DNA from: a virus
Strand: one strand, 5' to 3'
Length of the DNA stretch: 64,000 bases
Virus genome (UHGV): UHGV-0277313
Shown here: positions 1 through 64,000 of the stretch, piece by piece
Layout: the number at the start of each line of letters is the position of its first letter
How positions within the stretch are numbered: position 1 is the first letter of the stretch
The notes under the pieces: generated by a model
Told to the model about the DNA's origin: nothing
Database searches by the model: none
Seen by the model: only the letters and a program-made list of their open reading frames with translations
Program-made: the position numbers and the translations under genes

Positions 1-1
1 A

Positions 2-247
2 AACGAGTTTATTAAGTATGAAGCAGATGAGAACTTCAACTTCATTGATGTTGTTAATGGTAATTATCGGTTGATGACAACGTGTTGTGTACAATACACT
101 TCAGAGATATCATATTGTATTTTAGGCATTGATGATTTTGATGTGTTGTATAAATATAGAAATAAACTTAATCAGTTAGATATCTATATCACAGATGGAA
201 TAATTAAGGTTAGAGCAATCGGTCAGATAACCTTGAACAATCTGTAA
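2..247 (+). CDS. C-terminal-tail paralog family member (5' truncated by window edge)
   Basis: ORF ends ...KVRAIGQITLNNL*; shares DxDxLxKYRNKLxxLDIYxxDxIKVRxIG block with 1383-1697 and 2192-2548. Confidence 0.5.
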   Translation, partial: NEFIKYEADENFNFIDVVNGNYRLMTTCCVQYTSEISYCILGIDDFDVLYKYRNKLNQLDIYITDGIIKVRAIGQITLNNL

Positions 248-298
248 TATATTGACATTTATCTATACTTTTTATATAACATATGTAAGGGTGATATA

Positions 299-622
299 GT
301 GGATATTAATAGAGAAAGGTTTGTACAGTTGATACAAAAGGTACATGATCAAACTGTAGACTTTGATAAAGGGTCAGTACTGTGTGTCATTAAAGATTTA
401 GCTAGAGAACCGATATACTGTGTTAGTATAAATGATGAATTGTACTATCGTATTATTGTTAAAGTAAAGACTATTCCTTTAGGAAGTATGTTATCTAAAA
501 CTATCTATATCAAAGATAACTTGTTAAAGAGTATATACGATATAGAAAAAACATCATTTAAAATGAATGGTGATTTTATTGAGTTAGAAAACATAGGTCA
601 GATTGTTTTGGAAGAAATTTAA
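299..622 (+). CDS. C-terminal-tail paralog family protein (ends ENIGQIVLEEI)
   Basis: 107 aa ORF; promoter-like TTGACA at ~254 upstream; conserved C-terminal [DE][IV]GxxxLxx[IV] tail. Confidence 0.6.
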   Translation: MDINRERFVQLIQKVHDQTVDFDKGSVLCVIKDLAREPIYCVSINDELYYRIIVKVKTIPLGSMLSKTIYIKDNLLKSIYDIEKTSFKMNGDFIELENIGQIVLEEI

Positions 623-713
623 AATAATGTCAACTTTGATTGTTGCAAACAAGATTTTTAAAGATATATCTATTATTTATAATATGAATGAAGAAAGACT
701 TAAGAATATATAG

Positions 714-1064
714 GTGATTGCTATGCGTGGTAGATTTTATATCATTGAAAGAAGACATCAGAATGATGATACAGACATTATCACATTGAACCGTTGTAAA
801 GGTAATATCATCACACAATCTGAAGAAGAGTTTTTTAATTATATAAAAGACTATCGTTTTAAAGAGTATACGAAATACGCTATCAAGTTTACTGATTGTT
901 TTAATATAGCATTATACTTAAATAAAGTAATGAATATTTTATCAAGATATAGACTGATTGATTGTATGGTTTCTATCAGTGAAGTAGATGAGCGTCATTA
1001 TTTTAATATTGAGTTTCAAGTATTGAACAAACATATTGGTACATTCGCTTTAGAAAGTATTTAA
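714..1064 (+). CDS. C-terminal-tail paralog family protein (ends HIGTFALESI)
   Basis: 116 aa ORF, SD taggtga upstream, conserved tail. Confidence 0.6.
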   Translation: MIAMRGRFYIIERRHQNDDTDIITLNRCKGNIITQSEEEFFNYIKDYRFKEYTKYAIKFTDCFNIALYLNKVMNILSRYRLIDCMVSISEVDERHYFNIEFQVLNKHIGTFALESI

Positions 1065-1084
1065 TATAGATAGGAAGGTGTGTC

Positions 1085-1369
1085 ATGCCGACATTGATTG
1101 TAGCCAATAAAGTCATTAAAGATGTGTCTATAGTAAATAAGCAAAGAAATCGTATTACACTTCGTATGTTAACTAAAGACTCGAATTACTTCAAACATGA
1201 TATCAAAAATGCAAATAAAGATGATCCTGTTATGTATGAAGCGTTTAAAAGAAGTTGCGCGTGTACGTTGTTTGTAAATACAGAATCTTTTAGTAATTGT
1301 GTTGCAGTAAACATTCGCAAATCACGTTTAACAGGTTATCGTATTGTGACATTTGAAAGATTATCATAA
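1085..1369 (+). CDS. hypothetical protein (no family tail)
   Basis: 94 aa ORF, SD aggaaggtg 6 nt upstream of ATG. Confidence 0.5.
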   Translation: MPTLIVANKVIKDVSIVNKQRNRITLRMLTKDSNYFKHDIKNANKDDPVMYEAFKRSCACTLFVNTESFSNCVAVNIRKSRLTGYRIVTFERLS

Positions 1370-1382
1370 ACAGGTGACTGTA

Positions 1383-1697
1383 ATGAAGATGACGATTAGA
1401 CAACGTAAAATTTTAGCTGATAAAATATCTGAACATCTAGTAACTATCAAAGAAAGCGATTCAAATAAGTTTGTTTATTTAAAGGGTAAAAGCCTTATTG
1501 ATATTGTTGATGGTCGCTATACATTATGGACAACTTGTCTAGGTACATTTAAACAACCCGTGTTTTGTGATTTGTATATTGATGATATTGATTTGTTGTT
1601 AAAATATCAAAACAAACTTAATGAATTGGATATTTATGTTGATAAAGATTTCATTAAGGTGCGCAATATTGGTGAAATGACATTCAATAAGATATAA
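1383..1697 (+). CDS. C-terminal-tail paralog family protein (ends NIGEMTFNKI)
   Basis: ORF track gives 1353 start; ATG at 1383 is preceded by SD aggtga and avoids overlap; conserved tail. Confidence 0.6.
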   Translation: MKMTIRQRKILADKISEHLVTIKESDSNKFVYLKGKSLIDIVDGRYTLWTTCLGTFKQPVFCDLYIDDIDLLLKYQNKLNELDIYVDKDFIKVRNIGEMTFNKI

Positions 1698-1707
1698 CTT
1701 TTTTATG

Positions 1708-2076
1708 TCATACTTCATTCAAACAAATTGAACCTATTTCTTTTTCTGATATTTCTATTGCATTTAAATCTTTATTTAATATCAATTCAACATCTTCTTT
1801 TTTAACTGTGTCAATTTTAGATAACAAACGTTTATTGATATATGCCGTGTCTTGTGCAAATACGACATCGTTACCCATGTATGAAAAAGTTTCCAGTTGA
1901 ACGGGTTGTAAATTATCATCTTGATAAAACAATTCTTTTTCTTTTATTTTTGTGGTAACGTCTGTTATATAAAAACGTTGATCCCTGTTTAAAAGATTTA
2001 TTGCATACGACATGTTTTTCAACAGACTTGTCAGTATCACGTCAACATCTTGATTTTGCATTTTATTCTGAATCAC
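1708..2076 (-). CDS. C-terminal-tail paralog family protein on minus strand (ends EIGSICLNEV)
   Basis: 122 aa minus-strand ORF carrying the same C-terminal tail; own TTGACA...TATAAA promoter on minus strand at ~2105-2133; alternative start ATG at 2061. Confidence 0.55.
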   Translation of the reverse strand: MIQNKMQNQDVDVILTSLLKNMSYAINLLNRDQRFYITDVTTKIKEKELFYQDDNLQPVQLETFSYMGNDVVFAQDTAYINKRLLSKIDTVKKEDVELILNKDLNAIEISEKEIGSICLNEV

Positions 2077-2191
2077 TTTTTATCATTTACATTAAATTAA
2101 CTTTATAGTATTTATCATTTTCTGTCAATACAAAATATTTTATTGACAAGTGTTTATATATTCTATATGATAGAACTGTTGATTTGGTGAG

Positions 2192-2548
2192 GTGTATGTA
2201 ATGGTTGAGTTCATGAAACTGTCAAAAATTGATAGAATTAATTTTGCAGAAGAGTTGGCAAAACATATTGCAACTATTAATGAAAGGGTTTTATCAACAT
2301 CGTCAGTTGTTGCATATAAGAGTGGCAAAGCAATGATTGTAAAAAAGGGTGATATGTATGCATTGTGGACAGTGTGTCACCCGCAGTATGAAGCACTTGA
2401 TTCTTATGTTAAAACATGTGTGTTATGGCTTAAAGATTTTGATTTGTTATGGGATTATCGTAATAAATTAAAGCAGCTTGATTTGTATATTGAAAATGAT
2501 TGCATTAAGGTTCGTCATATTGGTGAATTTGTAATGAATAGGATTTAG
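2192..2548 (+). CDS. C-terminal-tail paralog family protein (ends HIGEFVMNRI)
   Basis: 118 aa; promoter TTGACA(2143)-N17-TATGAT upstream; tail motif. Confidence 0.65.
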   Translation: MYVMVEFMKLSKIDRINFAEELAKHIATINERVLSTSSVVAYKSGKAMIVKKGDMYALWTVCHPQYEALDSYVKTCVLWLKDFDLLWDYRNKLKQLDLYIENDCIKVRHIGEFVMNRI

Positions 2549-2556
2549 GTGCAGAC

Positions 2557-2913
2557 ATGAGAAAGTTTAAGATGTATCATAAATTAGATAAAAAGCAAAT
2601 TTTCCAATTAAAAAAGCGGTTGCAGAATCGTGAATATATTGGAGTCGATAATAATAAATATCGTTTTCCTTATATACGAAATTTTGTTGTTTTTGATTCT
2701 GCAGAAGTTTGGGAATATGAAGATGGTGAAGTTTGGTATCACTTCGATATAAAGTCTGAATGTATTAAAAATAAAAAATTGGATTGGCATTTATTTTGCA
2801 TTCCGGAAAATGATGTAGAAGAATTTTTAAATAGTCATTGTAAGTTTCATATTGATACAGAGTCAAGCATCATTTTAGATACAGTAGGTCAAACTGTTTT
2901 GGAGAATATTTAA
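2557..2913 (+). CDS. C-terminal-tail paralog family protein (ends TVGQTVLENI)
   Basis: 118 aa ORF, tail motif. Confidence 0.65.
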   Translation: MRKFKMYHKLDKKQIFQLKKRLQNREYIGVDNNKYRFPYIRNFVVFDSAEVWEYEDGEVWYHFDIKSECIKNKKLDWHLFCIPENDVEEFLNSHCKFHIDTESSIILDTVGQTVLENI

Positions 2914-2915
2914 TT

Positions 2916-3248
2916 ATGATATTTTCAGATAAGCAAAGAATCGTTTTAGCGAATTTATTTGACGGTTTGACATTCAATGATGGTGAGTATTCCTATATAG
3001 TTATTTCTTCAAACTATAAGGATATTAATGCTATATGTAGCGAGGTTGACTTTAATAATGTTAAATATTATGTAATCGAAGTAATTAGTCAAGAAAGATA
3101 TCAATACTTAACGAGACGTAAACATATAGGGTTGTTTGTCAAGGAAGATTATTTGCAGTGTATCTTGGATAACAAGTGCAAAGTCTATATTGATGGCTTC
3201 GTTGTATGTATTCATGACGTTGGAAACTTTTGTTTAGATGAGGTTTAG
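2916..3248 (+). CDS. C-terminal-tail paralog family protein (ends DVGNFCLDEV)
   Basis: 110 aa ORF, tail motif. Confidence 0.65.
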   Translation: MIFSDKQRIVLANLFDGLTFNDGEYSYIVISSNYKDINAICSEVDFNNVKYYVIEVISQERYQYLTRRKHIGLFVKEDYLQCILDNKCKVYIDGFVVCIHDVGNFCLDEV

Positions 3249-3250
3249 CA

Positions 3251-3721
3251 ATGGGCGATAAGATACGTTTCAAAATGATTAAAAATCCGAAAATAAAAAA
3301 ACATCGTATTTGTGGCAAGTTTTTTAAAAAGTTGTCTGAACAGCCCCCAACACACGGTGAATGGTTATATTCAACAATCTTTTTTGGAAATCGTTATGAT
3401 AGAAGACGTTTTAAATTTTTGTTGTCGTTGCTGTTTGATGACATTCAAGGAAAGCCTATTTTATATAGTTCAGGTGATTCACGAGTTTTAACACCTGAAA
3501 AGGTTACTGACATTTCATATAATACAGTCGATAAACAATATTATTTTATTGTCAAATGTACCTGTTTTCATTATGTGGCTGTGGTTATTTCAAAAGAGCT
3601 ATGGCACGAATTGATTCATCTGAAAAACAAATATTGTGATTTGAAGTTTGAAACAGATTTGATAGGTAACGAGCATTTGGTAAAACAACAAATTGGGGCA
3701 TCGTGTTTAAATGGTATATAA
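3251..3721 (+). CDS. C-terminal-tail paralog family protein, NRYDRRR subgroup (ends QIGASCLNGI)
   Basis: 156 aa; N-terminal FFGNRYDRRRFKF block shared with next two genes. Confidence 0.65.
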   Translation: MGDKIRFKMIKNPKIKKHRICGKFFKKLSEQPPTHGEWLYSTIFFGNRYDRRRFKFLLSLLFDDIQGKPILYSSGDSRVLTPEKVTDISYNTVDKQYYFIVKCTCFHYVAVVISKELWHELIHLKNKYCDLKFETDLIGNEHLVKQQIGASCLNGI

Positions 3722-4097
3722 AAAACGAGTTCAGAAATTATTTGATTTGAAGCCCGTTAATAATCCGTTCTGGGTTTTTTATAAAGGTTTTGTGCTAAAT
3801 CGTTATGAAAGAAGAAGACTAAACAAAATTATCCGTTTCGTAAAAACAAATGATACTTTCAAGGATTTTGGAATATTAAAAGTTGAAAATATATGTTATA
3901 AAAGAGACTATCAATTAGTCGAGATACGTGTACTATGTTTAGAATATGACTATATAAGTGTTGCTGTAAAAAAAGATTTGTGGGAAAATTTATTGAAGTT
4001 TGATATTAATTACTTAACTGTCAGTCACCCGCTTGATTTTTACTATATAGTAAATGTTGATAAAACAGTTGGTGAAGTGACTTTGAATAATTTTTAA
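3711..4097 (+). CDS. C-terminal-tail paralog family protein, NRYDRRR subgroup (ends TVGEVTLNNF)
   Basis: 128 aa; FVLNRYERRRLNKI block; tail motif. Confidence 0.65.
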   Translation: MVYKKRVQKLFDLKPVNNPFWVFYKGFVLNRYERRRLNKIIRFVKTNDTFKDFGILKVENICYKRDYQLVEIRVLCLEYDYISVAVKKDLWENLLKFDINYLTVSHPLDFYYIVNVDKTVGEVTLNNF

Positions 4098-4137
4098 TGT
4101 CGCTTGAAAATATGTTTTCAGTTTATGAAAGATTGTC

Positions 4138-4533
4138 ATGGGAAAAAGATTTAAAAAGATTGCTGATACTTACCAGTTCGTAACAGGTTTTATATTGAAT
4201 CGTTATGACAGGCGTCGGTGCAATAAAATTAGAAAGACTTTCATTGGAAGAGAAATTGAAGCGTACAATGTTGGTAATGAACAGTCTGATGTTTTAACAA
4301 TCAATGACGTGTCTTTGTGGGAATATAAAAGAAATCTTAATCGATACCTTTTTATCTTTAAATTATCAAACGGTTTCAGCACACCAGTCTTTTTGGATGG
4401 AACATTATATGATAACTTGAATCAGGTTGATAACAAACAGTTAGGAATGAAGTGTGTTATTTATAATTCGGATCGTTTTGAGCAGTATATTGTTTTAAAT
4501 GATATTGGCGACGCCTGTTTAAAAACATTTTAG
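4138..4533 (+). CDS. C-terminal-tail paralog family protein, NRYDRRR subgroup (ends DIGDACLKTF)
   Basis: 131 aa; FILNRYDRRRCNKI block; tail motif. Confidence 0.65.
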   Translation: MGKRFKKIADTYQFVTGFILNRYDRRRCNKIRKTFIGREIEAYNVGNEQSDVLTINDVSLWEYKRNLNRYLFIFKLSNGFSTPVFLDGTLYDNLNQVDNKQLGMKCVIYNSDRFEQYIVLNDIGDACLKTF

Positions 4534-4626
4534 AATAGTTAATATTTTTTAAAGTTAAATATTTTATACATAAGACGTTGTAATGTAAGGTATGTTTTCA
4601 TTAACAGTCATGGAGATAATTTCTAG

Positions 4627-4980
4627 ATGAACGCAGATGCCATTGTAAAGAAAGTTGTTGATTGGTTTGTAGGTCAAACGGTTAGTGTGAACAAACCTAA
4701 TTCTGATATAACTTTAACATTTCATATAGATGAATTCATACCTTCAGAAACATTGGAACTGTCTGATGGTATTTATTTGCGCTTTAATACTAAAATTAGG
4801 AACGATAATGAAGTGATACTTTGTTCAATTTTGATGGTTGATAAAAGATTTTTTGATGCTATAGAATCAACAGATACAAAATTCTTCAGGTATTCAAGTA
4901 AGTTTTTAAATTATTCAGCAGGGTATATTTTTTTCTTTGAGTTTGCAGATTTAAATAACGAATGTCTTGAAAATATTTGA
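4627..4980 (+). CDS. probable divergent family member (ends ADLNNECLENI)
   Basis: 117 aa ORF; degenerate tail lacking the Gly. Confidence 0.5.
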   Translation: MNADAIVKKVVDWFVGQTVSVNKPNSDITLTFHIDEFIPSETLELSDGIYLRFNTKIRNDNEVILCSILMVDKRFFDAIESTDTKFFRYSSKFLNYSAGYIFFFEFADLNNECLENI

Positions 4981-4991
4981 ACAGGTGAATT

Positions 4992-5357
4992 ATGAAGTTT
5001 GAACACACTGATAAAGACATTATTGATAAATGTGAAGCTATCCTTTTAAGAGTTGTAAACATTAACGATATTTATTATAGTAATGACAGGTTTTCAGCAG
5101 GAATAATTTCAACTATGTCTGATCCGCCGTATAGAGAAAAAGCAAAAGGTATATATGTGTTTGTAGATGCAACAAGATATTCAACAAATAAAAACGATGC
5201 AGTGTTGTGTGTTTACATTTGTAACGAGTTATTAGAACTAGACAAACAAGATATATCCAAGAAACAATTTAAAATTGAGAATACACAGATTAATTCGTTG
5301 AATTATTTACATGTTTGTGAAATTGGTATTGGTGAATCTGTTTTGGAACAAATGTAA
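4992..5357 (+). CDS. C-terminal-tail paralog family protein (ends EIGIGESVLEQM)
   Basis: 121 aa ORF, tail motif. Confidence 0.6.
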   Translation: MKFEHTDKDIIDKCEAILLRVVNINDIYYSNDRFSAGIISTMSDPPYREKAKGIYVFVDATRYSTNKNDAVLCVYICNELLELDKQDISKKQFKIENTQINSLNYLHVCEIGIGESVLEQM

Positions 5358-5409
5358 TGTTTGATTAAATAAATTGAAAGTTATTCTAAATTAGAAGGTA
5401 ATTAAACTT

Positions 5410-5718
5410 ATGACGAATTTTGTAGCATTTAATGGAAAGACTTTAAAAGTAATTTGCAAAGAATTAGGCTTGAATTATACAACTGTCACACAACGAAGAA
5501 TGAAAGATCCGGGAAAACCTTTAGAAGCGTACCTGTATCCGGCAAGAAAGAATAAAGGTGGAAACTGTTGTGCAGATTATTTTACAAACGATGGTAAATC
5601 TGTTTATCAATTATTTAAAAACAACAAATCACAATATTCAAAAATGCTCTATTTAATGGGGAAGAAGAAATTAAGTTTCGATGAAGCTTATGAAATTGTC
5701 ATGGAAGAAAACAAGTAA
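5410..5718 (+). CDS. hypothetical protein
   Basis: 102 aa ORF, SD agaaggt upstream; no tail motif. Confidence 0.5.
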   Translation: MTNFVAFNGKTLKVICKELGLNYTTVTQRRMKDPGKPLEAYLYPARKNKGGNCCADYFTNDGKSVYQLFKNNKSQYSKMLYLMGKKKLSFDEAYEIVMEENK

Positions 5719-6056
5719 TGCCGTATACGTCATACATATATGAAGAATTAACAGTAACAAAAGCTTTTGAATTTAAGGAAGCTTTAAAAGGAACAAAATT
5801 TTTATTTAAAAATAATACTTATACTATTGTTGACATTGGAACTTGTTTGTATTCCTTACATGGTTCTGAACCGTGGTCGTTGAAAGTTAAAGCTGTCACA
5901 GATGCAAACGGTATATCAATGACAAGAGAGTTTTCATTTTATATTGATGAAAGTTTAATCGATAATAATCTTGATTATAAGAACATGATGTTCGGGATTG
6001 TTAATGATGAAATCGTAGCTTCAAGTGTAGGACAAGAAGTGTTAAACCAAATATAA
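5718..6056 (+). CDS. C-terminal-tail paralog family protein (ends SVGQEVLNQI)
   Basis: 112 aa, tail motif; followed by bidirectional terminator. Confidence 0.65.
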   Translation: MPYTSYIYEELTVTKAFEFKEALKGTKFLFKNNTYTIVDIGTCLYSLHGSEPWSLKVKAVTDANGISMTREFSFYIDESLIDNNLDYKNMMFGIVNDEIVASSVGQEVLNQI

Positions 6057-6086
6057 AACAAAATTGATTAATTTTAATGTATTATA

Positions 6087-6128
6087 AAAGCGGCTGATCA
6101 TTTTAAGGTCAACCGCTTTTATTTTTAT
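6087..6128. terminator. bidirectional rho-independent terminator
   Basis: near-perfect hairpin aaagcggctgatca...ggtcaaccgcttt followed by T-run, between convergent genes. Confidence 0.7.
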
Positions 6129-6140
6129 CTAATTAACTGT

Positions 6141-7043
6141 TTACTGTTTATCGATTTGATGTTGTTTAAGATATTCACGAATTTCATCATCAAACGCAAA
6201 AGACAGTGCTGTTTTATTTTCATCAGAAACAGCATCAACATCAGCACCTTTTTCAACTAGCAATTTGACAGTATCAAAATCATTATGAAGTGTCGCATTC
6301 ATCAATGCCGTCATCCCTGTAGATGAACGAGCATTAACGTCAGCACCGTTTTCTAATAACATCTTAATGATATCTATAGAGTCTTGACGGCAAGCAAAGA
6401 TTAAAGGAGTGTCGCCTTCCCAATCTGTATTATCAATATCAGCACCAAGTTCTATAGCTTTTTGTGCAAGTTCAAGTTTATTGAGAATGCAGCTTCCAGT
6501 TAAAAGACGATTCGGGTCTTTAATTTCCGCATTGTGTTTGATTAATGTTTCAATAATATCATAAGCGTATTCGTATGCACCTTCTGATAACAGAACGTCA
6601 GCAGTTGTCATTCCGTTTATATTAGTAATGTTTGTATCAGCACCATGTTCTAATAACCAATTTATAGTTTCAATATCACCATAACCGAGACATGTGATAT
6701 ATAAAATTGTTTCGCCGCTTTTATTTTTAAAATTTAAATCAGCCCCGTGTTCATATAATAATTGAGCAACTTCAAGATTGTCAAGATAGATAGCACGAAA
6801 CAAAGGAGTTTCACCAAATTGGTCTGTCATGTTGACATCAACTTGAGGGTTATCTTCCAGAAGTTGTTTAATTGTTTCGAAGTCATTTGAGAACAGTTTG
6901 ATTTTCGTATCATCTGTTTCATCTTCTTCAATCATTTTTATAACCATTTCTTTTAGTTTGTATTTAACTGAACGTTTAAAAGATTCGAGTTTTAAATTTT
7001 CATCATTCATGTATTTAGTCCTTGTGTCAATAAAACGATGCAA
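6141..7043 (-). CDS. ankyrin-repeat protein
   Basis: 300 aa; repeated G(A/E)(D/T)xNxx(D/N)xxGxTPLxxAxxxxxxxxxxLLExGAD units (e.g. GETPLFRAI..LLYEHGADLN, GMTALMNATLH..LLVEKGADVD). Confidence 0.8.
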   Translation of the reverse strand: MHRFIDTRTKYMNDENLKLESFKRSVKYKLKEMVIKMIEEDETDDTKIKLFSNDFETIKQLLEDNPQVDVNMTDQFGETPLFRAIYLDNLEVAQLLYEHGADLNFKNKSGETILYITCLGYGDIETINWLLEHGADTNITNINGMTTADVLLSEGAYEYAYDIIETLIKHNAEIKDPNRLLTGSCILNKLELAQKAIELGADIDNTDWEGDTPLIFACRQDSIDIIKMLLENGADVNARSSTGMTALMNATLHNDFDTVKLLVEKGADVDAVSDENKTALSFAFDDEIREYLKQHQIDKQ

Positions 7044-7530
7044 CTTTTGGTGATAGTGTTTTTAAGTATTTTGGTTCGACAATGTCTAGCATGTTTACTT
7101 TTTTAAGTAAGCTATACGGAGATGACCAAATATTTTCTTGACTATATAAATCAGCACCATGACGAAGCAAATAATTTATTTTATCTTTTTCATCATCAAT
7201 ATCTTCTTGTGTTGTGTGACTATCTAAACTATCAACAAAATTTTTTGTAATCATCTGTAAGACTTTATTCATTCGTTCATTATCAAAATAAACTTTATAA
7301 TGATCAAGAATCAAATCAGCAACGTCAAAAGCTTTACTTTCAAAACAAATAGCAAATGCGATTCGACTATCAATTCCTAAATCTTTAGGATGCTGTTCTT
7401 CAAAAGATTTAATTTCATCAACAGTCATTGTTTCGACAGTTGCATATTCACGTTCAACAAGTTGTGTTAATTTGTTATTGATGACTGTTTTAAAGCTTTC
7501 GATTAAAGTTTCTTTGTTCAACATTGACAA
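7027..7530 (-). CDS. hypothetical protein
   Basis: 167 aa ORF co-directional with and overlapping the ankyrin gene start. Confidence 0.55.
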   Translation of the reverse strand: MSMLNKETLIESFKTVINNKLTQLVEREYATVETMTVDEIKSFEEQHPKDLGIDSRIAFAICFESKAFDVADLILDHYKVYFDNERMNKVLQMITKNFVDSLDSHTTQEDIDDEKDKINYLLRHGADLYSQENIWSSPYSLLKKVNMLDIVEPKYLKTLSPKVASFY

Positions 7531-7591
7531 CCTGATATTTATATGTTAAGTTAATTATCTTAAAGAACGGTTGTTTTGAAAGATGATTTAG

Positions 7592-7942
7592 ATGTCTAAA
7601 ATAAAAAATATCACAAAACTAATGCTGAATAGTTTTTTAATAAATGATTGGTTTTTCAATTTAACATCTGAACAACAAAATAAAATGTTGGGTTTATTGA
7701 AGAGAGTTGTTAAAAATGATTATAATTTAGATATTGAAATCAAGGGTGTTATTTCACAAACCTTTTTCATTAGCTCAATTTGTTTTACAATAAAATTAAA
7801 CAATGGTGAACAATTGGAAATCTATGTTTCTGACGAAATTGACAACTATAAAGATAAACTAGATTGTATCTGTTTAAAAAGAGTTAAAGACAATGAGTTC
7901 AATGTTGCAGAAATTGGTGAATCAGTGTTAAAAGAGTTGTGA
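7592..7942 (+). CDS. C-terminal-tail paralog family protein (ends EIGESVLKEL)
   Basis: 116 aa, tail motif. Confidence 0.6.
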   Translation: MSKIKNITKLMLNSFLINDWFFNLTSEQQNKMLGLLKRVVKNDYNLDIEIKGVISQTFFISSICFTIKLNNGEQLEIYVSDEIDNYKDKLDCICLKRVKDNEFNVAEIGESVLKEL

Positions 7943-7943
7943 T

Positions 7944-8279
7944 ATGATTGATTTTGATAAGTTAACAAAAGAACAGTTATACGAATTCATTGATGTTTTT
8001 GATGAATTGATTTTAAAAGAATACGGTTGGTGTCGAGCGTATGATAAAGAAGCGTTTTTGGAAGATTTGCTAGAAACAATTCACAAGGTTGATAACGTCT
8101 ATTGTTTTTATGTGGATGTTAAAAGAAAGGGTGGCAAGAAACGCAATTCAAGATTTTTCTATTTTGATACATTATTTTTTGAGAGCAAATGTAAATTTCA
8201 CAAAATGAAATTGAAACGTGTTGATGAAACAACATTCATGTTAGCAGATGTTGGTTATGAATTGTTAAGAAATATTTAA
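7944..8279 (+). CDS. C-terminal-tail paralog family protein (ends DVGYELLRNI)
   Basis: 111 aa, tail motif. Confidence 0.6.
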   Translation: MIDFDKLTKEQLYEFIDVFDELILKEYGWCRAYDKEAFLEDLLETIHKVDNVYCFYVDVKRKGGKKRNSRFFYFDTLFFESKCKFHKMKLKRVDETTFMLADVGYELLRNI

Positions 8280-8287
8280 GTAGGAAG

Positions 8288-8662
8288 ATGTACATGCAAT
8301 TACAGGTAGGTATTGGTTTAGATAGTGTTGTTAAAAAGTCACAAGAGTTAGTTGAACAATCATCACCTTTATATATTGATGACAATGGAGTCAAGAGGTT
8401 AGTATTAGGTGTTCATACAAGGATTGATTCCGGTTTAATTTTTGATGATGATTACTATTATATTGATGTTGCAACAAAGATAGTTGACGAAGATTATTTT
8501 CAAACAAAAGCAACAATCCGTGTAGCTGTTGATAAAAAAGTTATCGATGCAATAAAAGACGTAAAACAATATAAAGCAAAATTTGTTAATAGAAATGTTT
8601 CAATATGTAATAACGTTCTAGAAATCGTGGAATTAGGTGAACGTGTTTTACAAAGGATTTAG
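8288..8662 (+). CDS. C-terminal-tail paralog family protein (ends ELGERVLQRI)
   Basis: 124 aa, tail motif. Confidence 0.6.
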   Translation: MYMQLQVGIGLDSVVKKSQELVEQSSPLYIDDNGVKRLVLGVHTRIDSGLIFDDDYYYIDVATKIVDEDYFQTKATIRVAVDKKVIDAIKDVKQYKAKFVNRNVSICNNVLEIVELGERVLQRI

Positions 8663-8667
8663 ATATC

Positions 8668-9060
8668 ATGTTAATGAAGCTTCCAAAAAATTCACAAGTA
8701 ATGAAAAATGCAAGAAACTTATTTAAAGCAGCTAAAGGTTTACAAGTTGAAGTACCCGAAAATAAAGCGTTTGTTATTACAGAAATGGTTGATTCAACTA
8801 TAGTTTATAAAATGGATGCAAACGGTTGTGAATATTTAGGGTTCAGTGTTAAATCGTTATATTTTTATTTAGGTATATTGAACGGAGAACATCCAATTAT
8901 TATTAATACGATTTGGTGTTTGCGTAGTTGGATTGAACAAACATCAGATTTTAAAAAGGAAAATCTTGAATTCTTTCAATTTGATGGAACAGGTAATCTA
9001 TATGGTAAATTAATTATTCAAGATAAATCAATTGGACAAATGCTATTAAACAATGTTTAG
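8668..9060 (+). CDS. C-terminal-tail paralog family protein (ends SIGQMLLNNV)
   Basis: 130 aa, tail motif. Confidence 0.6.
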   Translation: MLMKLPKNSQVMKNARNLFKAAKGLQVEVPENKAFVITEMVDSTIVYKMDANGCEYLGFSVKSLYFYLGILNGEHPIIINTIWCLRSWIEQTSDFKKENLEFFQFDGTGNLYGKLIIQDKSIGQMLLNNV

Positions 9061-9064
9061 CTAT

Positions 9065-9093
9065 TGACATTTTTGAAATTTTATTATAATATA
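9065..9093 (+). promoter_or_regulatory. sigma70-like promoter (TTGACA-N17-TAATAT)
   Basis: ctaTTGACAtttttgaaattttattaTAATAT upstream of kinase-phosphatase-ligase gene. Confidence 0.5.
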
Positions 9094-9120
9094 AAAATCT
9101 AATTGATTAAGGACACGCTA

Positions 9121-11391
9121 ATGAAATATCTAATTTTGCTTCGGGGTCTTCCTGGTTCTGGTAAAAGTTATTGGATAAAAGAAAACAAATTAGAAGATTA
9201 TACTATTTCTTCTGATAATGTTCGTTTGTTGTTTGCAACACCGTCTATTCCTTTTCAGGCTTGTTATAAGGATAGAGGAATTTCACAAAAGAATGACAAA
9301 GAGGTTTGGGATTTAATACATTCTTTAGTTGAACGTCGTTTAATGGAAGGCATGACAACTATCGTTGATGCAACACATTTGACTGTTAAGTCTATTAATT
9401 ATTACAAAAGCTTTTGTGCAAGTAATAATGTACGTTGTATCGTATTGGATTTTAATGTTAGCCTGGAAAGTGCTATTAACAATGATTTGTTAAGAAAAGG
9501 CACTTGTCGTTATGTAGGTTGTCAGATCATTAAAATAATGAATGACAAAAAAGAAGATGTGCCTAAATGGGTTGATTATACAACTGATAAAGAGCATGTT
9601 GTCAAGCTGTTTAATGACTGTATAGACGCGGTTGATTACAATGAGAAGTATGATAGCGTTGTAATCTTCGGTGATTTGCATGGTTGTTATGAACCTTTAA
9701 AACAGTGGTTTGACAAACATCCTGTTAACGACAAAACGAAATATATCTTTTGTGGTGATTATGAAGATAGAGGTATTCAACATAAAGAGTTGTTTGATTT
9801 TCTTTTAGAACATCGCAAAGATTTTAATTTCAAATTCTTAAAAGGCAATCATTCTTGTCGTTTGTTACAGATAGCTGAACGTGATAAAGATTCTATTCGT
9901 TATCCGGAATACTATAATACGTTTGAACAAATGAAAGATTTTGATCCTATTGAACTGAAAAAGTTTGTTCGGGATCAAGATGATATGGTTTACTTTACAT
10001 TTCGTAATAAAAACTTTTGTGTATCACATGGTGGTATTAGTTGTCTTCCGACTTTAAAGTTGAATAGTAGTGAATACATAAAAGGTCACGGAACATATCA
10101 AATGTCAAATGATGTGGATAATGATTTTATGTTCAATTCTTCTATTGAAGGTGATAACATTTATCAGGTACATGGTCATCGCAACGTTACAAATAGTGAT
10201 ATTCAAGTATGTGATCGTTGTTTTAATTTGGAAGGAGGAGTTGAGTTCGGTGGTGAATTACGAATTCTTCAGATTGATAGTGAAGGTAAATGTATACTGG
10301 ATTCTATTAGAAATACTGTTTTTAAAGAATTGACGGAAGGTTCGAAGATTGTCAATGAGTTTAAGTATTCTTCATTGATTAGAAAGTCGCAAAACCCAAA
10401 CGGTATTAGTTCTTATAACTTTAATCGAGACGCTTTTTTTGATAAAAAGTGGAATAGCTTGACGTGTACCGCAAGGGGCTTGTTTGTATATGATGATACA
10501 GATAAAGTTGCAGCAAGGTCTTTTAACAAATTCTTTAATTTGAATGAAACTAGTACTTCGAAATTAGATTATATTGTGAAGAATTGGTGTGGCGTCACGA
10601 ATGTTTATAAAAAGGAAAACGGATATTTAGGTATCATTTCTGTTGATGTTCGTGATAACAGTTTCATTTTAGCATCGAAAAGTCGTACTGATAAAGAGTT
10701 CGCAACGAATATTAGTAGAATCTTTAATGAAAAATTGTCAGAAGAACAACAGAACAATTTGAAGAAATGGTTATTGAAGGATGTGGATAAACATCAAGGT
10801 AATGCATATTCTTTAGTTGTTGAAGTAATTGATCCAATTAACGATCCGCATTTTGTTCAATATGATAAAGATGATATTGTTGTTTTGGATGCATTCGTTA
10901 ATGACTTTAATGAAAAAACTGTTTCATATGATGAACTGATTTCATTACATGACTTAACAGGTTTGACAATAAAAGAAAAGATTTGTGAGACGTGTGATCT
11001 AAAGACAACAATTCATGAACTTTGTAATACCAAAGATCATATCGAAGGATTTGTTTTAGAAGGGCATGATTATAATGGCAAGACTGTTCGTGTGAAGATT
11101 AAAACAAAATGGTACTTGATGTGGAAGAAGTTCAGATCAACAGGTGATTTCGATGAACGATTCGACATTAAAGATTTTTTGACAGTTGAACAACAAAAAT
11201 ACGCCAAACAAATCTATAGCCGAACAAAACAATTGATCGATTTACGTAATGGAGATACAGTTAGTACTGATGGTTCAATAAATGTAAATGATGAAATTGA
11301 CAATTATGTTATGTTTATTTATAGAGATTTGATTGGTGATTCGCGGATTAATATACCGAAAATTATACAATCTGTTGAAAATGTGAAATAG
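9121..11391 (+). CDS. polynucleotide kinase-phosphatase / RNA ligase (Pnkp-like three-domain RNA repair enzyme)
   Basis: N-term P-loop LLRGLPGSGKSYW; central calcineurin-type phosphoesterase motifs GDLHGCY, GDYEDRG, GNHS; C-terminal nucleotidyltransferase motif I YKKENGYLG (KxNG). ATG at 9121 has SD aagga; ORF track start 9103. Confidence 0.75.
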   Translation: MKYLILLRGLPGSGKSYWIKENKLEDYTISSDNVRLLFATPSIPFQACYKDRGISQKNDKEVWDLIHSLVERRLMEGMTTIVDATHLTVKSINYYKSFCASNNVRCIVLDFNVSLESAINNDLLRKGTCRYVGCQIIKIMNDKKEDVPKWVDYTTDKEHVVKLFNDCIDAVDYNEKYDSVVIFGDLHGCYEPLKQWFDKHPVNDKTKYIFCGDYEDRGIQHKELFDFLLEHRKDFNFKFLKGNHSCRLLQIAERDKDSIRYPEYYNTFEQMKDFDPIELKKFVRDQDDMVYFTFRNKNFCVSHGGISCLPTLKLNSSEYIKGHGTYQMSNDVDNDFMFNSSIEGDNIYQVHGHRNVTNSDIQVCDRCFNLEGGVEFGGELRILQIDSEGKCILDSIRNTVFKELTEGSKIVNEFKYSSLIRKSQNPNGISSYNFNRDAFFDKKWNSLTCTARGLFVYDDTDKVAARSFNKFFNLNETSTSKLDYIVKNWCGVTNVYKKENGYLGIISVDVRDNSFILASKSRTDKEFATNISRIFNEKLSEEQQNNLKKWLLKDVDKHQGNAYSLVVEVIDPINDPHFVQYDKDDIVVLDAFVNDFNEKTVSYDELISLHDLTGLTIKEKICETCDLKTTIHELCNTKDHIEGFVLEGHDYNGKTVRVKIKTKWYLMWKKFRSTGDFDERFDIKDFLTVEQQKYAKQIYSRTKQLIDLRNGDTVSTDGSINVNDEIDNYVMFIYRDLIGDSRINIPKIIQSVENVK

Positions 11392-11483
11392 TTCGATAAA
11401 GGCGAGATTAAATATCTTGCCTTTATTTTTATAAAATAGTTATTGACAAATCCTTTTGTTTCGTATATCTTGTAGTAAATTAA

Positions 11484-11696
11484 ATGAAAGGAGTTGGAAT
11501 GATATCTATTTTTTGTATGTTTGTTGGATTCTTATTGAATGCATTTGGTTTTAATGCGATTGAGAACACGACAGCAATCTTGCTAGCTTTTTTGTCTGAA
11601 TTGACTTTTGAGATTGCAAGTTTGGCAATTTATGCTATAATCAAAGGTGATTTTGAAATGAATAAACCTGATGGTTTTTTCGAACCAATATATTGA
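11484..11696 (+). CDS. small membrane protein
   Basis: 70 aa hydrophobic ORF; promoter-like TTGACA at ~11447. Confidence 0.45.
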   Translation: MKGVGMISIFCMFVGFLLNAFGFNAIENTTAILLAFLSELTFEIASLAIYAIIKGDFEMNKPDGFFEPIY

Positions 11697-12235
11697 TAGG
11701 AGACAAAATGTATACAAACCTATTGCGTTTACACCTGATCCAGCAGATAATTTTAATGAGTGCTGTAAATGATACGGAATATTTTTCCAAACTGTTGAAA
11801 GATTATAACGAAGAATATTTGCTGTTGTTTTATCGTAAGCTTCAAAATATAGCAGTAGAAGAATATCGAAAAGATTTCTTAATTAAGTTTTTAAAAGAAT
11901 CTATTTCTTCTGATAAAATAGACACCAGGGTTTTAGAAGATTTAATGGATGCATATATATTGGATCTTTCTAAAAAGGAACAACCTGAGATTAAAAGAGA
12001 TAATCAGTGCCAATGTTTCACATGTCGTAATAAAGATAATATTGACGCATTGATTGCATATTATACAGGTTGTTATGACACATTAAAAGAAGTTATTGAG
12101 TTGACAGAAGAATGTCAATATGGTAATAAACTAAATAAAGATTTAGCATTTAAATCTTTATTGGCAAAACTGAATTACGAACGTTATTGTAATGGTGTTT
12201 TGTTGGAAGAAGTTGAGTTGAAAAAGAAAGGTTAA
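11693..12235 (+). CDS. hypothetical protein
   Basis: 180 aa ORF, SD taggaga upstream. Confidence 0.55.
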   Translation: MIGDKMYTNLLRLHLIQQIILMSAVNDTEYFSKLLKDYNEEYLLLFYRKLQNIAVEEYRKDFLIKFLKESISSDKIDTRVLEDLMDAYILDLSKKEQPEIKRDNQCQCFTCRNKDNIDALIAYYTGCYDTLKEVIELTEECQYGNKLNKDLAFKSLLAKLNYERYCNGVLLEEVELKKKG

Positions 12236-12242
12236 GAAATTT

Positions 12243-13538
12243 ATGGTTGATAAAGTTTGTAAATTGTCAAGCGGTGCAACGTTCCTGTATAATCAGCAAG
12301 AAGATGATTTGGCATCTTTTGCTATCTTGTTTGATGTAGGTTCGATTGATGAACAGGAAAATGAGAAAAAAGGTATTGCACATTGCCTAGAACATATGAT
12401 GTTCAAAGGAACTAAAACAAAAACATCAGCTGAATTTCTTGATTTGATGGATAAGTTGGGTGTTGAATCAAACGCGTTTACTTCGTTTGATGTAACTTGT
12501 TATCATGGAACGTTTCATAATGATGATACAAATGATGTCATTAATCTATTCGGTGAAATGATTACAGAACCCCGTTTTGATTATAAAGATTTGGAATTAG
12601 AAAAAGGTGTAATTCATCAAGAAATCATTATGGGTGAAAACGATCCGCAAAGCCGTGCACAACAGTATGGTTTGGAAAACATTTTTAAAGACACACCTTT
12701 TGCAAGGCCTGTTATTGGTTATTGGAAAGATGTGAATTCTATTACACCTGATGATTTGCGTTCATTTATGTACAATCATTATACACCGTCTAATTGCATT
12801 ATTGCCTATTCAGGAAAAACGTCTTTTAATGATGTTAGAAAAATTGTAGAAGACTTTACAAAAAAATTATCTAATAATACTGTTAGATTTGAACGTAAAG
12901 ATGTTAAAGTTAATTTAGGTGCTGAGACTGTCATTATCGAAGATAAAGAGACTAAACAGAATACTATTATGATTGGCGGTGCTTTATATAATAGTAATAC
13001 AGTTGATGGTGTAGCTTGCATTCTTGCTAAAGCTGTTCTTTCTGGCGGTCTGGCAAGTCGTTTGGTTAAACGAATCCGTGAAGAATTAGGCTTGTGTTAT
13101 TACATTGGAATTACAAACGTTCCTTCTATGAAAGATTTTGTATGTCCTTTAATCGTTTGTATTACTGATAAAGATACAAAAATGGTGGAAATGGAAATCA
13201 AAAAGGTTATTGCCAAAGCGATCAAAGAAGGTTTCGAAGATGAAGAAATCAAAACTGTAAAGAAACATGGCGAACTTGTTTGTATCAAATCAAATATTGA
13301 TCGTGATGATTATGCTGTAACAATGTGTACAAATTATCAAGGTACAGGTAAGTTGCCGTCACAGCTATTGAAAACTAAAGTGTCAAGGTTTAAGAAAGCA
13401 TCAAAGAAATCTGTTAATGAAGCAGTTGATAAGTTGTTTTGTGAAACAATTTCAGTTCATGTTGTCAAACCTATCAAAAAACAGAATGCTTTTAAACGGT
13501 TCTTCAAACTGGTGTTTGACAGATTGAATGAAGAATAA
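12243..13538 (+). CDS. M16-family (pitrilysin/insulinase-like) zinc metallopeptidase
   Basis: inverted zinc motif GIAHCLEHMMFKGTKT (HxxEH) near N-terminus, 431 aa. Confidence 0.75.
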   Translation: MVDKVCKLSSGATFLYNQQEDDLASFAILFDVGSIDEQENEKKGIAHCLEHMMFKGTKTKTSAEFLDLMDKLGVESNAFTSFDVTCYHGTFHNDDTNDVINLFGEMITEPRFDYKDLELEKGVIHQEIIMGENDPQSRAQQYGLENIFKDTPFARPVIGYWKDVNSITPDDLRSFMYNHYTPSNCIIAYSGKTSFNDVRKIVEDFTKKLSNNTVRFERKDVKVNLGAETVIIEDKETKQNTIMIGGALYNSNTVDGVACILAKAVLSGGLASRLVKRIREELGLCYYIGITNVPSMKDFVCPLIVCITDKDTKMVEMEIKKVIAKAIKEGFEDEEIKTVKKHGELVCIKSNIDRDDYAVTMCTNYQGTGKLPSQLLKTKVSRFKKASKKSVNEAVDKLFCETISVHVVKPIKKQNAFKRFFKLVFDRLNEE

Positions 13539-13728
13539 CATGACACATGAGTTTTATAGCATTCACGAGTCGGAATTGAAAAGTTTGGCATTGTTTATTT
13601 TAGTTACTCTTTTTATTATCTTTTGTCTTTTCGGTTTTTATAATTTAGGAAAGAATGAAGCGATAGAAGAGTTATGTCAAAAACAACATTACGACTTTTG
13701 TGTAAAAAGTAATAATCAACAATTGTAA
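13528..13728 (+). CDS. small membrane protein
   Basis: 66 aa with one TM segment; followed by terminator. Confidence 0.4.
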   Translation: MKNNMTHEFYSIHESELKSLALFILVTLFIIFCLFGFYNLGKNEAIEELCQKQHYDFCVKSNNQQL

Positions 13729-13735
13729 TCAACGA

Positions 13736-13775
13736 ATCACATGGCATCGTAACAGTGTCATGTGATTTATTTTCT
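13736..13775 (+). terminator. rho-independent terminator
   Basis: 8-bp stem atcacatg/catgtgat followed by ttattttct. Confidence 0.55.
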
Positions 13776-13787
13776 AATAGGTGATTT

Positions 13788-14183
13788 ATGTTAGATATAG
13801 AATCTAAAGTATTGCGTTATGCAACCGCTCAAATTGATGACAGTGTTACATACACGGATTTTGAATTTACGAAAGAACAAAAACAGATTTTAAATGAATT
13901 AAAAACTTGTTCAGAATCTGAAAAAGAAAATTTGGTTGATAAGTTCAATGCGTCTTTAGAAGTTGAAAGCTTAAAAAGAGCTTATATGGAAAGATTAACA
14001 AAAACATATATTGAACAATTGAAAAAATGTTTAGAAATGCCAATAGATTTAGATTCAAAAGAAATGGTAGAATTTGTTAAAGAAGAAAGAAATTTACGAT
14101 TAACAGATTCAAATAAAAAGTTTGACAGTGAATTAATTTTAGAGCGTTATAAAAATTTCTTTAATAAAGATTTTCTGTCTTAA
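13788..14183 (+). CDS. hypothetical acidic coiled-coil protein
   Basis: 131 aa ORF. Confidence 0.5.
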   Translation: MLDIESKVLRYATAQIDDSVTYTDFEFTKEQKQILNELKTCSESEKENLVDKFNASLEVESLKRAYMERLTKTYIEQLKKCLEMPIDLDSKEMVEFVKEERNLRLTDSNKKFDSELILERYKNFFNKDFLS

Positions 14184-14197
14184 AAGATTTATTCAAA

Positions 14198-14599
14198 ATG
14201 TTTAATGATAAAACGACATGTTCAGAGTTTAATTCTTATACAAAAGAGTTAATGATTCAATTATTATCTTTGAACAATGACAGACCTTTTAAAACGGAAG
14301 AAGAGTTAAAAAAGGCTTATTGTGATTTCAAAGACAGATTAGAAACTAAAAAGAATTTGCTACAAGTTTGTTCTGATGAAGAGTTAATTATGAATACGTT
14401 AATTCAGTATAATAAAGATTATGAATTAAAAGAATCTTCGGAAATAAGATGGGAAATTGATCGAATAAATTTACAATCTGAACCTTTATATACAACAACA
14501 ATTGAAGAGTTGGAACATTTCAAAAAAGAATTAGAGAAAAATCTTAACAAACCTATAAAACAAATTATTCAAAGTATGTTAGACATGGCGAACAAATAA
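14198..14599 (+). CDS. hypothetical protein
   Basis: 133 aa ORF. Confidence 0.5.
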   Translation: MFNDKTTCSEFNSYTKELMIQLLSLNNDRPFKTEEELKKAYCDFKDRLETKKNLLQVCSDEELIMNTLIQYNKDYELKESSEIRWEIDRINLQSEPLYTTTIEELEHFKKELEKNLNKPIKQIIQSMLDMANK

Positions 14600-14797
14600 A
14601 CTGTGTGGTATTTGTTTTTATCTTGAATACTAGATTCATTAATTTTTTTGTTTAAATCTGCTTTGTAAAATTTTTCATAAAAATAAATAACTTTTTGAAA
14701 ATTCCTATTGACTTTCTTATTCATATTATATACTATAAGAATATAAGATAAATGGAAACCTGAAATGGTTAAAATTAAAAAGGAAAGAGAGAGAAAG

Positions 14798-15331
14798 AAG
14801 ATGAAAAGTATTTTGAGTGAAATTCCTGCACTGCGCATTTTTTACAAAGCTTCGTGTATTGATAAAGGGTTTATGTACGCATCGGATTCAGAAGTGTTGG
14901 GAAAAGCAAAAGATTCTTTCACTTTTTGGAAGAAAGTGGAAGATCCAGAAGGATTGTATATTTCCAATAAAGATGAAAATTCCTCTGTTGTTAAACTTGG
15001 AGATTTGGAAACGATTGAAGCTTGCCCTTTCTACAATAAAGAATTGATTCAAAAAGCTCGTAAAACTTTGGTTGATGTTTGGTTCGAGAATGCCAAAAAA
15101 GCTTATGAAGAAACTTTGGCTACTATAAAATCCGAAAAGAAAAAGAAAATGTTGGCTATCCCTGTTATTGAAACCTACATGGAAAAGGTGTTTACAATGA
15201 CAGATTATGATGTCTTTTTTAATTTGGAATTGAATGATTATTTTGTTTTTGAACAGAAGGAAAGCTTAATCGATTCGGAAAATGAAGGTCGAGAAATTCT
15301 TTTGAAGGTCGAGCAAAATGAAAACAATTGA
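14798..15331 (+). CDS. hypothetical protein
   Basis: ATG at 14798 preceded by SD aaaggaaagagag; ORF track start 14765. Confidence 0.5.
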   Translation, partial: KMKSILSEIPALRIFYKASCIDKGFMYASDSEVLGKAKDSFTFWKKVEDPEGLYISNKDENSSVVKLGDLETIEACPFYNKELIQKARKTLVDVWFENAKKAYEETLATIKSEKKKKMLAIPVIETYMEKVFTMTDYDVFFNLELNDYFVFEQKESLIDSENEGREILLKVEQNENN

Positions 15332-15365
15332 TGATAACATAGATTACGAATTTAAAGAATGAATA

Positions 15366-15845
15366 ATGGTAAAAATGATAAAACCAGAGGACTTAAAACC
15401 AATCGACAATATAATTGCAAGTACATATTGGTCTGATGGAGATATTTTAAAACAAGATTATAGTACCTGTTTTCATTATATTGCAGATAATTCATTTAAA
15501 TATACACGGTGTTCTGATAAAACTGATTTTAATAATCTTGATGAATTCTTTTCAAAAGTTTTGCAAGCAGTTTTGTCAGGTACAAAATTTATTATATCAG
15601 GACAATATCATTTTGGTTACGATTGTTACCTATTCAGAAAAGGGCATCCTTTGAATGAAAATATAGGAAAACACTATTTTATGGCAGCAATCGGATATAA
15701 AAAGATAAATGGATTACTAGAATATTATAGTAATAAAGTTTATCCAAATATAGTAGTTACGCCATATGATGATGGAAGGTTGCCGTATTTCAAAACTTTA
15801 GTGCGGAAAGCTGAATTTGGTGAAACAATTCTAAATAAAATTTAA
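15366..15845 (+). CDS. C-terminal-tail paralog family protein (ends EFGETILNKI)
   Basis: 159 aa, tail motif. Confidence 0.55.
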   Translation: MVKMIKPEDLKPIDNIIASTYWSDGDILKQDYSTCFHYIADNSFKYTRCSDKTDFNNLDEFFSKVLQAVLSGTKFIISGQYHFGYDCYLFRKGHPLNENIGKHYFMAAIGYKKINGLLEYYSNKVYPNIVVTPYDDGRLPYFKTLVRKAEFGETILNKI

Positions 15846-15903
15846 AATAAAAATGATAAAAAAGAATCATAAATTTATTTTTAACATCACATAAAAAAAG
15901 TTC

Positions 15904-15932
15904 TTGACATTCAGCATTACTTTTGCTAATTT
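15904..15932 (+). promoter_or_regulatory. sigma70-like promoter (TTGACA-N17-TAATTT) heading the tRNA island
   Basis: aaaaagttcTTGACAttcagcattacttttgcTAATTT; near-identical copy at 17442. Confidence 0.55.
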
Positions 15933-16236
15933 AGTTTTTGTCAGGTGATGAACTTGACAGCGAGTTTTTAGAAATAGTGAATATGATTTCCGTACTTAAG
16001 GAAAACCTCATCGTGGTTGTACGGTCTAGTATCTGTTTTATCAATGTTTCTTCATTGTGTTCATCTCCAAAATTATCCAAAATAAAACAGTGAAGCTAAT
16101 TTCCTTTCTTCTTCATAAAACAGCCTTGTCGTGGCGAAGAAGCTCTAGTAGTTTACGTTTGTAAACGAAGCTAATGTTTTACTCTTATTTTAAGGCAGCA
16201 GATGCAATTGTTTGCATGCAGTTGCATCTGCATTTA

Positions 16237-16328
16237 GGAAATGTGGATGAGTGGTTTAAATCAGCGGTTTGCTAAACCGTCGGGCATAGAAATATGTCCC
16301 GCAAGTTCGAATCTTGCCGTTTCCGCCA
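16237..16328 (+). tRNA. tRNA-Ser (anticodon GCT), class II
   Basis: acceptor ggaaatg/cgtttcc, anticodon loop ttGCTaa, long variable arm, T-arm gcaag-ttcgaat-cttgc, G73, CCA encoded. Confidence 0.7.
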
Positions 16329-16355
16329 AAAGTTTCTGTAGAAGATACAGGTTAC

Positions 16356-16449
16356 GCCTTCGTCGTTCAATGGTTAGGACACTCGGCTTATACCCGAGCG
16401 AGCAGCTGATATCTGCGAAATCACAGTTCGAATCTGTGCGGAGGTACCA
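16356..16449 (+). tRNA. class-II (long variable arm) tRNA with anticodon UAU, discriminator A73
   Basis: acceptor gccttcg/cggaggt; D-stem gttc/ggac; anticodon stem ctcgg/ccgag with loop cTTATAc; 23-nt variable arm; T-arm cacag-ttcgaat-ctgtg; CCA encoded. Confidence 0.5.
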
Positions 16450-16457
16450 ATTTTAAT

Positions 16458-17312
16458 TTGCATTTTGAAAGTTGGGTAGATATGCAATATTTGACAAAGC
16501 CTTTTGTAAAATGGGTCGGTGGTAAAAAACAACTTCTTGAGAAATTAGGATCTTGTATGCCCAAAGATTACAATCGTTATTACGAACCTTTTATTGGTGG
16601 TGGAGCTTTATTGTTTAATGTTCAACCTAAAGATGCTGTCATTAATGATACAAACAGTCAGTTAATAAATGTTTATAATCAATTAAAAACAAACATTGAA
16701 GATGTTATAAAAACGGTGAATACTTTAGATAGTAAAATGTGTAATGAAGATTATTATCTAGAAATTCGTGACCGTTATAATTCAAAAATCAAATCAAAAG
16801 AGTTAGATGCTGAATGTGCTTCTTTAATGATTTGGGTTAACAAACATTGTTTTAACGGGCTATATAGAGTCAATTCAAAAGGGTTGTTTAACGTCCCGTA
16901 TAACAATAAAGTAAATGGCGTTTCAATTGATGAATGTAATTTACGAAACATCAGCAATTATTTAAATTTAAATAAAGTTGATATTCGTGAAGGTGATTTC
17001 GAAGCCGCTTGTTCCGATGTGAAAAAAGGCGATTTGGTATATTTTGATTCGCCGTACGTTCCAGTAAGTAAAACAGCAAACTTTACAAATTATACAAAAG
17101 ATGGTTTTAGTTTAAATGATCACAAACGTTTGGCTAAATTGTTTTGCACTCTGGATAGTTTAGGTGCGTATATTATGTTAAGCAATAACGATGTTCCTTT
17201 GGTTCATGAGTTGTATAGTCAATTTAATGTGACTTCTGTTGATGCCCGTCGTGCTGTCAATAGAGATGCAACAAAAAGGAAAGGTAAGGAAGTAATCGTT
17301 ACCAATTTTTGA
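16458..17312 (+). CDS. dam: DNA adenine methyltransferase (Dam-like, N6-adenine)
   Basis: N-terminal KPFVKWVGGKKQLL (Dam motif I), YFDSPYV catalytic (DPPY-like) motif; 284 aa. Confidence 0.8.
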   Translation: MHFESWVDMQYLTKPFVKWVGGKKQLLEKLGSCMPKDYNRYYEPFIGGGALLFNVQPKDAVINDTNSQLINVYNQLKTNIEDVIKTVNTLDSKMCNEDYYLEIRDRYNSKIKSKELDAECASLMIWVNKHCFNGLYRVNSKGLFNVPYNNKVNGVSIDECNLRNISNYLNLNKVDIREGDFEAACSDVKKGDLVYFDSPYVPVSKTANFTNYTKDGFSLNDHKRLAKLFCTLDSLGAYIMLSNNDVPLVHELYSQFNVTSVDARRAVNRDATKRKGKEVIVTNF

Positions 17313-17325
17313 TTAAACAGATAGT

Positions 17326-17412
17326 GGATGGGTCGCATAGCGGCAATTGCTGGGGACTGTAAATCCCCCGCCTGAAAAGGCTTCGTTGGTTCGAGTCCAA
17401 CCTCATCCACCA
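17326..17412 (+). tRNA. tRNA-Tyr (anticodon GTA), class II
   Basis: acceptor ggatggg/ctcatcc, anticodon loop ctGTAaa, variable arm gcctgaaaaggcttcg, T-arm gttgg-ttcgagt-ccaac, CCA encoded. Confidence 0.7.
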
Positions 17413-17441
17413 AAAATTTTTAAAAAGATGAAAAAAAGTTC

Positions 17442-17470
17442 TTGACAATTAGCATTACATTTGCTATAAA
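17442..17470 (+). promoter_or_regulatory. sigma70-like promoter (TTGACA-N17-TATAAA)
   Basis: aaaaaaagttcTTGACAattagcattacatttgcTATAAA, paralogous to promoter at 15904. Confidence 0.55.
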
Positions 17471-17984
17471 TAATACATCAAGACGAGATATTAAACATTG
17501 TAAATAAGAAACAGCCAAATGAAAAGGCCTTTACGTGGCTTGGCTGATAAGTAGCTTTCTTCATTTAGTGAATTTAGTGAAACCAACTTTTTCATTGTTT
17601 AATATCTCATATAACTTGAACTGTATAAAAACAGTACGGCTGTATAGACATAAGATGATTCTGCCTATATAGTTTCCGTCATCAGTCTGATTACCTTTTC
17701 GTGGTTTGACGGATAAGTAGCGACCTTCAACTGTTTATTTTCAAGAGCGAAGCATTGATTATAAACTGTCGCGAAACTAAAGTTCTGACATGTAACAGTT
17801 GATGAAATTTCCGCATCGGTTGTTACAATATGATAATGGTCTTGACGAATTATAACCCCAATTTAACGTACGGTAATGCGGGAAAACATAGTTGTTATAA
17901 TGACTCAAGATCTTTCAAGCTATTTGTTTAGCCGTTTTCAGGAAAGTTTTGGGGTGAAAAACTTCCTTGTTATTATTTGTAAAA

Positions 17985-18236
17985 TATGCCTTGATTTTTA
18001 ATTTTCTATAACTTCTAATAAAGTAGAATAGGAAATTTTAAAAGGTTTTAAAATTAAGTTGGAAGATTTGTGATTTTGTTATACAGAGTGACTGAATCAA
18101 TGGAAGAAAGAGGTCGTTTTGTTTAGATTGCAAACCCAATTTGATTTTAAATAAAAAGAAAATCTGAGTGAAATAAAGGTTTTCTCCTTAGAAATAAGGT
18201 TCTTTTTAGACTTAAGTCTTCTAAATTTATATAAAG
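17985..18236 (+). ncRNA. ~250 bp repeated putative small transcription unit, copy A
   Basis: ~88% identical to 38538-38790; contains mini-ORF MEERGRFV (18100-18126) and a terminal hairpin tttaga..tctaaa followed by an AT run. Confidence 0.4.
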
Positions 18237-18718
18237 TTTATATTTGTTTAGATAACTGAGTTATTTTATCGCAGTTTATTGTTTTAGACTCAAGTTCTAA
18301 ACATTTCAGATCGAATCTGAATGCTGCTTCTAATTCAATCCTTTATTCAAGGATTGTTTCCGGTGATTCGCGATAGTCAGTACCGGTACAAAATCTGACA
18401 TCTAGATAAATTGAAATATGTTTATCTGTTAGGTTCCTAAAACCTATCATCAAAATTTAGGCGTCAAGATTGTTTCTTGCAGGTTTCTTGTTCACCTGAC
18501 AAAATGAACAAGCAGTGCAAACGCTGTAGAATCGTTGGCGGGTTTGTCGTTGCCCATATACCGACCAGAAATGATACTTGCTGATATTCTGATAGAAGTT
18601 CCGCTAGACTGATGATCTTCATGTAAAGTGTGTCAAGCTTTACATTATGACATTCTTAATTGAATGCTGTCAAAGGTTTTGTGTATTGTACCTGCGTAGC
18701 AAAACAATACACTTTTAA

Positions 18719-18794
18719 GCCGAAATAGCACAGTTGGTAGTGCAGTTGATTTGTAATCATCAGGTCGTGGGTTCAAATCCCTCTTTCGGCACCA
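18719..18794 (+). tRNA. tRNA-Thr (anticodon TGT)
   Basis: acceptor gccgaaa/tttcggc, D-stem gcac/gtgc, anticodon loop ttTGTaa, CCA encoded; one mismatch each in anticodon and T stems. Confidence 0.6.
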
Positions 18795-19005
18795 GTTTAT
18801 TTAGGTGTTTTGCAAAGTTTAATCTCATTCGCTCGTTAAACTTTCCTTTCAAAATTCTCATCATCTCCAATTTTGATAAATGCAAAACAGTTCAATTCGT
18901 TTGTTTACCTTCACGTGGTTTTGAATGTAAGTAACTTAAGGTTTTTAACAACTGCCGTAGATCGTTTACTTAAGTGAAACTAAATAACAAACAATGCCCT
19001 TATGA

Positions 19006-19082
19006 TGGAATCGGTAGACATAACAGATTCAGAATCTGTTGGAATTACTTCCGTACCTGTTCGAGTCAGGTTAGGGGCACCA
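19006..19082 (+). tRNA. tRNA-Leu (anticodon CAG), class II
   Basis: acceptor gccctta/taggggc, anticodon stem acaga/tctgt with loop ttCAGaa, long variable arm, T-arm acctg-ttcgagt-caggt, A73, CCA. Confidence 0.7.
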
Positions 19083-19085
19083 TTT

Positions 19086-19179
19086 GGGTGGTTGGCAGAG
19101 TCTGGCTTATTGCAACGGTCTTGAAAACCGTCGAACATAGGAATATGTTCCGTGTGTTCAAATCACACACCACCCGCCA
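19086..19179 (+). tRNA. tRNA-Ser (anticodon TGA), class II
   Basis: acceptor gggtggt/accaccc, anticodon stem acggt/accgt with loop ctTGAaa, long variable arm, T-arm gtgtg-ttcaaat-cacac, G73, CCA. Confidence 0.7.
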
Positions 19180-19185
19180 ATTTAT

Positions 19186-19279
19186 ACCCCGTTGTAGTCA
19201 TGGTGACCATCAATTGAATGCCTATAGCTCCAGTCAATTGGTACGGGAATGCTGTTCGAATCAGTCTACGGGGTGCCAA
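19186..19279 (+). ncRNA. tRNA-like element, fold unresolved
   Basis: acceptor accccgt/acggggt + g + CCA and T-loop ttcgaat present, but D and anticodon arms could not be folded by eye. Confidence 0.3.
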
Positions 19280-19351
19280 TTTTTTAAACAAGCCTTTACA
19301 CGCGTCATGATGACGATAGTCCAATATACATTTGAAGGCTTTTTTAAAAAT

Positions 19352-19444
19352 TGGAAAATGACTGAGTGGTTATAAGGTGGGTGACTTGGCGAAGTGCCAA
19401 TTAACTTAAAATGTTAAGACGTAGGTTCGAATCCTGCTTTTCCA
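19352..19444 (+). ncRNA. tRNA-like element (class-II-like), anticodon arm non-canonical
   Basis: perfect acceptor tggaaaa/ttttcca, D-loop agtggtta, T-arm gtagg-ttcgaat-cctgc; candidate anticodon stem ttggc/gccaa has only a 5-nt loop; no CCA encoded. Confidence 0.3.
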
Positions 19445-19480
19445 ATTTTTTCAATTTTCTTGAATTTTAAATAAGCGTAG

Positions 19481-19554
19481 CACAATGGTAGTGCATCGGT
19501 CTCCAAAACCGAGGATGAGAGTTCAATTCTTTCCGCTTATGCCATTTCCTACAT
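19481..19554 (+). tRNA. tRNA-Trp (anticodon CCA)
   Basis: acceptor ataagcg/cgcttat, D-stem gcac/gtgc, anticodon stem tcggt/accga with loop ctCCAaa, T-arm gagag-ttcaatt-ctttc, CCA. Confidence 0.65.
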
Positions 19555-19560
19555 TTTTAA

Positions 19561-19637
19561 CGGGGTTTAGCGCAGTCTGGTAGCGCGCCTGCCTTGGGAG
19601 CAGGAGGTCGAGTGTTCGAGTCACTCAATCCCGACCA
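19561..19637 (+). tRNA. tRNA-Pro (anticodon TGG)
   Basis: acceptor cggggtt/aatcccg, anticodon stem cctgc/gcagg with loop ctTGGga, CCA. Confidence 0.65.
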
Positions 19638-20587
19638 TATTAAGAATTCAGGTGAAAGCTAGTGAGTAACCTGTATCGTTTAACCCCACTGTGCGTCAAC
19701 AGGGTTTTGTACAGACAAAAATGAAACTGTATCGGGACGGAAAGTGTCCGATTATGCCGAAATGCCGACGGGCAAATCGTAAAGTTGTGGACCCGGTGGA
19801 CCACATTAAAAACCCACCTACCGTTTCCTTTGAAAAAACAAGGATTGTAAGATTGGATGATTTAGACTTATGATGAAACAGAATTAGGTTTTATTGATTA
19901 AGCATCAAATAAATCTTTGGTTCGTTCGGGACTTAGTCCGCACATTGAGGGATTAACGTCAGGTTAATGTACTTAGTAAGCCAAAGATGAATTGAAAAAT
20001 TCTGATATAAAACGTATTTTGGTTTTATAAATGTTCTTTTGGTGCTTAATCAATAGAAAATGGAGCATATTGTAATTTCTGAGAATGATATCTAATTAGA
20101 AATGAAAATACCCTAGGGTTCGGTTGAATATGTGATAGAACTCACCATTTCCTTTGAAAAACAAGGATTAAGAGCAAGGATTGCCCTGAGATATTATGAA
20201 GGCGTATTATGAGGAAAAGAAACATAATGTGCTTTTATAATAAAATAAGGGTGTGGTTTAATTATATAGGGTAAATTGGTTCTTTTCCAACTCATTTATT
20301 ACTAGGATTAAAATCAGGTAGTGTATCCTGCCTCGTCCTTTTAAAAATTCCTTTGAAAAACAAGGATTGAAGTTTGCATTTGGTGTAACTTTGGTTAAAT
20401 AGTCTTAAGCCTATGCGCAAGGTGTTTTAAGAAACGTTTGACGGGGGGCTATAGCAGATTCTAGAGGCTGTAAATAGTTTGTAGCATACTTAGAGTGGAT
20501 TTTAAGAGGTTATGTGTGAATCATAGGTGCAAAAATAAATTTTTAAATAAAGTAATCATTTAGATGTGATTACACTATTTGTCAGGC

Positions 20588-20620
20588 TGTTCGAGTGTTC
20601 GAGTCACTCAATCATGACTA
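20588..20620 (+). repeat. duplicated 3' fragment of tRNA-Pro
   Basis: ctgttcgagtgttcgagtcactcaatc matches 23 nt of the tRNA-Pro 3' half (19612-19634). Confidence 0.5.
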
Positions 20621-20625
20621 ACTAT

Positions 20626-20700
20626 TCCGTGATAGCTCAATGGTAGAGCAATCGGCTGTTAACCGATTGGTTGTAGGTTCGAATCCTACTCACGGAGCCA
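20626..20700 (+). tRNA. tRNA-Asn (anticodon GTT)
   Basis: acceptor tccgtga/tcacgga, anticodon stem atcgg/ccgat with loop ctGTTaa, T-arm gtagg-ttcgaat-cctac, CCA. Confidence 0.7.
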
Positions 20701-21114
20701 TTGATATCTTATAAATGTTTTGGTTCGTGTGTGTGGTTCCAATTAATCAAAAAATGCACTGCTTGAGCTTAATCGGGCTGTAATTAAGTAACCTTTGGAA
20801 GACGTGGTTCGACTTCCCCTATAGAGGTGATATCGGTGAATGTCCTCGGCTCTTTCCTTCAAGAGTGGCGTAAATGTAAGTAACGATTACAAAAGGATGA
20901 TGACAATAATTTGTCCGTGAGTGATTCCCAAAAGAAGTACGTTAAGCTTCTAAACTTTAAAACATTTCTTTGAGTGCTAACATGCTCAATGAAACAAGGT
21001 TTTAACAGTTTCCTTGTAAATCTTAAACTGTCATAGTGCTTCATCTTATAAAGGTTTTTTGTTGTAATTCCAAAGATGAAGTTTGTTTTTTAAACTGAAC
21101 TAAGAGGTCTGGAA

Positions 21115-21462
21115 ATGATCGTTAAAAAAATAACAGAACGTACCGTTTATCCGTCGTCATATGAATCTTTATCTTTGCCAGAAAAGAGCGATATTGATTC
21201 ATTTATTAAGCAGTCAATTAAGGTTGCTTATAAGGCAGGAAAAACATTTCGTGTAGGTGATTATGTTGGAAGGAAAGCTTTTCCTGATTGGTCAAATACA
21301 CCTTTGGATCCGATTTATCAATATCATAAAAGAATTGGTACAACTGATCCAACGAAACAGGCAGGTATTGATGTAGGTCATCTGTTTAAAAATGCAATGG
21401 ATGAAAGTCCATTTTGTTTTGAAATTCATAAAGGGCATGTAAATTACTATACGCCTGTTTAA
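21115..21462 (+). CDS. hypothetical protein embedded in tRNA island
   Basis: 115 aa ORF with SD agaggt 8 nt upstream. Confidence 0.5.
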   Translation: MIVKKITERTVYPSSYESLSLPEKSDIDSFIKQSIKVAYKAGKTFRVGDYVGRKAFPDWSNTPLDPIYQYHKRIGTTDPTKQAGIDVGHLFKNAMDESPFCFEIHKGHVNYYTPV

Positions 21463-21545
21463 ACAGTGTGAGTTTGATGCAACAGCGTTTATTCCTAACG
21501 CAAATTCCATTCTTTTCAGTTCTGTGGTTGCTAAAACTGAATAAT

Positions 21546-21632
21546 GCACTTGTGGTGGAATAGGTAGACACGCAAGCTTGAGGTGCTTGTGAAAGAAATT
21601 TCGTGCTTGTTCGAGTCAAGTCAGGTGCACCA
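21546..21632 (+). tRNA. tRNA-Leu (anticodon GAG), class II
   Basis: acceptor gcacttg/caggtgc, anticodon stem caagc/gcttg with loop ttGAGgt, long variable arm, A73, CCA. Confidence 0.65.
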
Positions 21633-22726
21633 GTTTAGCAACACGAGAGACCAGCTTCCTTGTTTCTTGTTTGTTGCCAGCCAATCGACGAAGGCTGTAG
21701 TTACAGATTTCTGGTTTTCGGTGAAATCGAAAAGTCAAATAACAATCAGTTTATTTGGCTGGTTGTTTCATAATAGGTTGCGGGTGATGAACCGATCCTT
21801 TCTATAAAAAGTAAGGGTGGGCTAATAAAATGCTTCCTTGATTGGAAGTTAAGCAAATCGATGGTTATCATCTTCAATCCCGCAATCGCGATTGTAATTT
21901 TATCGTCCCACCTTTATTTTACAAGTTTCTTGGTTTTGCTAAGCTTATTTAAAGGGCTTAGAGACCTTTTATCGCGGATTAGTGAAATGGTATCTTAAAA
22001 CTTCACACAAACCAGAGAAAAATAATGCAAGGTGAATAAAATTTTTCTTGCTTTTAGATTCTGGTTATGTTACTTTGATTAAGTTGATGGCGGATATGAG
22101 ATATTAAAGCTGTGCCATATATTTCTGGTAATGTCCGTTATTGATACCAGTCTTTGGTGGTTATCAGATATGCCCCAATATGAGTAAGGCTATTGATTGG
22201 TTACTTTGATTGGCATTTGAAAATACCGTAAGTTGTTCGGCAATGTGTGCGACAGTAACTGAGTTTAACCACATCAGGAGAGATGAGCTTGCTCATCGAT
22301 ATAGTCCCTGATACTGGAAAAGCCGATTTCATTGGTTTTCATTGAAATTGGTAACTATCACATTAGGCTCTTACCTTAAAATTACCAGTTCGAGTCTGGT
22401 GTCCGCCCCCAATTCAATTCCTTACATGGAATTGTTTCTGGTAAGTTCGCGCGATAGTCAGTACCAGAACCTAAACCTGACAAAGTCTTAGCATTGACTT
22501 TAAACTGCTTAACCTTATGCATAGAGATAGGATAAATGCTTCAGACTTTAAGCTGTCATCTTAAAGGGCTTTGCAAATTTACCGTAAATTGCCAGAAAAG
22601 AAGAGGCTGTGATAGTGTCTAGAATTCTTCCGATTGTGAGTTCGATAATCTCATAGATTTGACCGTCCATCACTTTTAAAGTGGCTCTCTTAGCTGGTTC
22701 TGAGTGGTCATAAAACCAGCTTTAAT

Positions 22727-22803
22727 GATTCCATAGCTCAACTGGATAGAGCCACAGACTTCTAATCTGTAGGTTGCAAGTTCAAGTCTTGCTGGGATCG
22801 CCA
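22727..22803 (+). tRNA. tRNA-Arg (anticodon TCT)
   Basis: acceptor gattcca/tgggatc, D-stem gctc/gagc, anticodon stem acaga/tctgt with loop ctTCTaa, T-arm gcaag-ttcaagt-cttgc, CCA. Confidence 0.7.
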
Positions 22804-23104
22804 AAGTTTCTTTTTGTGATGATCTTACCTTTCGGGTCATCACCAGCCAATAAGCGAAGGCTGATGTTACAACTTTCTCAAGTGTGAAAGTGCAGAGCTT
22901 GTTCGTGGATAAGGTTATTGCTTATTCCATACTATGTATGACAGGTTTTCCTTTGCTCCTTTAAAAATCGATCAATGAAGGTGTCAGCAGAATGCTTGTA
23001 TGTACTACAAGTTAAGCCTTCGTAAAAAGGAAGAAACATTGCTTTAGCATGCCTGTCATAGCGATGGTAATTTTGCCATCCCTTCATTGATCGTGAATAT
23101 TATT

Positions 23105-23178
23105 TTCGGGATCGACTAAAGGTAGGTCAACACACTTTGACTGTGTTAATGTTGGTTCAAATCCAGCTCCCGAAACCA
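23105..23178 (+). tRNA. tRNA-Gln (anticodon TTG)
   Basis: acceptor ttcggga/tcccgaa perfect, anticodon stem acaca/tgtgt with loop ctTTGac, T-arm ttggt-tcaaatc?-cagct approximate, CCA. Confidence 0.6.
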
Positions 23179-23251
23179 ATTTTTAATTATTCCTTGATTT
23201 GTAGTCAGTTTGATTAAAGATCGAGGAATTTTTAATTTGTGGAGAAATAAA

Positions 23252-23503
23252 ATGAGAAAAAAGAAAATAGTAAAGAAACGTGACTTGATAGCAAAAGATT
23301 TAATGACAAATAAATATCGACAACGGATAGTTCCAAATAAGAAAAAGAAATTAAAGAAGTTTGATTGGAAAAAACAAAAAGGCGATAACAGAATCATTGA
23401 TATGGTTGATGATTCTGTTATCGCCTTTTTTATTTATTTGAATCCACGTTTTAAAAATGTGTTGAATGCTTTTTGTTTTTCTTTTTTATTCTTAATAAAA
23501 TAA
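23252..23503 (+). CDS. small Lys-rich ORF (doubtful)
   Basis: ATG with SD ggagaaataaa, but reading frame runs through the strong terminator hairpin at 23381-23425. Confidence 0.25.
   Translation: MRKKKIVKKRDLIAKDLMTNKYRQRIVPNKKKKLKKFDWKKQKGDNRIIDMVDDSVIAFFIYLNPRFKNVLNAFCFSFLFLIK
23381..23436 (+). terminator. rho-independent terminator closing the tRNA island
   Basis: long stem ggcgataacagaatcat...atgattctgttatcgcc followed by tttttt. Confidence 0.65.
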
Positions 23504-23531
23504 AGAACTGAAATCTGTTTGATGGATAAGT

Positions 23532-24824
23532 CTAATCTTCACCATTGGCATAAACAAAAAAGAAGCCAGGCTGTATTTGTGTAGTAGTATATGTTGCCGT
23601 TGAGTCTATACCTAAAATCATAACATCACCTTTTAAAACCGGCAACAAAACACAAATTTCAGCGTTATTACCGTTTGCTTTGCTTATTGATTTTGTATGT
23701 TTACTTCTCACTTCAAAAACAATCCATGATCCTTCTTTTGAACATATAAAATCACCAGTAAACATTCCGTTCGCAGGTGCAAGATAACGTGTACCATTTG
23801 TTCCTAAAGTCAATTGAATATATTTTCCTGAAGGCATTGCCATGCCAGATATATCTGAACGTGTATATGTATTAATTGGTGGTGTTATAGAAGGTTCAAA
23901 AGAAGTAATGTTAAATGCACTATTTGTTGAAATATCATTAGCTATAATAATTTCTCTTGATTTGCCATAAACACCAGCGCCATTGCTTCTAAATGTTTCA
24001 TTTGTTTTTGGTTTGTACCAAACGGAATCATCTGAAACTGGTTGATTATTTTGTATAAAATATTTTCCAGTTCGAATCAGAATACCTTGATCGTTTATTG
24101 ACAATGGTTGTCTATCTGGATCTTTGATTTGGTATGAATAACTGGTTAATGAAACCTTATCAAATGTTTTTGTTATTGATTTATATGTCCCATCTTCATT
24201 CAGACCGTCAGCGAATTGATATTTTACACCAGGTAACGCAAATGCAGTTGAACCGATATATCCAAATCCGTTAAAGATTTGATCAACAGAAACTATATTA
24301 TTACCTGTTGTGGCGCTGTTTGTGCAAATACAAATTGGGAGACTCATAGTAACTGATAACGAACCGTCGTTATATGATTCCATTTTATTTGTTGTTAAAT
24401 TGTAAAAAGCTCCAGTATAATTGTCAGGTACTGTTTTACCGGAATTATTGTTTCCTCTTCTGAATAAACCATTACCATTAGATGAAACAAAAAGAGGAAG
24501 TGTTAATGCGGTGGAAGTTGGCTCTGTATATGTTAAATCTTTTGTTAATATAATAATGTCAAATTTTCTTGTGATACCATCAGTTTCAAATCCATTAGGA
24601 ATATAAACTTTAGTTCCAGCTTTGATTGTTATAACACCATTATTTAGTTCCGCTTTAACAGTTTGCGGAATTTCAAGAATTCGATTGGTTGTATAATTGA
24701 TTACGTTAGTTTTTAATTTATTATCAACGTTATCATTAGTTGAATAATCACCAACATTTTGTTTATTTTGTAATGTTTGTGGCAATTGATTTACTGTTGT
24801 TTGTTTAACTGTATAGCTTGACAT
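23532..24824 (-). CDS. tail fiber / receptor-binding-like protein, paralog 1
   Basis: 430 aa; N-term MSSYTVKQTTVNQL...NRILEIPQTVKAELNNGVITIKAGTKVYIPNG shared with 59746-60945 and 63717->. Confidence 0.65.
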   Translation of the reverse strand: MSSYTVKQTTVNQLPQTLQNKQNVGDYSTNDNVDNKLKTNVINYTTNRILEIPQTVKAELNNGVITIKAGTKVYIPNGFETDGITRKFDIIILTKDLTYTEPTSTALTLPLFVSSNGNGLFRRGNNNSGKTVPDNYTGAFYNLTTNKMESYNDGSLSVTMSLPICICTNSATTGNNIVSVDQIFNGFGYIGSTAFALPGVKYQFADGLNEDGTYKSITKTFDKVSLTSYSYQIKDPDRQPLSINDQGILIRTGKYFIQNNQPVSDDSVWYKPKTNETFRSNGAGVYGKSREIIIANDISTNSAFNITSFEPSITPPINTYTRSDISGMAMPSGKYIQLTLGTNGTRYLAPANGMFTGDFICSKEGSWIVFEVRSKHTKSISKANGNNAEICVLLPVLKGDVMILGIDSTATYTTTQIQPGFFFVYANGED

Positions 24825-24867
24825 TTGTATTGCCTTTCATGACTAATGATATTTAAAGAACATCAAG

Positions 24868-24916
24868 TCGTACGAATAGTTTTTCTAAATCACTTTTTAT
24901 AAAAATACTCGTACGA
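24868..24916. promoter_or_regulatory. pair of TCGTACGA palindromic motifs in divergent intergenic region
   Basis: aagTCGTACGAatag at 24868 and ctcGTACGAttcgacgttcttaaattatag at 24909, between fiber (-) and gly-rich (+) genes. Confidence 0.45.
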
Positions 24917-24957
24917 TTCGACGTTCTTAAATTATAGTTAATGATGCAGGTGTTGTA

Positions 24958-25614
24958 ATGACTATTTATAAAGGTTCACAAAAAGTAAAGCAGATTGCCA
25001 GTAAAAATAAATCTGTTAAAAGGATTTATTGTGGAACGAAATTAATATTTGGAACAAAAGCCAGTAAATTATTGGTTTATACAACATCTGGTTCAATAAC
25101 GATACCTAATAATACAATATCATGTATAGTTCATGTTGTTGGAAGTGGTGGAAGTTCTGGTGGTACTAATCCATATGCTCATGAACTTCATTGTGCATCT
25201 GGTGGTGGGTCAGCAGGATATTCACGAAAACAATATAATTCTAGCCTATCTGGACAAACTATCAATTTTACAGTAGGTCAACCTATATCGTCATATTGCC
25301 AAAATGGTCAAAATTCATCTTTTCTTGCTCAAATCGGTGGAATGGGTTTTGCAGGAATAGCTGCAACAGGCGGTGCATCTCAACCTGGTGGAGTCGGCGG
25401 TGCAGCTTCAGGAGGTGATGTTAATACAAATGGTTCACAAGGAGAGCAAGGTTGCTGGCTAGCTTGGGGCGGCGGCAGTGGTGGTCAAGGTAGAGGTGCA
25501 ACAGGTCATACAATAAATGGTGTTCAATATGGGTTTGGTGGAACATGTACTGGCGTAGGTTCCCCAACATCTGGTAGTGGTTGTGTCATCGTTGAGTTAA
25601 TTTATTGGGCATGA
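24958..25614 (+). CDS. glycine-rich structural protein (VVGGGG-motif family)
   Basis: 218 aa; N-term IYKGSQKV...IYCGTKLIFG, then HVVGSGGSSGG and Gly-rich body; divergent from fiber gene. Confidence 0.6.
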   Translation: MTIYKGSQKVKQIASKNKSVKRIYCGTKLIFGTKASKLLVYTTSGSITIPNNTISCIVHVVGSGGSSGGTNPYAHELHCASGGGSAGYSRKQYNSSLSGQTINFTVGQPISSYCQNGQNSSFLAQIGGMGFAGIAATGGASQPGGVGGAASGGDVNTNGSQGEQGCWLAWGGGSGGQGRGATGHTINGVQYGFGGTCTGVGSPTSGSGCVIVELIYWA

Positions 25615-25693
25615 TTCTTTACTTTTTTAGTTGATTATTTTTAATGATTATGTTAATGTAAATCCATTGTTTGAGAATTAGAAGGAGAGAACA

Positions 25694-25993
25694 GTGGACT
25701 TTACTTTGGCTGCTATGGCAAGTGTTCCATATTCTGCTAACAAGTTGTTTTTATTAGCAACTTGTTTGGTATCGTGTATTTATTCAACGGTTTATTTAAT
25801 ACACTCCAAAGATAAACTAGTTACAGAAAGTAACTATAAATTTCTTTTATGTATTTTAATAGTAGCAATCGTCGATGCAACTTTTATTTTCTTGTGCTGG
25901 GATAGGTTGACTTTTGATGAAATATGTGGAATGTTTATATGTGCACCTATTGTTTATTTGATCACATCTGTGTTAAAAAAGGTTAATAAATGA
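25694..25993 (+). CDS. membrane protein (3 predicted TM segments)
   Basis: 99 aa hydrophobic ORF with SD aaggagag. Confidence 0.5.
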   Translation: MDFTLAAMASVPYSANKLFLLATCLVSCIYSTVYLIHSKDKLVTESNYKFLLCILIVAIVDATFIFLCWDRLTFDEICGMFICAPIVYLITSVLKKVNK

Positions 25994-26346
25994 AACATTT
26001 TTATTGGTATGGTGGTTATATTAAAAATAAAAAGCAATATCAACGTGTTGAATTCATAATTGCACAAGAAGATAAAAAACTGTATCAGTTCGTTGATTAC
26101 AAACTTTTTAAAGAGATTAAAACTGAAACAAAAGATATTTGGAAAAACGCATCTAAATTAATTCAGGAAGCAGGACATTGGAGTGATGAAGCGGATGCGG
26201 CTTTAGCCTTTAATGGTTATTTGTGGTCTGAAATAACAGAACAAGAATTTAAAGAAATCTATCAGACAGGGACTGTTGAGGAAAAAGACTTGCGAATGAT
26301 TTATTTGCAGTGGCTAAAGGATACAGGAATTAACAGAATCAGATGA
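25990..26346 (+). CDS. hypothetical protein
   Basis: 118 aa ORF overlapping previous stop (ATGA). Confidence 0.5.
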   Translation: MKHFYWYGGYIKNKKQYQRVEFIIAQEDKKLYQFVDYKLFKEIKTETKDIWKNASKLIQEAGHWSDEADAALAFNGYLWSEITEQEFKEIYQTGTVEEKDLRMIYLQWLKDTGINRIR

Positions 26347-26399
26347 TAAAAGTTTATAAGACCAAATTGAATTTAACATATAATTAGCGTAAGCAATTT

Positions 26400-27482
26400 A
26401 TGGCTAATGCTGGTTGTGCTCGTTGGGCTTATAACTATGTTGTCGGTAAAGAAACTGAATCTTTAAAGAGCAATAAATATATTCCTGTTAATGATTTAAG
26501 AAAAGAAGTTACAAAATTAAAACAAACAGATGAATTAAATTGGTTATTTAATTATGATTGTGATATTGTTAAGCAATCAATGAAAGATGCTGATAAAGCA
26601 TTCAGAACATTTTTTAAGAATAAACAGAAATTTGGATTTCCTAAATTTCATTCTAAACATTCATCTAAACAATCTTTTTATGTTGATGGTGTTAAATTAA
26701 AAGTTTGGTCGAATAAAATCAGAGTACCAAAAGTAGGTTATGTTAAGTTATATGAAAAAGATTATATTCCAACGGATGTTAAAAGTTATACCAATCCAAG
26801 AATTTTATTTGATGGAATAAGTTGGTATATTTCTGTTGGTGTAAAAGAAGATGATCCTAAAAAGATTACAAATAATGTTGTTATTGGCATTGATTTAGGA
26901 TTAAAGGAATTAGCAACATGTTCCAATGGACTTGTTATCCATAATATATCCAAATCAAAAAGATATAAAAAGTTAGAAAAGAAATTAAAAAGACAACAAA
27001 GGCAAATGTCAAGATCCTTAGAAAGGAATAAGATTGGAAAGAAATTTGTCAAGACAAAGAACTTTGAGAAATATAGAAAGAGATATTTAAAGACAAGTAT
27101 TAAGATGAATAATCTGAAGATAGATTATTTCAATAAATCTATTGTAGATATCATGAAAACCAAGTGTTGTACAATAGTTCTCGAAGATTTAGCTGTAAAG
27201 AATATGCAGAAAAATAGAAAAATATCTAATGCTTTTCAGAAATCTGCTATTTCTCAGTTTAGATCAAGATTGATTCAGAAAGCTGAAATGCTTGGTGTCA
27301 GTATATCTATCGCAGATAGATTCTTTCCAAGTTCAAAGATGTGTTCTCATTGTGGACATATTAAAAAAGATCTGACATTGTCAGATAGAATATATCATTG
27401 TGATATATGTGGGTTTGAGGTTGATCGTGATTTAAATGCTGCGATCAATCTCAAGAATACCGTGAGATCCACGGGAATTTAA
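26400..27482 (+). mobile_element. tnpB: TnpB (IS200/IS605 OrfB family RNA-guided RuvC nuclease)
   Basis: FGFPKFHSKH block; RuvC-I IGIDLGLKELATCSNG; C-terminal zinc finger CSHCGH...CDICGF followed by DRDLNAAINL (RuvC-III). N-terminus may be disrupted (KVYKTKLNLTYN* in another frame just upstream). Confidence 0.75.
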
Positions 27483-27580
27483 GCCTTCTATTGATTTGTT
27501 AAGATTATACTTGACAAATTCATGTAGGAATTATAAGATTAAATACTTAGTTATAACTTATAAAGATCGGAAAAAGAATA

Positions 27581-28540
27581 ATGAGTAATGTTGATCTAAT
27601 TGAATGGTGGTTGCATCAATTTAAATTTACCGAACAAGATATGAACTTGTTGCAATCGTATGAAACTGATTTTATTATTACAAATAAAGATTACGATATT
27701 GTAAGAGAAAAAGCTTTGTCGATGTTGCCTGTACATTCAATTGATTATCATATTCATTTTGATACTTGTGCAACAAACATAATTGATAATTTATTTTTCA
27801 AGTATGTCGATGATGACACATTAGTCATTACAACAATGAGCGAACATCCTTCTGTAAAAAAGAATTTAGAGAAGTGCAAGAATGTAATATACATGTGTTG
27901 TAACGGAAAAGTGATTGAAGATTTTTATAAGCAATCGGACAAAATAGCTAATTTTAAAAAGGTATTTGTTTATAATATAGCTTTATCTGTTGGTGATGGG
28001 CATATAACATATAATGACAATTTATTGGAGCTGAAAAGGAATCTAGATTCATTAGGTATCAAATCAGTTTTTGTATTAGATGCTGTACAAGAATTGTTTA
28101 TGTTGCCGCGTGATTATTCAATCTATGATTATATTATTGGTACTGCACATGCATTCGTCACGAAATACGATACTGGAGTACTTTTAAGTAAAGAGTATAT
28201 ACCGTCAGCTAAATCGTGTTTATCACAAGGTGATCAGTATTTAGATTTATTGTCAATGTTGATAAAACATAAAGAACAATTATATCAATTTAAATATGTA
28301 ATGGTGCAAGTATTTGGAAAATATTTATCGACAGATAGCGCTTTAAGTGTAACAGAAAACGGGCCGTATGTATTCAACTTGATTGATAAAAAGAATCGAT
28401 TGGTTGGAATTACTGAAGCAGATCCAATTGCACAACCTGAAAATACTAATGCAACATTAAGAGCTTGCGAATCTTTATTGGACCAAAATACGTTTATAAA
28501 TAAAGTGGAAACGATTAAATATCTGTTGTCGGAGAACTAA
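27581..28540 (+). CDS. cysteine desulfurase-like (aminotransferase class V fold) protein, paralog 1
   Basis: VITTMSEHPSVKKNLEKCKNV and VLDAVQELFMLPRDYSIYDYIIGTAHAF resemble IscS/NifS ITSxxEHxAV and VDAVQS...SGHK, but Lys of SGHK is Ala. Confidence 0.5.
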   Translation: MSNVDLIEWWLHQFKFTEQDMNLLQSYETDFIITNKDYDIVREKALSMLPVHSIDYHIHFDTCATNIIDNLFFKYVDDDTLVITTMSEHPSVKKNLEKCKNVIYMCCNGKVIEDFYKQSDKIANFKKVFVYNIALSVGDGHITYNDNLLELKRNLDSLGIKSVFVLDAVQELFMLPRDYSIYDYIIGTAHAFVTKYDTGVLLSKEYIPSAKSCLSQGDQYLDLLSMLIKHKEQLYQFKYVMVQVFGKYLSTDSALSVTENGPYVFNLIDKKNRLVGITEADPIAQPENTNATLRACESLLDQNTFINKVETIKYLLSEN

Positions 28541-28542
28541 AC

Positions 28543-29400
28543 ATGAATGAAAAGAAAGAATTAATAAATATTTTTGATTATGATTTGTTTGATTGGGCAG
28601 ATATGAAAACACATTCAATCTCAACTAGTAAATCAACACAAGAAGAAGATAAAAAGTCGTTTATTAAAGCATATAAATTAAATGAAGTAGAAGTAGCTAT
28701 TGAGCCGCAAAGCTATCCTGAATTTCTAAAAACAGGGTCAGTAGGAATTGTTTATAGTGGCGGTTATGATTCAACTGTCTTAATGCTTCAAGCGTTAATG
28801 AACGGGGAAACAGTTAAACCGATTATATTTAATTTTGCACAGGATGATATAATTAAAGCAGTAAACTTGTCTATTTTAAAAAATAGATTTGGTGAGAATT
28901 TATTGGAACCTATTTGGTTCAATTTTTTCGGTTTGCAAGGCGGAATGTGCGGAACACAATGTACACAACAGTTGGCAATTCACAATATGTTGACATATTT
29001 GTCTAATGATGTTTTGAAAAGTTTGAAAGAGATTCAGGTAGGATACGTAATGAACGATGACGCTGTTTCTTTTCAAGAGGAATTGAAAGATGTTGTATCA
29101 ATTGGATTTAAGATTCAAGATAAAGTCAATGTTCCTATTACATATCCTTTAATACAAAAACATAAATATTATATAGATGATTTTATTCAACAACATTTAG
29201 GGTTCAATCATTTATGTTTGTCTTGCCAGTTGCCAAGTTTTAATTATTATAAAGATTCTGATGCTTTATATATTATCACGGCAACTTGTAATGGCTGTAC
29301 ATCTTGTATGCATTCACAGTTATATAATTTGAATTTTTATCGTGGTAATTGTGTTGTTTTAGCAACAAGAATCCCATTTGCTAAACGATCTTGTTTTTGA
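28543..29400 (+). CDS. PP-loop ATPase (QueC/TtcA-like) with C-terminal Cys cluster
   Basis: GIVYSGGYDSTVLM (SGGxDS PP-loop); C-terminal CLSCQL...CNGCTSC metal-binding cysteines. Confidence 0.6.
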   Translation: MNEKKELINIFDYDLFDWADMKTHSISTSKSTQEEDKKSFIKAYKLNEVEVAIEPQSYPEFLKTGSVGIVYSGGYDSTVLMLQALMNGETVKPIIFNFAQDDIIKAVNLSILKNRFGENLLEPIWFNFFGLQGGMCGTQCTQQLAIHNMLTYLSNDVLKSLKEIQVGYVMNDDAVSFQEELKDVVSIGFKIQDKVNVPITYPLIQKHKYYIDDFIQQHLGFNHLCLSCQLPSFNYYKDSDALYIITATCNGCTSCMHSQLYNLNFYRGNCVVLATRIPFAKRSCF

Positions 29401-29437
29401 TAGACTAAAAAGAAACTAATTGATTTATAGGTGATAA

Positions 29438-30202
29438 ATGATTTTTGCTGATACAGAAACAACTGATTTGACTGAACCAAAAGTCTGTTCAATCGCAATG
29501 ATTAAAGTTGATCAGTTTGGGAGCATTGTTGATACTTTGTATGAAATGATAAACCCTGAAAAAGAAGTATCATTAAATGCAAGTCAGGTTAATGGTTTTT
29601 CTTTAGAATTATTACAATCATATAAAACATTTCGTGAATTGGCTGATAAAATCATTAATTTCGTTGGTGATGAAGTTGTTGTTTTCCATAATGCAGATTT
29701 TGATATGAGTGTATTAAATAAAGAATTTACTGAATGTGGTAAAAATGTTGATTGGAAAATTATTGATACGTTACGTTTATCTTGTGATATCTTAAATAGT
29801 AAACATAAATATGTCAAACATAATTTAAATGCTTTAACTGAATATTATAATTTGTCGAATTTACGTGATGACAAACATGATGCTTTAATAGATACAAAAA
29901 TGTTGAAAGAAATCTATTGTTGTTTGATGAAAGATTATAAAGAAATTAAAAACACAAAAGATTTTTGGACACAGAGAGGTCTAGTTGAATTAGCACATTA
30001 CCCTAAATCAAAAGTGTGTATTGGAGGAATGTGTTATAAAACATGTGATCCTAATAGAACACGTGAATATTGGCGTGGTTATGTTTGGTTAAATTCAGGT
30101 GATGTTGTTGAGCCTATATATACAAACAAAATAACATTTAATACACGTGATGGAAAAATGACTTTTGATTTAGCATCTATTTCTATTTTGAAAATAAAAT
30201 AG
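29438..30202 (+). CDS. DEDD-family 3'-5' exonuclease (DnaQ-like)
   Basis: Exo I MIFADTETTDL, Exo II VVFHNADFDMSVL, Exo III HDALIDTKML; extra ~90 aa Cys-containing C-terminal region. Confidence 0.7.
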   Translation: MIFADTETTDLTEPKVCSIAMIKVDQFGSIVDTLYEMINPEKEVSLNASQVNGFSLELLQSYKTFRELADKIINFVGDEVVVFHNADFDMSVLNKEFTECGKNVDWKIIDTLRLSCDILNSKHKYVKHNLNALTEYYNLSNLRDDKHDALIDTKMLKEIYCCLMKDYKEIKNTKDFWTQRGLVELAHYPKSKVCIGGMCYKTCDPNRTREYWRGYVWLNSGDVVEPIYTNKITFNTRDGKMTFDLASISILKIK

Positions 30203-30262
30203 TTATTGACATTTATTCTTTAATGATATAGCATATAACTATATACAGAAGGAAGGTGTATT

Positions 30263-30676
30263 GTGATGAAAATTCGTTTAAGTCAAGAAGAAATGAAACA
30301 AGTAACAATCTTGCGTAATATCTTTAAAGGAAGATATGTTGAATGTTTTTTAAATTCTTCTGATAAGAACACAAGCGTTGTTCGTGTTTTGAAGAAACAA
30401 GAAAGAGTTTTTCAAGGAAGCTATTGGAATCAATCACATGAACCTCTTCGTGCAGACGTTAATGTGTTTTACTTTAGTTCATCTGATGCAGTTTCGTTGT
30501 ATGTGAAGGCATTTTATGACAACAAGGAAATTGGGTTCAATATTGAAATTGATATAAATGATTTACGACAGGTTACAAAACAGACTGTATTAACGGATTT
30601 AAAGTTAACACCTTTAGTTAAAGGTGTGGTTATAAAATTAAAAGATTTGGGACAAACAACATTGGAATCAATTTAA
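30263..30676 (+). CDS. C-terminal-tail paralog family protein (ends DLGQTTLESI)
   Basis: 137 aa; promoter-like TTGACA at ~30206; tail motif. Confidence 0.6.
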   Translation: MMKIRLSQEEMKQVTILRNIFKGRYVECFLNSSDKNTSVVRVLKKQERVFQGSYWNQSHEPLRADVNVFYFSSSDAVSLYVKAFYDNKEIGFNIEIDINDLRQVTKQTVLTDLKLTPLVKGVVIKLKDLGQTTLESI

Positions 30677-30688
30677 GGGTAACTAGTT

Positions 30689-31000
30689 ATGATTAAACCT
30701 ATTGAAGAAAATATTGAGCTGTTGGAAAATCTTTTGAAAAAACATTTAAAAGGTTTTGTACAATTTTCTGAAAAAGATGATAATGTTGAAATTGACAATG
30801 GTTTCATTTGTTTTAAAATGATTCAAGTTACAGATGGTTTTTCTGGTTATTCTTTAAATATGCGTATGTTGCTATCCGAATTGATGTTAATAACTAAAAA
30901 AACACAATCAAATGAAATTGAGTTACATTATAATTGGGACAATGATTTTGTGGATGTTTCTATAAAAGAGGCTGGTGTATATACGCTTGAGACTGTTTAA
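30689..31000 (+). CDS. C-terminal-tail paralog family protein (ends EAGVYTLETV)
   Basis: 103 aa, tail motif. Confidence 0.55.
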   Translation: MIKPIEENIELLENLLKKHLKGFVQFSEKDDNVEIDNGFICFKMIQVTDGFSGYSLNMRMLLSELMLITKKTQSNEIELHYNWDNDFVDVSIKEAGVYTLETV

Positions 31001-31359
31001 TGATTGATGACGCGCTTTCTAAAAAGATTGCAAAATTAGCAACAAAGTTACACAATAAAAAATTTGTTGATGAAGATAATAATGAATTCGTTGTTCGTAT
31101 ATCCCCGAAAATTTATGAAACACATACAAAAAAATATATAGACTTTTGGTTGGATAGTAATTACTATTTGCTACGGATTTTAGCTGTTCATAAAAATTTT
31201 TTATTTAGAAGAAGAAAGTGGTTTCATATTCAAATACCTATTGATGATTTTGCAAATATAGATTTAGATTTATCATCAATCACATTTACAAAATGTAAAG
31301 ATAGTGTTATCAAATTAAAATTTGTTGATATTGGAACAGCTTGTTTGAATGAAATTTAA
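31000..31359 (+). CDS. C-terminal-tail paralog family protein (ends DIGTACLNEI)
   Basis: 119 aa, tail motif. Confidence 0.6.
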   Translation: MIDDALSKKIAKLATKLHNKKFVDEDNNEFVVRISPKIYETHTKKYIDFWLDSNYYLLRILAVHKNFLFRRRKWFHIQIPIDDFANIDLDLSSITFTKCKDSVIKLKFVDIGTACLNEI

Positions 31360-31419
31360 TGTTGACATTGTGCAAAATTTAATATAATATATTTATATAG
31401 TTTTAGGAGAAAGTGGCAT

Positions 31420-31863
31420 ATGAGAATTTTTGTTGTTCCAAGAAAGTATATCAAAATGTTTATGCATACAGATATGTTTTTTAAACATAATAACTTTATC
31501 AGTATTGGTGAAGTTGCAGGTTATGAAGGAGTACCTGTTAATACTGAAAATGTTTTAAAACTTGTGTTCGACGATATGTCAGATAAAGAAACAGTTGGAA
31601 CATTGTTTACCGAAGAACATGCCATTCAAATTAAAAACTTTGTTGATCGTATTGATAAAAGTAAAACTTTGTATGTTAACTGTTTCGCAGGTATATCAAG
31701 AAGCGGTGCAGTTGGTACGGTGATTAACGATTATGTCAACTGTTATCTTAACGGGTTGAAAAAGAATGAAGATTGGTATTCATTCTTTGACGATAATAAA
31801 CAAATCAAACCAAATGCTTATATTATGAGGGTTATGAATAAAACGTTTGGATTGACATATTAA
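31420..31863 (+). CDS. dual-specificity/tyrosine phosphatase-like protein (CX5R motif)
   Basis: VNCFAGISRSGAVG = C-x5-R P-loop; SD ttaggaga upstream; promoter TTGACA at 31363. Confidence 0.55.
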   Translation: MRIFVVPRKYIKMFMHTDMFFKHNNFISIGEVAGYEGVPVNTENVLKLVFDDMSDKETVGTLFTEEHAIQIKNFVDRIDKSKTLYVNCFAGISRSGAVGTVINDYVNCYLNGLKKNEDWYSFFDDNKQIKPNAYIMRVMNKTFGLTY

Positions 31864-31877
31864 ATTAGGAGGGTAAA

Positions 31878-32159
31878 ATGAAATTGTGCAAAGATAAATT
31901 CAAAGAAAAGGTTGGTTATTTTTATCTTGATGCTATTGATTGGGTTTGTAATGACACAGATCTTAACAATTTCATTTTACCTGAAAAGACAGAATTTATG
32001 TCAATTAAAGAAATGATTCGATATGCTATTGATAATGTCCCTGCATCTGCAACAGAATCATTTGCACAATTTCATTACATTAAAAATGATGTGATAAAAG
32101 AAGAAACAGCGTTGCTGTTTAAATATTACAACGGTTCGCTTAAAACATTTCAAATCTAA
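31878..32159 (+). CDS. hypothetical protein
   Basis: 93 aa, SD taggagggt. Confidence 0.5.
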   Translation: MKLCKDKFKEKVGYFYLDAIDWVCNDTDLNNFILPEKTEFMSIKEMIRYAIDNVPASATESFAQFHYIKNDVIKEETALLFKYYNGSLKTFQI

Positions 32160-32161
32160 AT

Positions 32162-32905
32162 TTATCCTGTTGATTTCATGTATGTAAAATCAAGAATTAC
32201 ACAACCAACTATTCCGTTTGTATATGCTGCGCCGTAGCTAGGTTGAAAACCCCCTGCTCCATAGCCTGTAGTTGTATCATCATATGCACTAGGTGTTGGC
32301 GCAAACACACTGACTGAACCATATGGAACGGTATAGCCATTTTTATTTAAACTGTTACCTCCTGTTGCTGTACCACCATTTGCTGCATGGCCGTTGTCAT
32401 ACCAACCGCTCATTCCACCTTGACCGCCTGTTGCTTGCATGTTAATATTTGTTCCAACACAGCTAGAAGTACCACCATCAGCACCTTTATGACCACCCGC
32501 TGAAGTAGGCCCGCCAGCTGCTGCACCTGCGGCGCACGCTCCAGCTTTACCAACAATACAAGTTAAACTCTGAAGACTTAAATCTTTTGCTGCTGTGCCA
32601 GTAAAGACGCTTTTACATACAGCGCCACTGCCACCTGAACGACCACACCATTTATTACCGTGATAGAATGTGCTTTCACCGCTACCACCACCGCCGCCGA
32701 CGACCGTAATTGTTAACGACAATAATTCTTTAGGTAAAGTAAAGCTATACGTTCCAGCAACGTTAAATGTTTTGTTTTCAGTTGTTTGAACTTTAGTAAC
32801 ATAAACCAGCTGTTTACCTTTGTAGACTCTCCTAATATTTTTATTATCAGAAGATATTTTTGTTAAATTTTTATTAGACTTTTTTATTGTCATCATTCTT
32901 CTCAC
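32162..32905 (-). CDS. glycine-rich structural protein (VVGGGG-motif family)
   Basis: 247 aa; RRVYKGKQLVYVTK...LTITVVGGGGGSG then Gly/Ala-rich body. Confidence 0.6.
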   Translation of the reverse strand: MRRMMTIKKSNKNLTKISSDNKNIRRVYKGKQLVYVTKVQTTENKTFNVAGTYSFTLPKELLSLTITVVGGGGGSGESTFYHGNKWCGRSGGSGAVCKSVFTGTAAKDLSLQSLTCIVGKAGACAAGAAAGGPTSAGGHKGADGGTSSCVGTNINMQATGGQGGMSGWYDNGHAANGGTATGGNSLNKNGYTVPYGSVSVFAPTPSAYDDTTTGYGAGGFQPSYGAAYTNGIVGCVILDFTYMKSTG

Positions 32906-32961
32906 TAATTACTATTTATCGTAAGAACAAAGATTTATGTGATAAACAAATAACACTAAAC

Positions 32962-33000
32962 AAAAATGCCGGGCTAAAGTGCTCGGCATTTTTGTTTATT
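32962..33000 (-). terminator. rho-independent terminator
   Basis: aaaaatgccgggc-taaagtg-ctcggcattttt hairpin with T/A runs on both sides. Confidence 0.6.
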
Positions 33001-33014
33001 TATCTAATTCAATC

Positions 33015-33374
33015 TCAAAATTCAAAGACATAAGGTAATTCATCTTCACGAATTTCGAAAATCTTATCATGTGTCTTTACGAATCCATGTTCAACCAGAT
33101 ATTCAACAAAACCATAAAAAGGTGATTTTGCATCTTTCAACAAAGCGTCTTTATACATTTTTCTTAAGTTGAAATCTTTAATAACAAGAAAAGTTGTATG
33201 TTTTGCATCAGCATCATTGTCGGCAAATTCATTTAATTCAATTAATTCGCCAGCATGACAATCGAAGCCTTCAGGCTCATATGTATCCCAATCACGTTCG
33301 ATTTGATCTTCGTTAAGATATGAACGAACAAATTTACGATAGGATTCTTCGATTTTATTTTTAGAATCAGTCAT
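33015..33374 (-). CDS. hypothetical acidic protein
   Basis: 119 aa ORF. Confidence 0.5.
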   Translation of the reverse strand: MTDSKNKIEESYRKFVRSYLNEDQIERDWDTYEPEGFDCHAGELIELNEFADNDADAKHTTFLVIKDFNLRKMYKDALLKDAKSPFYGFVEYLVEHGFVKTHDKIFEIREDELPYVFEF

Positions 33375-33560
33375 TATTAAAACCTTTAGTTAAGTTGCAA
33401 CTGAATAAAGAACAAACTTAAAGACAATCAGCTTGACTTTTGTTTTTTAATTTGATATTTTAAAAACTTCACACAAACCAATGAAAATTGAAGAAAATTT
33501 CTTGCAAAATTTCATCGTTTGAGTTAATATAGAATAAATTGAGAAAAGAAGAAACGGAAA

Positions 33561-34754
33561 ATGATTCGCAGTTCAGCATTGACGTTAAAATTTGCAACAA
33601 GCAAAAAGCTGAACACCTTGGATTTGGTGTTTGACGAGTATGTCCGTGTTGTGAATTTGTATATTGATGCCTTGAGCCAATCAAAAGAACTGCCTAAATT
33701 CATCAATTTCAAAGTGGATACTTGGATTTCTGTTCAGCTCCAGCAAGTAGCTGGCAAACAAGCAGTGGAAATAATAAAATCTACCAGAAAGAAAGATCGA
33801 GAGATTAGATTGAAGAAATACAAGAAAACCTACAAGTATTTCTTAAATAAACAACGACAAAAGAAATTCATTAGCACGAAATTCAGCGAATTGAGATTGA
33901 ATTACAAAATAAAACCAAGGTATGATGGGAAAGTAATTCCGTTTGATCAACGCCAGTTTTCTTTATGTAAGTCAAATAATTCGTTTGACTTCTGGGTTCA
34001 TTTGCGTTGCCTTGGTAATAAATTTATTTTGGATTTGCCTTTGAAAAATCACAAGCACAATAAACAGTTTATAGATTGGAAACGAGTGGGTTCTTGTAGG
34101 TTGCTTAGAAACAATGGGAAATACAAAATTGAGTTGATTTATGAAAAAGAAGCTCCTAAATTAGCTAAACCAACAAAAATACTTGCAATAGATGCAGGAA
34201 TTAATTGCTTGATGTCTTGCTCAGATGGACGACAGCTTGGTTTAGAACTGAAGAAATTACTCAATGAATTGAATCAGAAACAACAGAAATCTAAATCATA
34301 CACTCGTAAATTGAACCAAATACATAACTATGTCCGTTGGTGCGTGAACCAGCTAAATTGGGGTAATTTATCTGATTTGGTGATTGAAAATCTGAAATAC
34401 ATTCAGATTGATACGAAGAAGCGAGTTAATAAAGTAACTTGTAAGTTGCTTTCCAAATGGAATTTGGGTTTATGGCGTAAAGCCATAGAACAAAAATGTG
34501 AAGAAAACTGTGTTTATTTGCATTATGTTAATCCCAAAGACACAAGCAGAACTTGTCCTAAATGCGGAAGCATTGACAAGGAAAACAGAAACGGTGAATT
34601 ATTTCATTGCATAAATTGTGGCTATGAAGCAAATGCTGACCTCAATGCAGCAATGAATATACTCACCCGGTTTTATCAGGAGAAACCTTTGCAGGTTGAT
34701 ATAGTCCTTGATTCTGCGAAAACTAATTTTAGTGATTTCATTAATTTTCATTAA
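33561..34754 (+). mobile_element. tnpB: TnpB (IS200/IS605 OrfB family RNA-guided RuvC nuclease), second copy
   Basis: RuvC-I ILAIDAGINCLMSCSDG; zinc finger CPKCGS...CINCGYEANADLNAAMNIL; 397 aa. Confidence 0.75.
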
Positions 34755-34797
34755 AATTGGTAACTATTGTAATTCCAATAACGAATTGAGGTTTAAT

Positions 34798-35706
34798 ATG
34801 ACATTTAATGACTTTTTGAAAATTAATGAAATCAAGGCATTGTTTAATTGCCCTGAAAATCTGATCTATCACCCTGAAGGCAATACAGGTGGTCATGTTG
34901 TCAAAGCATTAGAATGGTTAAATGCCAATTGCCCTTCTGAATACAAACACGATTGTTATATTGCAACATTGCTTCATGATATAGGAAAACCTTTAACGGA
35001 AAAGGAAAAGTTTCCTAAACATCCTAAACATGATGTATTGGGTGCTGAATTTATTACAAACAATTCAAATTTTCGTAAGGCTGTAGAGGATATTTACGGT
35101 GTTGTTGATTGGAAATTTGTCGAAAATGTTTGCCGTTATCACATGGTTTTTTGGCATTTTAAAGATAGAAATAAACGTGCATCTAGCTTTTTAACTTTAT
35201 TAGAAGATGTAGGCTATAAAAATATTGATAAATTTTTATGGTGTGTATTCGCTGATAATTGTAGTAATGACAATGTGAATGATAAAAGCTATGTAACATT
35301 GTTTCAGTTGTGTAAAGACTTGTTTAAAGACTTGAAAAACATGTGCGACAAAGTCATAGAACCTAGTCATAAATATAAACAATGGAAGAATATGTATTGG
35401 GAAACTAAAGTGCGAGTCTGTTCGGATGTTGTTAATACATTTAATAAAGAATCCAAAATTGTTGTGTTTGATGATTTGGTTCAATCTTTCATGAATATGC
35501 TAAAGAAAAAAGAAGGCAGTCAAATTAGCAATGATTCTGTTTCAATAAACAAAGAAAATTCGACATTATGGTTTAATGTTAACAATGTAAATTATGTTAT
35601 TGAAGTTTTTGATTTGCAAAAATGTAATTGTCGAGTCATTGCACCTGATTTATTTGAATTTAGATTTAGCACAGATTTCAACGTTTGGTTTGTTCGATTT
35701 AAATAA
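34798..35706 (+). CDS. HD-domain phosphohydrolase
   Basis: GHVVKALEW ... CYIATLLHDIGKP (H...HD motif); ATG at 34798 with SD gaggt; ORF track start 34708 overlaps tnpB. Confidence 0.55.
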   Translation: MTFNDFLKINEIKALFNCPENLIYHPEGNTGGHVVKALEWLNANCPSEYKHDCYIATLLHDIGKPLTEKEKFPKHPKHDVLGAEFITNNSNFRKAVEDIYGVVDWKFVENVCRYHMVFWHFKDRNKRASSFLTLLEDVGYKNIDKFLWCVFADNCSNDNVNDKSYVTLFQLCKDLFKDLKNMCDKVIEPSHKYKQWKNMYWETKVRVCSDVVNTFNKESKIVVFDDLVQSFMNMLKKKEGSQISNDSVSINKENSTLWFNVNNVNYVIEVFDLQKCNCRVIAPDLFEFRFSTDFNVWFVRFK

Positions 35707-36086
35707 TGCTTTTTAAAAATCTTTTATTTAGTACATCGTGGATAACAAATGAAAAAGTTGATGAATTTGTAAATTCAATAAATGGTTTACAATGTGAAGC
35801 ACATGTATCATTCGAAGGGCAAAGAGATGCGGTTATTAATCAGACTTCTAAAGTTGCAATCGCAAGTGATTACGACGTTTATTTCATAAATTTAAATTGC
35901 GTAATCAACAATAAAAAAGCTAAATTTAGTTTAATAGAAACGTTTTGTTTTGATCGAGGTTGGTTTGATAACACTAAATCTTTTGTTGGAAAGGAATATA
36001 AAATATTGTATAAAGATACAGTTAAAGGGCGTGTTCAATTTATCAGTGAAAAAGATGTAGGTGAAAGTTTGTTGGGAGACGTTTAA
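35706..36086 (+). CDS. C-terminal-tail paralog family protein (ends DVGESLLGDV)
   Basis: 126 aa, tail motif. Confidence 0.6.
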   Translation: MLFKNLLFSTSWITNEKVDEFVNSINGLQCEAHVSFEGQRDAVINQTSKVAIASDYDVYFINLNCVINNKKAKFSLIETFCFDRGWFDNTKSFVGKEYKILYKDTVKGRVQFISEKDVGESLLGDV

Positions 36087-36490
36087 TGGAAGATATAGAC
36101 ATTGCAAAAAGAAATTTTTCAAAGATATGTGACAAGTTTTTAGGACAAACTATAACTTGTCAATTTAAAGGATATATTGTTACACAGATTAAACGAATAA
36201 ATATTCATTTGAATGAAAATTTTCACTTTTACGAATGGATTGAACAACCTATTGGGAATGCATTACCTCAATTTAAGGATTGTTTTGAAATTCCTTTTGA
36301 AGCTGAAAGCGAAGTAAAAGGTAATGACGTAGTAAAAGGTAATTGTGTGCAATTTCCAGTATTTGTAAATACGAATGTTTTATTCAAAAATAATAGACAA
36401 TTGATTTTTAAATATGGATTGATTTTTGATTGCTTATATTGTGAAGTAGAAGCAGAAGAAGTTGGATTATCTGTTTTAAACGAGGTTTGA
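36086..36490 (+). CDS. C-terminal-tail paralog family protein (ends EVGLSVLNEV)
   Basis: 134 aa, tail motif. Confidence 0.6.
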   Translation: MEDIDIAKRNFSKICDKFLGQTITCQFKGYIVTQIKRINIHLNENFHFYEWIEQPIGNALPQFKDCFEIPFEAESEVKGNDVVKGNCVQFPVFVNTNVLFKNNRQLIFKYGLIFDCLYCEVEAEEVGLSVLNEV

Positions 36491-36949
36491 ATGAAATTAA
36501 AATATGTTTATTGGTGTTTATTTTTATCGCCTCAACTTGCTATGTTGATAGGGGACTGTTGGCATTTTGCACCTGCCATAATTTTATTCCCGTTGCTTCC
36601 TATATTTACTATTGATTTTAGTTTCAATCATTGTACAAACTATTTAACAGTACACAATGTTACTGTAAAACGTTTGGTTGTAAAGGGCAATGTTTTTTAT
36701 GAGATAACAAATGATTTTTATTATAGGCTTTCAGTTAATGAAAAAATTAATGAGTTACAAATTTTAACAACCAGTTTATCAGATTTTGATATGTTTATGT
36801 TTGATATTTTATTTAAACATGTTATTAATAATTGGGTCAAAAAACAGTTTAACGGGGAGTTAAAAATAAAATATATAAAATTACCTAATCAAATATGTTA
36901 TAGACTTGAAAAAGTAGATATTGGTAATGTTTGTCTTAATTCAATTTAG
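36491..36949 (+). CDS. C-terminal-tail paralog family protein with hydrophobic N-terminus (ends DIGNVCLNSI)
   Basis: 152 aa; N-terminal TM-like segment; tail motif. Confidence 0.55.
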   Translation: MKLKYVYWCLFLSPQLAMLIGDCWHFAPAIILFPLLPIFTIDFSFNHCTNYLTVHNVTVKRLVVKGNVFYEITNDFYYRLSVNEKINELQILTTSLSDFDMFMFDILFKHVINNWVKKQFNGELKIKYIKLPNQICYRLEKVDIGNVCLNSI

Positions 36950-36961
36950 AGGTGTGTGTAA

Positions 36962-37588
36962 ATGTCAACAGAATATTTTTATATTAAAGAATCGACAAAA
37001 GAATTATTTGATTTAGGAAATGGTGGTCATTATTATGATTTGTATGAATTAATCTTGAAAAAGATTAGGTCTTTTCAAAAGTCAGGAACATCGATTGATG
37101 TTGTAAAAGAAAAGTTAAAGCCGTACATTTTAGAAGAATTCCAGTATTTTGATCCTGATACAACTGAAGATGATTCATATTTATGTTTTTTTGTTGAACG
37201 AGTTATTCCTTCTTTGTTAAATTGGATTGATGACACAACAAACCTGATAAATGATTATGAATTAGTTGTATCTGTCGAAAAAGAATTTGGTAAAGAATTT
37301 TGTGAGAACTTCTATGAAGAAAATCATAAAAGTTATGTAGATCAAGTATACAAAACTGTCGGTTCAATTTATGAAGATGAAACATTCGAAAATGGTATTA
37401 TTGATCGTTCAGTTACTTTTGATCGTGTGTTGATTGAATTGAAGCACGGGAAGACAGCATATCGTAAAAGTAAACCGAATATCATCTTTGGTTTGTTACC
37501 AAATGGCATATTTTCAGTTAATGATCATGGCGTTATCTTAATAAAAACAGATGATATTTTAGCAAATGATTGGATTGTTGTTGACTAA
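36962..37588 (+). CDS. hypothetical acidic protein
   Basis: 208 aa ORF, SD agaggtgtg. Confidence 0.55.
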   Translation: MSTEYFYIKESTKELFDLGNGGHYYDLYELILKKIRSFQKSGTSIDVVKEKLKPYILEEFQYFDPDTTEDDSYLCFFVERVIPSLLNWIDDTTNLINDYELVVSVEKEFGKEFCENFYEENHKSYVDQVYKTVGSIYEDETFENGIIDRSVTFDRVLIELKHGKTAYRKSKPNIIFGLLPNGIFSVNDHGVILIKTDDILANDWIVVD

Positions 37589-37640
37589 ATTATGAAAATG
37601 ATATATTATTATTTCATGTAGTAAATTCGGAGACAAGTTC

Positions 37641-37940
37641 ATGACTGAAAATTTAACAAAATCGGTAGAGAATTTCATATTATCAAATAAGATATATGGT
37701 TATGAAGTTTTGTCTATCTGTTCTGTTGAAGAATCTTTTCAGAAAGATTATCTTGCTATTGAATTAACAATTAAAACAGATACTTCTTTTAATACTGTAG
37801 AACATTGTGTATGGATTAGTAAAAAATATCTTGATGAAAAAGTGTATAAACATTTTAGGTATCAGCAACATAAAGATAAACAATGGGTAAGTGAAATTGT
37901 TCCGATTGAGATTGGTGAATTTGCTTTAGAGTCAATTTAA
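37641..37940 (+). CDS. C-terminal-tail paralog family protein (ends EIGEFALESI)
   Basis: 99 aa, tail motif, SD ttcggaga. Confidence 0.6.
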   Translation: MTENLTKSVENFILSNKIYGYEVLSICSVEESFQKDYLAIELTIKTDTSFNTVEHCVWISKKYLDEKVYKHFRYQQHKDKQWVSEIVPIEIGEFALESI

Positions 37941-37950
37941 AGAGAAACGA

Positions 37951-38142
37951 ATGATTGTAAATTTAATAGAAAGTCAAATAGTCAACAGAATAGATTGTGA
38001 ACATTTAAAACGTGTCGAAGATTTAGATAAGTTGGAATGTTTTAACGATTTAATAATGACAGATCTGAAAGAATGCGAAAAAGAACATCTGAAAATTTAC
38101 AATAAACAAATCGAAAAAGCGGGAACTTTTAATGGCCAATAA
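37951..38142 (+). CDS. small hypothetical protein
   Basis: 63 aa ORF. Confidence 0.35.
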   Translation: MIVNLIESQIVNRIDCEHLKRVEDLDKLECFNDLIMTDLKECEKEHLKIYNKQIEKAGTFNGQ

Positions 38143-38467
38143 AAATAAAAAGCTTGAGAGAATATATCAATTATTAAATGAAAAGAATTCAACGTTTTGT
38201 TTATATGATCGAGAAGTATATTTAAAAACATGTCATATATTTCAATTCGATGAATACAATAATGAATACACTGTTGCTGGAGAAATTCATTTAGATAAAG
38301 AGCGAACAGAGCAGCCTTTAGGGTATATAGTTGTAAGAGTCAGTAAAGAAGCTTTAAAATCTTTTCCGTATGTGTTTGAAAAAGGAGATTTAAAGTTAAC
38401 CGAAAAAGGGTTGTCTGTCTTCGTGGAAAGAAAAGAGGTTGGAAAAGTTGTTTTAGATAATGTTTAA
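38132..38467 (+). CDS. C-terminal-tail paralog family protein (ends EVGKVVLDNV)
   Basis: 111 aa, tail motif. Confidence 0.6.
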   Translation: MANKNKKLERIYQLLNEKNSTFCLYDREVYLKTCHIFQFDEYNNEYTVAGEIHLDKERTEQPLGYIVVRVSKEALKSFPYVFEKGDLKLTEKGLSVFVERKEVGKVVLDNV

Positions 38468-38471
38468 TTAG

Positions 38472-38500
38472 TTGACATATAGCTTTTTATATGATATATT
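38472..38500 (+). promoter_or_regulatory. sigma70-like promoter (TTGACA-N17-TATATT)
   Basis: agTTGACAtatagctttttatatgaTATATT, upstream of repeat copy B. Confidence 0.5.
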
Positions 38501-38537
38501 ACAAAATATAAATTCTCATCCAAATGTTATTTTTAAA

Positions 38538-38790
38538 ATATATCTTGATTTCTAAATTGATATGAGGTAATCTAAAAGAATAGAAGTTTATCTATAAAGT
38601 TTTAAAATTAAGTTGGAAGGTTTGTGATTTTGTTATACAAGGTGACTAAATCAATGGAAGAAAGAGGATACTTTGTTTAGGTTACAAATTCAACTTGATT
38701 TTAAATACAAAAGAAAATCTGAGTGAAATAAAGGTTTTCTCCTTAGAAATAAGGTTGTTTTTAGATTCATGTCATCTAAATCTATATAAA
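38538..38790 (+). ncRNA. ~250 bp repeated putative small transcription unit, copy B
   Basis: paralog of 17985-18236; mini-ORF MEERGYFV (38654-38680); terminal hairpin tttagat-tcatgtc-atctaaa with compensatory changes relative to copy A. Confidence 0.4.
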
Positions 38791-38840
38791 TTTTATAATA
38801 GTTTAGAGTGGTGAGTTATTTTAAGAGAGGTATTTTTGTT

Positions 38841-38957
38841 TTGCTAAGTTTAGGTGTTGTCTTTACTGTTGTTGCAGTATTAGGTTTCGTTTGGGCAATC
38901 AAATTGTCTAAAGTTGTAGAAAAGGCTGATAAAGCCGATCATGAAAATAAAAACTAA
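38841..38957 (+). CDS. small hydrophobic protein (possible SPFH partner)
   Basis: ~38 aa LLSLGVVFTVVAVLGFVWAIKLSKVVEKADKADHENKN from TTG at 38841 with SD agagagg; below ORF-track cutoff. Confidence 0.3.
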   Translation: MLSLGVVFTVVAVLGFVWAIKLSKVVEKADKADHENKN

Positions 38958-38970
38958 TTGAGGTGTGGAA

Positions 38971-40119
38971 ATGTCTTTTAAAAGCTTGACAATCGTTACG
39001 ATCGTAGTGTGTTTAGTGCTTTTTGTTTGTTTAGCAGGAGGTCTGTTTGAAACAAACAGTTTTGGAAATTATCAGATTAAACAGGCGGCTGTTACTGGCC
39101 ATGTAACCGTTCGGACGGCGCCAGGTCTTTATTGGCAAGGATTTGGGCAAATCACTACATACCCTGTTTCTGAAGACCTTGATTTTGAAGATTCAAATAT
39201 GACTGTACGTTTCAATGATGGATCTGTTGCTAGTGTGAAAGGTACAGTCAAATACAAATTGCCAATGTTAGAAAAATTGCAGATGGAATTGCATCGTGAC
39301 TATGGCTCGTTTAAAAATGTTGAAGAAGATTTGATTCGCAAAAATGTTGCTGAAGCATTGTCACAGGCCGCTACGTTGATGGTTGCTGAAGATTCATATT
39401 CTGCAAGACGTGCTGAATTTTCAGATGCGGCGAAGAAACAGTTGGAAAACGGCATTTTCAAAACGTCTACAAAAGTTGTTGATTCGACTGATGAAAATGG
39501 AACAAAATTCAAACAGCGCATCATTAACATTGTTTATGATAATGAAGGGAACCCTATCGTTCAGAAGAAGTCGTTGTTGAAGCACTACGGAATTGAAATT
39601 CTTCAGTTTGTTGTAAATGATTTTGGCTACGATTCTAAAATTAACGATTTGATTTCGAAAAAGAAAGAAGCTGAACAGTTAAAAGTTGTTAGTACGGCAA
39701 ACGCTGAACGTGCTAAACAGGATGCTTTAACAGCTGAAGCGCAAGGGAAGGCCAGAATTGCAGAAGCCCGTGCAAATGCTGAAGTACAGAAAACTACAGA
39801 AGTCGTAGAAGCACAGAAACGTGCTGAAGTAGCTAAACTTGCGGCTGAACAGGCTAAATACGAAGCCTTGAAGGTCAAGCAGGAAGGTGAGGCTGAAGCA
39901 TATGCAAATAAACTGAAAGTGCAAGCGGGTTTGACACCTTTAGAAAAAGCAACAATCGAAAAAGAAACCCGCATTGGAATTGCAAAAGCATTGGCTAGCG
40001 TTAAATTTCCTGAACACATGATCATTTCAGGTGGTAGTTCAGGTACAAGTTCAACAAATCCTTTTGACGCAGTAGGACTTAAAGCACTCTACGAATTGTC
40101 AAATAGTTTGAATAAATAA
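38971..40119 (+). CDS. SPFH/band-7 (HflK/C, flotillin-like) membrane protein
   Basis: N-terminal TM, SPFH-like core, C-terminal Ala/Glu/Lys-rich coiled coil (AEARANAEVQK...AEQAKYEALKVKQEGEAEAYANK); ATG at 38971 with SD gaggtg. Confidence 0.6.
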   Translation: MSFKSLTIVTIVVCLVLFVCLAGGLFETNSFGNYQIKQAAVTGHVTVRTAPGLYWQGFGQITTYPVSEDLDFEDSNMTVRFNDGSVASVKGTVKYKLPMLEKLQMELHRDYGSFKNVEEDLIRKNVAEALSQAATLMVAEDSYSARRAEFSDAAKKQLENGIFKTSTKVVDSTDENGTKFKQRIINIVYDNEGNPIVQKKSLLKHYGIEILQFVVNDFGYDSKINDLISKKKEAEQLKVVSTANAERAKQDALTAEAQGKARIAEARANAEVQKTTEVVEAQKRAEVAKLAAEQAKYEALKVKQEGEAEAYANKLKVQAGLTPLEKATIEKETRIGIAKALASVKFPEHMIISGGSSGTSSTNPFDAVGLKALYELSNSLNK

Positions 40120-40126
40120 ACTCAAA

Positions 40127-40161
40127 CAGAAGCGAAGTTCAAATACTTCGCTTCTGTTTTG
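40127..40161 (+). terminator. rho-independent terminator
   Basis: cagaagcgaagt-tcaaat-acttcgcttctg + tttt. Confidence 0.7.
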
Positions 40162-40219
40162 TCTTGACATTGCATCTTAATCAGCATAGAATGAATTTAA
40201 ATAAACAAATAGGTGACAA

Positions 40220-40562
40220 AATGACTAATTGCTTAATGAATGCTACATATACTAAAATGCAAGAAAGGTTGTTGTCTGATGATAACTTAAAAGCATTTAC
40301 AGTATGTTGTGATATAGTTAAAAATGAATTCTTTTTTATTGAACGTATTGATTCTGATGCCGTAATCACAAACAACAACAAATACAAAGACTATATTAGT
40401 TTGTGGGATTATCAAATCGAACAATTGTCAAATGAAGGCGTTGAATGGATTAGACGTTTATTAGATCGTGACAATATTTTAATTGTAACGAAATGCAACA
40501 ACAAAGAAGACTGCATTAAATTAATTAAAGAATTGGAAAAAGTCAAATTCAACGTTCATTAA
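40220..40562 (+). CDS. hypothetical protein
   Basis: ATG at 40220 preceded by aggtga; ORF track start 40164. Confidence 0.5.
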
Positions 40563-40813
40563 ACATAATAATCTTTTGAATTCTGTTCGTTTAAAACTTC
40601 TTCTTCTTCATGAGCTTTTTGACAATGGTTTCGGGAACCCGTGAAAATAGAAAAGAACACGTCAAGAGAGAAACATATTATAATAAATATTATGTTGCCT
40701 TCATATGATTTTCTATAGCTTCTTGCCGCAATAGTTTCATCAGGATGCCCAAACAAAATACTGTTAAAAAGTTGGCTGATAGCAATTAAAATGTTTTTGA
40801 TATATTGTTTCAT
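40559..40813 (-). CDS. small membrane protein
   Basis: 84 aa with 2 hydrophobic segments; SD aggtga on minus strand. Confidence 0.5.
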   Translation of the reverse strand: MKQYIKNILIAISQLFNSILFGHPDETIAARSYRKSYEGNIIFIIICFSLDVFFSIFTGSRNHCQKAHEEEEVLNEQNSKDYYV

Positions 40814-40914
40814 CTATTCACCTATATTCTTTCTTTTAAGAACAAATAAAACTTGACAATTTCGTTTGCTTGTTTTATCTTTAGAGTGTAAATAGAAATT
40901 TGAGGTAATTTTAT

Positions 40915-41382
40915 ATGGGAAAGATTAATAAGAAATATAAAGCCAATATTTACCGTGATTCATGGGCGATCGATGTGGCTTTTTATGCATGGTTGTTGCC
41001 TAGATTAAAAGCTTTTAGAGATTATACAAATGGTTGGCCTAATCAATTGTATGATACGTTTGAAGATTTTATTGCTGATATCGATGAAAAAATCAAATGG
41101 CTAGAGTTTTTGTATAAAGCAACATGTAATAGAAAAGATATTAAAATTACAAAAGAAGAAATTGATTCATTATTTAACGAAGAAATGAATGACAAATATT
41201 ATGAAGGCGATTGGAGACATTGGCTTAATTTAAAGCCTTTACATATGAAATGTGGGGACTTTGAAAAAATATATGATGAAGATGAAAGTCACTATATTTG
41301 GAAACAGGAAATTTTAACAAATGTTTTAGGTAAAGCATTTGGTGAATGGTTTGGTAAAAATTATTCGACTTTATGGTGGTAA
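40915..41382 (+). CDS. hypothetical Trp-rich protein
   Basis: 155 aa; promoter TTGACA(40852)-N17-TATCTT upstream. Confidence 0.55.
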   Translation: MGKINKKYKANIYRDSWAIDVAFYAWLLPRLKAFRDYTNGWPNQLYDTFEDFIADIDEKIKWLEFLYKATCNRKDIKITKEEIDSLFNEEMNDKYYEGDWRHWLNLKPLHMKCGDFEKIYDEDESHYIWKQEILTNVLGKAFGEWFGKNYSTLWW

Positions 41383-41388
41383 ACTTTA

Positions 41389-41586
41389 ATGAAGAATTTT
41401 ATCTTGTGTTTATCTAAATTGCAACTATTGTTTGTTGTGGTTATGACAATAGTTGTCTTAACACAAGTTTTTAACGAAACCGAAGAAAGCCTTTTTATAT
41501 TCAAAGTTTATATGTTGTTTAATGTTTTTTCTGTAGCTTTATGGTTGTTTGGTGATATTGTTGCAGAAGATTTAGAAAGCAATTGA
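41389..41586 (+). CDS. small membrane protein
   Basis: 65 aa, two hydrophobic stretches. Confidence 0.4.
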   Translation: MKNFILCLSKLQLLFVVVMTIVVLTQVFNETEESLFIFKVYMLFNVFSVALWLFGDIVAEDLESN

Positions 41587-41594
41587 TTGTTTAA

Positions 41595-41957
41595 ATGATT
41601 AGCAAAAAAGATTTTTTAGATTATAAAGATCCACATTTCCAAAAGATATTGAAAATTATTCAAAGTCATTGCTATACATATGTCACAGATTGTTTACACG
41701 ATATCTGTGGTGGAAGCTGTAGAAATGGAAAGAACACATTTATTCAAAAATGGGATATTCAAGGTTGTAATACAGCAATAGATTCAGTTTGGGTTCAGGT
41801 TTATTCAAAAAGCAGGCATGCCTATTTTGCACATGAAGATTGTTTCAGAAGGGAACATTTATCTTTTAATGAATTAAACTTCTTAACAGATAAATATACA
41901 AAAACAAAATATATTTCATTGAAAGAATGTGGTGAAGCTGTGTTGGAGTCGATTTAA
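41595..41957 (+). CDS. C-terminal-tail paralog family protein, Cys-rich (ends ECGEAVLESI)
   Basis: 120 aa, tail motif. Confidence 0.55.
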   Translation: MISKKDFLDYKDPHFQKILKIIQSHCYTYVTDCLHDICGGSCRNGKNTFIQKWDIQGCNTAIDSVWVQVYSKSRHAYFAHEDCFRREHLSFNELNFLTDKYTKTKYISLKECGEAVLESI

Positions 41958-42310
41958 TGAATGACGATTATAATTTATATGTAGGTGAGATTCTTCGATT
42001 TGGTGAAGGTGAATATGAAGATTATTTCACATTTGGTGATCGAGTGGTTTTGAAAGATTTTAATATTCAAGATGAAGCTAAATATTATCTTGATGAATCT
42101 CAAGTAATAGGAATTTATGATTTCCTAAAAAGACTTGATTCAAAAGGTTTAACAAAAGAGGTAAACAACCGTACTTTCTATATTGGCGCTGGATACGTTG
42201 ATAACAATCAAGATTTTGATTGGTTTGAAAATTTGAGTCAAGAAGAAGTGCAAAAGAATATTGATAATTACTATGACGAGAGCGACGTAGAAGATGAAGA
42301 AGAGAATTAA
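41957..42310 (+). CDS. hypothetical acidic protein
   Basis: 117 aa, acidic C-terminal tail DESDVEDEEEN. Confidence 0.5.
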   Translation: MNDDYNLYVGEILRFGEGEYEDYFTFGDRVVLKDFNIQDEAKYYLDESQVIGIYDFLKRLDSKGLTKEVNNRTFYIGAGYVDNNQDFDWFENLSQEEVQKNIDNYYDESDVEDEEEN

Positions 42311-42851
42311 GTTTCGAGTTTGGGATAAATGTAATCGAGAATATTGGTCATTCAATAAGATTGATGATAAGTATGATTGGTTAGTTGACGAACAAGATCC
42401 TATAGGAAAAGATTTCATTATCATCGAGAAAAATACTAGAATGTGTGATTCATGTGGCAATGAAATTTATGAAAATGATTTTGTTGATATTACAGATGTT
42501 GGCCTGTGCGTCATGCGTAAAAACCAAAAAACAAATACATGGTCTTTTGTTTTGTCGATTAAAAATAAACCTGATCGTTGGTTTAGTGTAGAAGATGTAA
42601 AAGATAAAAATAAACGCAGAGTAGGTGATATACATATGAATGATTTCTATCAGGCTAAACCTGTTGCGAGATGTGTAGGTGGATATCATTTACGGAAAGA
42701 TTATATTGAGCGGGAAATCGATCACATATTATCTGGTTTAATGGAGCATGAAAATGTTTCTGTAAGTCGTAAGTTTCTTAAAAAGATTAAGACAAAATTG
42801 ATGAGATTAAATGAAATTAAACATCAATCTAGTCGCATCACAAGACTTTAA
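42294..42851 (+). CDS. hypothetical protein
   Basis: 185 aa ORF. Confidence 0.5.
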   Translation: MKKRIKFRVWDKCNREYWSFNKIDDKYDWLVDEQDPIGKDFIIIEKNTRMCDSCGNEIYENDFVDITDVGLCVMRKNQKTNTWSFVLSIKNKPDRWFSVEDVKDKNKRRVGDIHMNDFYQAKPVARCVGGYHLRKDYIEREIDHILSGLMEHENVSVSRKFLKKIKTKLMRLNEIKHQSSRITRL

Positions 42852-42904
42852 CACAAACAATTTTTGTTCTTGATTGTACTAATATTTAACTATAGGTTGT
42901 TGAA

Positions 42905-43570
42905 ATGTTTGATCAAAATACAGTAATTCATTTTGAAAATGAAAACAAAGATGAAATTAAAAAGACGTTAGATGAATTGTTTTCATATGAAGAGACATTA
43001 GAAGATAATTCCAATGTAAAACTTGACCTTAAAGGTAAAAGTCTTGATACAATTGCTTTTGTTTTGAAAGAAGCTTTGAACAATTCAGAATTGAAAAACG
43101 TTCAATTGTTAACTAATGTCCTTTGTTTATTGAAATCATATTTTACATTTGATTCTAGCTTTTTTGAATCAGAAGACATTTATGTTAATAAATCTGTTGA
43201 ATTAATTGATTTGAAACGTCGTTTGAAAAGTGATATTGATAAAGTATCACGTCAGGTAGCTATCTATTTTCTGTCAATTTGTCGGTCTTTGAACAAGGTT
43301 GAATACACAATGCTTGATTCATATCGGCCGTTGCCAAACCTTTATCATACAATATTTTTAACGACTGATATGGTTACTATCAGCAGCATTTTATGTGACG
43401 TTAAAGATGGTTCTTTTTCTGAATGTTCATTAGTTCGTGATGCTAATTTGTATTTCAATTCAATCATGAGTAAGTACAGAATTGGGAATGAAATGATGAA
43501 TGAATTTTTAAGACCAATCTTAAAACAATTCCAAAAAGAAGACGGTGCTAAAAATGAAAAAGCTGATTAA
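42905..43570 (+). CDS. hypothetical protein
   Basis: 221 aa ORF. Confidence 0.55.
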   Translation: MFDQNTVIHFENENKDEIKKTLDELFSYEETLEDNSNVKLDLKGKSLDTIAFVLKEALNNSELKNVQLLTNVLCLLKSYFTFDSSFFESEDIYVNKSVELIDLKRRLKSDIDKVSRQVAIYFLSICRSLNKVEYTMLDSYRPLPNLYHTIFLTTDMVTISSILCDVKDGSFSECSLVRDANLYFNSIMSKYRIGNEMMNEFLRPILKQFQKEDGAKNEKAD

Positions 43571-44210
43571 ATATAGTGAATTAATTGAATACGCATTAAC
43601 ATACATTGCATCAGTGTGTGAGAATATTGATGGGATGAAACCTTCTATTCCTGATGATGTTAAAAATGGTTATACACGTGTTTTAGCGAACAACGGCAAA
43701 CATTCAATTACAATGGTAGTATCAGATGGAACCGTTGCTCAAGTAGCATCTTCAACTGTTCGTTCTGAATTAACAAGCTTTCTATCAACACAAGGTGTTT
43801 ATTCTAAAGCTGGAACTTTGATTAATGCTAAAGGTGTGCTTAATTTCTTCAATTATTTAGCATCTTTTATCAGTGGTCATGTGTTTACAGTTGTGAATAA
43901 TGTGTCAGGAAATAAATGCTGTGTGTATAAAGCAGGGAATGTTTCTGTGTCAGGGGTTTCGAGATTGTCAGAAGAAATAGATTCAGATCCTGAACGTCAT
44001 AATGTAATCTTTACAGCAACACATAATGAAAACAATCTTGCATCTCTGACAGAAGCACTAAAAAATGTAACTAGTGTAAAAAGTATTAATACGTTAATTA
44101 ATTACGCTTGCTCATCGTCTTCGTCATCATCAAGTTCATCTTGTAGTTGTTCAAGTAGTTCAAGTTGTTGCAGCTCGTCTTCTTCGTATATTGTCTATAT
44201 GATGATTTAA
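43552..44210 (+). CDS. hypothetical protein with Ser/Cys-rich low-complexity C-terminal tail
   Basis: ends ...ACSSSSSSSSSSCSCSSSSSCCSSSSSYIVYMMI; paralogous core to 44223-44783. Confidence 0.5.
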
Positions 44211-44222
44211 AGGTTTACAATA

Positions 44223-44783
44223 ATGGATATTACGTACAGCAATATTACGACAACAATGCTGAACAAACTGATTGCGATGTGTGATAATATCAATCGTTTT
44301 GGTTCTATTGACGCTTGCTTTAAAGCAGGATTTGAAACTGTTGTAAATGTTAATCATACATATAACGCACCTGGTGCCGGTGGAAGAGTTGAATATGTAC
44401 CTATTTCTAAATACAGTTTAACTGGCAATGCAATTCCGCAACAGTCAGCGGCAAATTTGACAAATGACTATAATGCATTTATTGCAAAATTAGGTTTAAA
44501 TTTAAATGAAAAATGTACCGTAAATGGTATGTTTTATTTGTTAGAAAACATTACTGAATTTGCTAAATGTAATATCTTTTTTGCAACAAGTATTTACACA
44601 GGAAATAAGTGGGTAGTTTATATTCCTTCAAATGAATCTGTACGTATACATGATATGTCTGAATTATCTGATGATATTGCTCGTGAAAACCCTGTTGTAA
44701 AAATCATTGAAGAATATGTTTCAGGTATTCGTAATCGCATCAGGGCATACCCTGCGATTTATACGTATATTATTGTTCAATAA
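44223..44783 (+). CDS. hypothetical protein (paralog of previous, no poly-Ser tail)
   Basis: 186 aa; shared GNKxxVY..SNESV..SELSDDI blocks. Confidence 0.5.
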   Translation: MDITYSNITTTMLNKLIAMCDNINRFGSIDACFKAGFETVVNVNHTYNAPGAGGRVEYVPISKYSLTGNAIPQQSAANLTNDYNAFIAKLGLNLNEKCTVNGMFYLLENITEFAKCNIFFATSIYTGNKWVVYIPSNESVRIHDMSELSDDIARENPVVKIIEEYVSGIRNRIRAYPAIYTYIIVQ

Positions 44784-44793
44784 GGAAATTTCG

Positions 44794-45432
44794 ATGAAAA
44801 AGTTTAATTTAAAATTAGGTAATAACATTTGTCCTTTTTGTGGTAGTGAATTAACATATAATGACGAATATAAAATTGTTTACTGTAAGATATGTAAAGA
44901 AAAAGGTCATGCAGTACAATTTAAATATAAAGATGATCCACAAGAAGCATTTGATTATGCAAACACAAGAAACGGTGAAAATGAACTGTTGGAAAAACTT
45001 CAGGATTTGTATGCATATCTTAAACAATTAGGTATTGAAGGTCAAAATCTTGAAGATATTTCAGTTGCATCAGAAGGTGAATTGCCAAACAACGGTTGGA
45101 TTATTACTGAAGAAGCTGTTGCCTTGCCTTGCGAAGAACCTCATGATGTAATGTATTCACATTTGGTTACAGATAAATCTATCAATTTGTCTGATCGTCA
45201 AGCTGTTTGTAATTCTTTGCATTGTATTAATGTGACATACGTCATGAAAGTCCTTGACATTTATATTCCAAAAAGATATAATGCTAAACAGAAAGAAGTT
45301 TTAACGAAGGTTTGTTCAAAGTATCCAAAAGATACCAAAATTGAAGTTGAGTATTTGACAGATGCTAAAGGAAAACAGTTCGAAACTTTTGATGGAATAA
45401 GTGACTTTTTACTATTTTTGGATACGATCTAA
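44794..45432 (+). CDS. zinc-ribbon protein
   Basis: N-terminal CPFCGS...YCKICK (CxxC-x17-CxxC); ATG at 44794 with SD aaggaaa; heads the radical-SAM array. Confidence 0.5.
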   Translation: MKKFNLKLGNNICPFCGSELTYNDEYKIVYCKICKEKGHAVQFKYKDDPQEAFDYANTRNGENELLEKLQDLYAYLKQLGIEGQNLEDISVASEGELPNNGWIITEEAVALPCEEPHDVMYSHLVTDKSINLSDRQAVCNSLHCINVTYVMKVLDIYIPKRYNAKQKEVLTKVCSKYPKDTKIEVEYLTDAKGKQFETFDGISDFLLFLDTI

Positions 45433-46295
45433 TGAACATTAAACCAATTACGGAATTTCTTCTTTGGGATAATTGCAATAATAATTGTAAATTTTGTTTT
45501 CAACGTAAGAATCCGCGATTGTTTTCATTAGATGGTCAAAAACAAATTCTTGATAATGTATTAAGTTTTCTTAATTCAGACGATTATATAAAAGGAAGTC
45601 ATGTACTTGTTGTTGGCGGTGAGCTTTTCGACCGTGAACGCGAGTTCATGCTTCCTTTTTTTGAACAGATTATAGAAAAAATGTTATCTGATGATATAGA
45701 TATTCTATATCTGAATACGAATTTAATTTATGATGCAACATATTCGACGATGCTTAAACCTGTTTTAAAATTATTTGATGCAAATAATTTATTTGACAGG
45801 TTAAAGTTTACAACATCTTTTGATATTGCAGGAAGGTTTAAGACCAAACAGGCACGATCATTAGTATTAAGCAACCTTTTACTGCTAAAGGAAGATTTTC
45901 CAAAATTGCGAACTGTTGTTAATATAATTTTAACAAAACAGTTTTGTGAAAGTGTCATTTATGAAAAGTTTGAAATCTTTCATTTTATGGAATCTTTTGG
46001 AGTTAATACAAATCTAATTCCGTATATTGTTTTAGATAAAGAATTGTGCGCCGATCGGGAAACTATCTTTGCCGCTTTACGAAAGATTAATGAACAACAT
46101 CCAGAATATATCAGACAATACGTAGATAATATGGATTTGCGACATAAACGTTATTTGTATGCTTGTTACCCTGAACATTTACAATTATGTAGTTGTGAAG
46201 ATTCAGAATGTGGTCATTCAATAAACTTTAAGAAATATAGTGATGATCCAGAAGCTTGTTTTGTATGTGATTTAAAAAAAGAGTTTGATCAATGA
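45432..46295 (+). CDS. radical SAM enzyme, paralog 1 (QueE/activase-like) with C-terminal Cys-rich tail
   Basis: WDNCNNNCKFC (CxxxCxxC), VVGGELFD SAM-binding GGE; tail CEDSECGHS...CFVCD. Confidence 0.7.
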   Translation: MNIKPITEFLLWDNCNNNCKFCFQRKNPRLFSLDGQKQILDNVLSFLNSDDYIKGSHVLVVGGELFDREREFMLPFFEQIIEKMLSDDIDILYLNTNLIYDATYSTMLKPVLKLFDANNLFDRLKFTTSFDIAGRFKTKQARSLVLSNLLLLKEDFPKLRTVVNIILTKQFCESVIYEKFEIFHFMESFGVNTNLIPYIVLDKELCADRETIFAALRKINEQHPEYIRQYVDNMDLRHKRYLYACYPEHLQLCSCEDSECGHSINFKKYSDDPEACFVCDLKKEFDQ

Positions 46296-47248
46296 CTAAA
46301 GTAAATACTAATGTTGTAGATTGTGGAGAACATCGATTCTTGCAATTCAATCTATGGAAAGATTGTAATAATAATTGTGAATTTTGTTTTTATCGTGGCC
46401 ACAAATTATTATCAAATGAAAAGAAAATTTCATCAATTAATTTTGTTAAAGAAAGATTATTAGATTTTGAAGAGTCTGATTTCTATAATGAAATTGGTTT
46501 CATTGGCGGTGAGTTCTTTGATAATCAAATTGAAAATGAGTCTGTTAAAAAAGCTTTTTATGGATTGTTCGATATCCTAAAAGATAAACGTGAACGTGGA
46601 AAGCTTGATCGTATTTACATTACAACAAACTTAATATTCGATTCACATAAATTATTGCGGCCATTTCTTGACTATTTAAAAGAATTGAACCTTTTAGATA
46701 TCACATTATTATGCACATCGTATGATTTAAAATACAGATTTCATAATGAAAAAGCATTGCAGTATTGGCAAGATAATATGATTAATTTGTCAAAAGATTA
46801 CAATACAATGATTCATACAGAAATTATTGTAACGCAAGCTTTTATTGATGCTGTCATGAGTGGTTCATTTGACATCGAAGATTTCTGTGATAAATATAAT
46901 ACACGAATCGATTATATCGAACCTTCTTCAGGTTTCTATTTCTATGATAAAAAGGAATGCGAGAAAGAAGTTAAAGACTTTTTCCCTAAACGTGAGGATT
47001 TCTTAAACTTTATTAGATATACCGCAATTGATAATAATTGGATTGATTTAACAAAATTCTTGTCAATGCGAATCAGATCAGATACGTTGTACTGTCATTT
47101 AAAAGGTCAATGGAGAAAGCTGGAAGGTCGTAGGTCACAATATATATGCCCGACTTTAGGATTGTATGACGTAACGTATGAGAATGGTTATTGTGATTCG
47201 ACAGAATCAATGGTCGATGATGTAAATGCATTTTTAGGGAGTGTATGA
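46292..47248 (+). CDS. radical SAM enzyme, paralog 2
   Basis: WKDCNNNCEFC, FIGGEFFD; divergent C-terminus lacking ECGHS. Confidence 0.7.
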   Translation: MTKVNTNVVDCGEHRFLQFNLWKDCNNNCEFCFYRGHKLLSNEKKISSINFVKERLLDFEESDFYNEIGFIGGEFFDNQIENESVKKAFYGLFDILKDKRERGKLDRIYITTNLIFDSHKLLRPFLDYLKELNLLDITLLCTSYDLKYRFHNEKALQYWQDNMINLSKDYNTMIHTEIIVTQAFIDAVMSGSFDIEDFCDKYNTRIDYIEPSSGFYFYDKKECEKEVKDFFPKREDFLNFIRYTAIDNNWIDLTKFLSMRIRSDTLYCHLKGQWRKLEGRRSQYICPTLGLYDVTYENGYCDSTESMVDDVNAFLGSV

Positions 47249-48180
47249 TGGGGAAAATGGTTCAATATTCGATGTGGTCAAATTGCAGTAATCATTGTGA
47301 TTTTTGTTTAATTCGTGATCATCATCATTATACAAAAAAAGAACAGATTGCGAATATACGTAGAATTCGTGAGAATATAAAACATGTTGACTGGCAGAAT
47401 GAATTTTCATACGGAATTTCTTTATTAGGTGGTGAGCTTTATTTTATTACTGATAAAGAAGTGCAAGATGAATTTATGTTGTTAATTGATGATATCATTG
47501 AAAATATCTTGTTAAAAGTGGATAATAAATTCTGCCGATATTCATCTGTTACTAACGGTTTATATGAGCCTTCTTTCCTGTTTCGCGTAATTGATGAAAT
47601 AAAAAATAGAGCAGGTATTGAAAAAGTTGACATTAACTTTTCATATGATTTGAAATATCGTTATCATTCAGAAGCTAGAAGAAAATTGGCTTTGGAAAAT
47701 ATTAACAAATTTCATGACAGATATGATTATAGAGTTGGCGTACAAATGATTGTTACACAACATTTGATTAATTTGTGTAAATCAGGTGAATTTAATGTAG
47801 CAGAATTTGTTGAAAAAGAAATTCCTGGATGTGTATTGTCTTTATTATACCCGCACCCTGTTCAAACTGGTAATGTATTGCCGGATTTCTTTTTTACACG
47901 CGATGACCTGTTTTGGTTCGTTAATTATTTAAGAGAGAATTGTTTGGATACATATTATAATTTCCTATACAGTACAAAAAATTCTGGTACGTTTAAATAT
48001 ACAGGTTTTCTTGACAGATCGTCTAAAGGTATGAAACAATTGGATCAGCAGCCAACATTGTCTGATGGTAAAGAAGAATTAAGTGAATGTGGTCATTCTG
48101 TTTTGTATAAATGCTATTCAGATAGTGATGAATGTATGTTATGTGACTTGGAATTATTAGAAGCGGATATTAATTCATGA
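47245..48180 (+). CDS. radical SAM enzyme, paralog 3
   Basis: WSNCSNHCDFC, LLGGELYF; tail SECGHSVLYKCYSDSDECMLCD. Confidence 0.7.
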   Translation: MMGKMVQYSMWSNCSNHCDFCLIRDHHHYTKKEQIANIRRIRENIKHVDWQNEFSYGISLLGGELYFITDKEVQDEFMLLIDDIIENILLKVDNKFCRYSSVTNGLYEPSFLFRVIDEIKNRAGIEKVDINFSYDLKYRYHSEARRKLALENINKFHDRYDYRVGVQMIVTQHLINLCKSGEFNVAEFVEKEIPGCVLSLLYPHPVQTGNVLPDFFFTRDDLFWFVNYLRENCLDTYYNFLYSTKNSGTFKYTGFLDRSSKGMKQLDQQPTLSDGKEELSECGHSVLYKCYSDSDECMLCDLELLEADINS

Positions 48181-49157
48181 ATAAAGAAAATGATAACAGA
48201 CAAGAATGTCAATTTGAAGTTTGGACTGAATGCAATTCTAAATGTGTGTTTTGTTATTTAAGTACAAATAACATTAAAACATTAGATGAAATTAAAATAA
48301 AACAGATGAATGAAATCATCGATAGCATGAAAGCCGATGACTTTTGTGAAAAGTTTAATAAAGTTGCATTCATTGGCGGTGAATTTTATCAAGGTCAACT
48401 ATCAAATCCTGAAGTCAAGTCTAAATTTATGGAAATGATGGATGTTGCAGCAGATTTACTAAACAGTGGTAAAATTACTGAAGTTTGGACTTGTGCAACT
48501 TTAACAATTGGTGATCAGAAGGATATGTATGAAGTCTTGAAGAAATTCAATGACATATCAAGAGTTTGGGTGTTGACATCATACGATACTATAGGAAGAT
48601 TTCATACACCTAAAATGAAACAGACGTGGCTTGATAACATGCAGAAGTTACGTGACACATACAAAGATATTAAGATTAACATTACATCAATCTTAACTGG
48701 TGATTTTATTGATAAATATCTTGAAGGAACTTTAGATTTATGGGAAATTGCTAATCAGTATAATGCAGCAATTTTCTTAAAACCAGCATGCCCTATTGAT
48801 AGAAACGAAAAGTCACAATACACTAAAGAAGAAACCAATCAAATTATACCAAACTTTTTCCCAACACGTGACAAATTTATTGAGTTTCTATATAAATTTA
48901 AAATGAATGAGCCTGAATTCATGTATGATAAATTATTCAACATGAAATATAGAAGCGATTATTTATATCGTTTTGAAGAAGGTGAAATGCATTGTTCGCA
49001 TCGAGTAAAAGAAACACAGCAAGAGTTTTATGATAAACAAATAGCTGATAATGTTGTTAATAAATGCGGACATAGTTCACAATATCAAATATATCTTGAT
49101 AGTGATGAATGTGCTGTTTGTGATAAAGAAATGATTAAGGAAATGGTGAATGATTGA
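48177..49157 (+). CDS. radical SAM enzyme, paralog 4
   Basis: WTECNSKCVFC, FIGGEFYQ; tail NKCGHSSQYQIYLDSDECAVCD. Confidence 0.7.
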   Translation: MNKENDNRQECQFEVWTECNSKCVFCYLSTNNIKTLDEIKIKQMNEIIDSMKADDFCEKFNKVAFIGGEFYQGQLSNPEVKSKFMEMMDVAADLLNSGKITEVWTCATLTIGDQKDMYEVLKKFNDISRVWVLTSYDTIGRFHTPKMKQTWLDNMQKLRDTYKDIKINITSILTGDFIDKYLEGTLDLWEIANQYNAAIFLKPACPIDRNEKSQYTKEETNQIIPNFFPTRDKFIEFLYKFKMNEPEFMYDKLFNMKYRSDYLYRFEEGEMHCSHRVKETQQEFYDKQIADNVVNKCGHSSQYQIYLDSDECAVCDKEMIKEMVND

Positions 49158-50088
49158 GTCTATTCTAGAAAAAGTATCTTTTAACAATGCCGAATTTGCA
49201 TTTTATAAAGAGTCACTTAAAAGTTACAATGCAAAAGAAATCATGTCTGAACATGATTATGAATCAGTTGATAAAGCATTGAAAGAATTTCTTCCTTGCA
49301 AAATTAATGACGATTATCATTTTACATTTTCAACAACCGCAACTGATTTAATTAAACAGTTATTTAAAAAGTATGTTGATGATGACACATTGGTTTTGAC
49401 AACAAATAGTGAACATCCTAAAGTTCAGGAAATTTTAAAGAAATGCAAAAACGTAGTTAAAGCTTTTGATAAAGAAAGTTTACAACAGTTTACAGTTGAT
49501 AATAAATATAAACGCGTTTTTATTTATATGATTGGGACAATGTGTGCAACAGGCCACATTGTTTATGATCAGGAGTTTGAATCAATCATTGAACGTGCAA
49601 AAGCTTCAGGTAAAGAAGTCATTACAGTCATTGATGCAGTTCAAGAACTATTCCTATTACACCGTGATTATAACAAATTCGATTATATTATTGGTACAGC
49701 ACATGCCTTAATTCCTGAATATAATGTTGGTTTAATGTTGTCAAAAGACACATCAGTTGGAAAACATTTGATGATTGCGCAACCTTTTGTAACGATGTTA
49801 AAATGGCTTTTAAAGCGCAAAGAATACCTATATCAATTCAGTACTTTTATGAGTATGGAATTTGGCAATACCCGTAATACACAATTCTATCATGATTTTG
49901 GTATCAGTCATCTATTCTTTATTAAAACCAGAAATGGTGAATTTAATCAGATGCAAGAAGAAGATACTGTAAAAGATAATATCGACAATGTTGGTGTATT
50001 ATTTAGAGGTTGTTGGTCTGTTGTAGATCGTGAAACTTTTGATAATCTTTTACAAACAACAAAATTCATTGTTGAAGGGAATATCTAA
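49150..50088 (+). CDS. cysteine desulfurase-like (aminotransferase class V fold) protein, paralog 2
   Basis: LVLTTNSEHPKVQEILKKCKNV; VIDAVQELFLLHRDYNKFDYIIGTAHAL. Confidence 0.5.
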   Translation: MIESILEKVSFNNAEFAFYKESLKSYNAKEIMSEHDYESVDKALKEFLPCKINDDYHFTFSTTATDLIKQLFKKYVDDDTLVLTTNSEHPKVQEILKKCKNVVKAFDKESLQQFTVDNKYKRVFIYMIGTMCATGHIVYDQEFESIIERAKASGKEVITVIDAVQELFLLHRDYNKFDYIIGTAHALIPEYNVGLMLSKDTSVGKHLMIAQPFVTMLKWLLKRKEYLYQFSTFMSMEFGNTRNTQFYHDFGISHLFFIKTRNGEFNQMQEEDTVKDNIDNVGVLFRGCWSVVDRETFDNLLQTTKFIVEGNI

Positions 50089-51047
50089 TGAAATTAATTA
50101 CTAATTGGTTGAATAGTTTTGATTATTCAAAAAATGAATTAGAACAATTGGCAAGAATACGGATATCCGATGATATCATTATAGATAACTTTGATGAAGA
50201 AAAAGTTCGAACTTTTTCAATGATACCGTTTGATAGCTTTAAATATAATCATCTGACTGTTGATACATGTGCAACAAATATCATTAATAATTTATTTGAT
50301 AAATATGTTGATGACGATACTTTGGTTATTACAACAGGAAGTGAACATCATTCTGTTAGAAACAATCTAAACAAATGCCAAAATGTTGTTAATTTTGTTT
50401 GTCGTGGGGAAATCCGTCAAGATATAGATATAATTAACACAATAAAACCTTTTAAAAAAGTATTCATTTATATGATTGCTTTAAGTGTCGGCGACCCACA
50501 TTATCTTAACAATTGTATTGTGGAGCAATTACAAAACATTCTAAAAGAAAACAATAAACAATTCGTTACTGTATTAGATGCTGTACAAGAATTGTTTTTA
50601 TTACCACGAGATTATTCAATCTATGATTATGTTGTAGGCACTTCACATGCGTTAATACCGAATTATGATATGGGAATGTTATTCGGTAAAGAAGAGCTTT
50701 CATATAAAGCGGGAAATTGGTTGAAAGATTTTAACGATTGTCTGGAAATTCTTTTAAGAAACCGCGACAAATTATATCAATTGAACGTTGTAATGCGTCA
50801 ACACTTTGCCAAATATACATGTTTCGATAAAGATTTAATTGATTCAAGTCGTGCACCGTATGTTTATAATTTGTGTGATTATAAAAAACGTTTAGACGGT
50901 TTAAACGATGTCGATTACGAACGAGGAGCAGTAGCTCCTGGTGATTACACACCTGTTACTTTTAGGGCATGCCCGTTTTTAGCACATCAAGAAAAGTTCC
51001 TTGATAGAATACAAACGATTGATAATATCCTTGAATCAGATATGTGA
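50088..51047 (+). CDS. cysteine desulfurase-like (aminotransferase class V fold) protein, paralog 3
   Basis: DTCATNIINNLFDKYVDDDTLVITTGSEHHSV; VLDAVQELFLLPRDYSIYDYVVGTSHAL; very close to 27581-28540. Confidence 0.5.
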   Translation: MKLITNWLNSFDYSKNELEQLARIRISDDIIIDNFDEEKVRTFSMIPFDSFKYNHLTVDTCATNIINNLFDKYVDDDTLVITTGSEHHSVRNNLNKCQNVVNFVCRGEIRQDIDIINTIKPFKKVFIYMIALSVGDPHYLNNCIVEQLQNILKENNKQFVTVLDAVQELFLLPRDYSIYDYVVGTSHALIPNYDMGMLFGKEELSYKAGNWLKDFNDCLEILLRNRDKLYQLNVVMRQHFAKYTCFDKDLIDSSRAPYVYNLCDYKKRLDGLNDVDYERGAVAPGDYTPVTFRACPFLAHQEKFLDRIQTIDNILESDM

Positions 51048-51051
51048 AGAT

Positions 51052-51090
51052 AAAGGCTGGAAACTAAATCCAGCCTTTATATTTATTGAA
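51052..51090. terminator. bidirectional rho-independent terminator
   Basis: aaaggctgga-aactaaa-tccagccttt + T/A-rich flank, between convergent genes. Confidence 0.65.
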
Positions 51091-51775
51091 TTGCTTTATC
51101 TATATTGACAACACGTTGTTGTTGATCCATTGTACGATAAAGTTGTTTGTCAAACCAATCTAAACCTTCAGGTGTGTTCGGAACAATTATAAATTTTAAA
51201 TCATCTTTAAAACGTATCGAGTTGTCTTCGATAAAAGGTTTGAACATATCTTTCACACAAATGAATTTCCAATTATTCAAGACATATTTGCGTAATTCAG
51301 AATAAATTCCGAAAGCGTCAAGGTGATCTAAACGAAGAAGAGTGTCATTAATTTTGTCATAATCTTCTTCAGTAATTGTTGACATTGAACAACCGCAAAC
51401 AATTTGTGATTGTTTTGTTTTATCAAAACTTAATTGATTAACTGTTAAAATAACTAAATGAGTTTTATCAAAAAATATACGCATTTTCACAAAACTAAAA
51501 ACACCTTTTTCTGACACATCATTTTTAGAATGAAAAGAAAATTCTTTGATATCTTCTAGATTCCATTGAGAGCCATCAACATATGGCGAAATGTAACCAA
51601 AATCTTCTTTTGCATACTTTAGATGTTTTTCTTCTAAAGGTTGTTCGTAACTATCTTCCATGTATTCAAGAAAGGTTTCAATAAACGTCTTTTTCATAAA
51701 AATCACCTTCATATTCTTATATAAAATAAAGAACGAACAGTGAAAGTCTAACACATATTTAAGACACAAAAACAC
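51083..51775 (-). CDS. hypothetical protein
   Basis: 230 aa minus-strand ORF. Confidence 0.5.
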   Translation of the reverse strand: MFLCLKYVLDFHCSFFILYKNMKVIFMKKTFIETFLEYMEDSYEQPLEEKHLKYAKEDFGYISPYVDGSQWNLEDIKEFSFHSKNDVSEKGVFSFVKMRIFFDKTHLVILTVNQLSFDKTKQSQIVCGCSMSTITEEDYDKINDTLLRLDHLDAFGIYSELRKYVLNNWKFICVKDMFKPFIEDNSIRFKDDLKFIIVPNTPEGLDWFDKQLYRTMDQQQRVVNIDKAIQ

Positions 51776-51851
51776 GTTATTTAAGTTTTTGTTTTTATCA
51801 TATTTAAATTATTTAATAAATAAAGTGTGTTTTTAAACCCCGCTTTCCTTT

Positions 51852-52469
51852 TTATATTGCAATTATTTTTACATAGCCACCTATAGCAGGAAACGAAGCA
51901 TTATTTTGTCCTGCATTGTTATTCCCTGAAGCGCCAGGACCTGTTATTGTTCCATCATATGTTGAAACTGTACGTGTTGAACCAGGCGTATTCCAAGAAT
52001 CATAAATAGCAAACCATTTACCATTTACAGGTGTTGCATTACTTATTATTTGAAAATTTGTCCATAGATTAGTATCGAAACCGCCTGTTGAATACCCAAT
52101 AGCTTTTGTACCATCACCAACTTTTCCAGAGTTAAAGGCAGCGCCTACTTGGGATAAATCACCTTGTGGGGAAATAAAAATATTGGACGAATAATCCGGC
52201 AACGTTCCAACACCAGAAGCCACACCGGTATTTGTCGGTGCAGCAATATTTCCATAACTAAAATTTGAGTTATCACCACCATTACCAACAACTATATACA
52301 GTTTTTGCCCTGCATGTTTAGGTTTTATTCGTATAATTCCACAACCTGAACCACTTGCCGTTGATCTTGACCAATAGAGCTTATAACGTTTATCTGTATG
52401 TTTGTTTAACTTGTTTGTACGATTATGTCTTTTTGGTTTATTATCAATAAAGTTACTGATATTTATCAT
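51852..52469 (-). CDS. glycine-rich structural protein (VVGNGG motif)
   Basis: 205 aa; YIVVGNGGDNS then Gly/Ser/Thr-rich body. Confidence 0.5.
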   Translation of the reverse strand: MINISNFIDNKPKRHNRTNKLNKHTDKRYKLYWSRSTASGSGCGIIRIKPKHAGQKLYIVVGNGGDNSNFSYGNIAAPTNTGVASGVGTLPDYSSNIFISPQGDLSQVGAAFNSGKVGDGTKAIGYSTGGFDTNLWTNFQIISNATPVNGKWFAIYDSWNTPGSTRTVSTYDGTITGPGASGNNNAGQNNASFPAIGGYVKIIAI

Positions 52470-52483
52470 GAAAATTTCCTTTT

Positions 52484-52741
52484 TTATAAGTCAACAACTG
52501 CACCAACTACAGGTGAACCCCCACCGACAACAACTATCTCAACCATTTGTGATGTCGGTAACATTATTTCATAGGTACTAAAACCACCACCACCATTATT
52601 ACCAAACTTTTCAAACAAAACAGTTCCAGAAGGTAAAGCTTTTTGATATATCAAAGTTTGACCTTGATAAATTTCTTTGATTACTCTGTCACCAAAAGTA
52701 ACTAAAGGAACTTTATTTCCTTGATAAATTATCATATGCAA
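52484..52741 (-). CDS. short glycine-rich family N-terminal module (possible split gene with 51852-52469)
   Basis: 85 aa; IIYQGNKV...IYQGQTLIYQ...EIVVVGGGSPVVG then stop; separated by 14 nt from downstream gly-rich ORF. Confidence 0.4.
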   Translation of the reverse strand: MHMIIYQGNKVPLVTFGDRVIKEIYQGQTLIYQKALPSGTVLFEKFGNNGGGGFSTYEIMLPTSQMVEIVVVGGGSPVVGAVVDL

Positions 52742-52801
52742 CTCTTTCTAGTAATATAAACACAATTGTATCTCTATACAACTAAAAAGAAGAACAAAAC
52801 G

Positions 52802-52932
52802 TCGTACGACTTAATTATGAAAATTTAAAAATAGAATGTAACAACAAATGGTGCATCAGAATGTCCATCAATAAAAATAACATGATTCATTTTAAATTAA
52901 GTCGTACGACTTGAAGGTCTATTGATCAAATG
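52802..52932. promoter_or_regulatory. pair of TCGTACGA motifs in divergent intergenic region
   Basis: cgTCGTACGActtaa at 52802 and agTCGTACGActtgaaggtctattg at 52902. Confidence 0.45.
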
Positions 52933-52957
52933 ATGTTTTAGAATACAGGTTTGTTTA

Positions 52958-53596
52958 ATGTCAATCAATAATCAAGGTCGAAAAATAAAAGTAATTTATA
53001 AAGGTTCAACAAAGTTTGGACGTGTTTATAAAGGTGAACAGATAATTTTTGGAACAAAGTTTCATGATGTAAAAACTTTTACAGCGTCCGGAAGTTTTAT
53101 CTTTCCAAACAGACTGATTTCATTGACTATTACAGTTGTTGGTGGCGGTGGTGCATCTGGTGGTTGGTCAAATGATAGGCACGGTTGGTACACACCAAAA
53201 CCTGGTCAAAACGGCGGAAAAGCTATACATTCACTGTCTAATGCAATTGATTATTCAAATAAAACTGTAACGTTTATTGTTGGTGATGGTGGAAAAGCTG
53301 GTGCTCAAGCCTGGTCTGGAAAATTTAACGGGTTTTATGCTTCTACCAAAGGCGGCGACAGTTCAGTTCCATTGTTTAATTTGGTTGCGACAGGTGGTTA
53401 TCAAGGGTGGACTGCAGGAAACCCTCAATCTACTGATAACCAACCTGGTACGGCATCTGGTGGCAATACGTTCAATGGTGTTTCAACAGATGCATATCCT
53501 GCAAATGGTGGTGGCGCCCCAATTTCTTCATCGGTTGGTGCTGGCATTAATGGTGTTGTCGGTAAAGTAGTTTTTGATTATTACTATTGGAAATAA
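52958..53596 (+). CDS. glycine-rich structural protein (VVGGGG-motif family)
   Basis: 212 aa; KVIYKGSTKFGRVYKGEQIIFG...LTITVVGGGGASGG. Confidence 0.6.
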   Translation: MSINNQGRKIKVIYKGSTKFGRVYKGEQIIFGTKFHDVKTFTASGSFIFPNRLISLTITVVGGGGASGGWSNDRHGWYTPKPGQNGGKAIHSLSNAIDYSNKTVTFIVGDGGKAGAQAWSGKFNGFYASTKGGDSSVPLFNLVATGGYQGWTAGNPQSTDNQPGTASGGNTFNGVSTDAYPANGGGAPISSSVGAGINGVVGKVVFDYYYWK

Positions 53597-53645
53597 CCTT
53601 GATTTTGTTCGTTTTTTATGCTATCTTAAAACAATCTAAAACTAA

Positions 53646-54587
53646 TTGAAAGGTTTTTTAATAATGAATAAAGACGAACTATCATTACTTCCTGATTGTA
53701 TAAAACAACAGGTTGAAAAATGTCTGAAATTTGAAGAAGATTGCAAGAAGCAAGATGAAATTGAATTTCGTGAATTTGCCAAAACACACAATAACCTATC
53801 AGCAAGCGAATTTGTATTACAGTATTATAATATAACAAAAAAGACATTGACAAATGAACGGTTGTATTGGTATTTGCAAGTTTATGGCACAAATACATAT
53901 GGCGCAAGTGTTGCTAAATTTGTATTAGATAACATTGGTTTGCATGATAATGCTGTTGTAACTGTTGAAAATAAACCAAAAGAATGTTTAAAAGAGTTTA
54001 AGGATCCAGTTGTTCCTCCTTGTACAATAACTTGTACTTGTGAACAACCGTCTATAACAATACAAGAAAATGTTTGTTGGGATTTATTTTCTGAACGAAT
54101 TGAAGAAAGTAAAACATTTCAAAAGTTCAGTCAAAAAACTGTTGATTATAATGAAGAAATTTATCAGATGTCAAGGGCTATTTATCAAGCTTGTAAAATG
54201 CAAGAAGATAAATCAACTACAATTATAGATCTATTTAACATGCTTTATCAAAATGATGGATCTAAAAAGCTTGAAGACAATGATAATTATAAATTTCTTG
54301 CTGAATTAATTAAGGTCATGTCATCATATGGAATAATTAAACGTAAGGCATTGACTTTTAAAATTGTCGAAAATCTTTTTACGTATGATCGTGTAAAAAT
54401 TTGTATTATAAAAACATGTTGCTATTCTGAACTGTTTACTAAAGAAGAAAAAATTAACTATTTGCAACAAGTTGGTACATTGAATGTTGTTGAATTAACA
54501 AGTATTTTCAAACAGGCACACGAAAAAACAACTGAACTTTTAGAAAGTTTAGAGTTAAAGAAAAAGCGTAAAAGAAGAAGCAAATAA
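53646..54587 (+). CDS. hypothetical protein
   Basis: 313 aa ORF; alternative ATG at 53664; basic KKKRKRRSK C-terminus. Confidence 0.55.
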   Translation: MKGFLIMNKDELSLLPDCIKQQVEKCLKFEEDCKKQDEIEFREFAKTHNNLSASEFVLQYYNITKKTLTNERLYWYLQVYGTNTYGASVAKFVLDNIGLHDNAVVTVENKPKECLKEFKDPVVPPCTITCTCEQPSITIQENVCWDLFSERIEESKTFQKFSQKTVDYNEEIYQMSRAIYQACKMQEDKSTTIIDLFNMLYQNDGSKKLEDNDNYKFLAELIKVMSSYGIIKRKALTFKIVENLFTYDRVKICIIKTCCYSELFTKEEKINYLQQVGTLNVVELTSIFKQAHEKTTELLESLELKKKRKRRSK

Positions 54588-54593
54588 AATAAT

Positions 54594-54632
54594 TAAGCGG
54601 GTAACTTTATTTGTTACCCGCTTTTCTTTTTA
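54594..54632. terminator. bidirectional rho-independent terminator
   Basis: aagcgggtaac-tttattt-gttacccgctt + T run. Confidence 0.7.
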
Positions 54633-54848
54633 TATAGCTAATTTAAATTCCGGTGATTTAATTGCAGAAAGAAAATCTGGAAATTGTTTTACAACTGGTT
54701 CAATCATTTCGTCTTTTCTACACATACAGGTTATTCCATTGCTGTATAGGTAAAAACAAAACTCATCTGATACTTTAGTAATTAAGAATCTTTCTCCACA
54801 AAAGGTTTCTCTCAATTGGAAGGCTTTAGGAAGTGCGATTTTAGACAT
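54630..54848 (-). CDS. small hypothetical protein
   Basis: 72 aa ORF. Confidence 0.35.
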   Translation of the reverse strand: MSKIALPKAFQLRETFCGERFLITKVSDEFCFYLYSNGITCMCRKDEMIEPVVKQFPDFLSAIKSPEFKLAI

Positions 54849-55011
54849 AGGGGTTTCACCTTGTTTACAGTTGCACGGACATTATCAAGAACATCAACAT
54901 CAACGTAATTCAATCAGTTTTTGAATGACAGTTGCCCTTAATCAAATAATATTGTTGACAAATCTATCAATGCAATGATAATTTTTTAATTTGACAAAAA
55001 TTAAACAAAAT

Positions 55012-55599
55012 TTAAGCACTAAACGACAGTTTATTGTACAACATAAATAATAAACGAACAGTTTTAAAGCATGAATTGTCAGAAGGTGTTGGCAAATCAA
55101 ATGCTGTACATATTGTGTTAAATTTAAAATCAGGGATTGTTGGACGAATGTCCAACATTGCAATATTTGCTAATTGCATAACATCTAAAGCTGGTGAATA
55201 GAAATAATCAAAAAATCTATTATGTTGTTCTCCTGATTCATTAACAGTTACACCATATCGTTTAAACATGTTTAGTATAAAGTCGTATACAAAAGGTGCA
55301 TTATAGGCAACAATCATAAACTTTTCATTTTGTGAATAATGTTTCTTTAATATTTCTTCAACGTGTTTAAATGCAAACTCTTGTGGAATATATTTTTGTA
55401 TATCCTCTATTTTTTCATTGTTTATCGTTAAAGCTTTTGGATCAAACTCAACATCGCCTGGATTCATTTTTGTATACATTTGGTCAATTACTTTGCCATT
55501 CTTTTCAACCAAAATTGCAATTTCAGTAATACCGTGTTTCCAAGGAATTGTTCCTGTTGTTTTTATAGATGTGAATAGTTTTATCATTTTGATTTCCAA
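55012..55599 (-). CDS. probable DEDD 3'-5' exonuclease-like protein
   Basis: TGTIPWKHGITEIAIL (Exo I-like) and MIVAYNAPFVYDFILN (Exo II-like); weak. Confidence 0.4.
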   Translation of the reverse strand: MEIKMIKLFTSIKTTGTIPWKHGITEIAILVEKNGKVIDQMYTKMNPGDVEFDPKALTINNEKIEDIQKYIPQEFAFKHVEEILKKHYSQNEKFMIVAYNAPFVYDFILNMFKRYGVTVNESGEQHNRFFDYFYSPALDVMQLANIAMLDIRPTIPDFKFNTICTAFDLPTPSDNSCFKTVRLLFMLYNKLSFSA

Positions 55600-55748
55600 T
55601 GTTTATTGAAACTTTTGAAAGATTATCACATTAAAAATTATAGTGCAAGTCTTATTTTGAAATTCAAATTTCATAATTAATGATATACCAACTGAACAAT
55701 GGACAGTCAAATAAATTAAAAGGGCAGGTTTATTTACCTGCCCTTTCT

Positions 55749-56057
55749 TTATGCAATTTTCTCAAATTTACAGTCACGAACAATATATACAACAGGTTTT
55801 TTCTTTTTTGCTTCAACAATAAAAATAAAACCTTCATTGTTTTTATCTACAAATTCTTTAGCCTGTTTCAATGAACCATAAACAGGATATTCAATATCAT
55901 CGTCAACTGTAATTACATCACCTAAAATATTGTCAATATCCTGAAATGCAAACTGATAAAAGTCTGATGCAAATTCATCAACATCATTTGCTTTTAAAAA
56001 CATTTCTTTCATATATTCAATCAAATCACGAGGTGTTTCGAAATGTGGTTTTGTCAT
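55749..56057 (-). CDS. hypothetical protein
   Basis: 102 aa ORF. Confidence 0.45.
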   Translation of the reverse strand: MTKPHFETPRDLIEYMKEMFLKANDVDEFASDFYQFAFQDIDNILGDVITVDDDIEYPVYGSLKQAKEFVDKNNEGFIFIVEAKKKKPVVYIVRDCKFEKIA

Positions 56058-56197
56058 CTTAACTTCCTTTTTTGTTTAACCAATGTAGACACTTTAGAAT
56101 AACATTTTCAAAATGTCAAGCTTTATTTGCAAACATATCTAAAAAACATTCATCACGTTCTTTTTATAAAGATTTTTATATTTAAACAGGTGTGAAT

Positions 56198-57301
56198 ATG
56201 AGCATTCGTGTTAACGGTAAAGTGATTGCAAGTAATGGAGATGTTAAAACAGAAACTGATAACCTGGTAACCACTGATACTAATCAGACTATTACCGCAA
56301 CTAAAGTATTCACTGCTGAACAGCAGAAGAAATCAACAGTTATCGATATTACAACACAGCCAGAAAATTACACTTCAAATAACGCTTTTCGTTTTCTAGA
56401 TAAAAACGATCAAATTTCTGGTTATATTGAAAATGGTCAGATGGCTTCTGGCGAAATTACAACAGGGATCCATGCAAAAAATAAAGATGGCTATCAACCT
56501 CATGTAAGTATTTTTGCACCTTTATCAGGTACAACCGGAGCTTATGCAATCGCACCTAGGACACCTGAAGACGCTCCTGATAATGCTATTACTACCATTG
56601 ATTATGTGAAGAATAACTATGTAGATAAGACGAGTAATCAGACGATTTCTGGTGTTAAAACATTCACGGCAAGTAGACCTGTTGAAATTATAGCTGATAC
56701 CAATCAGCAAATAGTTCCTACTACCGACACATCTTGTGTGCTTGGATTATACCGTAATGCTACATATACAAAGGGAGATGGATTTTCGAGTTGGATACAA
56801 GGAGTTCGTGCTTCTAACGGGTTATCAACGAGCGGGATGTATGTAAGACGATTTCTTGAAAGTGATAGTCAGCCAATTGTAAACTATATTTCTGTACAAA
56901 TAACAGCAGATGGAAGCCCTTTTGCCGTTACAAAAACACCCCCTGCTTATTGCGTTAATGAAGAAATAGTAACTGCTGCGTGGTTTAAGCAGTCAAACTG
57001 TAGCGTAAGAACAGTCATAGAAACATATCACAATGGCACTGAATGGTATCGCGTCTGGAGTGATGGCTGGAAAGAACAAGGTGGTGTTGTTTTAACTGGA
57101 AATTCGGCAACCCCCGTAACCGTGACACTTTTAACACCCTTTTCTGACGCAAATTATACTCTTCAAGCTACTTGCAACCCTCTAACAGTACAATGGGCAC
57201 AAATGGTAGATTTGCAGATTGTAAATAAAACTGCAACATCTTTTGGGATAATCGCTAACCCGTCAAACAACAATAACAACTGGTTCGCCTGTGGTTATTA
57301 A
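56198..57301 (+). CDS. tail fiber protein
   Basis: repeated fiber signature NQTITATKVFTAEQ / NQTISGVKTFTASRP; ATG at 56198 with SD aacaggtgtga (GTG at 56192 alternative). Confidence 0.65.
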   Translation: MSIRVNGKVIASNGDVKTETDNLVTTDTNQTITATKVFTAEQQKKSTVIDITTQPENYTSNNAFRFLDKNDQISGYIENGQMASGEITTGIHAKNKDGYQPHVSIFAPLSGTTGAYAIAPRTPEDAPDNAITTIDYVKNNYVDKTSNQTISGVKTFTASRPVEIIADTNQQIVPTTDTSCVLGLYRNATYTKGDGFSSWIQGVRASNGLSTSGMYVRRFLESDSQPIVNYISVQITADGSPFAVTKTPPAYCVNEEIVTAAWFKQSNCSVRTVIETYHNGTEWYRVWSDGWKEQGGVVLTGNSATPVTVTLLTPFSDANYTLQATCNPLTVQWAQMVDLQIVNKTATSFGIIANPSNNNNNWFACGY

Positions 57302-57313
57302 GGAGAGACAACA

Positions 57314-57640
57314 ATGAAACTTTACAAAAACGAAATGACAAATGCGAAATACGCCGACCTTGCTGTTTATTGTAACAAGAATGGCAAAGTCATTGAAGAC
57401 AAAGGTGATTATCTGGAAGCGGTTAATCCTCCTGAACCGGGTATTGAAGAAAAGAAAGCTCAAGTTCGTTCCATCCGTAATCAATACTTGGAACAGACAG
57501 ATAAATTCATGATTACTGACTATCCTATCACTGATGAAGAACGTGAGATTTATAAACAGTATCGTACTTATTTGCGTGATTACACACTGACAGAAAACTG
57601 GTGGGAAAGTAATCCGTTGAAGTTCGAGGAATGGAAATAA
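57314..57640 (+). CDS. hypothetical protein (possible fiber accessory)
   Basis: 108 aa, SD aaggagaga. Confidence 0.5.
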   Translation: MKLYKNEMTNAKYADLAVYCNKNGKVIEDKGDYLEAVNPPEPGIEEKKAQVRSIRNQYLEQTDKFMITDYPITDEEREIYKQYRTYLRDYTLTENWWESNPLKFEEWK

Positions 57641-58500
57641 TTAAACCCTGTTACAATTATAAATTTTGGATTGAACATATGAATAATACTAATACTAATG
57701 CTATTGAAGCAACGTTTAGACACAAAATTCTAGAATCAGTTTTGAATCTTCTAGAAGATACTGATTTATCTTTTGATGCTAACGAACAAAAAGACATCTC
57801 TAAAATGCTAATACAAATGGCTAGTGAAGTTGGCGAACAAGTGCCTGAACAAATACAGGTACTTGCAAATTCAGATGATAGTAATGTTCAGGAATCGAAT
57901 GTTATTGATATTTTGAAATCATTTGCTAAAAAAGTCATTCCGGCATTTTTATTAAGCACAGTATTGTTCAGTCCTTCAGCAAATGCTATGAATATACCGT
58001 CACAAGTATCAATGCAAAGTGGTTATATACAAGGTGTTTATGATATTGATACTAGAGAATATACAACAAAAAAGTGTAATGACATTGCAAATCAATTGAC
58101 GTTAAAATGGAAATCTTCACAAGATAGTGAAGAAATCTTTAAAGATTTAAGTCAATTAAGCGGTTGTGAATTTAGTCCTGTTCAAACAACATTCTTACAA
58201 TCCGAGCTTGATGCTTATGAAAATTTAGCTTCAAAATATATTGATGTAACTATTGAAGTAGTTAAAGATGCACAAACGAATGAGTTAACAGATCAGTTTT
58301 CTGTTGAAATCAATGCATTATCATCAAAAGATTCAGCAACACTTGAGAATGGTTCTTCACACGAAGCTTATGATTTATTAAGTAATAAAATTGTAGGCTT
58401 TAAAGATCATATTACATACGATAATTTTATGAACATGATTAAGTCGTGCGATTCAAAAAAGCTTCAAGATTTAGTTAACAAAAGTATAGAAAATAATTAA
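57631..58500 (+). CDS. hypothetical protein
   Basis: 289 aa ORF; alternative start 57679. Confidence 0.5.
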   Translation: MEIIKPCYNYKFWIEHMNNTNTNAIEATFRHKILESVLNLLEDTDLSFDANEQKDISKMLIQMASEVGEQVPEQIQVLANSDDSNVQESNVIDILKSFAKKVIPAFLLSTVLFSPSANAMNIPSQVSMQSGYIQGVYDIDTREYTTKKCNDIANQLTLKWKSSQDSEEIFKDLSQLSGCEFSPVQTTFLQSELDAYENLASKYIDVTIEVVKDAQTNELTDQFSVEINALSSKDSATLENGSSHEAYDLLSNKIVGFKDHITYDNFMNMIKSCDSKKLQDLVNKSIENN

Positions 58501-58522
58501 TTTTAATTAAAGGTATTTTAAA

Positions 58523-58900
58523 ATGTTTAAAGCAATTAAAGACGAAAAGATTATCGCAGTTAATGAATCAGGTGAATTTCCTTGCATGATTTATGATTCC
58601 GTTGAAGAAGATACTGAACATACACTTTCTGACTATGTTCATTGCAATGGTGAATTCGTTTTGACAACATCTGATCCTGCAATTGCACAATATAAAGAAA
58701 TTAAACGTTCTGAACGTGACGCTATGATTGAAAAATATGAATGGCGTCTATCACGTTATGAACGTCAAAAAGCAATTAATATTGAAACTACAGATTCTGA
58801 AGAAACGTATCTTAATCTGTGTAAATACATTCAGGATTTGAGAGATATCACCAAAAAAGATAAATGGTGGCAACTTGAATTAAAAGAATTTGCAGAATAA
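58523..58900 (+). CDS. hypothetical protein
   Basis: 125 aa, SD aaaggta. Confidence 0.5.
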   Translation: MFKAIKDEKIIAVNESGEFPCMIYDSVEEDTEHTLSDYVHCNGEFVLTTSDPAIAQYKEIKRSERDAMIEKYEWRLSRYERQKAINIETTDSEETYLNLCKYIQDLRDITKKDKWWQLELKEFAE

Positions 58901-58920
58901 AGTTTTAACATATCAATAAA

Positions 58921-58959
58921 AGGCCAGTAGTTAAATTAATTGCTGGTCTTTATTTTTTT
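58921..58959. terminator. bidirectional terminator
   Basis: aggccagtag...ctggtctt hairpin + ttattttttt. Confidence 0.5.
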
Positions 58960-59599
58960 ATATTGTTCTAATCTCGACCCAACCAGACTGTCCTGTTGCA
59001 CCAACGATTGTTGTGGATTGGTTTGTCCCACTCCCACCAGCACCTGGCCCTGTTAATGTTCCATCAACAAGTGAATAACCCCCGTGACCTCCAGCAACCC
59101 AACCGTCACCATTGTTACCTACCGAATTTCTGATTATTCGATAAAACGATCCTTGAACTGTAGCTGCAGCTCCCCCAGCACCATGCCCAATACCACCATT
59201 TCGTTGGCTATCACCACCGCCTCCTCCTGAAATTGACACAAGACCAGATATAGATGAGCCACCACCATTTTGTGCCCATACGTTTCTATTTCCACCAGCA
59301 CTTCCAGCTCCAATGACAATTGACAATACAGTGTTTTTAATTAATTTTATATCACCAATAAATAAACCACTACTACCACCAGATGCAGTTGCTCCACCTC
59401 CACCACCACCAACAACAGTGATACGATAGTTTTGTGATGTTGGGATTGTAAATGAATAGGTTCCTGAATTACGTATAGAAAATAAAACGGTATTTACAGG
59501 AAGAATTTGAAACATTAATGAAGAAGCATGATAAACTTTTCCAATATTTCGACTACCTTTAATGGTGCAAATCAATTTATTTCCTTTATATATTGGCAT
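58958..59599 (-). CDS. glycine-rich structural protein (VVGGGG-motif family)
   Basis: 213 aa; MPIYKGNKL...KVYHASSLMF...RITVVGGGGGGATASGG. Confidence 0.6.
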   Translation of the reverse strand: MPIYKGNKLICTIKGSRNIGKVYHASSLMFQILPVNTVLFSIRNSGTYSFTIPTSQNYRITVVGGGGGGATASGGSSGLFIGDIKLIKNTVLSIVIGAGSAGGNRNVWAQNGGGSSISGLVSISGGGGGDSQRNGGIGHGAGGAAATVQGSFYRIIRNSVGNNGDGWVAGGHGGYSLVDGTLTGPGAGGSGTNQSTTIVGATGQSGWVEIRTI

Positions 59600-59658
59600 A
59601 GTTTAGATGTTCCTTCAAATGATGAATTATAATTAACATATAGTTCAAGAACGTTGAA

Positions 59659-59727
59659 TCGTACGATTGTTTTATAAAATTGAAATTTAAAATGTATCGT
59701 ACGAATCGAAGGTCTTTAAATAAAAGG
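59659..59727. promoter_or_regulatory. pair of TCGTACGA motifs in divergent intergenic region
   Basis: aaTCGTACGAttg at 59659 and aTCGTACGAatcgaaggtctttaaataaaagg at 59697. Confidence 0.45.
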
Positions 59728-59745
59728 ATTGTTAAATTAGGAAAA

Positions 59746-60945
59746 GCAATGTCTAACTATCAATTAACTCAATCGGTCGTTCAAGGTTTACTAAAAGACA
59801 AAAACACAATAATTGATAAATTTAATTCGAATAAAATTGTTTCAATTCAGCAAGATATTAAGTTAGAATTAAATGACGGTACTCTGATTTTAAAAGCTGG
59901 AAGTAAAGTATATATACCTAATGGTAAGAATAGTGATGATAGCAATAAATTTGATGCAGTTACTATTGAGAATGATGTAACTTATTCTGCCGTATATACA
60001 TCGGCCGTTAAATGTTATGCTGTATACGATTATTCAGCAAAAAGATTGCAAATAATTTCTTTAACTGATAATAGATTATCTTATGATTCTACAACAAATA
60101 AAGTAATTCATACAGAAATAACTGATAATGTTTTATCTTTTCCATTTGCTTTAGTAGTAAGAGATACAACTGGTATAGGTAGTGTTAACCAAATCTTCAA
60201 TGGTTTTGGATACATTGGCTCGACTTGTTATATTTTACCAGGTATTACCGGATATATTCCACAAGGATTAAATTCAGACGGAACTTTAATTAATGAAATA
60301 ATCACACAAACAAAAGTGTCTTGTACAACAGTTACTTCATCATGGGGAACTGGTTCAGAATTATTCTTCTTTAATGGCATCGATAGCTATATTCATAGAG
60401 CTTCAAAAAATTGTTTTTATCAAGCAACACAACCTATAGTGAACGATGTTGACAATTATTGGTATAACACTGAAACTGGGAAATTTTATGAAACAAAAAA
60501 TTCTGGATCATCTTGGTCTGAATTTAAAGCTATTCCTGCATTTACGATTACTTTTGATGAAGGGAAGATTACATCTTTAAAATCTTGTGGTGTACATGAA
60601 TTAGTCAATTCAAATGCAACGAATTTATCTGACTATGGAAGACAAGTTATTTCAGGTTTAGGAAAGCCTTCTAGCAAATATATTGATCTGACTGTCGGGG
60701 CTTCTGGAACGACTTATATCGCTCCAATGAATGGCTATCTTTATTGTAGTGGTCATGCCGATGCTTCACCTGCATATATATCAATTGATATTCCAAACTT
60801 ACAATATTGTGGAATAAATGGTGATGAAGGACAGGATTTAACAACAAATCAAATAGCATTAAAAATTGGTGATAAATTTACTCTACGCTATAGTAACACA
60901 ACAATTAATGCTTTTAGGTTTGTTTATGATGAAGGGTGCTCTTAA
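59746..60945 (+). CDS. tail fiber / receptor-binding-like protein, paralog 2
   Basis: N-term MSNYQLTQSV...IKLELNDGTLILKAGSKVYIPNG matches paralogs; ATG 59746 has SD taggaaaag; ORF-track start 59680 would cover the TCGTACGA motif region. Confidence 0.6.
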   Translation, partial: AMSNYQLTQSVVQGLLKDKNTIIDKFNSNKIVSIQQDIKLELNDGTLILKAGSKVYIPNGKNSDDSNKFDAVTIENDVTYSAVYTSAVKCYAVYDYSAKRLQIISLTDNRLSYDSTTNKVIHTEITDNVLSFPFALVVRDTTGIGSVNQIFNGFGYIGSTCYILPGITGYIPQGLNSDGTLINEIITQTKVSCTTVTSSWGTGSELFFFNGIDSYIHRASKNCFYQATQPIVNDVDNYWYNTETGKFYETKNSGSSWSEFKAIPAFTITFDEGKITSLKSCGVHELVNSNATNLSDYGRQVISGLGKPSSKYIDLTVGASGTTYIAPMNGYLYCSGHADASPAYISIDIPNLQYCGINGDEGQDLTTNQIALKIGDKFTLRYSNTTINAFRFVYDEGCS

Positions 60946-61047
60946 ATAGTCTGTCAGGTTGTACAACATTTGATTTAACCAGAACAGAGTTTCACCTTAG
61001 GCAATGCAAGATATGAAACCGTTAATTGTTTTCAAATTTAGAAACCT

Positions 61048-61130
61048 TATAAAATTTTATGATTTTATTTATGTTGAATCATAGAAAATTAAAAATCAAG
61101 ACTTGTTTTAAAAATAATAAGATCCAAAGT
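61048..61130. repeat. ~75 bp imperfect direct repeat, left copy
   Basis: aaattttatgattttatttatgttgaatcatag...tcaagacttgttttaaaaataat vs 63018-63092. Confidence 0.5.
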
Positions 61131-61233
61131 TAACTTTTGAAAAAGAGAATGTTTGTTTTTGAACCATCTCAATTTTTCTATTGATTTTCTTATTCATATC
61201 TTATAATATAATTATATGAAAGGAATAAAGAAG

Positions 61234-61629
61234 ATGCAAAGAATTCAAAAATTGAAATACACCTTGAAACATAAAATTGCTTTTCTTAAAGTTGAAAAGC
61301 AAATCACTGGTCACATTTCATTTAAGGGAATTGTTCATGATTTGGATAAAGTCTTTATGTTCCTTTTTTGTCCTTGGTTGACAACGAAAGAAATTCAAAA
61401 GATTCATCGTCAAAATCAAAAACATCACATTGAAAATGTTTCACAAAAAACAGAAAAGGATTATCTGGAAGCAATCATTGATTGGGAATGTGCAAGATAT
61501 ACAAAGCCGGATAAACCTTTAAATGCTTATGAAACACTTATGAAGTTTTATCCGAATTACAAAGAAGTTTATTTACCTCTTATTTTGCAATATCTTCCGC
61601 AGGAAGTTATCGATTACAAATCAAAATAA
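61234..61629 (+). CDS. hypothetical protein (cargo of repeat-flanked segment)
   Basis: ATG at 61234 with SD ggaataaagaag; ORF track start 61216. Confidence 0.45.
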   Translation: MQRIQKLKYTLKHKIAFLKVEKQITGHISFKGIVHDLDKVFMFLFCPWLTTKEIQKIHRQNQKHHIENVSQKTEKDYLEAIIDWECARYTKPDKPLNAYETLMKFYPNYKEVYLPLILQYLPQEVIDYKSK

Positions 61630-61692
61630 ATTGTAGTGTTTGAGAAAAAGATCAGTTTGAAATTTGCTTCTCACTGATCTCTTTAAAATAGC

Positions 61693-63006
61693 TCAACATT
61701 CTAAACTATTATAAATTTTATATAAATTTACAAAAGATTTAGATGACTTGAGTCTAAAAACTTCAGATTTAAACAAACCCAAAGAACGTCTGTATTTCAC
61801 TCCAGATGTTTTTGCTATATCAAAGAGTTCTTTCCAAGAACTATAAACCCAGCTTGCTGATTCCTTCCATAGGTTGAACAAACTTTCAGCTTTTATAAGT
61901 TCTGGATAAAACCGACCTTTGATATAACGGAAATTCGCACGACGTGCAATTTCCAAACTTGCTGCTATCGGGTCTGGTGCTTCGTTAAGCACATTCCCAA
62001 TGAATGAAGAATAAACTGGATTGACTTCTATGAAGTCTATTTTGTTAAGCAAGCATAGTTTCTTTAAAGCAGAAACCAAGCTATCTCTTTTCCATTTATT
62101 CTTCGTTAATCTATTGAATGATTTACCTTTTCCTGAATTACCAATTTTGAAATTCAAATCTTCAATGCCAAATTTACCAACATGGAAAAATTTGCATTTT
62201 TTGATTATATCTTTCGCAATCTCTTTAAGCTCAAAGATTTGCTTGTTGTTTTGGTGCTTAGAGTCTTTATGAGAAGAAGATTTATGAAAATTTTTGGTAA
62301 AATAGGAAAGGTCATACTGCTCTTTAAGTAATATCTTCCTCTTATCACCAGTCCATTTAGAAATAGAAAATCCAATATAATTTGGATTCATATCAATTGC
62401 GCCAATAACATTTAATTTTCCATTATAATTGGAACAATAGATTTTGAAATCATCGAAAGCAATACAGATTTTATCTAATTTTAATTCAACACTAAAATTA
62501 GATAACTTCTGCTTGACTTGCTCTTCTAAGCTGATTAGTTCATATAAGTAATTCTTATGAAAGATAGGTAACTTCAAATAGATATGTTTAGTTTTAGAAA
62601 ACTTAAAGATAATCTGGTTATTTGAGATATCCAACTTGAATTTACGATTTCCACCTTTTGGCGTTTCACCTTGAGAATAAATCCCTAAAAATCTATTTTC
62701 TTTGAAAATATTTTTATTTAACTTATGTTTTAATCTCTGAAAGAAATTAAATTTACCTCCAAATATAACATTTTCTTTATTTGCTGCAAGCAAATAACTT
62801 GCTTTCTTAATAGCACACTGAATAAACCACGAATCCGAAGGAACATTTGATAAGCTTTTAGAAAGCAATCTAATGTCTTTTTCAGATTTTTCATCTTGAA
62901 AACGGTTATATGCAAATCTTACCATATTAGACGACTTACGAATTTCATCTCTGATGAAGATTCGATCATCGTCTGAACAAGTATAAGGTAAGCTAATTGT
63001 TTTCAA
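61693..63006 (-). mobile_element. divergent TnpB/RuvC-like nuclease lacking the C-terminal zinc finger
   Basis: RuvC-I-like GAIDMNPNYIGFSI, RuvC-II-like KFGIEDLNFK, RuvC-III-like region FIGNVLNEAPDPIAASLEIARRANF; no CxxC pairs; 437 aa. Confidence 0.45.
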
Positions 63007-63017
63007 TTTATAAACCT

Positions 63018-63092
63018 TAGGAAATTTTATAGTTTAATTTATGTTAAATTAGATTTAGTTAGATGTCAAGACTTATTTTAAAAATAATCTCT
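63018..63092. repeat. ~75 bp imperfect direct repeat, right copy
   Basis: aaattttatagtttaatttatgttaaattag...tcaagacttattttaaaaataat. Confidence 0.5.
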
Positions 63093-63234
63093 TTGATTTT
63101 AACTAAGTCTTCTTGAATTGACATTTTAAGATTTCCAACTTCATATTAAAAAGATGGATAGAATTAAGTATAAAAACAAAGGAGAGGCTTAGGATTTTTA
63201 TTTCCTAAGCCTCTTCCTTCATTTTGAAGATTTT

Positions 63235-63390
63235 TTAATAATCTTCGTACCAATCACCTTGGCCATTTACCCGACGATGATAATCTTCGTTGCTTTCGTG
63301 GGATTTCCGTGTTGTGCCTTGTTCCCGTTCCAGCCGTTTGAATCTTTCGTAAGAGCTTTCTTCTTTATCTTCATCATAGGTGTAACTCAT
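63235..63390 (-). CDS. small acidic protein (MSYTYDEDKEESSYERFKRLEREQG...)
   Basis: 51 aa minus-strand ORF with strong SD aaggagaaaag and a downstream hairpin terminator at 63183-63225; the plus-strand ORF 63259-63498 is likely spurious. Confidence 0.4.
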   Translation of the reverse strand: MSYTYDEDKEESSYERFKRLEREQGTTRKSHESNEDYHRRVNGQGDWYEDY

Positions 63391-63716
63391 TTTCTTTTCT
63401 CCTTTTCCTTTCTCCAGGGGAAATCAATTTCCCTTTACATATATAACATAACCTTTTTTGGAGAAGAAATCAAGAACTTTTTTATATTTTTATTATAATT
63501 TTTCTTGATTTCTCTGCAAATCTTCAATTAAACACAGAGAGCTAAATGAAAGCTAACGTTTTAAGTTGAATCGAAATAGTCATTTCGAATTTCATAACAA
63601 ATGAAGATTAAATTAAAAACTTATGCTCTTAAATAATCTGCTAAATCGTACGACAGATTTAATAATAAATATTTAATTTAATGTTCTTTTATTAGTTAAA
63701 ATAAAGGAGCATTAAA

Positions 63717-64000
63717 ATGGTGTCATATACAGTTAAACAAACAGTTGTTGAAAACTTAAATGCAGATCTTGATGGAAAACAACCAGCTGGTGATTATCCT
63801 ACAAATGCTTCTTTAACAGAATCTCTTCAATCCAATCTGTTTAATTATACAACGAACCGAATCCTTGAAATTCCACAAGATATTAAGTTAGAATTAAATG
63901 ACGGTACTCTAACTTTAAAAGCAGGAAGCAAGCTTAGAAGATTAACAGGCGAAGAATATATAGTAAAAAATGATTTTAGCTTAAATACTTCTTATTACGG
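63717..64000 (+). CDS. tail fiber / receptor-binding-like protein, paralog 3 (3' truncated by window)
   Basis: MVSYTVKQTVVENL...NRILEIPQDIKLELNDGTLTLKAGSKL; SD aaaggagc. Confidence 0.55.
   Translation, partial: MVSYTVKQTVVENLNADLDGKQPAGDYPTNASLTESLQSNLFNYTTNRILEIPQDIKLELNDGTLTLKAGSKLRRLTGEEYIVKNDFSLNTSYY

Follow-up and report, generated by a model that had tools for sequence, protein, structure and literature searches.

Two TnpB genes in a huge phage genome as probable non-autonomous derivatives of IS607-family insertion sequences

The elements that carry two TnpB nuclease genes in a 64,000-nt stretch of viral DNA (the window) are most probably non-autonomous derivatives of two IS607-family insertion sequences residing in a lineage of ~277–313-kb phages, a reading to which we assign a probability of about 75%. 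A 276,920-bp contig contains the exact sequence of the window, in keeping with the initial annotation of this DNA as that of a phage, here a huge one. Two plus-strand ORFs are confirmed, at 26400-27482 (360 aa, TnpB1) and 33561-34754 (397 aa, TnpB2). Their translations retain the RuvC D/E/D triad and the zinc finger, as IGIDLG (D184), VLEDL (E281), CSHC/CDIC and DRDLNAA (D363) in TnpB1 (numbered on a 379-codon frame) and as AIDAG (D211), VIENL (E276), CPKC/CINC and NADLNAA (D360) in TnpB2. Profile searches, named beforehand as a possible refutation, agree with this and place both proteins in the TnpB family. TnpB1 scored 225 bits against NF040570 guided_TnpB (cutoff 100) and exceeded the cutoffs of PF01385 and PF07282; TnpB2 scored 68.7 bits against PF07282 (cutoff 26.3), marginally under the cutoff for NF040570 (98.1 bits vs 100) and also below that for PF01385. 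The catalytic columns of TnpB2 are invariant across a 28-sequence alignment, and the predicted structure of TnpB2 (pLDDT 51) is too poor for fold comparison.

TnpB1 and TnpB2 share just ~22% identity across ~230 aa and hence are not copies of one element; judged by their sequences, they are two separate element families. Nor does the pair make up a bracketing or composite unit: the families are unrelated and one sister phage has TnpB1 without TnpB2. The reported lack of tnpA beside both genes was upheld, the window having no transposase of either type: IS607 TnpAs used as tblastn queries found no match in the window, and no Y1 domain occurred in the part of its ORF set that was scanned.

Affiliation was instead read from relatives. 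The relative L009 encodes a MerR+Resolvase TnpA overlapping a tnpB 86% identical to TnpB1, and in L098–L104 and L118 a 190-aa resolvase gene overlaps by 4 nt the start of a tnpB 67–70% identical to TnpB2, and such resolvase and TnpB2-like pairs occur in at least five different phage contexts. The TnpAs of three relatives match NF033518 transpos_IS607 at 184–209 bits (cutoff 110). Since relatives of both proteins lie directly behind an IS607-family serine-recombinase TnpA, neither belongs to the Y1-dependent IS605/IS1341 type that had been proposed, and we consider it scarcely probable that both are IS200/IS605-type (IS1341-like) stand-alone TnpBs moved as ssDNA by a Y1 HUH transposase in trans. 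That proposal draws on the higher score of TnpB1 against NCBIfam IS200_TnpB than IS607_TnpB (222.7 and 150.6 bits, both below the 'exception' cutoffs), and the insertion of TnpB2-type elements without duplication at AT-rich (…TAT) sites would, taken alone, also suit IS605 rules. Against it, every autonomous relative found has the IS607 serine recombinase and none has Y1, a serine tnpA remnant lies directly upstream of the window tnpB1, the TnpB1-type ends and flanks obey the GG rule, and the best solved relative of TnpB1 is an IS607 TnpB, that of ISFba1 (PDB 8IAZ, E 1.4e-61, found through an intact 99%-identical relative). Published IS607 rules comprise a GG core, a G-rich target-adjacent motif (TAM) and an ωRNA scaffold ending in UCGG (PMC10690162; PMC13565253; PMC11061315); TnpB1-type elements have left flanks of A[AG]GG and right ends of (T/C)GG, and this match supports the IS607 affiliation.

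The following features belong to the TnpB1 locus or, for the last one, to an empty site of its type elsewhere in the window.

26316..26350, plus strand: IS607-type tnpA remnant (3' end), by blastn to the L009 tnpA
26343..27482, plus strand: tnpB1, full frame of 379 codons by translation, with TAG at 26385-26387 (codon 15)
27380..27570, plus strand: right end and ωRNA-like scaffold of four to five stems, ending ...AAAGATCGG at 27570
27571..27590, plus strand: predicted guide-template flank, AAAAAGAATAATGAGTAATG, placed by its position 3' of the right end
9103..9129, plus strand: empty TnpB1-type target site, TTGATTAAGG followed directly by ACACGCTAATG..., filled in the 98%-identical phage L006/L007

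The ORF at 26400 exists as annotated, but its true start is the ATG at 26343, 26400 being an internal ATG. Codon 15 is Gln (CAG) in the 99%-identical P0001 and every other relative and TAG in the window, where no suppressor tRNA was found and the genome uses the standard code; the CAG-to-TAG change has very probably inactivated TnpB1 in this strain. Nor can the gene be called canonical, as its element is 5'-truncated and the frame carries a nonsense codon. In L009, tnpA overlaps the start of tnpB, and nt 572-606 of that tnpA match window 26316-26350 at 88.6% (blastn, E 4e-7). All but these last ~35 nt of tnpA are lost, and the left end is gone: the 121-nt left end of L006, L008 and L005 has no counterpart in the window. 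The remnant, in a different frame, now encodes the tail of an upstream 118-aa ORF (25990-26346), whose stop the tnpB1 start overlaps as ATGA. TnpB1 would be a stranded copy, in which a deletion swept away the left end together with almost the whole of tnpA and joined tnpB1, via the ATGA overlap, to the upstream phage ORF. At least 15 contigs keep the gene without left end or tnpA, intact in several lineages, and a search for an empty allele of the window's TnpB1 locus found none. At the site corresponding to 9103..9129, L006 carries a 1,349-bp insertion (9880-11228) between flanks 96–99% identical. In L014, tnpB1 is a mosaic of 84–100% identity between flanks of 97–100%, which suggests gene conversion between copies.

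The right end and predicted ωRNA region of the window TnpB1 are intact. Similarity to five other insertions breaks off directly past the GG, and the scaffold end UCGG is that published for IS607 ωRNA (PMC10690162). The region has an MFE z-score of -3.66 and 95% of its alifold structure is paired; it showed no covariation in excess of controls and matched no Rfam family. The guide template in TnpB/ωRNA systems lies immediately 3' of the right end (PMC13565253). The flank predicted to fill this role covers the start of a downstream 319-aa gene.

A complete but tnpA-less element surrounds tnpB2.

33459..34767, plus strand: TnpB2-type element of 1,309 bp, from comparison of filled and empty sites
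33459..33560, plus strand: left end, TTTAAAAACTTCACACAAACC..., common to L097, L017 and the miniature element at 21994
33561..34754, plus strand: tnpB2, intact, 397 aa, with D211/E276/D360 and CxxC...CxxC
34582..34767, plus strand: ωRNA-like structured module, within the last ~170 nt of tnpB2 and ending 13 nt past its stop
34768..34787, plus strand: predicted guide-template flank, TGTAATTCCAATAACGAATT, placed by position

In the sister phage L003, whose DNA flanking the element is 97–99% identical to that of the window, the element is exactly absent and the empty site reads TTTGATAT followed directly by TGTAATTCC; TAT(T) at both junctions leaves the register ambiguous by up to 3–4 nt. The ends recur in eight other insertions, and a second copy of the family lies ~120 kb distant on the same contig. 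Insertion in the TnpB2 family takes place behind an AT-rich tetranucleotide (…TAT) without duplication, and its junction core is AT/TAT and not the canonical GG. The candidate TAM, from flank consensus only, is [G/A]TAT or GGAT; it resembles the CTAT end of the element itself, a likeness that weighs against the proposed mechanism, in which self-cleavage would have to be avoided. The empty allele of L003 reads ...GATAT and then the same 20 nt as TGTAATTCCAATAACGAATT, with one mismatch at position 16.

Structured RNA-like modules had been expected at the 3' ends of both genes, an expectation strongly supported by covariation for TnpB2, but for TnpB1 by thermodynamic stability and conservation only. 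The ωRNA predicted for TnpB2 lies inside the ORF and not in the ~150 nt past the stop, as the element ends 13 nt beyond it. This module has 34 pairs, 93.6% of them paired against 29–43% in slid controls, and 10 pairs changed on both sides against 1–3 in controls (0/500 shuffles equal). Its three-helix 3' module was recovered in six of eight single-sequence folds, and it ends in a single-stranded tail, UAACUAU.

A miniature of the same type interrupts a phage tRNA gene.

21973..21993, plus strand: 5' part of tRNA-Lys(CTT), a phage gene split in its D-loop by the miniature
21994..22358, plus strand: miniature TnpB2-type element of 365 bp, without tnpB, identified by blastn matches to both ends of the TnpB2 element
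22359..22411, plus strand: 3' part of tRNA-Lys(CTT), by ARAGORN on the joined sequence

Removal of 21994-22358 restores a canonical 74-nt tRNA-Lys(CTT), whereas ARAGORN on the uninterrupted sequence finds no tRNA at this site; a partial tRNA hit from Rfam covers 22341-22400. What the miniature has in common with full elements is limited to the two ends, of which the right one is ωRNA-like. Its hairpin covaries (GATGAGC/GCTCATC), and its 3' module folds at z -5.0.

Related phages carry TnpB1- and TnpB2-type elements at different insertion sites, and both TnpBs are under purifying selection (dN/dS 0.07–0.19). Selection on TnpB1 would also suit domestication, in which the phage has taken over TnpB1, TnpB2 or both for RNA-guided attack on competing phages or host DNA, or for regulation, in place of the element's own spread. 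The retention of tnpB1 without left end or tnpA in those contigs, intact in several lineages, and its ATGA coupling to the upstream ORF point the same way, and cutting a competitor's empty allele amounts to 'homing' and 'competitor exclusion' alike (PMC13565253). We nevertheless hold domestication to be unlikely: the guide is the mere adjacent flank, as for any mobile copy, neither a reprogrammed guide nor a CRISPR-like array was found, TnpB1 persists with a nonsense codon in the window lineage, and TnpB2 is missing from the sister phage with near-identical flanks. The RuvC residues are also intact in both, and therefore neither is a TldR-type repressor. Decay offers a different account, with both genes and the miniature as inert relics no longer expressed or active in the phage; the premature stop, lost left end and missing tnpA of TnpB1, the lack of tnpA anywhere in the window, and promoter-like sites no commoner than in shuffled sequence would all fit. 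We regard this as quite improbable, since TnpB2 is full length, keeps every catalytic residue and has both element ends as well as an RNA module that covaries. The element was gained or lost very recently by comparison with L003, and this, with the low dN/dS, argues for recent activity of the family.

The derivation from IS607-family elements can be set against known systems. TnpB1 aligns over its full length with the TnpB of ISFba1 (379 vs 387 aa; D/E/D triad; PMC11061315), and in both the flank is G-rich and ends in GG, and a structured non-coding RNA stretches from the ORF 3' end to the element end. Unlike ISFba1, the window TnpB1 lacks a left end and tnpA and has a nonsense codon, and its flank consensus is A[AG]GG against the published AGGAG/GAGGG. 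The ISFba1-type reRNA is RAGATH-18-derived; the TnpB1 RNA region matched no Rfam family. CboIStron-type IS607 elements (TnpA-S, TnpB and ωRNA; PMC10690162) share the serine recombinase, a core dinucleotide in target and ends, scarless insertion and excision, a TAM equal to the TnpA target motif, and a scaffold ending ...UCGG, which the TnpB1-type right end (...GATCGG) matches; the role proposed for TnpB in both is to cut the empty site and so restore or spread the element. In contrast, no group I intron was found here, and their GG/TGGG differs from the AT/TAT junction, AT-rich flank and almost wholly ORF-internal RNA of the TnpB2 type. ISDra2 TnpB (IS200/IS605) belongs to the same superfamily, with a right-end ωRNA and a guide from flanking DNA, but matches TnpB1 more weakly (E 6e-34) and TnpB2 not at all, and its partner is a Y1 HUH enzyme acting on ssDNA hairpin ends, a pairing found for neither clade here. 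The free-standing homing endonucleases of T-even phages (Seg, Mob) are likewise nuclease genes between conserved phage genes, present or absent among close relatives and expected to spread by co-infection cutting, yet their recognition is protein-based rather than RNA-guided, and the elements here retain transposon ends. Like MITE/PATE-like miniatures, the 365-bp element consists of only the two ends of a TnpB2-type element; unlike them, its right end is a complete ωRNA-like module that TnpB2 supplied in trans might in principle be able to load.

Published TnpB and IS607 biology suggests that an autonomous copy, located in the host or in a co-resident phage, would provide TnpA in trans. Movement of the elements would then proceed through conservative recombination at a short core, which is GG in TnpB1-type and AT/TAT in TnpB2-type elements. 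TnpB-ωRNA, guided by the ~16–20 nt outside the right end, may then cut empty alleles bearing the TAM and flank, whether left by excision or present in co-infecting phage genomes, and homologous repair would copy the element back, as RNA-guided homing. The presence/absence polymorphism is fitted equally well by transposition alone as by homing. The region's elements are a well-documented example of an already known kind of selfish element, whose lifestyle is likely to combine TnpA-in-trans transposition with RNA-guided homing that targets empty alleles in phages infecting the same cell.

Both of the genes that the initial annotation took for TnpB do belong to that family. They lie in the window, with the elements to which they relate, as follows.

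26400-27482, + strand: TnpB1, 360 aa (full frame 26343-27482)
33561-34754, + strand: TnpB2, 397 aa
33459-34767: TnpB2 element, 1,309 bp, without tnpA
21994-22358: miniature element, 365 bp, with TnpB2-type ends and no tnpB

The RuvC triad is intact in each protein (D184/E281/D363 in TnpB1, D211/E276/D360 in TnpB2), as are the zinc finger pairs (CSHC and CDIC; CPKC and CINC, respectively). The RuvC-I aspartate motif reads IGIDLG in TnpB1 and AIDAG in TnpB2, the RuvC-II glutamate motif VLEDL and VIENL, and the D-LNAA RuvC-III motif is found in both. TnpB1 scores above the cutoff for the NCBIfam RNA-guided TnpB profile (NF040570, 225 bits, cutoff 100) and for both Pfam TnpB domains (PF01385, 61 bits, cutoff 30.5; PF07282, 66 bits, cutoff 26.3). 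TnpB2 passes PF07282 (the TNB domain, 68.7 bits), misses the cutoff for NF040570 narrowly (98.1 bits) and falls below that for PF01385 (20.8 bits); it has 7,678 cluster representatives as relatives at E<=1e-3, and its triad and zinc-finger columns are invariant across a 28-sequence alignment, from which the AlphaFold (AF2) model was poor (pLDDT 51). With only ~22% identity across ~230 residues, TnpB1 and TnpB2 do not stem from duplication of a single element.

The window occurs without any difference within ENA ERZ28615576 scaffold_19 (276,920 bp), has a GC content of ~30% and carries a 13-tRNA array, a Dam methylase, a kinase-phosphatase-RNA-ligase fusion, an M16 peptidase and an ankyrin protein. 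The ankyrin repeats, peptidase and tRNA array prompted the idea of a giant-virus origin, which was rejected: the early-promoter octamer of mimivirus, AAAATTGA, shows no enrichment (15 occurrences against 23.5 expected), and the genes and relatives are phage-like, including a close relative, the 309,049-bp phage record LR756497.1. The ankyrin-repeat protein (6141-7043, - strand, 300 aa) is unusual for a phage. The fusion (9103-11391, 762 aa) joins a P-loop kinase, a metallophosphatase and a T4-type RNA ligase in one RNA-repair enzyme and lies a few kb from the tRNA array (16237-23178), which together suggest phage tRNA repair or replacement against host anticodon nucleases.

The two TnpB genes stem from two families of IS607-derived elements. 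A phage locus related to TnpB1 (L009) has a tnpB 86% identical to it, the start of which is overlapped by a 201-aa MerR-plus-resolvase TnpA. In the TnpB2 family, at loci L098-L104 and L118, the gene of a 190-aa resolvase runs 4 nt into a tnpB 67-70% identical to TnpB2, and such tnpA-tnpB pairs were found in several unrelated phage contexts. The TnpAs of L009, L098 and L118 all pass the NCBIfam IS607 transposase profile (NF033518; 184-209 bits, cutoff 110), and among solved structures TnpB1 is matched best by the IS607 TnpB of ISFba1 (8IAZ, E 1.4e-61). The initial annotation was right that no transposase stands beside the TnpB genes: no serine-recombinase tnpA was found upstream of tnpB in the window beyond a ~35-nt 3′ remnant before tnpB1. 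Relatives do carry TnpA, and the copies in the window are thus to be seen as non-autonomous derivatives rather than as complete IS607 elements. In L104 the right end of a TnpB2-type autonomous element directly adjoins a second, different IS607 element (2234-4056, - strand; 213-aa MerR-resolvase TnpA and 376-aa TnpB); the two families therefore co-occur and insert side by side in smaller phages too.

Several other assignments were weighed against this one. The annotation had called both genes IS1341-like, stand-alone members of the IS605 group; that assignment is wrong, as a Y1 HUH TnpA, the partner in IS200/IS605 elements (including IS1341-type stand-alone TnpB), was found with neither family and all recovered autonomous relatives, in both families, carry serine recombinases. 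A composite transposon bounded by the two TnpBs was rejected, given their different families and the presence of one without the other in the sister phage L003. A nuclease-dead, TnpB-like repressor (TldR) does not agree with RuvC catalytic residues that are both kept and conserved. There is some resemblance to the type V CRISPR-Cas effectors Cas12f and CasPhi, confined to the C-terminal RuvC/TNB region; an effector of that kind would have an adjacent array, and a search of 24000-37000 for CRISPR-like direct-repeat families found none. A 397-aa TnpB at the edge of the related contig L005 belongs to another family and was left out.

The boundaries of the TnpB2 element are given by L003, the flanks of which are 97-99% identical to the window and which is without exactly 33459-34767. 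Its empty site reads TTTGATAT joined directly to TGTAATTCC (the right side is also given as TGTAATTCCAATAAC). The element has a left end of 102 nt and terminates in ...GGTAACTAT, just 13 nt past the stop codon. Nine TnpB2-family insertions share one junction pattern, [G/A]TAT (or GGAT) before the element and AACTAT as its last bases. A GG core defines most IS607 elements (PMC13565253; PMC10690162). TnpB1-type copies hold to this rule, with left flanks TTAAGG, CAAAGG, GAAGG and AGAGG and right ends GATCGG or GATTGG; the nine TnpB2-type insertions do not, and their core is AT/TAT rather than GG. Insertion is scarless, with no terminal inverted repeats or target-site duplication, as filled and empty sites share only a 2-4-nt core at both junctions.

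Over 17 kb, L006 matches the window at 96-99% identity, and the phage L006/L007 (98% identical) has two further TnpB insertions where the window is empty.

9112/9114, empty TnpB site: L006/L007 has a 379-aa TnpB1-type protein before the kinase-phosphatase-ligase gene
~17312-17330, empty TnpB site: L006/L007 has a 402-aa TnpB after the Dam methylase

The first of these is, in L006, a stand-alone TnpB1-type copy of 1,349 bp, with a 121-nt left end and 88 nt after the stop codon. TnpB1-type left flanks end in A[AG]GG and the right ends match the published IS607 ωRNA scaffold end UCGG (PMC10690162), features that are canonical for IS607. Both families comprise tnpA-less elements that are precisely and scarlessly present or absent between near-identical phages. 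A second TnpB2-family copy lies on the same contig, ~120 kb away, with 79% DNA identity. In IMG/VR, scans with TnpB2 turned up a single related contig and scans with TnpB1 and its right end turned up none, and a 10-kb megablast against the phage collection gave no match.

Three observations concern the surroundings of the TnpB2 element. A perfect 18-nt inverted repeat pairs window 34733-34750 (the TnpB2 right end, TTTCATTAATTTTCA…) with 34817-34834 at the start of the downstream HD-domain gene. The arm in that gene is native, as the empty-site phage L003 has it too; a repeat of this kind may arise by chance where DNA is AT-rich, or it may have a part in target choice or in transcripts that read through. 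The HD-domain gene itself (34708-35706) is listed from a TTG at 34708 inside tnpB2; the ATG at 34798 (302 aa) is its real start, the one annotated on the source contig and kept in the empty-site phage. About 800 bp from the insertion is a variable cassette: most (32162-32684) of a glycine-rich-domain gene (32162-32905, - strand) is without counterpart in L003 and the related L109, which carry an 89-aa gene at that site.

The miniature element has both ends of the TnpB2 type, the right one complete, and splits a tRNA-Lys(CTT) gene (21973-22411) in the D-loop. Once 21994-22358 is taken out, ARAGORN, which otherwise overlooks the gene, recognises a canonical tRNA-Lys(CTT), an independent confirmation of the junction rule (GGTAT to the left, AACTAT at the element's end, then CAC). 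No recognisable intron or intron-like RNA family of Rfam was found inside it.

TnpB1, described in the annotation as canonical, is not intact. Its frame opens at an ATG at 26343 that overlaps the stop codon of the upstream ORF as ATGA, continues with an N-terminus of the usual TnpB type (MIKVYKTKLNLTYN) and then meets an in-frame TAG at 26385-26387. The codon is CAG (Gln) in the closest protein relative (P0001, 379 aa, 99% identical) and Gln in all other relatives. Recoding of TAG to Gln was rejected: TAG ends 10 of 90 long ORFs, and read-through merges no genes elsewhere. No suppressor tRNA was found within the window. We read the TAG as a plain nonsense mutation in a genome that uses the standard genetic code, and TnpB1 of the window strain is most likely non-functional. 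The truncated form is on at least nine contigs. Two apparent '360-aa' relatives differ from it: that of L009 is intact and called from an inner ATG, and that of L008 has a 2-nt insertion.

The copy also lacks its left end; its right end stops at 27570. Window 26316-26350 corresponds to the last 35 nt of L009 tnpA (88.6%, E 4e-7), now read in a different frame, where it forms the last part of the 118-aa ORF upstream. No empty allele was found for the locus, as all contigs with identical flanking genes carry tnpB1. Compared with window 26343-27482, the related locus L014 (581-1720) has flanks 97-100% identical and a tnpB1 that is a mosaic of 100-nt segments of 84-100% identity, a pattern suggestive of gene conversion among paralogous copies of TnpB. 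Past the TnpB1-type right end, ~24 nt are alike (about 18/24) in the window (27571-27594) and L005 (11219-11244). These insertions are in different gene neighbourhoods, and the likeness may be chance or a common target preference.

TnpB2 has a structured predicted ωRNA at its 3′ end, running to the right end of the element. When the last 200 nt of seven sequences are aligned, they share a structure of 34 pairs in which 93.6% of cells are paired, against 29-43% in controls with the partners slid, and 10 pairs have changed on both sides, against 1-3; none of 500 shuffles reached its covariation score. Covariation thus supports the module. After AUCAGGAGA, an inner hairpin differs in sequence in each copy and always keeps its pairing (for example AACCU/AGGUU, GUUCAA/UUGAAC, GGCAAAU/AUUUGCC and GAUGAGC/GCUCAUC), and single-sequence folds give a three-helix 3′ module with a free UAACUAU tail in six of eight copies, including the miniature element. 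The module does not lie in the ~150 nt downstream of the stop codon, where the annotation proposed to look for it, but almost wholly inside the 3′ end of the ORF. For TnpB1, the 190 nt ending at 27570 are stable (z -3.66) and conserved, with covariation not above controls among compared copies that are too similar to each other. The elements are not IStrons, since an Rfam search of both RNA regions and the miniature interior gave no match at all, group I introns included. Promoter-like sites were no commoner than in shuffles.

By comparison of coding sequences, both TnpBs are under purifying selection (dN/dS 0.10-0.19 among TnpB1 copies and 0.07-0.19 among TnpB2 copies). These ratios, the second TnpB2-family copy on the contig, the two extra insertions of L006/L007 and the tnpB1 mosaic of L014 are taken as signs of activity. 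In the mechanism that we infer from published work (PMC10690162; PMC11061315; PMC13565253), TnpA acting in trans would move the elements, and TnpB with an ωRNA that includes ~16-20 nt of right-flank sequence would cut alleles where the target-adjacent motif (TAM) and flank are contiguous, i.e. empty sites after excision or alleles in co-infecting phages. After the cut, recombination would copy the element in. In the empty site of L003, …GATAT precedes a sequence that differs only at position 16 from the 20-nt guide target predicted for the window, and the site would therefore be a predicted substrate. Homing needs only nuclease, RNA and homology, and hence the intact TnpB1 alleles of sister phages could act as free-standing RNA-guided homing nucleases. 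The fullest reading, to which we give a probability of about 0.3 and which is thus tentative, is that the TnpB2 type is a distinct IS607 sub-family, with an AT/TAT-core serine recombinase, an AT-rich TAM and an ωRNA nearly all embedded in tnpB, that would spread by RNA-guided gene drive among co-infecting huge phages and have ωRNA-only miniatures (e.g. in tRNA-Lys) serviced in trans by resident TnpB2.

As a whole, the finding fits the published TnpB/IS607 model and leaves current understanding in place; of moderate specialist interest are the AT-core variant, an ωRNA embedded in the ORF and an ωRNA-only miniature that splits a tRNA gene. The data also point to an IS607 variant with an AT-rich target motif; should it be active, compact TnpB editors would gain a wider targeting range. 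TnpB genes are already common in phage genomes (TnpB1-like sequences are in 398 phage records by tblastn), and their role there has seldom been worked out. The window and its relatives form a clean natural data set, with exact ends, filled and empty alleles in phages with 97-99% identical flanks, autonomous, tnpA-less, truncated and miniature forms of the same families, and a covariation-supported guide-RNA module, and thereby make the idea of RNA-guided homing between co-infecting phages directly testable.

Follow-up and report, generated by a model that had tools for sequence, protein, structure and literature searches.

A jumbo-phage cassette of four radical-SAM enzymes and two lysine-less PLP-fold proteins, linked to a poly-Ser/Cys-tailed protein as candidate substrate

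Tandem radical-SAM (rSAM) genes in a phage genome raise the question of what their products act on. Four such genes, followed by two genes for PLP-fold proteins, lie in a 64,000-nucleotide stretch (here called the window) of UHGV-0277313, the genome of an uncultured phage of ~314 kb. A preliminary description of the DNA took them for a candidate nucleic-acid hypermodification module made of four paralogous rSAM enzymes and two cysteine-desulfurase-like proteins. Together these six genes fill the downstream two-thirds of a jumbo-phage cassette that is conserved across loci, and it is the upstream third that points to a different substrate.

Extent and gene order of the cassette

The conserved gene block spans ~8 kb (window 42905-51047, + strand) in the order C1 protein, Ser/Cys-tailed protein, its paralog, Zn-ribbon protein, rSAM1-4 and PLP-fold proteins A and B, and its start lies ~2.5 kb farther upstream than had been seen before (Table 1). 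The four rSAM genes, the two PLP-fold paralogs and the Zn-ribbon gene were all recovered, on the + strand, at the positions given in the preliminary description. The overlaps reported for the array correspond to start/stop overlaps of 4, 4, 4, 8 and 1 bp from rSAM1 to PLP-fold protein B, and the Zn-ribbon gene does precede the array, overlapping rSAM1 by 1 bp (TAATG). All cassette genes overlap or nearly abut on a common strand and a terminator stands past the last of them, which we count in favor of an operon; its end is placed at the hairpin, which faces a convergent gene (51083-51775, - strand). The perfect sigma-70 site inside the Zn-ribbon gene may be an internal promoter, but it is a lead only, given that promoter-like sites in the region do not exceed the shuffled expectation in total.

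Table 1. Features of the cassette and its surroundings, in window coordinates.
Feature	Position	Strand	Remarks
C1 (Cluster-1) protein, 221 aa	42905..43570	+	acidic, orphan family; most consistent rSAM-array partner
Tailed protein, ~220 aa	43554..44210	+	~185-aa orphan N-domain, poly-Ser/Cys tract, hydrophobic end; alternative GTG start at 43545
Poly-Ser/Cys tract	44109..44186	+	26 codons, C-S10-C-S-C-S5-C-C-S5
C-terminal motif YIVYMMI and stop codon	44187..44210	+	family consensus x-F-I-A-Y-M-x-[IL]
Tail-less paralog of tailed protein, 186 aa	44223..44783	+	same BLAST cluster as tailed protein
Zn-ribbon protein, 212 aa	44794..45432	+	CPFC...CKIC, weakly Lar-like N-terminus, orphan C-domain
Sigma-70 consensus TTGACA-17-TATAAT	45254..45282	+	12/12; inside Zn-ribbon gene, 150 bp upstream of rSAM1
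rSAM1, 287 aa	45432..46295	+	orthogroup 1; C-terminal CGHS...CxxCD motif
rSAM2, 318 aa	46292..47248	+	orthogroup 2; sole orthogroup without C-terminal Cys motif
rSAM3, 311 aa	47245..48180	+	orthogroup 3; most conserved of the four
rSAM4, 326 aa	48177..49157	+	orthogroup 4; most often amplified in other genomes
PLP-fold protein A, 312 aa	49150..50088	+	class-V-like fold-type I
PLP-fold protein B, 319 aa	50088..51047	+	paralog of A; Schiff-base lysine absent too
Hairpin terminator	51050..51080	+	12-bp stem, 5 G-C pairs, directly 3' of PLP-fold protein B

Radical-SAM and PLP-fold proteins

Each of the four rSAM proteins carries the motifs first noticed in them, W-x2-C-[NS]-x2-C-x-F-C (CxxxCxxC) and GGE[LF][FY], and the columns of both are invariant in a 4-way alignment and in a 54-sequence family alignment. 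Pfam Radical_SAM matches are weak (19.5–30.5 bits) and only rSAM2 (30.5 bits) passes the gathering score, but rSAM3 as modelled by AlphaFold (pLDDT 94.1) is unambiguously of the radical-SAM fold. Their paralogy is evident from 22–27% mutual identity and tblastn cross-matches with E values of 1e-10 to 1e-34, and they represent four ancient orthogroups, one member each. Orthologs of rSAM3 make up 118 of the top 120 database matches, and orthologs of rSAM1 in other loci have 33–53% identity. The Cys tail ascribed to three of the four proteins takes the form CGHS-x(11-12)-C-x2-C-D in rSAM1, 3 and 4 (with four Cys, C282, C290, C297 and C300, at the rSAM3 C-terminus) and is missing from rSAM2. Family-wide, the strict CGHS...CxxC pattern occurs in 25/32 rSAM1, 32/36 rSAM3, 13/51 rSAM4 and 0/33 rSAM2 members, and a looser Cys/His...CxxC pattern in 50/51 rSAM4 members.

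PLP-fold proteins A and B had been called IscS-like fold-type-I paralogs. The paralogy (36% identity, E=1e-47) and the fold hold, given that protein A is modelled (pLDDT 95.6) with fold-type I and matches NifS best (Foldseek E=1.5e-11, TM ~0.65), but the Schiff-base lysine is replaced by Ala, Val or Ser in 47/47 members examined (Ala186 in protein A). Because this lysine is missing, we reject a cysteine desulfurase identity. Protein A retains the PLP-anchoring D162, Q165, T183, H185, H89 and T65, plus R286; the motifs A-T-x, E-H, D-A-V-Q and T-x-H and a C-terminal Arg are common to the phage proteins and NifS/IscS/SufS. In contrast to those enzymes, the phage proteins are ~90 residues shorter, have no alignable catalytic Cys loop and reach only 12–16 bits against family models with cut-offs of 377–475.

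The tailed protein and its linkage to the rSAM genes

No Pfam or PDB match was found for the tailed protein. Ser is encoded by TCA, TCG, TCT, AGT and AGC in the window tract (Cys by TGT and TGC) and by all six Ser codons across loci, so the tract is not a trinucleotide repeat. The pattern is unique within the window in a six-frame translation of the 64 kb. A Ser/Cys run of at least 8 residues is present in 87/147 family representatives, and in 81, with mutual identities of ≤50%, at most 12 residues follow the run. Judged from the sequences, the tail is under protein-level selection, given the use of six Ser codons and an architecture kept in 81 divergent representatives. The paralog copy is also tailed in some lineages, and pairs consist of a tailed and a tail-less or of two tailed proteins. 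C1 has no match in Pfam, PHROGs or PDB, and none of the 155 clusters of its family has a Pfam domain or a name. The Zn-ribbon protein matches Pfam Lar_restr_allev at E=7e-4, below the family cut-off, and its orthologs adjoin rSAM genes in four loci (L001, L004, L006 and L018).

The rSAM quartet is kept, with up to 8 copies in places, on related contigs of 65–314 kb that resemble jumbo-phage genomes. Recruitment through rSAM3 gave 33 non-redundant loci with 159 rSAM genes; C1 is alongside in 30 of these loci and the tailed-protein family in 28, and a six-frame scan detected the tailed ORF, with its x-F-I-A-Y-M-x-[IL] end, in 40/47 loci. Among the seven loci without it, five have the edge of the locus or contig within ~1.1 kb of their first rSAM gene, L043 has an upstream stretch of only ~2.8 kb and L034 has a single lone rSAM copy. 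The tailed gene is mostly upstream of the nearest rSAM gene on the same strand, with the end of the tail 6–1370 bp away except in two cases and often 6–40 bp away. In L017 the entire unit (tailed protein, paralog, C1 and rSAMs) is duplicated en bloc. The linkage also holds in the reverse direction: five divergent tailed proteins, picked without regard to rSAMs, have rSAM-family genes immediately downstream in 5/5 cases, and C1 is found beside such independently picked tailed genes as well. We infer that the tailed protein is the candidate substrate of the rSAM array.

Protein maturation and the alternatives

We give about an even chance to the reading that this is an undescribed phage protein-maturation cassette, acting post-translationally on the poly-Ser/Cys C-terminus of the tailed protein. 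The arrangement would recall that of RiPP precursors and their maturases, except that a ~220-aa protein takes the place of the precursor. Also in favor of this reading, other loci carry enzymes that typically act on hydroxyls or glycosylate proteins: a carbamoyltransferase (7 loci) and DegT, FdtA and GT2 (L027). Each rSAM would cleave SAM reductively at the [4Fe-4S] cluster of CxxxCxxC, and the 5'-deoxyadenosyl radical would take H from C-alpha or C-beta of Ser or Cys in the tract. Judging by the closest structural relatives, these residues might be oxidised to formylglycine-type carbonyls (anSME), joined by thioether or ether cross-links (SkfB, CteB) or epimerised (EpeE). An auxiliary cluster or zinc could sit in the C-terminal Cys3His/Cys4 motif of rSAM1, 3 and 4. 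For the PLP-fold proteins, non-covalent binding of PLP or PMP would be expected, because the pocket is kept and an internal aldimine is impossible; they might work on carbonyl or amine groups made on the tail or just hold it. Recognition or chaperone roles may fall to C1 and the Zn-ribbon protein.

Known maturation systems resemble the cassette only in part. The ~380-aa anSME includes a complete SPASM domain with two auxiliary clusters, and its recognition motif is C/S-x-P/A-x-R, whereas the phage rSAMs (14% identity to PDB 4k36) have ~290–330 aa and only the C-G-H-S...C-x2-C (Cys3His/Cys4) tail, or none in rSAM2, and the candidate substrate lacks the recognition motif. RiPP maturases of the sactipeptide, ranthipeptide and SCIFF type (SkfB, CteB, SuiB, ChlB, EpeE) are among the top structural neighbors of the rSAM, and in both systems the gene directly upstream of the rSAMs resembles that of a precursor, its product having a C-terminal core rich in Cys/Ser. 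However, an RRE, SPASM domain, peptidase and exporter all went undetected for the present cassette, which is phage-encoded and has four conserved rSAM orthogroups instead of one or two, and its ~220-aa 'precursor' has a conserved folded N-domain, a tail-less paralog and a core that is a 20–35-residue near-homopolymer of Ser. HXS, a bacterial antiphage defence in which the paired rSAMs HxsB and HxsC mature periplasmic HxsA with His-Xaa-Ser repeats, likewise combines a repeat-bearing protein effector, paralogous rSAMs and a small accessory protein in a phage–bacterium conflict (PMC13128918). The present system is phage-encoded, has four rSAMs and bears poly-Ser/Cys in place of H-x-S repeats; its rSAMs reach 14 bits with the HxsC model, whose cut-off is 268.

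It is possible, but unlikely, that the rSAMs instead act on nucleotides or nucleotide-sugars, as do viperin, DesII and BlsE, that the lysine-less proteins are PMP-dependent and that the product decorates something, possibly by O-/S-glycosylation of the Ser/Cys tract. ColD/E1 sugar 3-dehydratases also lack the lysine, and Ser-rich tracts are classical O-glycosylation sites. Viperin, of similar size (~300 aa), is the best sequence-profile match of the rSAMs (NF038283; PDB 6b4c, E=1e-3) and the best Foldseek match (E=2e-6, TM ~0.53), and DesII and BlsE are among the structural neighbors. Yet the match covers chiefly the N-terminal cluster and SAM region, the viperin family model yields 15–21 bits against a cut-off of 180, the phage has four paralogs with a Cys-rich C-terminus and an NTP substrate is unsupported. 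DegT, FdtA and a GT2 glycosyltransferase are embedded among the rSAM genes of L027, a NodU/CmcH-type carbamoyltransferase is found in 7 loci and an HD-domain protein in L001. However, sugar genes occur in 1/33 loci, and the window cassette and most loci have no glycosyltransferase or sugar-nucleotide gene. Furthermore, the PLP-fold proteins are class-V-like (NifS top) and not DegT-like, with Ala and not His at the lysine position, and four conserved rSAM orthogroups are hard to explain for one sugar.

Less probable still is the earlier interpretation, that the enzymes produce or elaborate a non-canonical base of the phage's DNA or tRNAs. The combination of rSAM and PLP-fold genes on which it was built stands, and the thymidine-hypermodification clusters of M6, ViI and PaMx11 do pair an rSAM with a PLP-type enzyme in one phage-encoded cluster (PMC8989533). 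Moreover, the window abounds in tRNA and RNA functions (13 tRNAs, a Pnkp-RNA ligase, a CCA-enzyme-like protein and a QueC-like PP-loop protein), the Lar-like Zn ribbon sits just before the array and DNA-metabolism genes flank the cassette in some loci. However, the defining parts of those clusters are a 5-hmdU DNA kinase and an aGPT-Pplase/amino-acid:DNA transferase, along with an SPL-like rSAM and a PLP enzyme that bears the lysine and is modelled on tryptophan synthase beta (PMC8989533), all absent here. Neither the kinase and transferase nor dUMP hydroxymethylase, TGT/DpdA, QueD or QueE was found among ~67 window ORFs and 34 cassette-embedded families, and the sole DNA-modification gene seen encodes an ordinary D12 Dam-type methyltransferase. 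Known DNA-modifying PLP enzymes retain the lysine that the phage proteins have lost (PMC8989533), nucleic-acid-acting rSAMs rank below peptide-acting ones among the structural neighbors, and the tRNA/RNA genes lie 10–35 kb off and are not kept beside the cassette in other loci.

Under a reading of linkage by synteny alone, the tailed protein and C1 would be virion or other structural proteins with no relation to the enzymes, and the rSAM/PLP-fold set would have another purpose, for instance Fe-S or metallocofactor assembly or a takeover of host metabolism. This is the least probable reading, since NifS-like proteins without the PLP lysine cannot mobilise sulfur, no target metalloenzyme is encoded nearby and, despite shuffled gene order and variable copy numbers between loci, the tailed gene keeps within ~1.4 kb of an rSAM gene, in line with the block duplication and the reciprocal search.

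On the tail itself, a comparison not corrected for phylogeny (Fisher p=3e-5), which we count for protein maturation, links the end motif to the PLP-fold genes: its fifth residue is Met in 23/24 tails from loci with these genes and in 13/31 from loci without them.

Radical-SAM quartet and cassette layout

All six open reading frames of the array in the preliminary description are present on the plus strand, namely those of four radical-SAM paralogs (rSAM1-4) and of two fold-type-I paralogs (PLP-like A and B), and successive genes overlap by 4, 4, 4, 8 and 1 bp. The gene of a Zn-ribbon protein precedes them, as also described, and shares one base with rSAM1 (TAATG). The functional unit in the window is longer and spans 42905-51047, because the linkage between the upstream partners and the rSAM genes is tight across loci. 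This cassette lies on a single strand, its genes overlap or nearly abut and it ends at a terminator hairpin. A perfect 12/12 sigma-70 consensus (TTGACA-17-TATAAT) lies at 45254-45282 within the Zn-ribbon gene, 150 bp 5' of rSAM1, and could be an internal promoter through which the enzymes are expressed separately from the genes for the putative substrate; promoter-like sites overall are no more numerous than expected from shuffling.

Coordinates of the cassette genes and of other features in the window
Feature	Coordinates	Strand	Length	Remark
C1, acidic orphan protein	42905-43570	+		
Tailed protein	43554-44210	+		Ser/Cys tract 44109-44186
Tail-less paralog	44223-44783	+		
Zn-ribbon protein	44794-45432	+		
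rSAM1	45432-46295	+	287 aa	
rSAM2	46292-47248	+	318 aa	
rSAM3	47245-48180	+	311 aa	
rSAM4	48177-49157	+	326 aa	
PLP-like A	49150-50088	+	312 aa	
PLP-like B	50088-51047	+	319 aa	
Hairpin terminator	51050-51080			12-bp stem; faces convergent gene
Ankyrin-repeat protein	6141-7043	-		E=3e-38; unusual in a phage
Kinase-phosphatase-RNA ligase (Pnkp-RNA ligase) fusion	9103-11391		762 aa	PHROG 8238, E=4e-146
tRNA array	16237-23178			13 genes by ARAGORN; eight pass Rfam tRNA gathering score
D12-class Dam-type N6-adenine DNA methyltransferase	16458-17312			Between tRNA genes; Pfam E=5e-62
Gly_rich_2-domain family, copy 1	24958-25614			Pfam E 7e-6 to 1e-9 for the three copies
Gly_rich_2-domain family, copy 2	32162-32905	-		
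Gly_rich_2-domain family, copy 3	58958-59599	-		
TnpB/OrfB-type gene	26400-27482			Separate gene
TnpB/OrfB-type gene	33561-34754			Separate gene
QueC-type PP-loop protein	28543-29400			Sole match of 33 residues
RNase T-type exonuclease	29438-30202			
Small ORF, dual-specificity-phosphatase match	31420-31863			Sub-threshold, 24.2 bits vs 33.5; unusual in a phage
CCA-adding-enzyme-like protein	34708-35706			

Each of the four rSAM proteins carries the two motifs reported previously: the CxxxCxxC cluster motif, whose W-x2-C-[NS]-x2-C-x-F-C columns vary neither among the four paralogs nor across an alignment of 54 family sequences (C14, C18 and C21 in rSAM3 numbering), and the GGE[LF][FY] motif, which is equally invariant in both comparisons. 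Of the 152 related-locus members with an orthogroup assignment, 143 have CxxxCxxC, and the GGE motif accompanies a partial TIM-barrel fold, as is characteristic of radical-SAM enzymes. The paralogy itself is evident at pairwise identities of 22-27%. A C-terminal Cys motif had been noted in three of the four, and CGHS-x11-12-C-x2-C-D does end rSAM1, 3 and 4 and is absent from rSAM2; across loci the strict CGHS...CxxC form occurs in 25/32 rSAM1, 32/36 rSAM3 and 0/33 rSAM2 members, and 50 of 51 rSAM4 members have a looser Cys/His...CxxC pattern. The SPASM seven-Cys signature is CX2CX5CX3C. We rejected a SPASM/anSME-type assignment, given that the C-termini hold only CGHS-x11-12-C-x2-C, with one additional Cys in rSAM3, and rSAM2 has no such motif; a one-cluster 'twitch'-like site at the C-termini is a possible candidate.

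The family is divergent. Against a gathering score of 29.5 bits for Pfam PF04055 (Radical_SAM), rSAM2 scores above (30.5) and rSAM4, rSAM3 and rSAM1 below (28.9, 20.1 and 19.5). PHROG 1802 matches three of the four (E about 1e-10), and NCBIfam yields N-terminal matches far below threshold, viperin being the most consistent. Viperins also rank first when the family profile is compared with PDB sequences (E about 1e-3). With the AlphaFold model of rSAM3 (pLDDT 94.1, pTM 0.91), Foldseek against the PDB is led by viperin-like enzymes and the peptide epimerase EpeE (E 2e-6 to 5e-6, TM about 0.4-0.55), followed by DesII and CteB. By structural Z score the nearest neighbour is anSME, the anaerobic sulfatase-maturing enzyme that oxidises protein-borne Cys or Ser (15.2, 250 residues aligned), and then ChlB (14.3), viperin (14.1), SkfB (13.9), GDGT-MAS (13.8), HemN (13.8), SuiB (13.3), CteB (12.8), PFL-AE (12.3), QueE (11.0), RlmN (10.9), SPL (9.7), MiaB (9.0) and TYW1 (8.8). 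The differences in Z are modest, and five of the top eight neighbours modify peptides or proteins; hence the earlier comparison with QueE or activase-type enzymes is not the best one.

No specific family identity fits. There is no QueE family-model match, and QueE is not the nearest structural neighbour. The viperin model NF038283 gives 14.9-20.7 bits against an equivalog cut-off of 180, over the N-terminal ~60 residues only, and the glycyl-radical activase models (NrdG, PFL-AE) give 15.6 bits against 126 (TIGR02491) and 15.1 against 131 (TIGR02495). The window cassette contains neither an NrdD nor a PFL gene; one related locus (L001) has NrdD ~3.6 kb upstream of the tail-less paralog, a pairing with the cassette that is not conserved in other loci. 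The possibility of an activase beside NrdD, raised in the preliminary description, is thus rejected on protein sizes, model scores and neighbourhood. HxsB/HxsC identity also fails, at 14.3 bits against 267.9 for TIGR03977 (HxsC) and with a tail of poly-Ser/Cys that has no His.

A profile search with the rSAM family returns more than 1000 metagenomic relatives, none of them named, and 118 of the top 120 matches are rSAM3 orthologs. The preliminary description had proposed to look for the module in related phages, and the rSAM array recurs in 33 non-redundant loci, which hold 159 rSAM-family members. Each window rSAM has its own ortholog there, at 33-64% identity to the matching paralog compared with about 25% to the others. 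Most loci carry one gene per orthogroup, four in all; the extra copies, up to eight rSAMs per locus, are mostly rSAM4-type. Judged from sequence, the fourfold paralogy is ancient, and the conserved quartet therefore implies four non-redundant roles, which may be successive steps, different positions or the parts of a hetero-oligomer. The other cassette families are smaller than the rSAM family with its more than 1000 database clusters (C1, 155 clusters; PLP-like, 93). Five of the six cassette families have no Pfam or PHROG match above threshold, the sixth being the divergent radical-SAM family, and public sources give the proteins no name beyond "hypothetical protein".

Ser/Cys-tailed protein beside the quartet

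After clustering of all ORFs from the 33 loci, the most consistent partners of the rSAM array are found upstream: the family of C1, the acidic orphan protein that opens the cassette, accompanies it in 30 loci and the family of the tailed protein and its tail-less neighbour in 28, compared with 18 for the PLP-like proteins. The tailed protein ends in ...NYA-CSSSSSSSSSSCSCSSSSSCCSSSSS-YIVYMMI. Its relatives likewise end in a run of 8-35 residues, Ser with a few Cys, followed by a short hydrophobic end of consensus x-F-I-A-Y-M-x-[IL]. All six Ser codons (AGT 176, TCA 166, TCT 162, AGC 68, TCG 39, TCC 27) and both Cys codons occur in the tract across loci, which rules out a DNA-level repeat and argues that the tract is selected as protein. 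When the N-domain alone is used in a HMMER search, 147 representatives with at most 50% identity to one another are recovered. A Ser/Cys run of at least 8 is present in 87 of them, followed by at most 12 residues in 81 of the 87, and most of the others resemble the tail-less paralog or are fragments. One locus (L030) has a 640-aa ORF (6442-8364), with no Pfam match, that carries a Ser/Cys tail and an IFIAYFNI end, so the tail can join different N-terminal bodies.

The tail and the rSAM genes are linked in both directions. In a six-frame scan of 47 loci, all recruited via rSAM3, a tailed ORF is found in 40. Among the seven loci in which it is missing, the first rSAM lies no more than about 1.1 kb from the edge of the locus or contig in five; upstream sequence amounts to only about 2.8 kb in L043, and L034 has a lone rSAM copy. 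The distance from the tail end to the nearest rSAM gene is 6-1370 bp in all but two cases and often just 6-40 bp, and the tail is almost always upstream on the same strand. Within the 64-kb window the tail pattern occurs once in six frames, at 44109-44210. Because the loci had been recruited through rSAM3, the reverse test was made from the tailed proteins: all five divergent ones picked from the HMMER matches are followed directly by rSAM-family genes, and C1 is alongside in 4/6 loci. As in RiPP-type systems, a gene for a substrate with a modifiable core would thus lie beside maturase genes. In one locus (L017) the entire unit of tailed protein, paralog, C1 and rSAMs occurs twice. By inspection, the number of tailed genes per locus has no obvious correlation with the number of rSAM genes.

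Pfam, PHROGs and NCBIfam yield no match to C1, to the tailed protein or its paralog, or to the downstream neighbours, and the C1 and tailed-family profiles give only chance-level matches to PDB sequences. By Pfam and PHROG, neither the cassette genes nor the 34 accessory families embedded in related cassettes include an RRE (PqqD-like), a leader peptidase or an exporter; C1, whose family has no Pfam domain or name, could be a cryptic RRE. The window encodes an M16 (insulinase/pitrilysin) peptidase (12243-13538; both halves matched, E=1e-28 and 2e-23) at a distance of about 30 kb, and in other loci none is found in the 10 kb around the cassette. M16 peptidases act as leader peptidases in some RiPP pathways, and by that analogy this one could process the tailed protein.

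Lysine-less PLP-fold proteins and accessory enzymes

The two genes after the quartet had been described as IscS-like fold-type-I paralogs. The fold and the paralogy are borne out, and the cysteine-desulfurase character is not. PLP-like A and B share 36% identity (E=1e-47) and belong to a family known from metagenomes only, with no precomputed Pfam annotation. The AlphaFold model of PLP-like A (pLDDT 95.6, pTM 0.92) has the fold of fold-type-I PLP enzymes: NifS chains lead the matches (E=1.5e-11, TM about 0.6-0.67), closely followed in score by serine palmitoyltransferase, KBL and PhnW. The family profile finds a Thermotoga NifS-like protein among PDB sequences (E=0.003). In 47 diverse members the class-V PLP anchors T65, E88-H89, D162, Q165, T183, H185 and R286 are invariant or nearly so. 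At the position after H185, where the Schiff-base lysine would be expected, 39 members have Ala, 4 Val and 4 Ser, and none has Lys. In an hhalign alignment that is statistically weak and consistent with the fold, VLDAVQE...IGTAHALIPEYNVG is paired with HVDATQS...SFSGHKIYGPKGIG of IscS, which sets H185-A186 opposite H205-K206; this residue-level pairing depends on the accuracy of the IscS sequence used. No Cys column exceeds 75% in the 47 sequences, and the catalytic Cys loop is not alignable. The proteins are about 90 residues shorter than IscS and score far below the family cut-offs (TIGR01979, 15.8 bits against 475; TIGR01977, 16.2 against 377; PF00266, 12.4 against 21.5). A cysteine desulfurase was rejected on these scores and on the loss of the lysine in 47/47. 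The PLP-like proteins are class-V-like scaffolds that probably still bind a pyridoxal phosphate species, and their sequences indicate that they cannot form an internal aldimine. Fold-type-I enzymes without the lysine that use PMP exist among the sugar 3-dehydratases (ColD, E1). The analogy is a loose one, because ColD and E1 carry His at the Lys position and belong to the DegT family.

Related loci carry further enzymes. A NodU/CmcH-type carbamoyltransferase occurs in seven (L004, L021, L024, L027, L028, L030 and L047), mostly without PLP-like genes, and the two gene types are nearly mutually exclusive, being together only in L004 and L039. The tail-end motif differs between the PLP-like and carbamoyltransferase groups of loci (...YM... 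versus ...YF/YQ/WY/HM..., with no correction for phylogeny). Met is the fifth tail-end residue in 23 of the 24 tails whose loci have PLP-like genes, compared with 13 of 31 where such genes are absent (Fisher p=3e-5), or 20/21 compared with 7/19 when counted by locus (p=1e-4); these tests carry no phylogeny correction and some of the PLP-negative loci are truncated. The association suggests that the tail and its putative tailoring enzymes co-vary. An HD-domain protein (L001), extra small rSAMs (L021) and an orphan SPASM-like family (four loci other than L021) also occur. The accessory enzymes are lineage-specific add-ons, not core components.

On the 231-kb IMG/VR contig of L027, the stretch 11921-15465 between rSAM genes encodes a DegT/DnrJ/EryC1 aminotransferase (E=4e-68), an FdtA-type 3,4-oxoisomerase (E=6.5e-47) and a family-2 glycosyltransferase (GT2; E=7e-19). 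Because these genes sit among the rSAM genes, they hint that the cassette target may be glycosylated in this lineage. Carbamoyltransferases and sugar-type enzymes typically decorate hydroxyl groups or glycosylate proteins. It is unlikely that the enzymes of the cassette tailor a nucleotide or nucleotide sugar instead, possibly for glycosylating the tract; sugar-type genes occur in one of the 33 loci, L027.

Possible tail chemistry and genome setting

The reading we favour, at about even odds, is that the neighbouring protein has its Ser/Cys tail matured by the cassette; any one specific tail chemistry is quite unlikely. The gene content, folds, cluster and SAM motifs, family-wide lysine loss, protein-level tail selection and two-way linkage are observed. 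Beyond these, the rSAM proteins would take hydrogen from the C-alpha or C-beta of Ser/Cys in the tract. By analogy with their nearest structural neighbours, they could produce formylglycine-type carbonyls, as anSME does, thioether or ether cross-links, as SkfB and CteB do, or epimerised residues, as EpeE does. In three rSAM orthogroups the C-terminal Cys3His/Cys4 motif may bind an auxiliary cluster or zinc, the lysine-less PLP-fold proteins may act on, or hold, carbonyl or amine groups made on the tail, and C1 and the Zn-ribbon protein might serve recognition. More tentatively, this would be a widespread, jumbo-phage-specific chemistry in which the quartet, sometimes joined by the lysine-less PLP-fold proteins or a carbamoyltransferase, turns the encoded poly-Ser/Cys tract of 20-35 residues into a new polymer or cross-linked structure that acts in the virion or in infection; candidate products are poly-formylglycine, diaminopropionate, dehydroalanine- or thioether-laddered and D/L-alternating tracts. 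There is a genuine, though less than even, chance that the chemistry is categorically new.

The set of rSAM and PLP-fold genes had been interpreted as a candidate nucleic-acid hypermodification module, which is improbable. Phage thymidine-hypermodification clusters (PMC8989533) do include SPL-like rSAM and lysine-bearing PLP enzymes; their defining members are a 5-hmdU DNA kinase and an aGPT-Pplase/amino-acid:DNA transferase, and a dUMP hydroxymethylase is often encoded close by. Scans with Pfam, PHROG and NCBIfam models, covering about 67 window ORFs (all but a few of those with at least 120 aa) and the 34 cassette-embedded families, found no 5-hmdU kinase, no aGPT-Pplase/amino-acid:DNA transferase and no dUMP hydroxymethylase, and the same ORFs and families yielded no TGT/DpdA, QueD or QueE. 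The sole 7-deazaguanine-pathway match is the QueC PP-loop, 16 kb from the array. Genes for tRNAs and RNA repair are 10-35 kb away and are not conserved beside the cassette in other genomes. Pairs of rSAM and PLP-fold genes in phages call for caution against a default annotation as DNA hypermodification. Least probable of all is linkage by synteny with the enzymes in an unrelated role, for example cofactor assembly; the order and copy number of cassette genes differ between loci, yet the tail-rSAM adjacency persists.

The closest described logic for maturation of the tail is that of rSAM enzymes that mature an adjacent Cys/Ser-containing peptide or protein, as in anSME, sactipeptide/SCIFF-type RiPPs and bacterial HXS defence. 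In contrast to these systems, the cassette is phage-encoded, has four conserved rSAM orthogroups without SPASM and RRE, has as its putative substrate a near-homopolymeric Ser tract that ends a folded ~220-aa protein with a tail-less paralog, and also recruits lysine-less PLP-fold proteins. We know of no described RiPP or protein-modification class with this substrate or enzyme set, and no description of the cassette was found in full-text searches of the literature. If the tail is the substrate, the cassette would represent a class of radical-SAM protein maturation not described before, and hundreds of large, uncultured phages of animal-associated metagenomes would have it; jumbo phages would spend at least 8 kb and up to eight rSAM genes on chemically remodelling a single protein of their own. 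A short, nearly homopolymeric substrate and four separately addable paralogs would offer a handle on the division of labour among rSAM paralogs. A fold-type-I scaffold that lacks the Schiff-base lysine in every member examined and keeps its cofactor pocket is of interest to PLP/PMP enzymology.

The window, with a G+C content of about 30%, most probably derives from an uncultured jumbo phage whose genome measures about 314 kb. A 313,762-bp IMG/VR contig (L006) carries a module twin at 94% identity, and near-identical proteins occur on 310-314 kb contigs from several samples; relatives come from bovine, water-buffalo-rumen and other metagenomes. Among GenBank phages neither the module DNA (blastn) nor the rSAM2 protein (tblastn) has a match, and a 10-kb stretch of the tRNA region matches by its tRNA-Asn alone, in two unrelated phages. 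In GTDB the module is confined to MAG bins whose taxonomic labels disagree with one another, and some of these bins are single contigs of 245-283 kb; for this reason a cellular origin or host assignment was dropped. The contigs of L037-L046 are deposited in MAGs labelled Melainabacteria, Erysipelotrichaceae, Bacilli, Succinivibrionaceae, Muribaculaceae, Bacteroides and Oribacterium, and most probably they are genomes of jumbo phages that were wrongly binned as bacterial.

The window also encodes tail-fibre-like proteins. Just 3' of the cassette, two glycine-rich ORFs (51852-52469, minus strand, and 52958-53596) resemble the Gly_rich_2 proteins in composition and have no match in PHROGs. In the L006 twin, a 448-aa ORF (L006 12934-14280) is inserted exactly between the two PLP-like genes, which in the window overlap by 1 bp at 50088. 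The insert has no Pfam match, looks like a mobile TnpB-like element and shares 33% identity (E=6e-43) with a window ORF at 61693-63006 on the minus strand.
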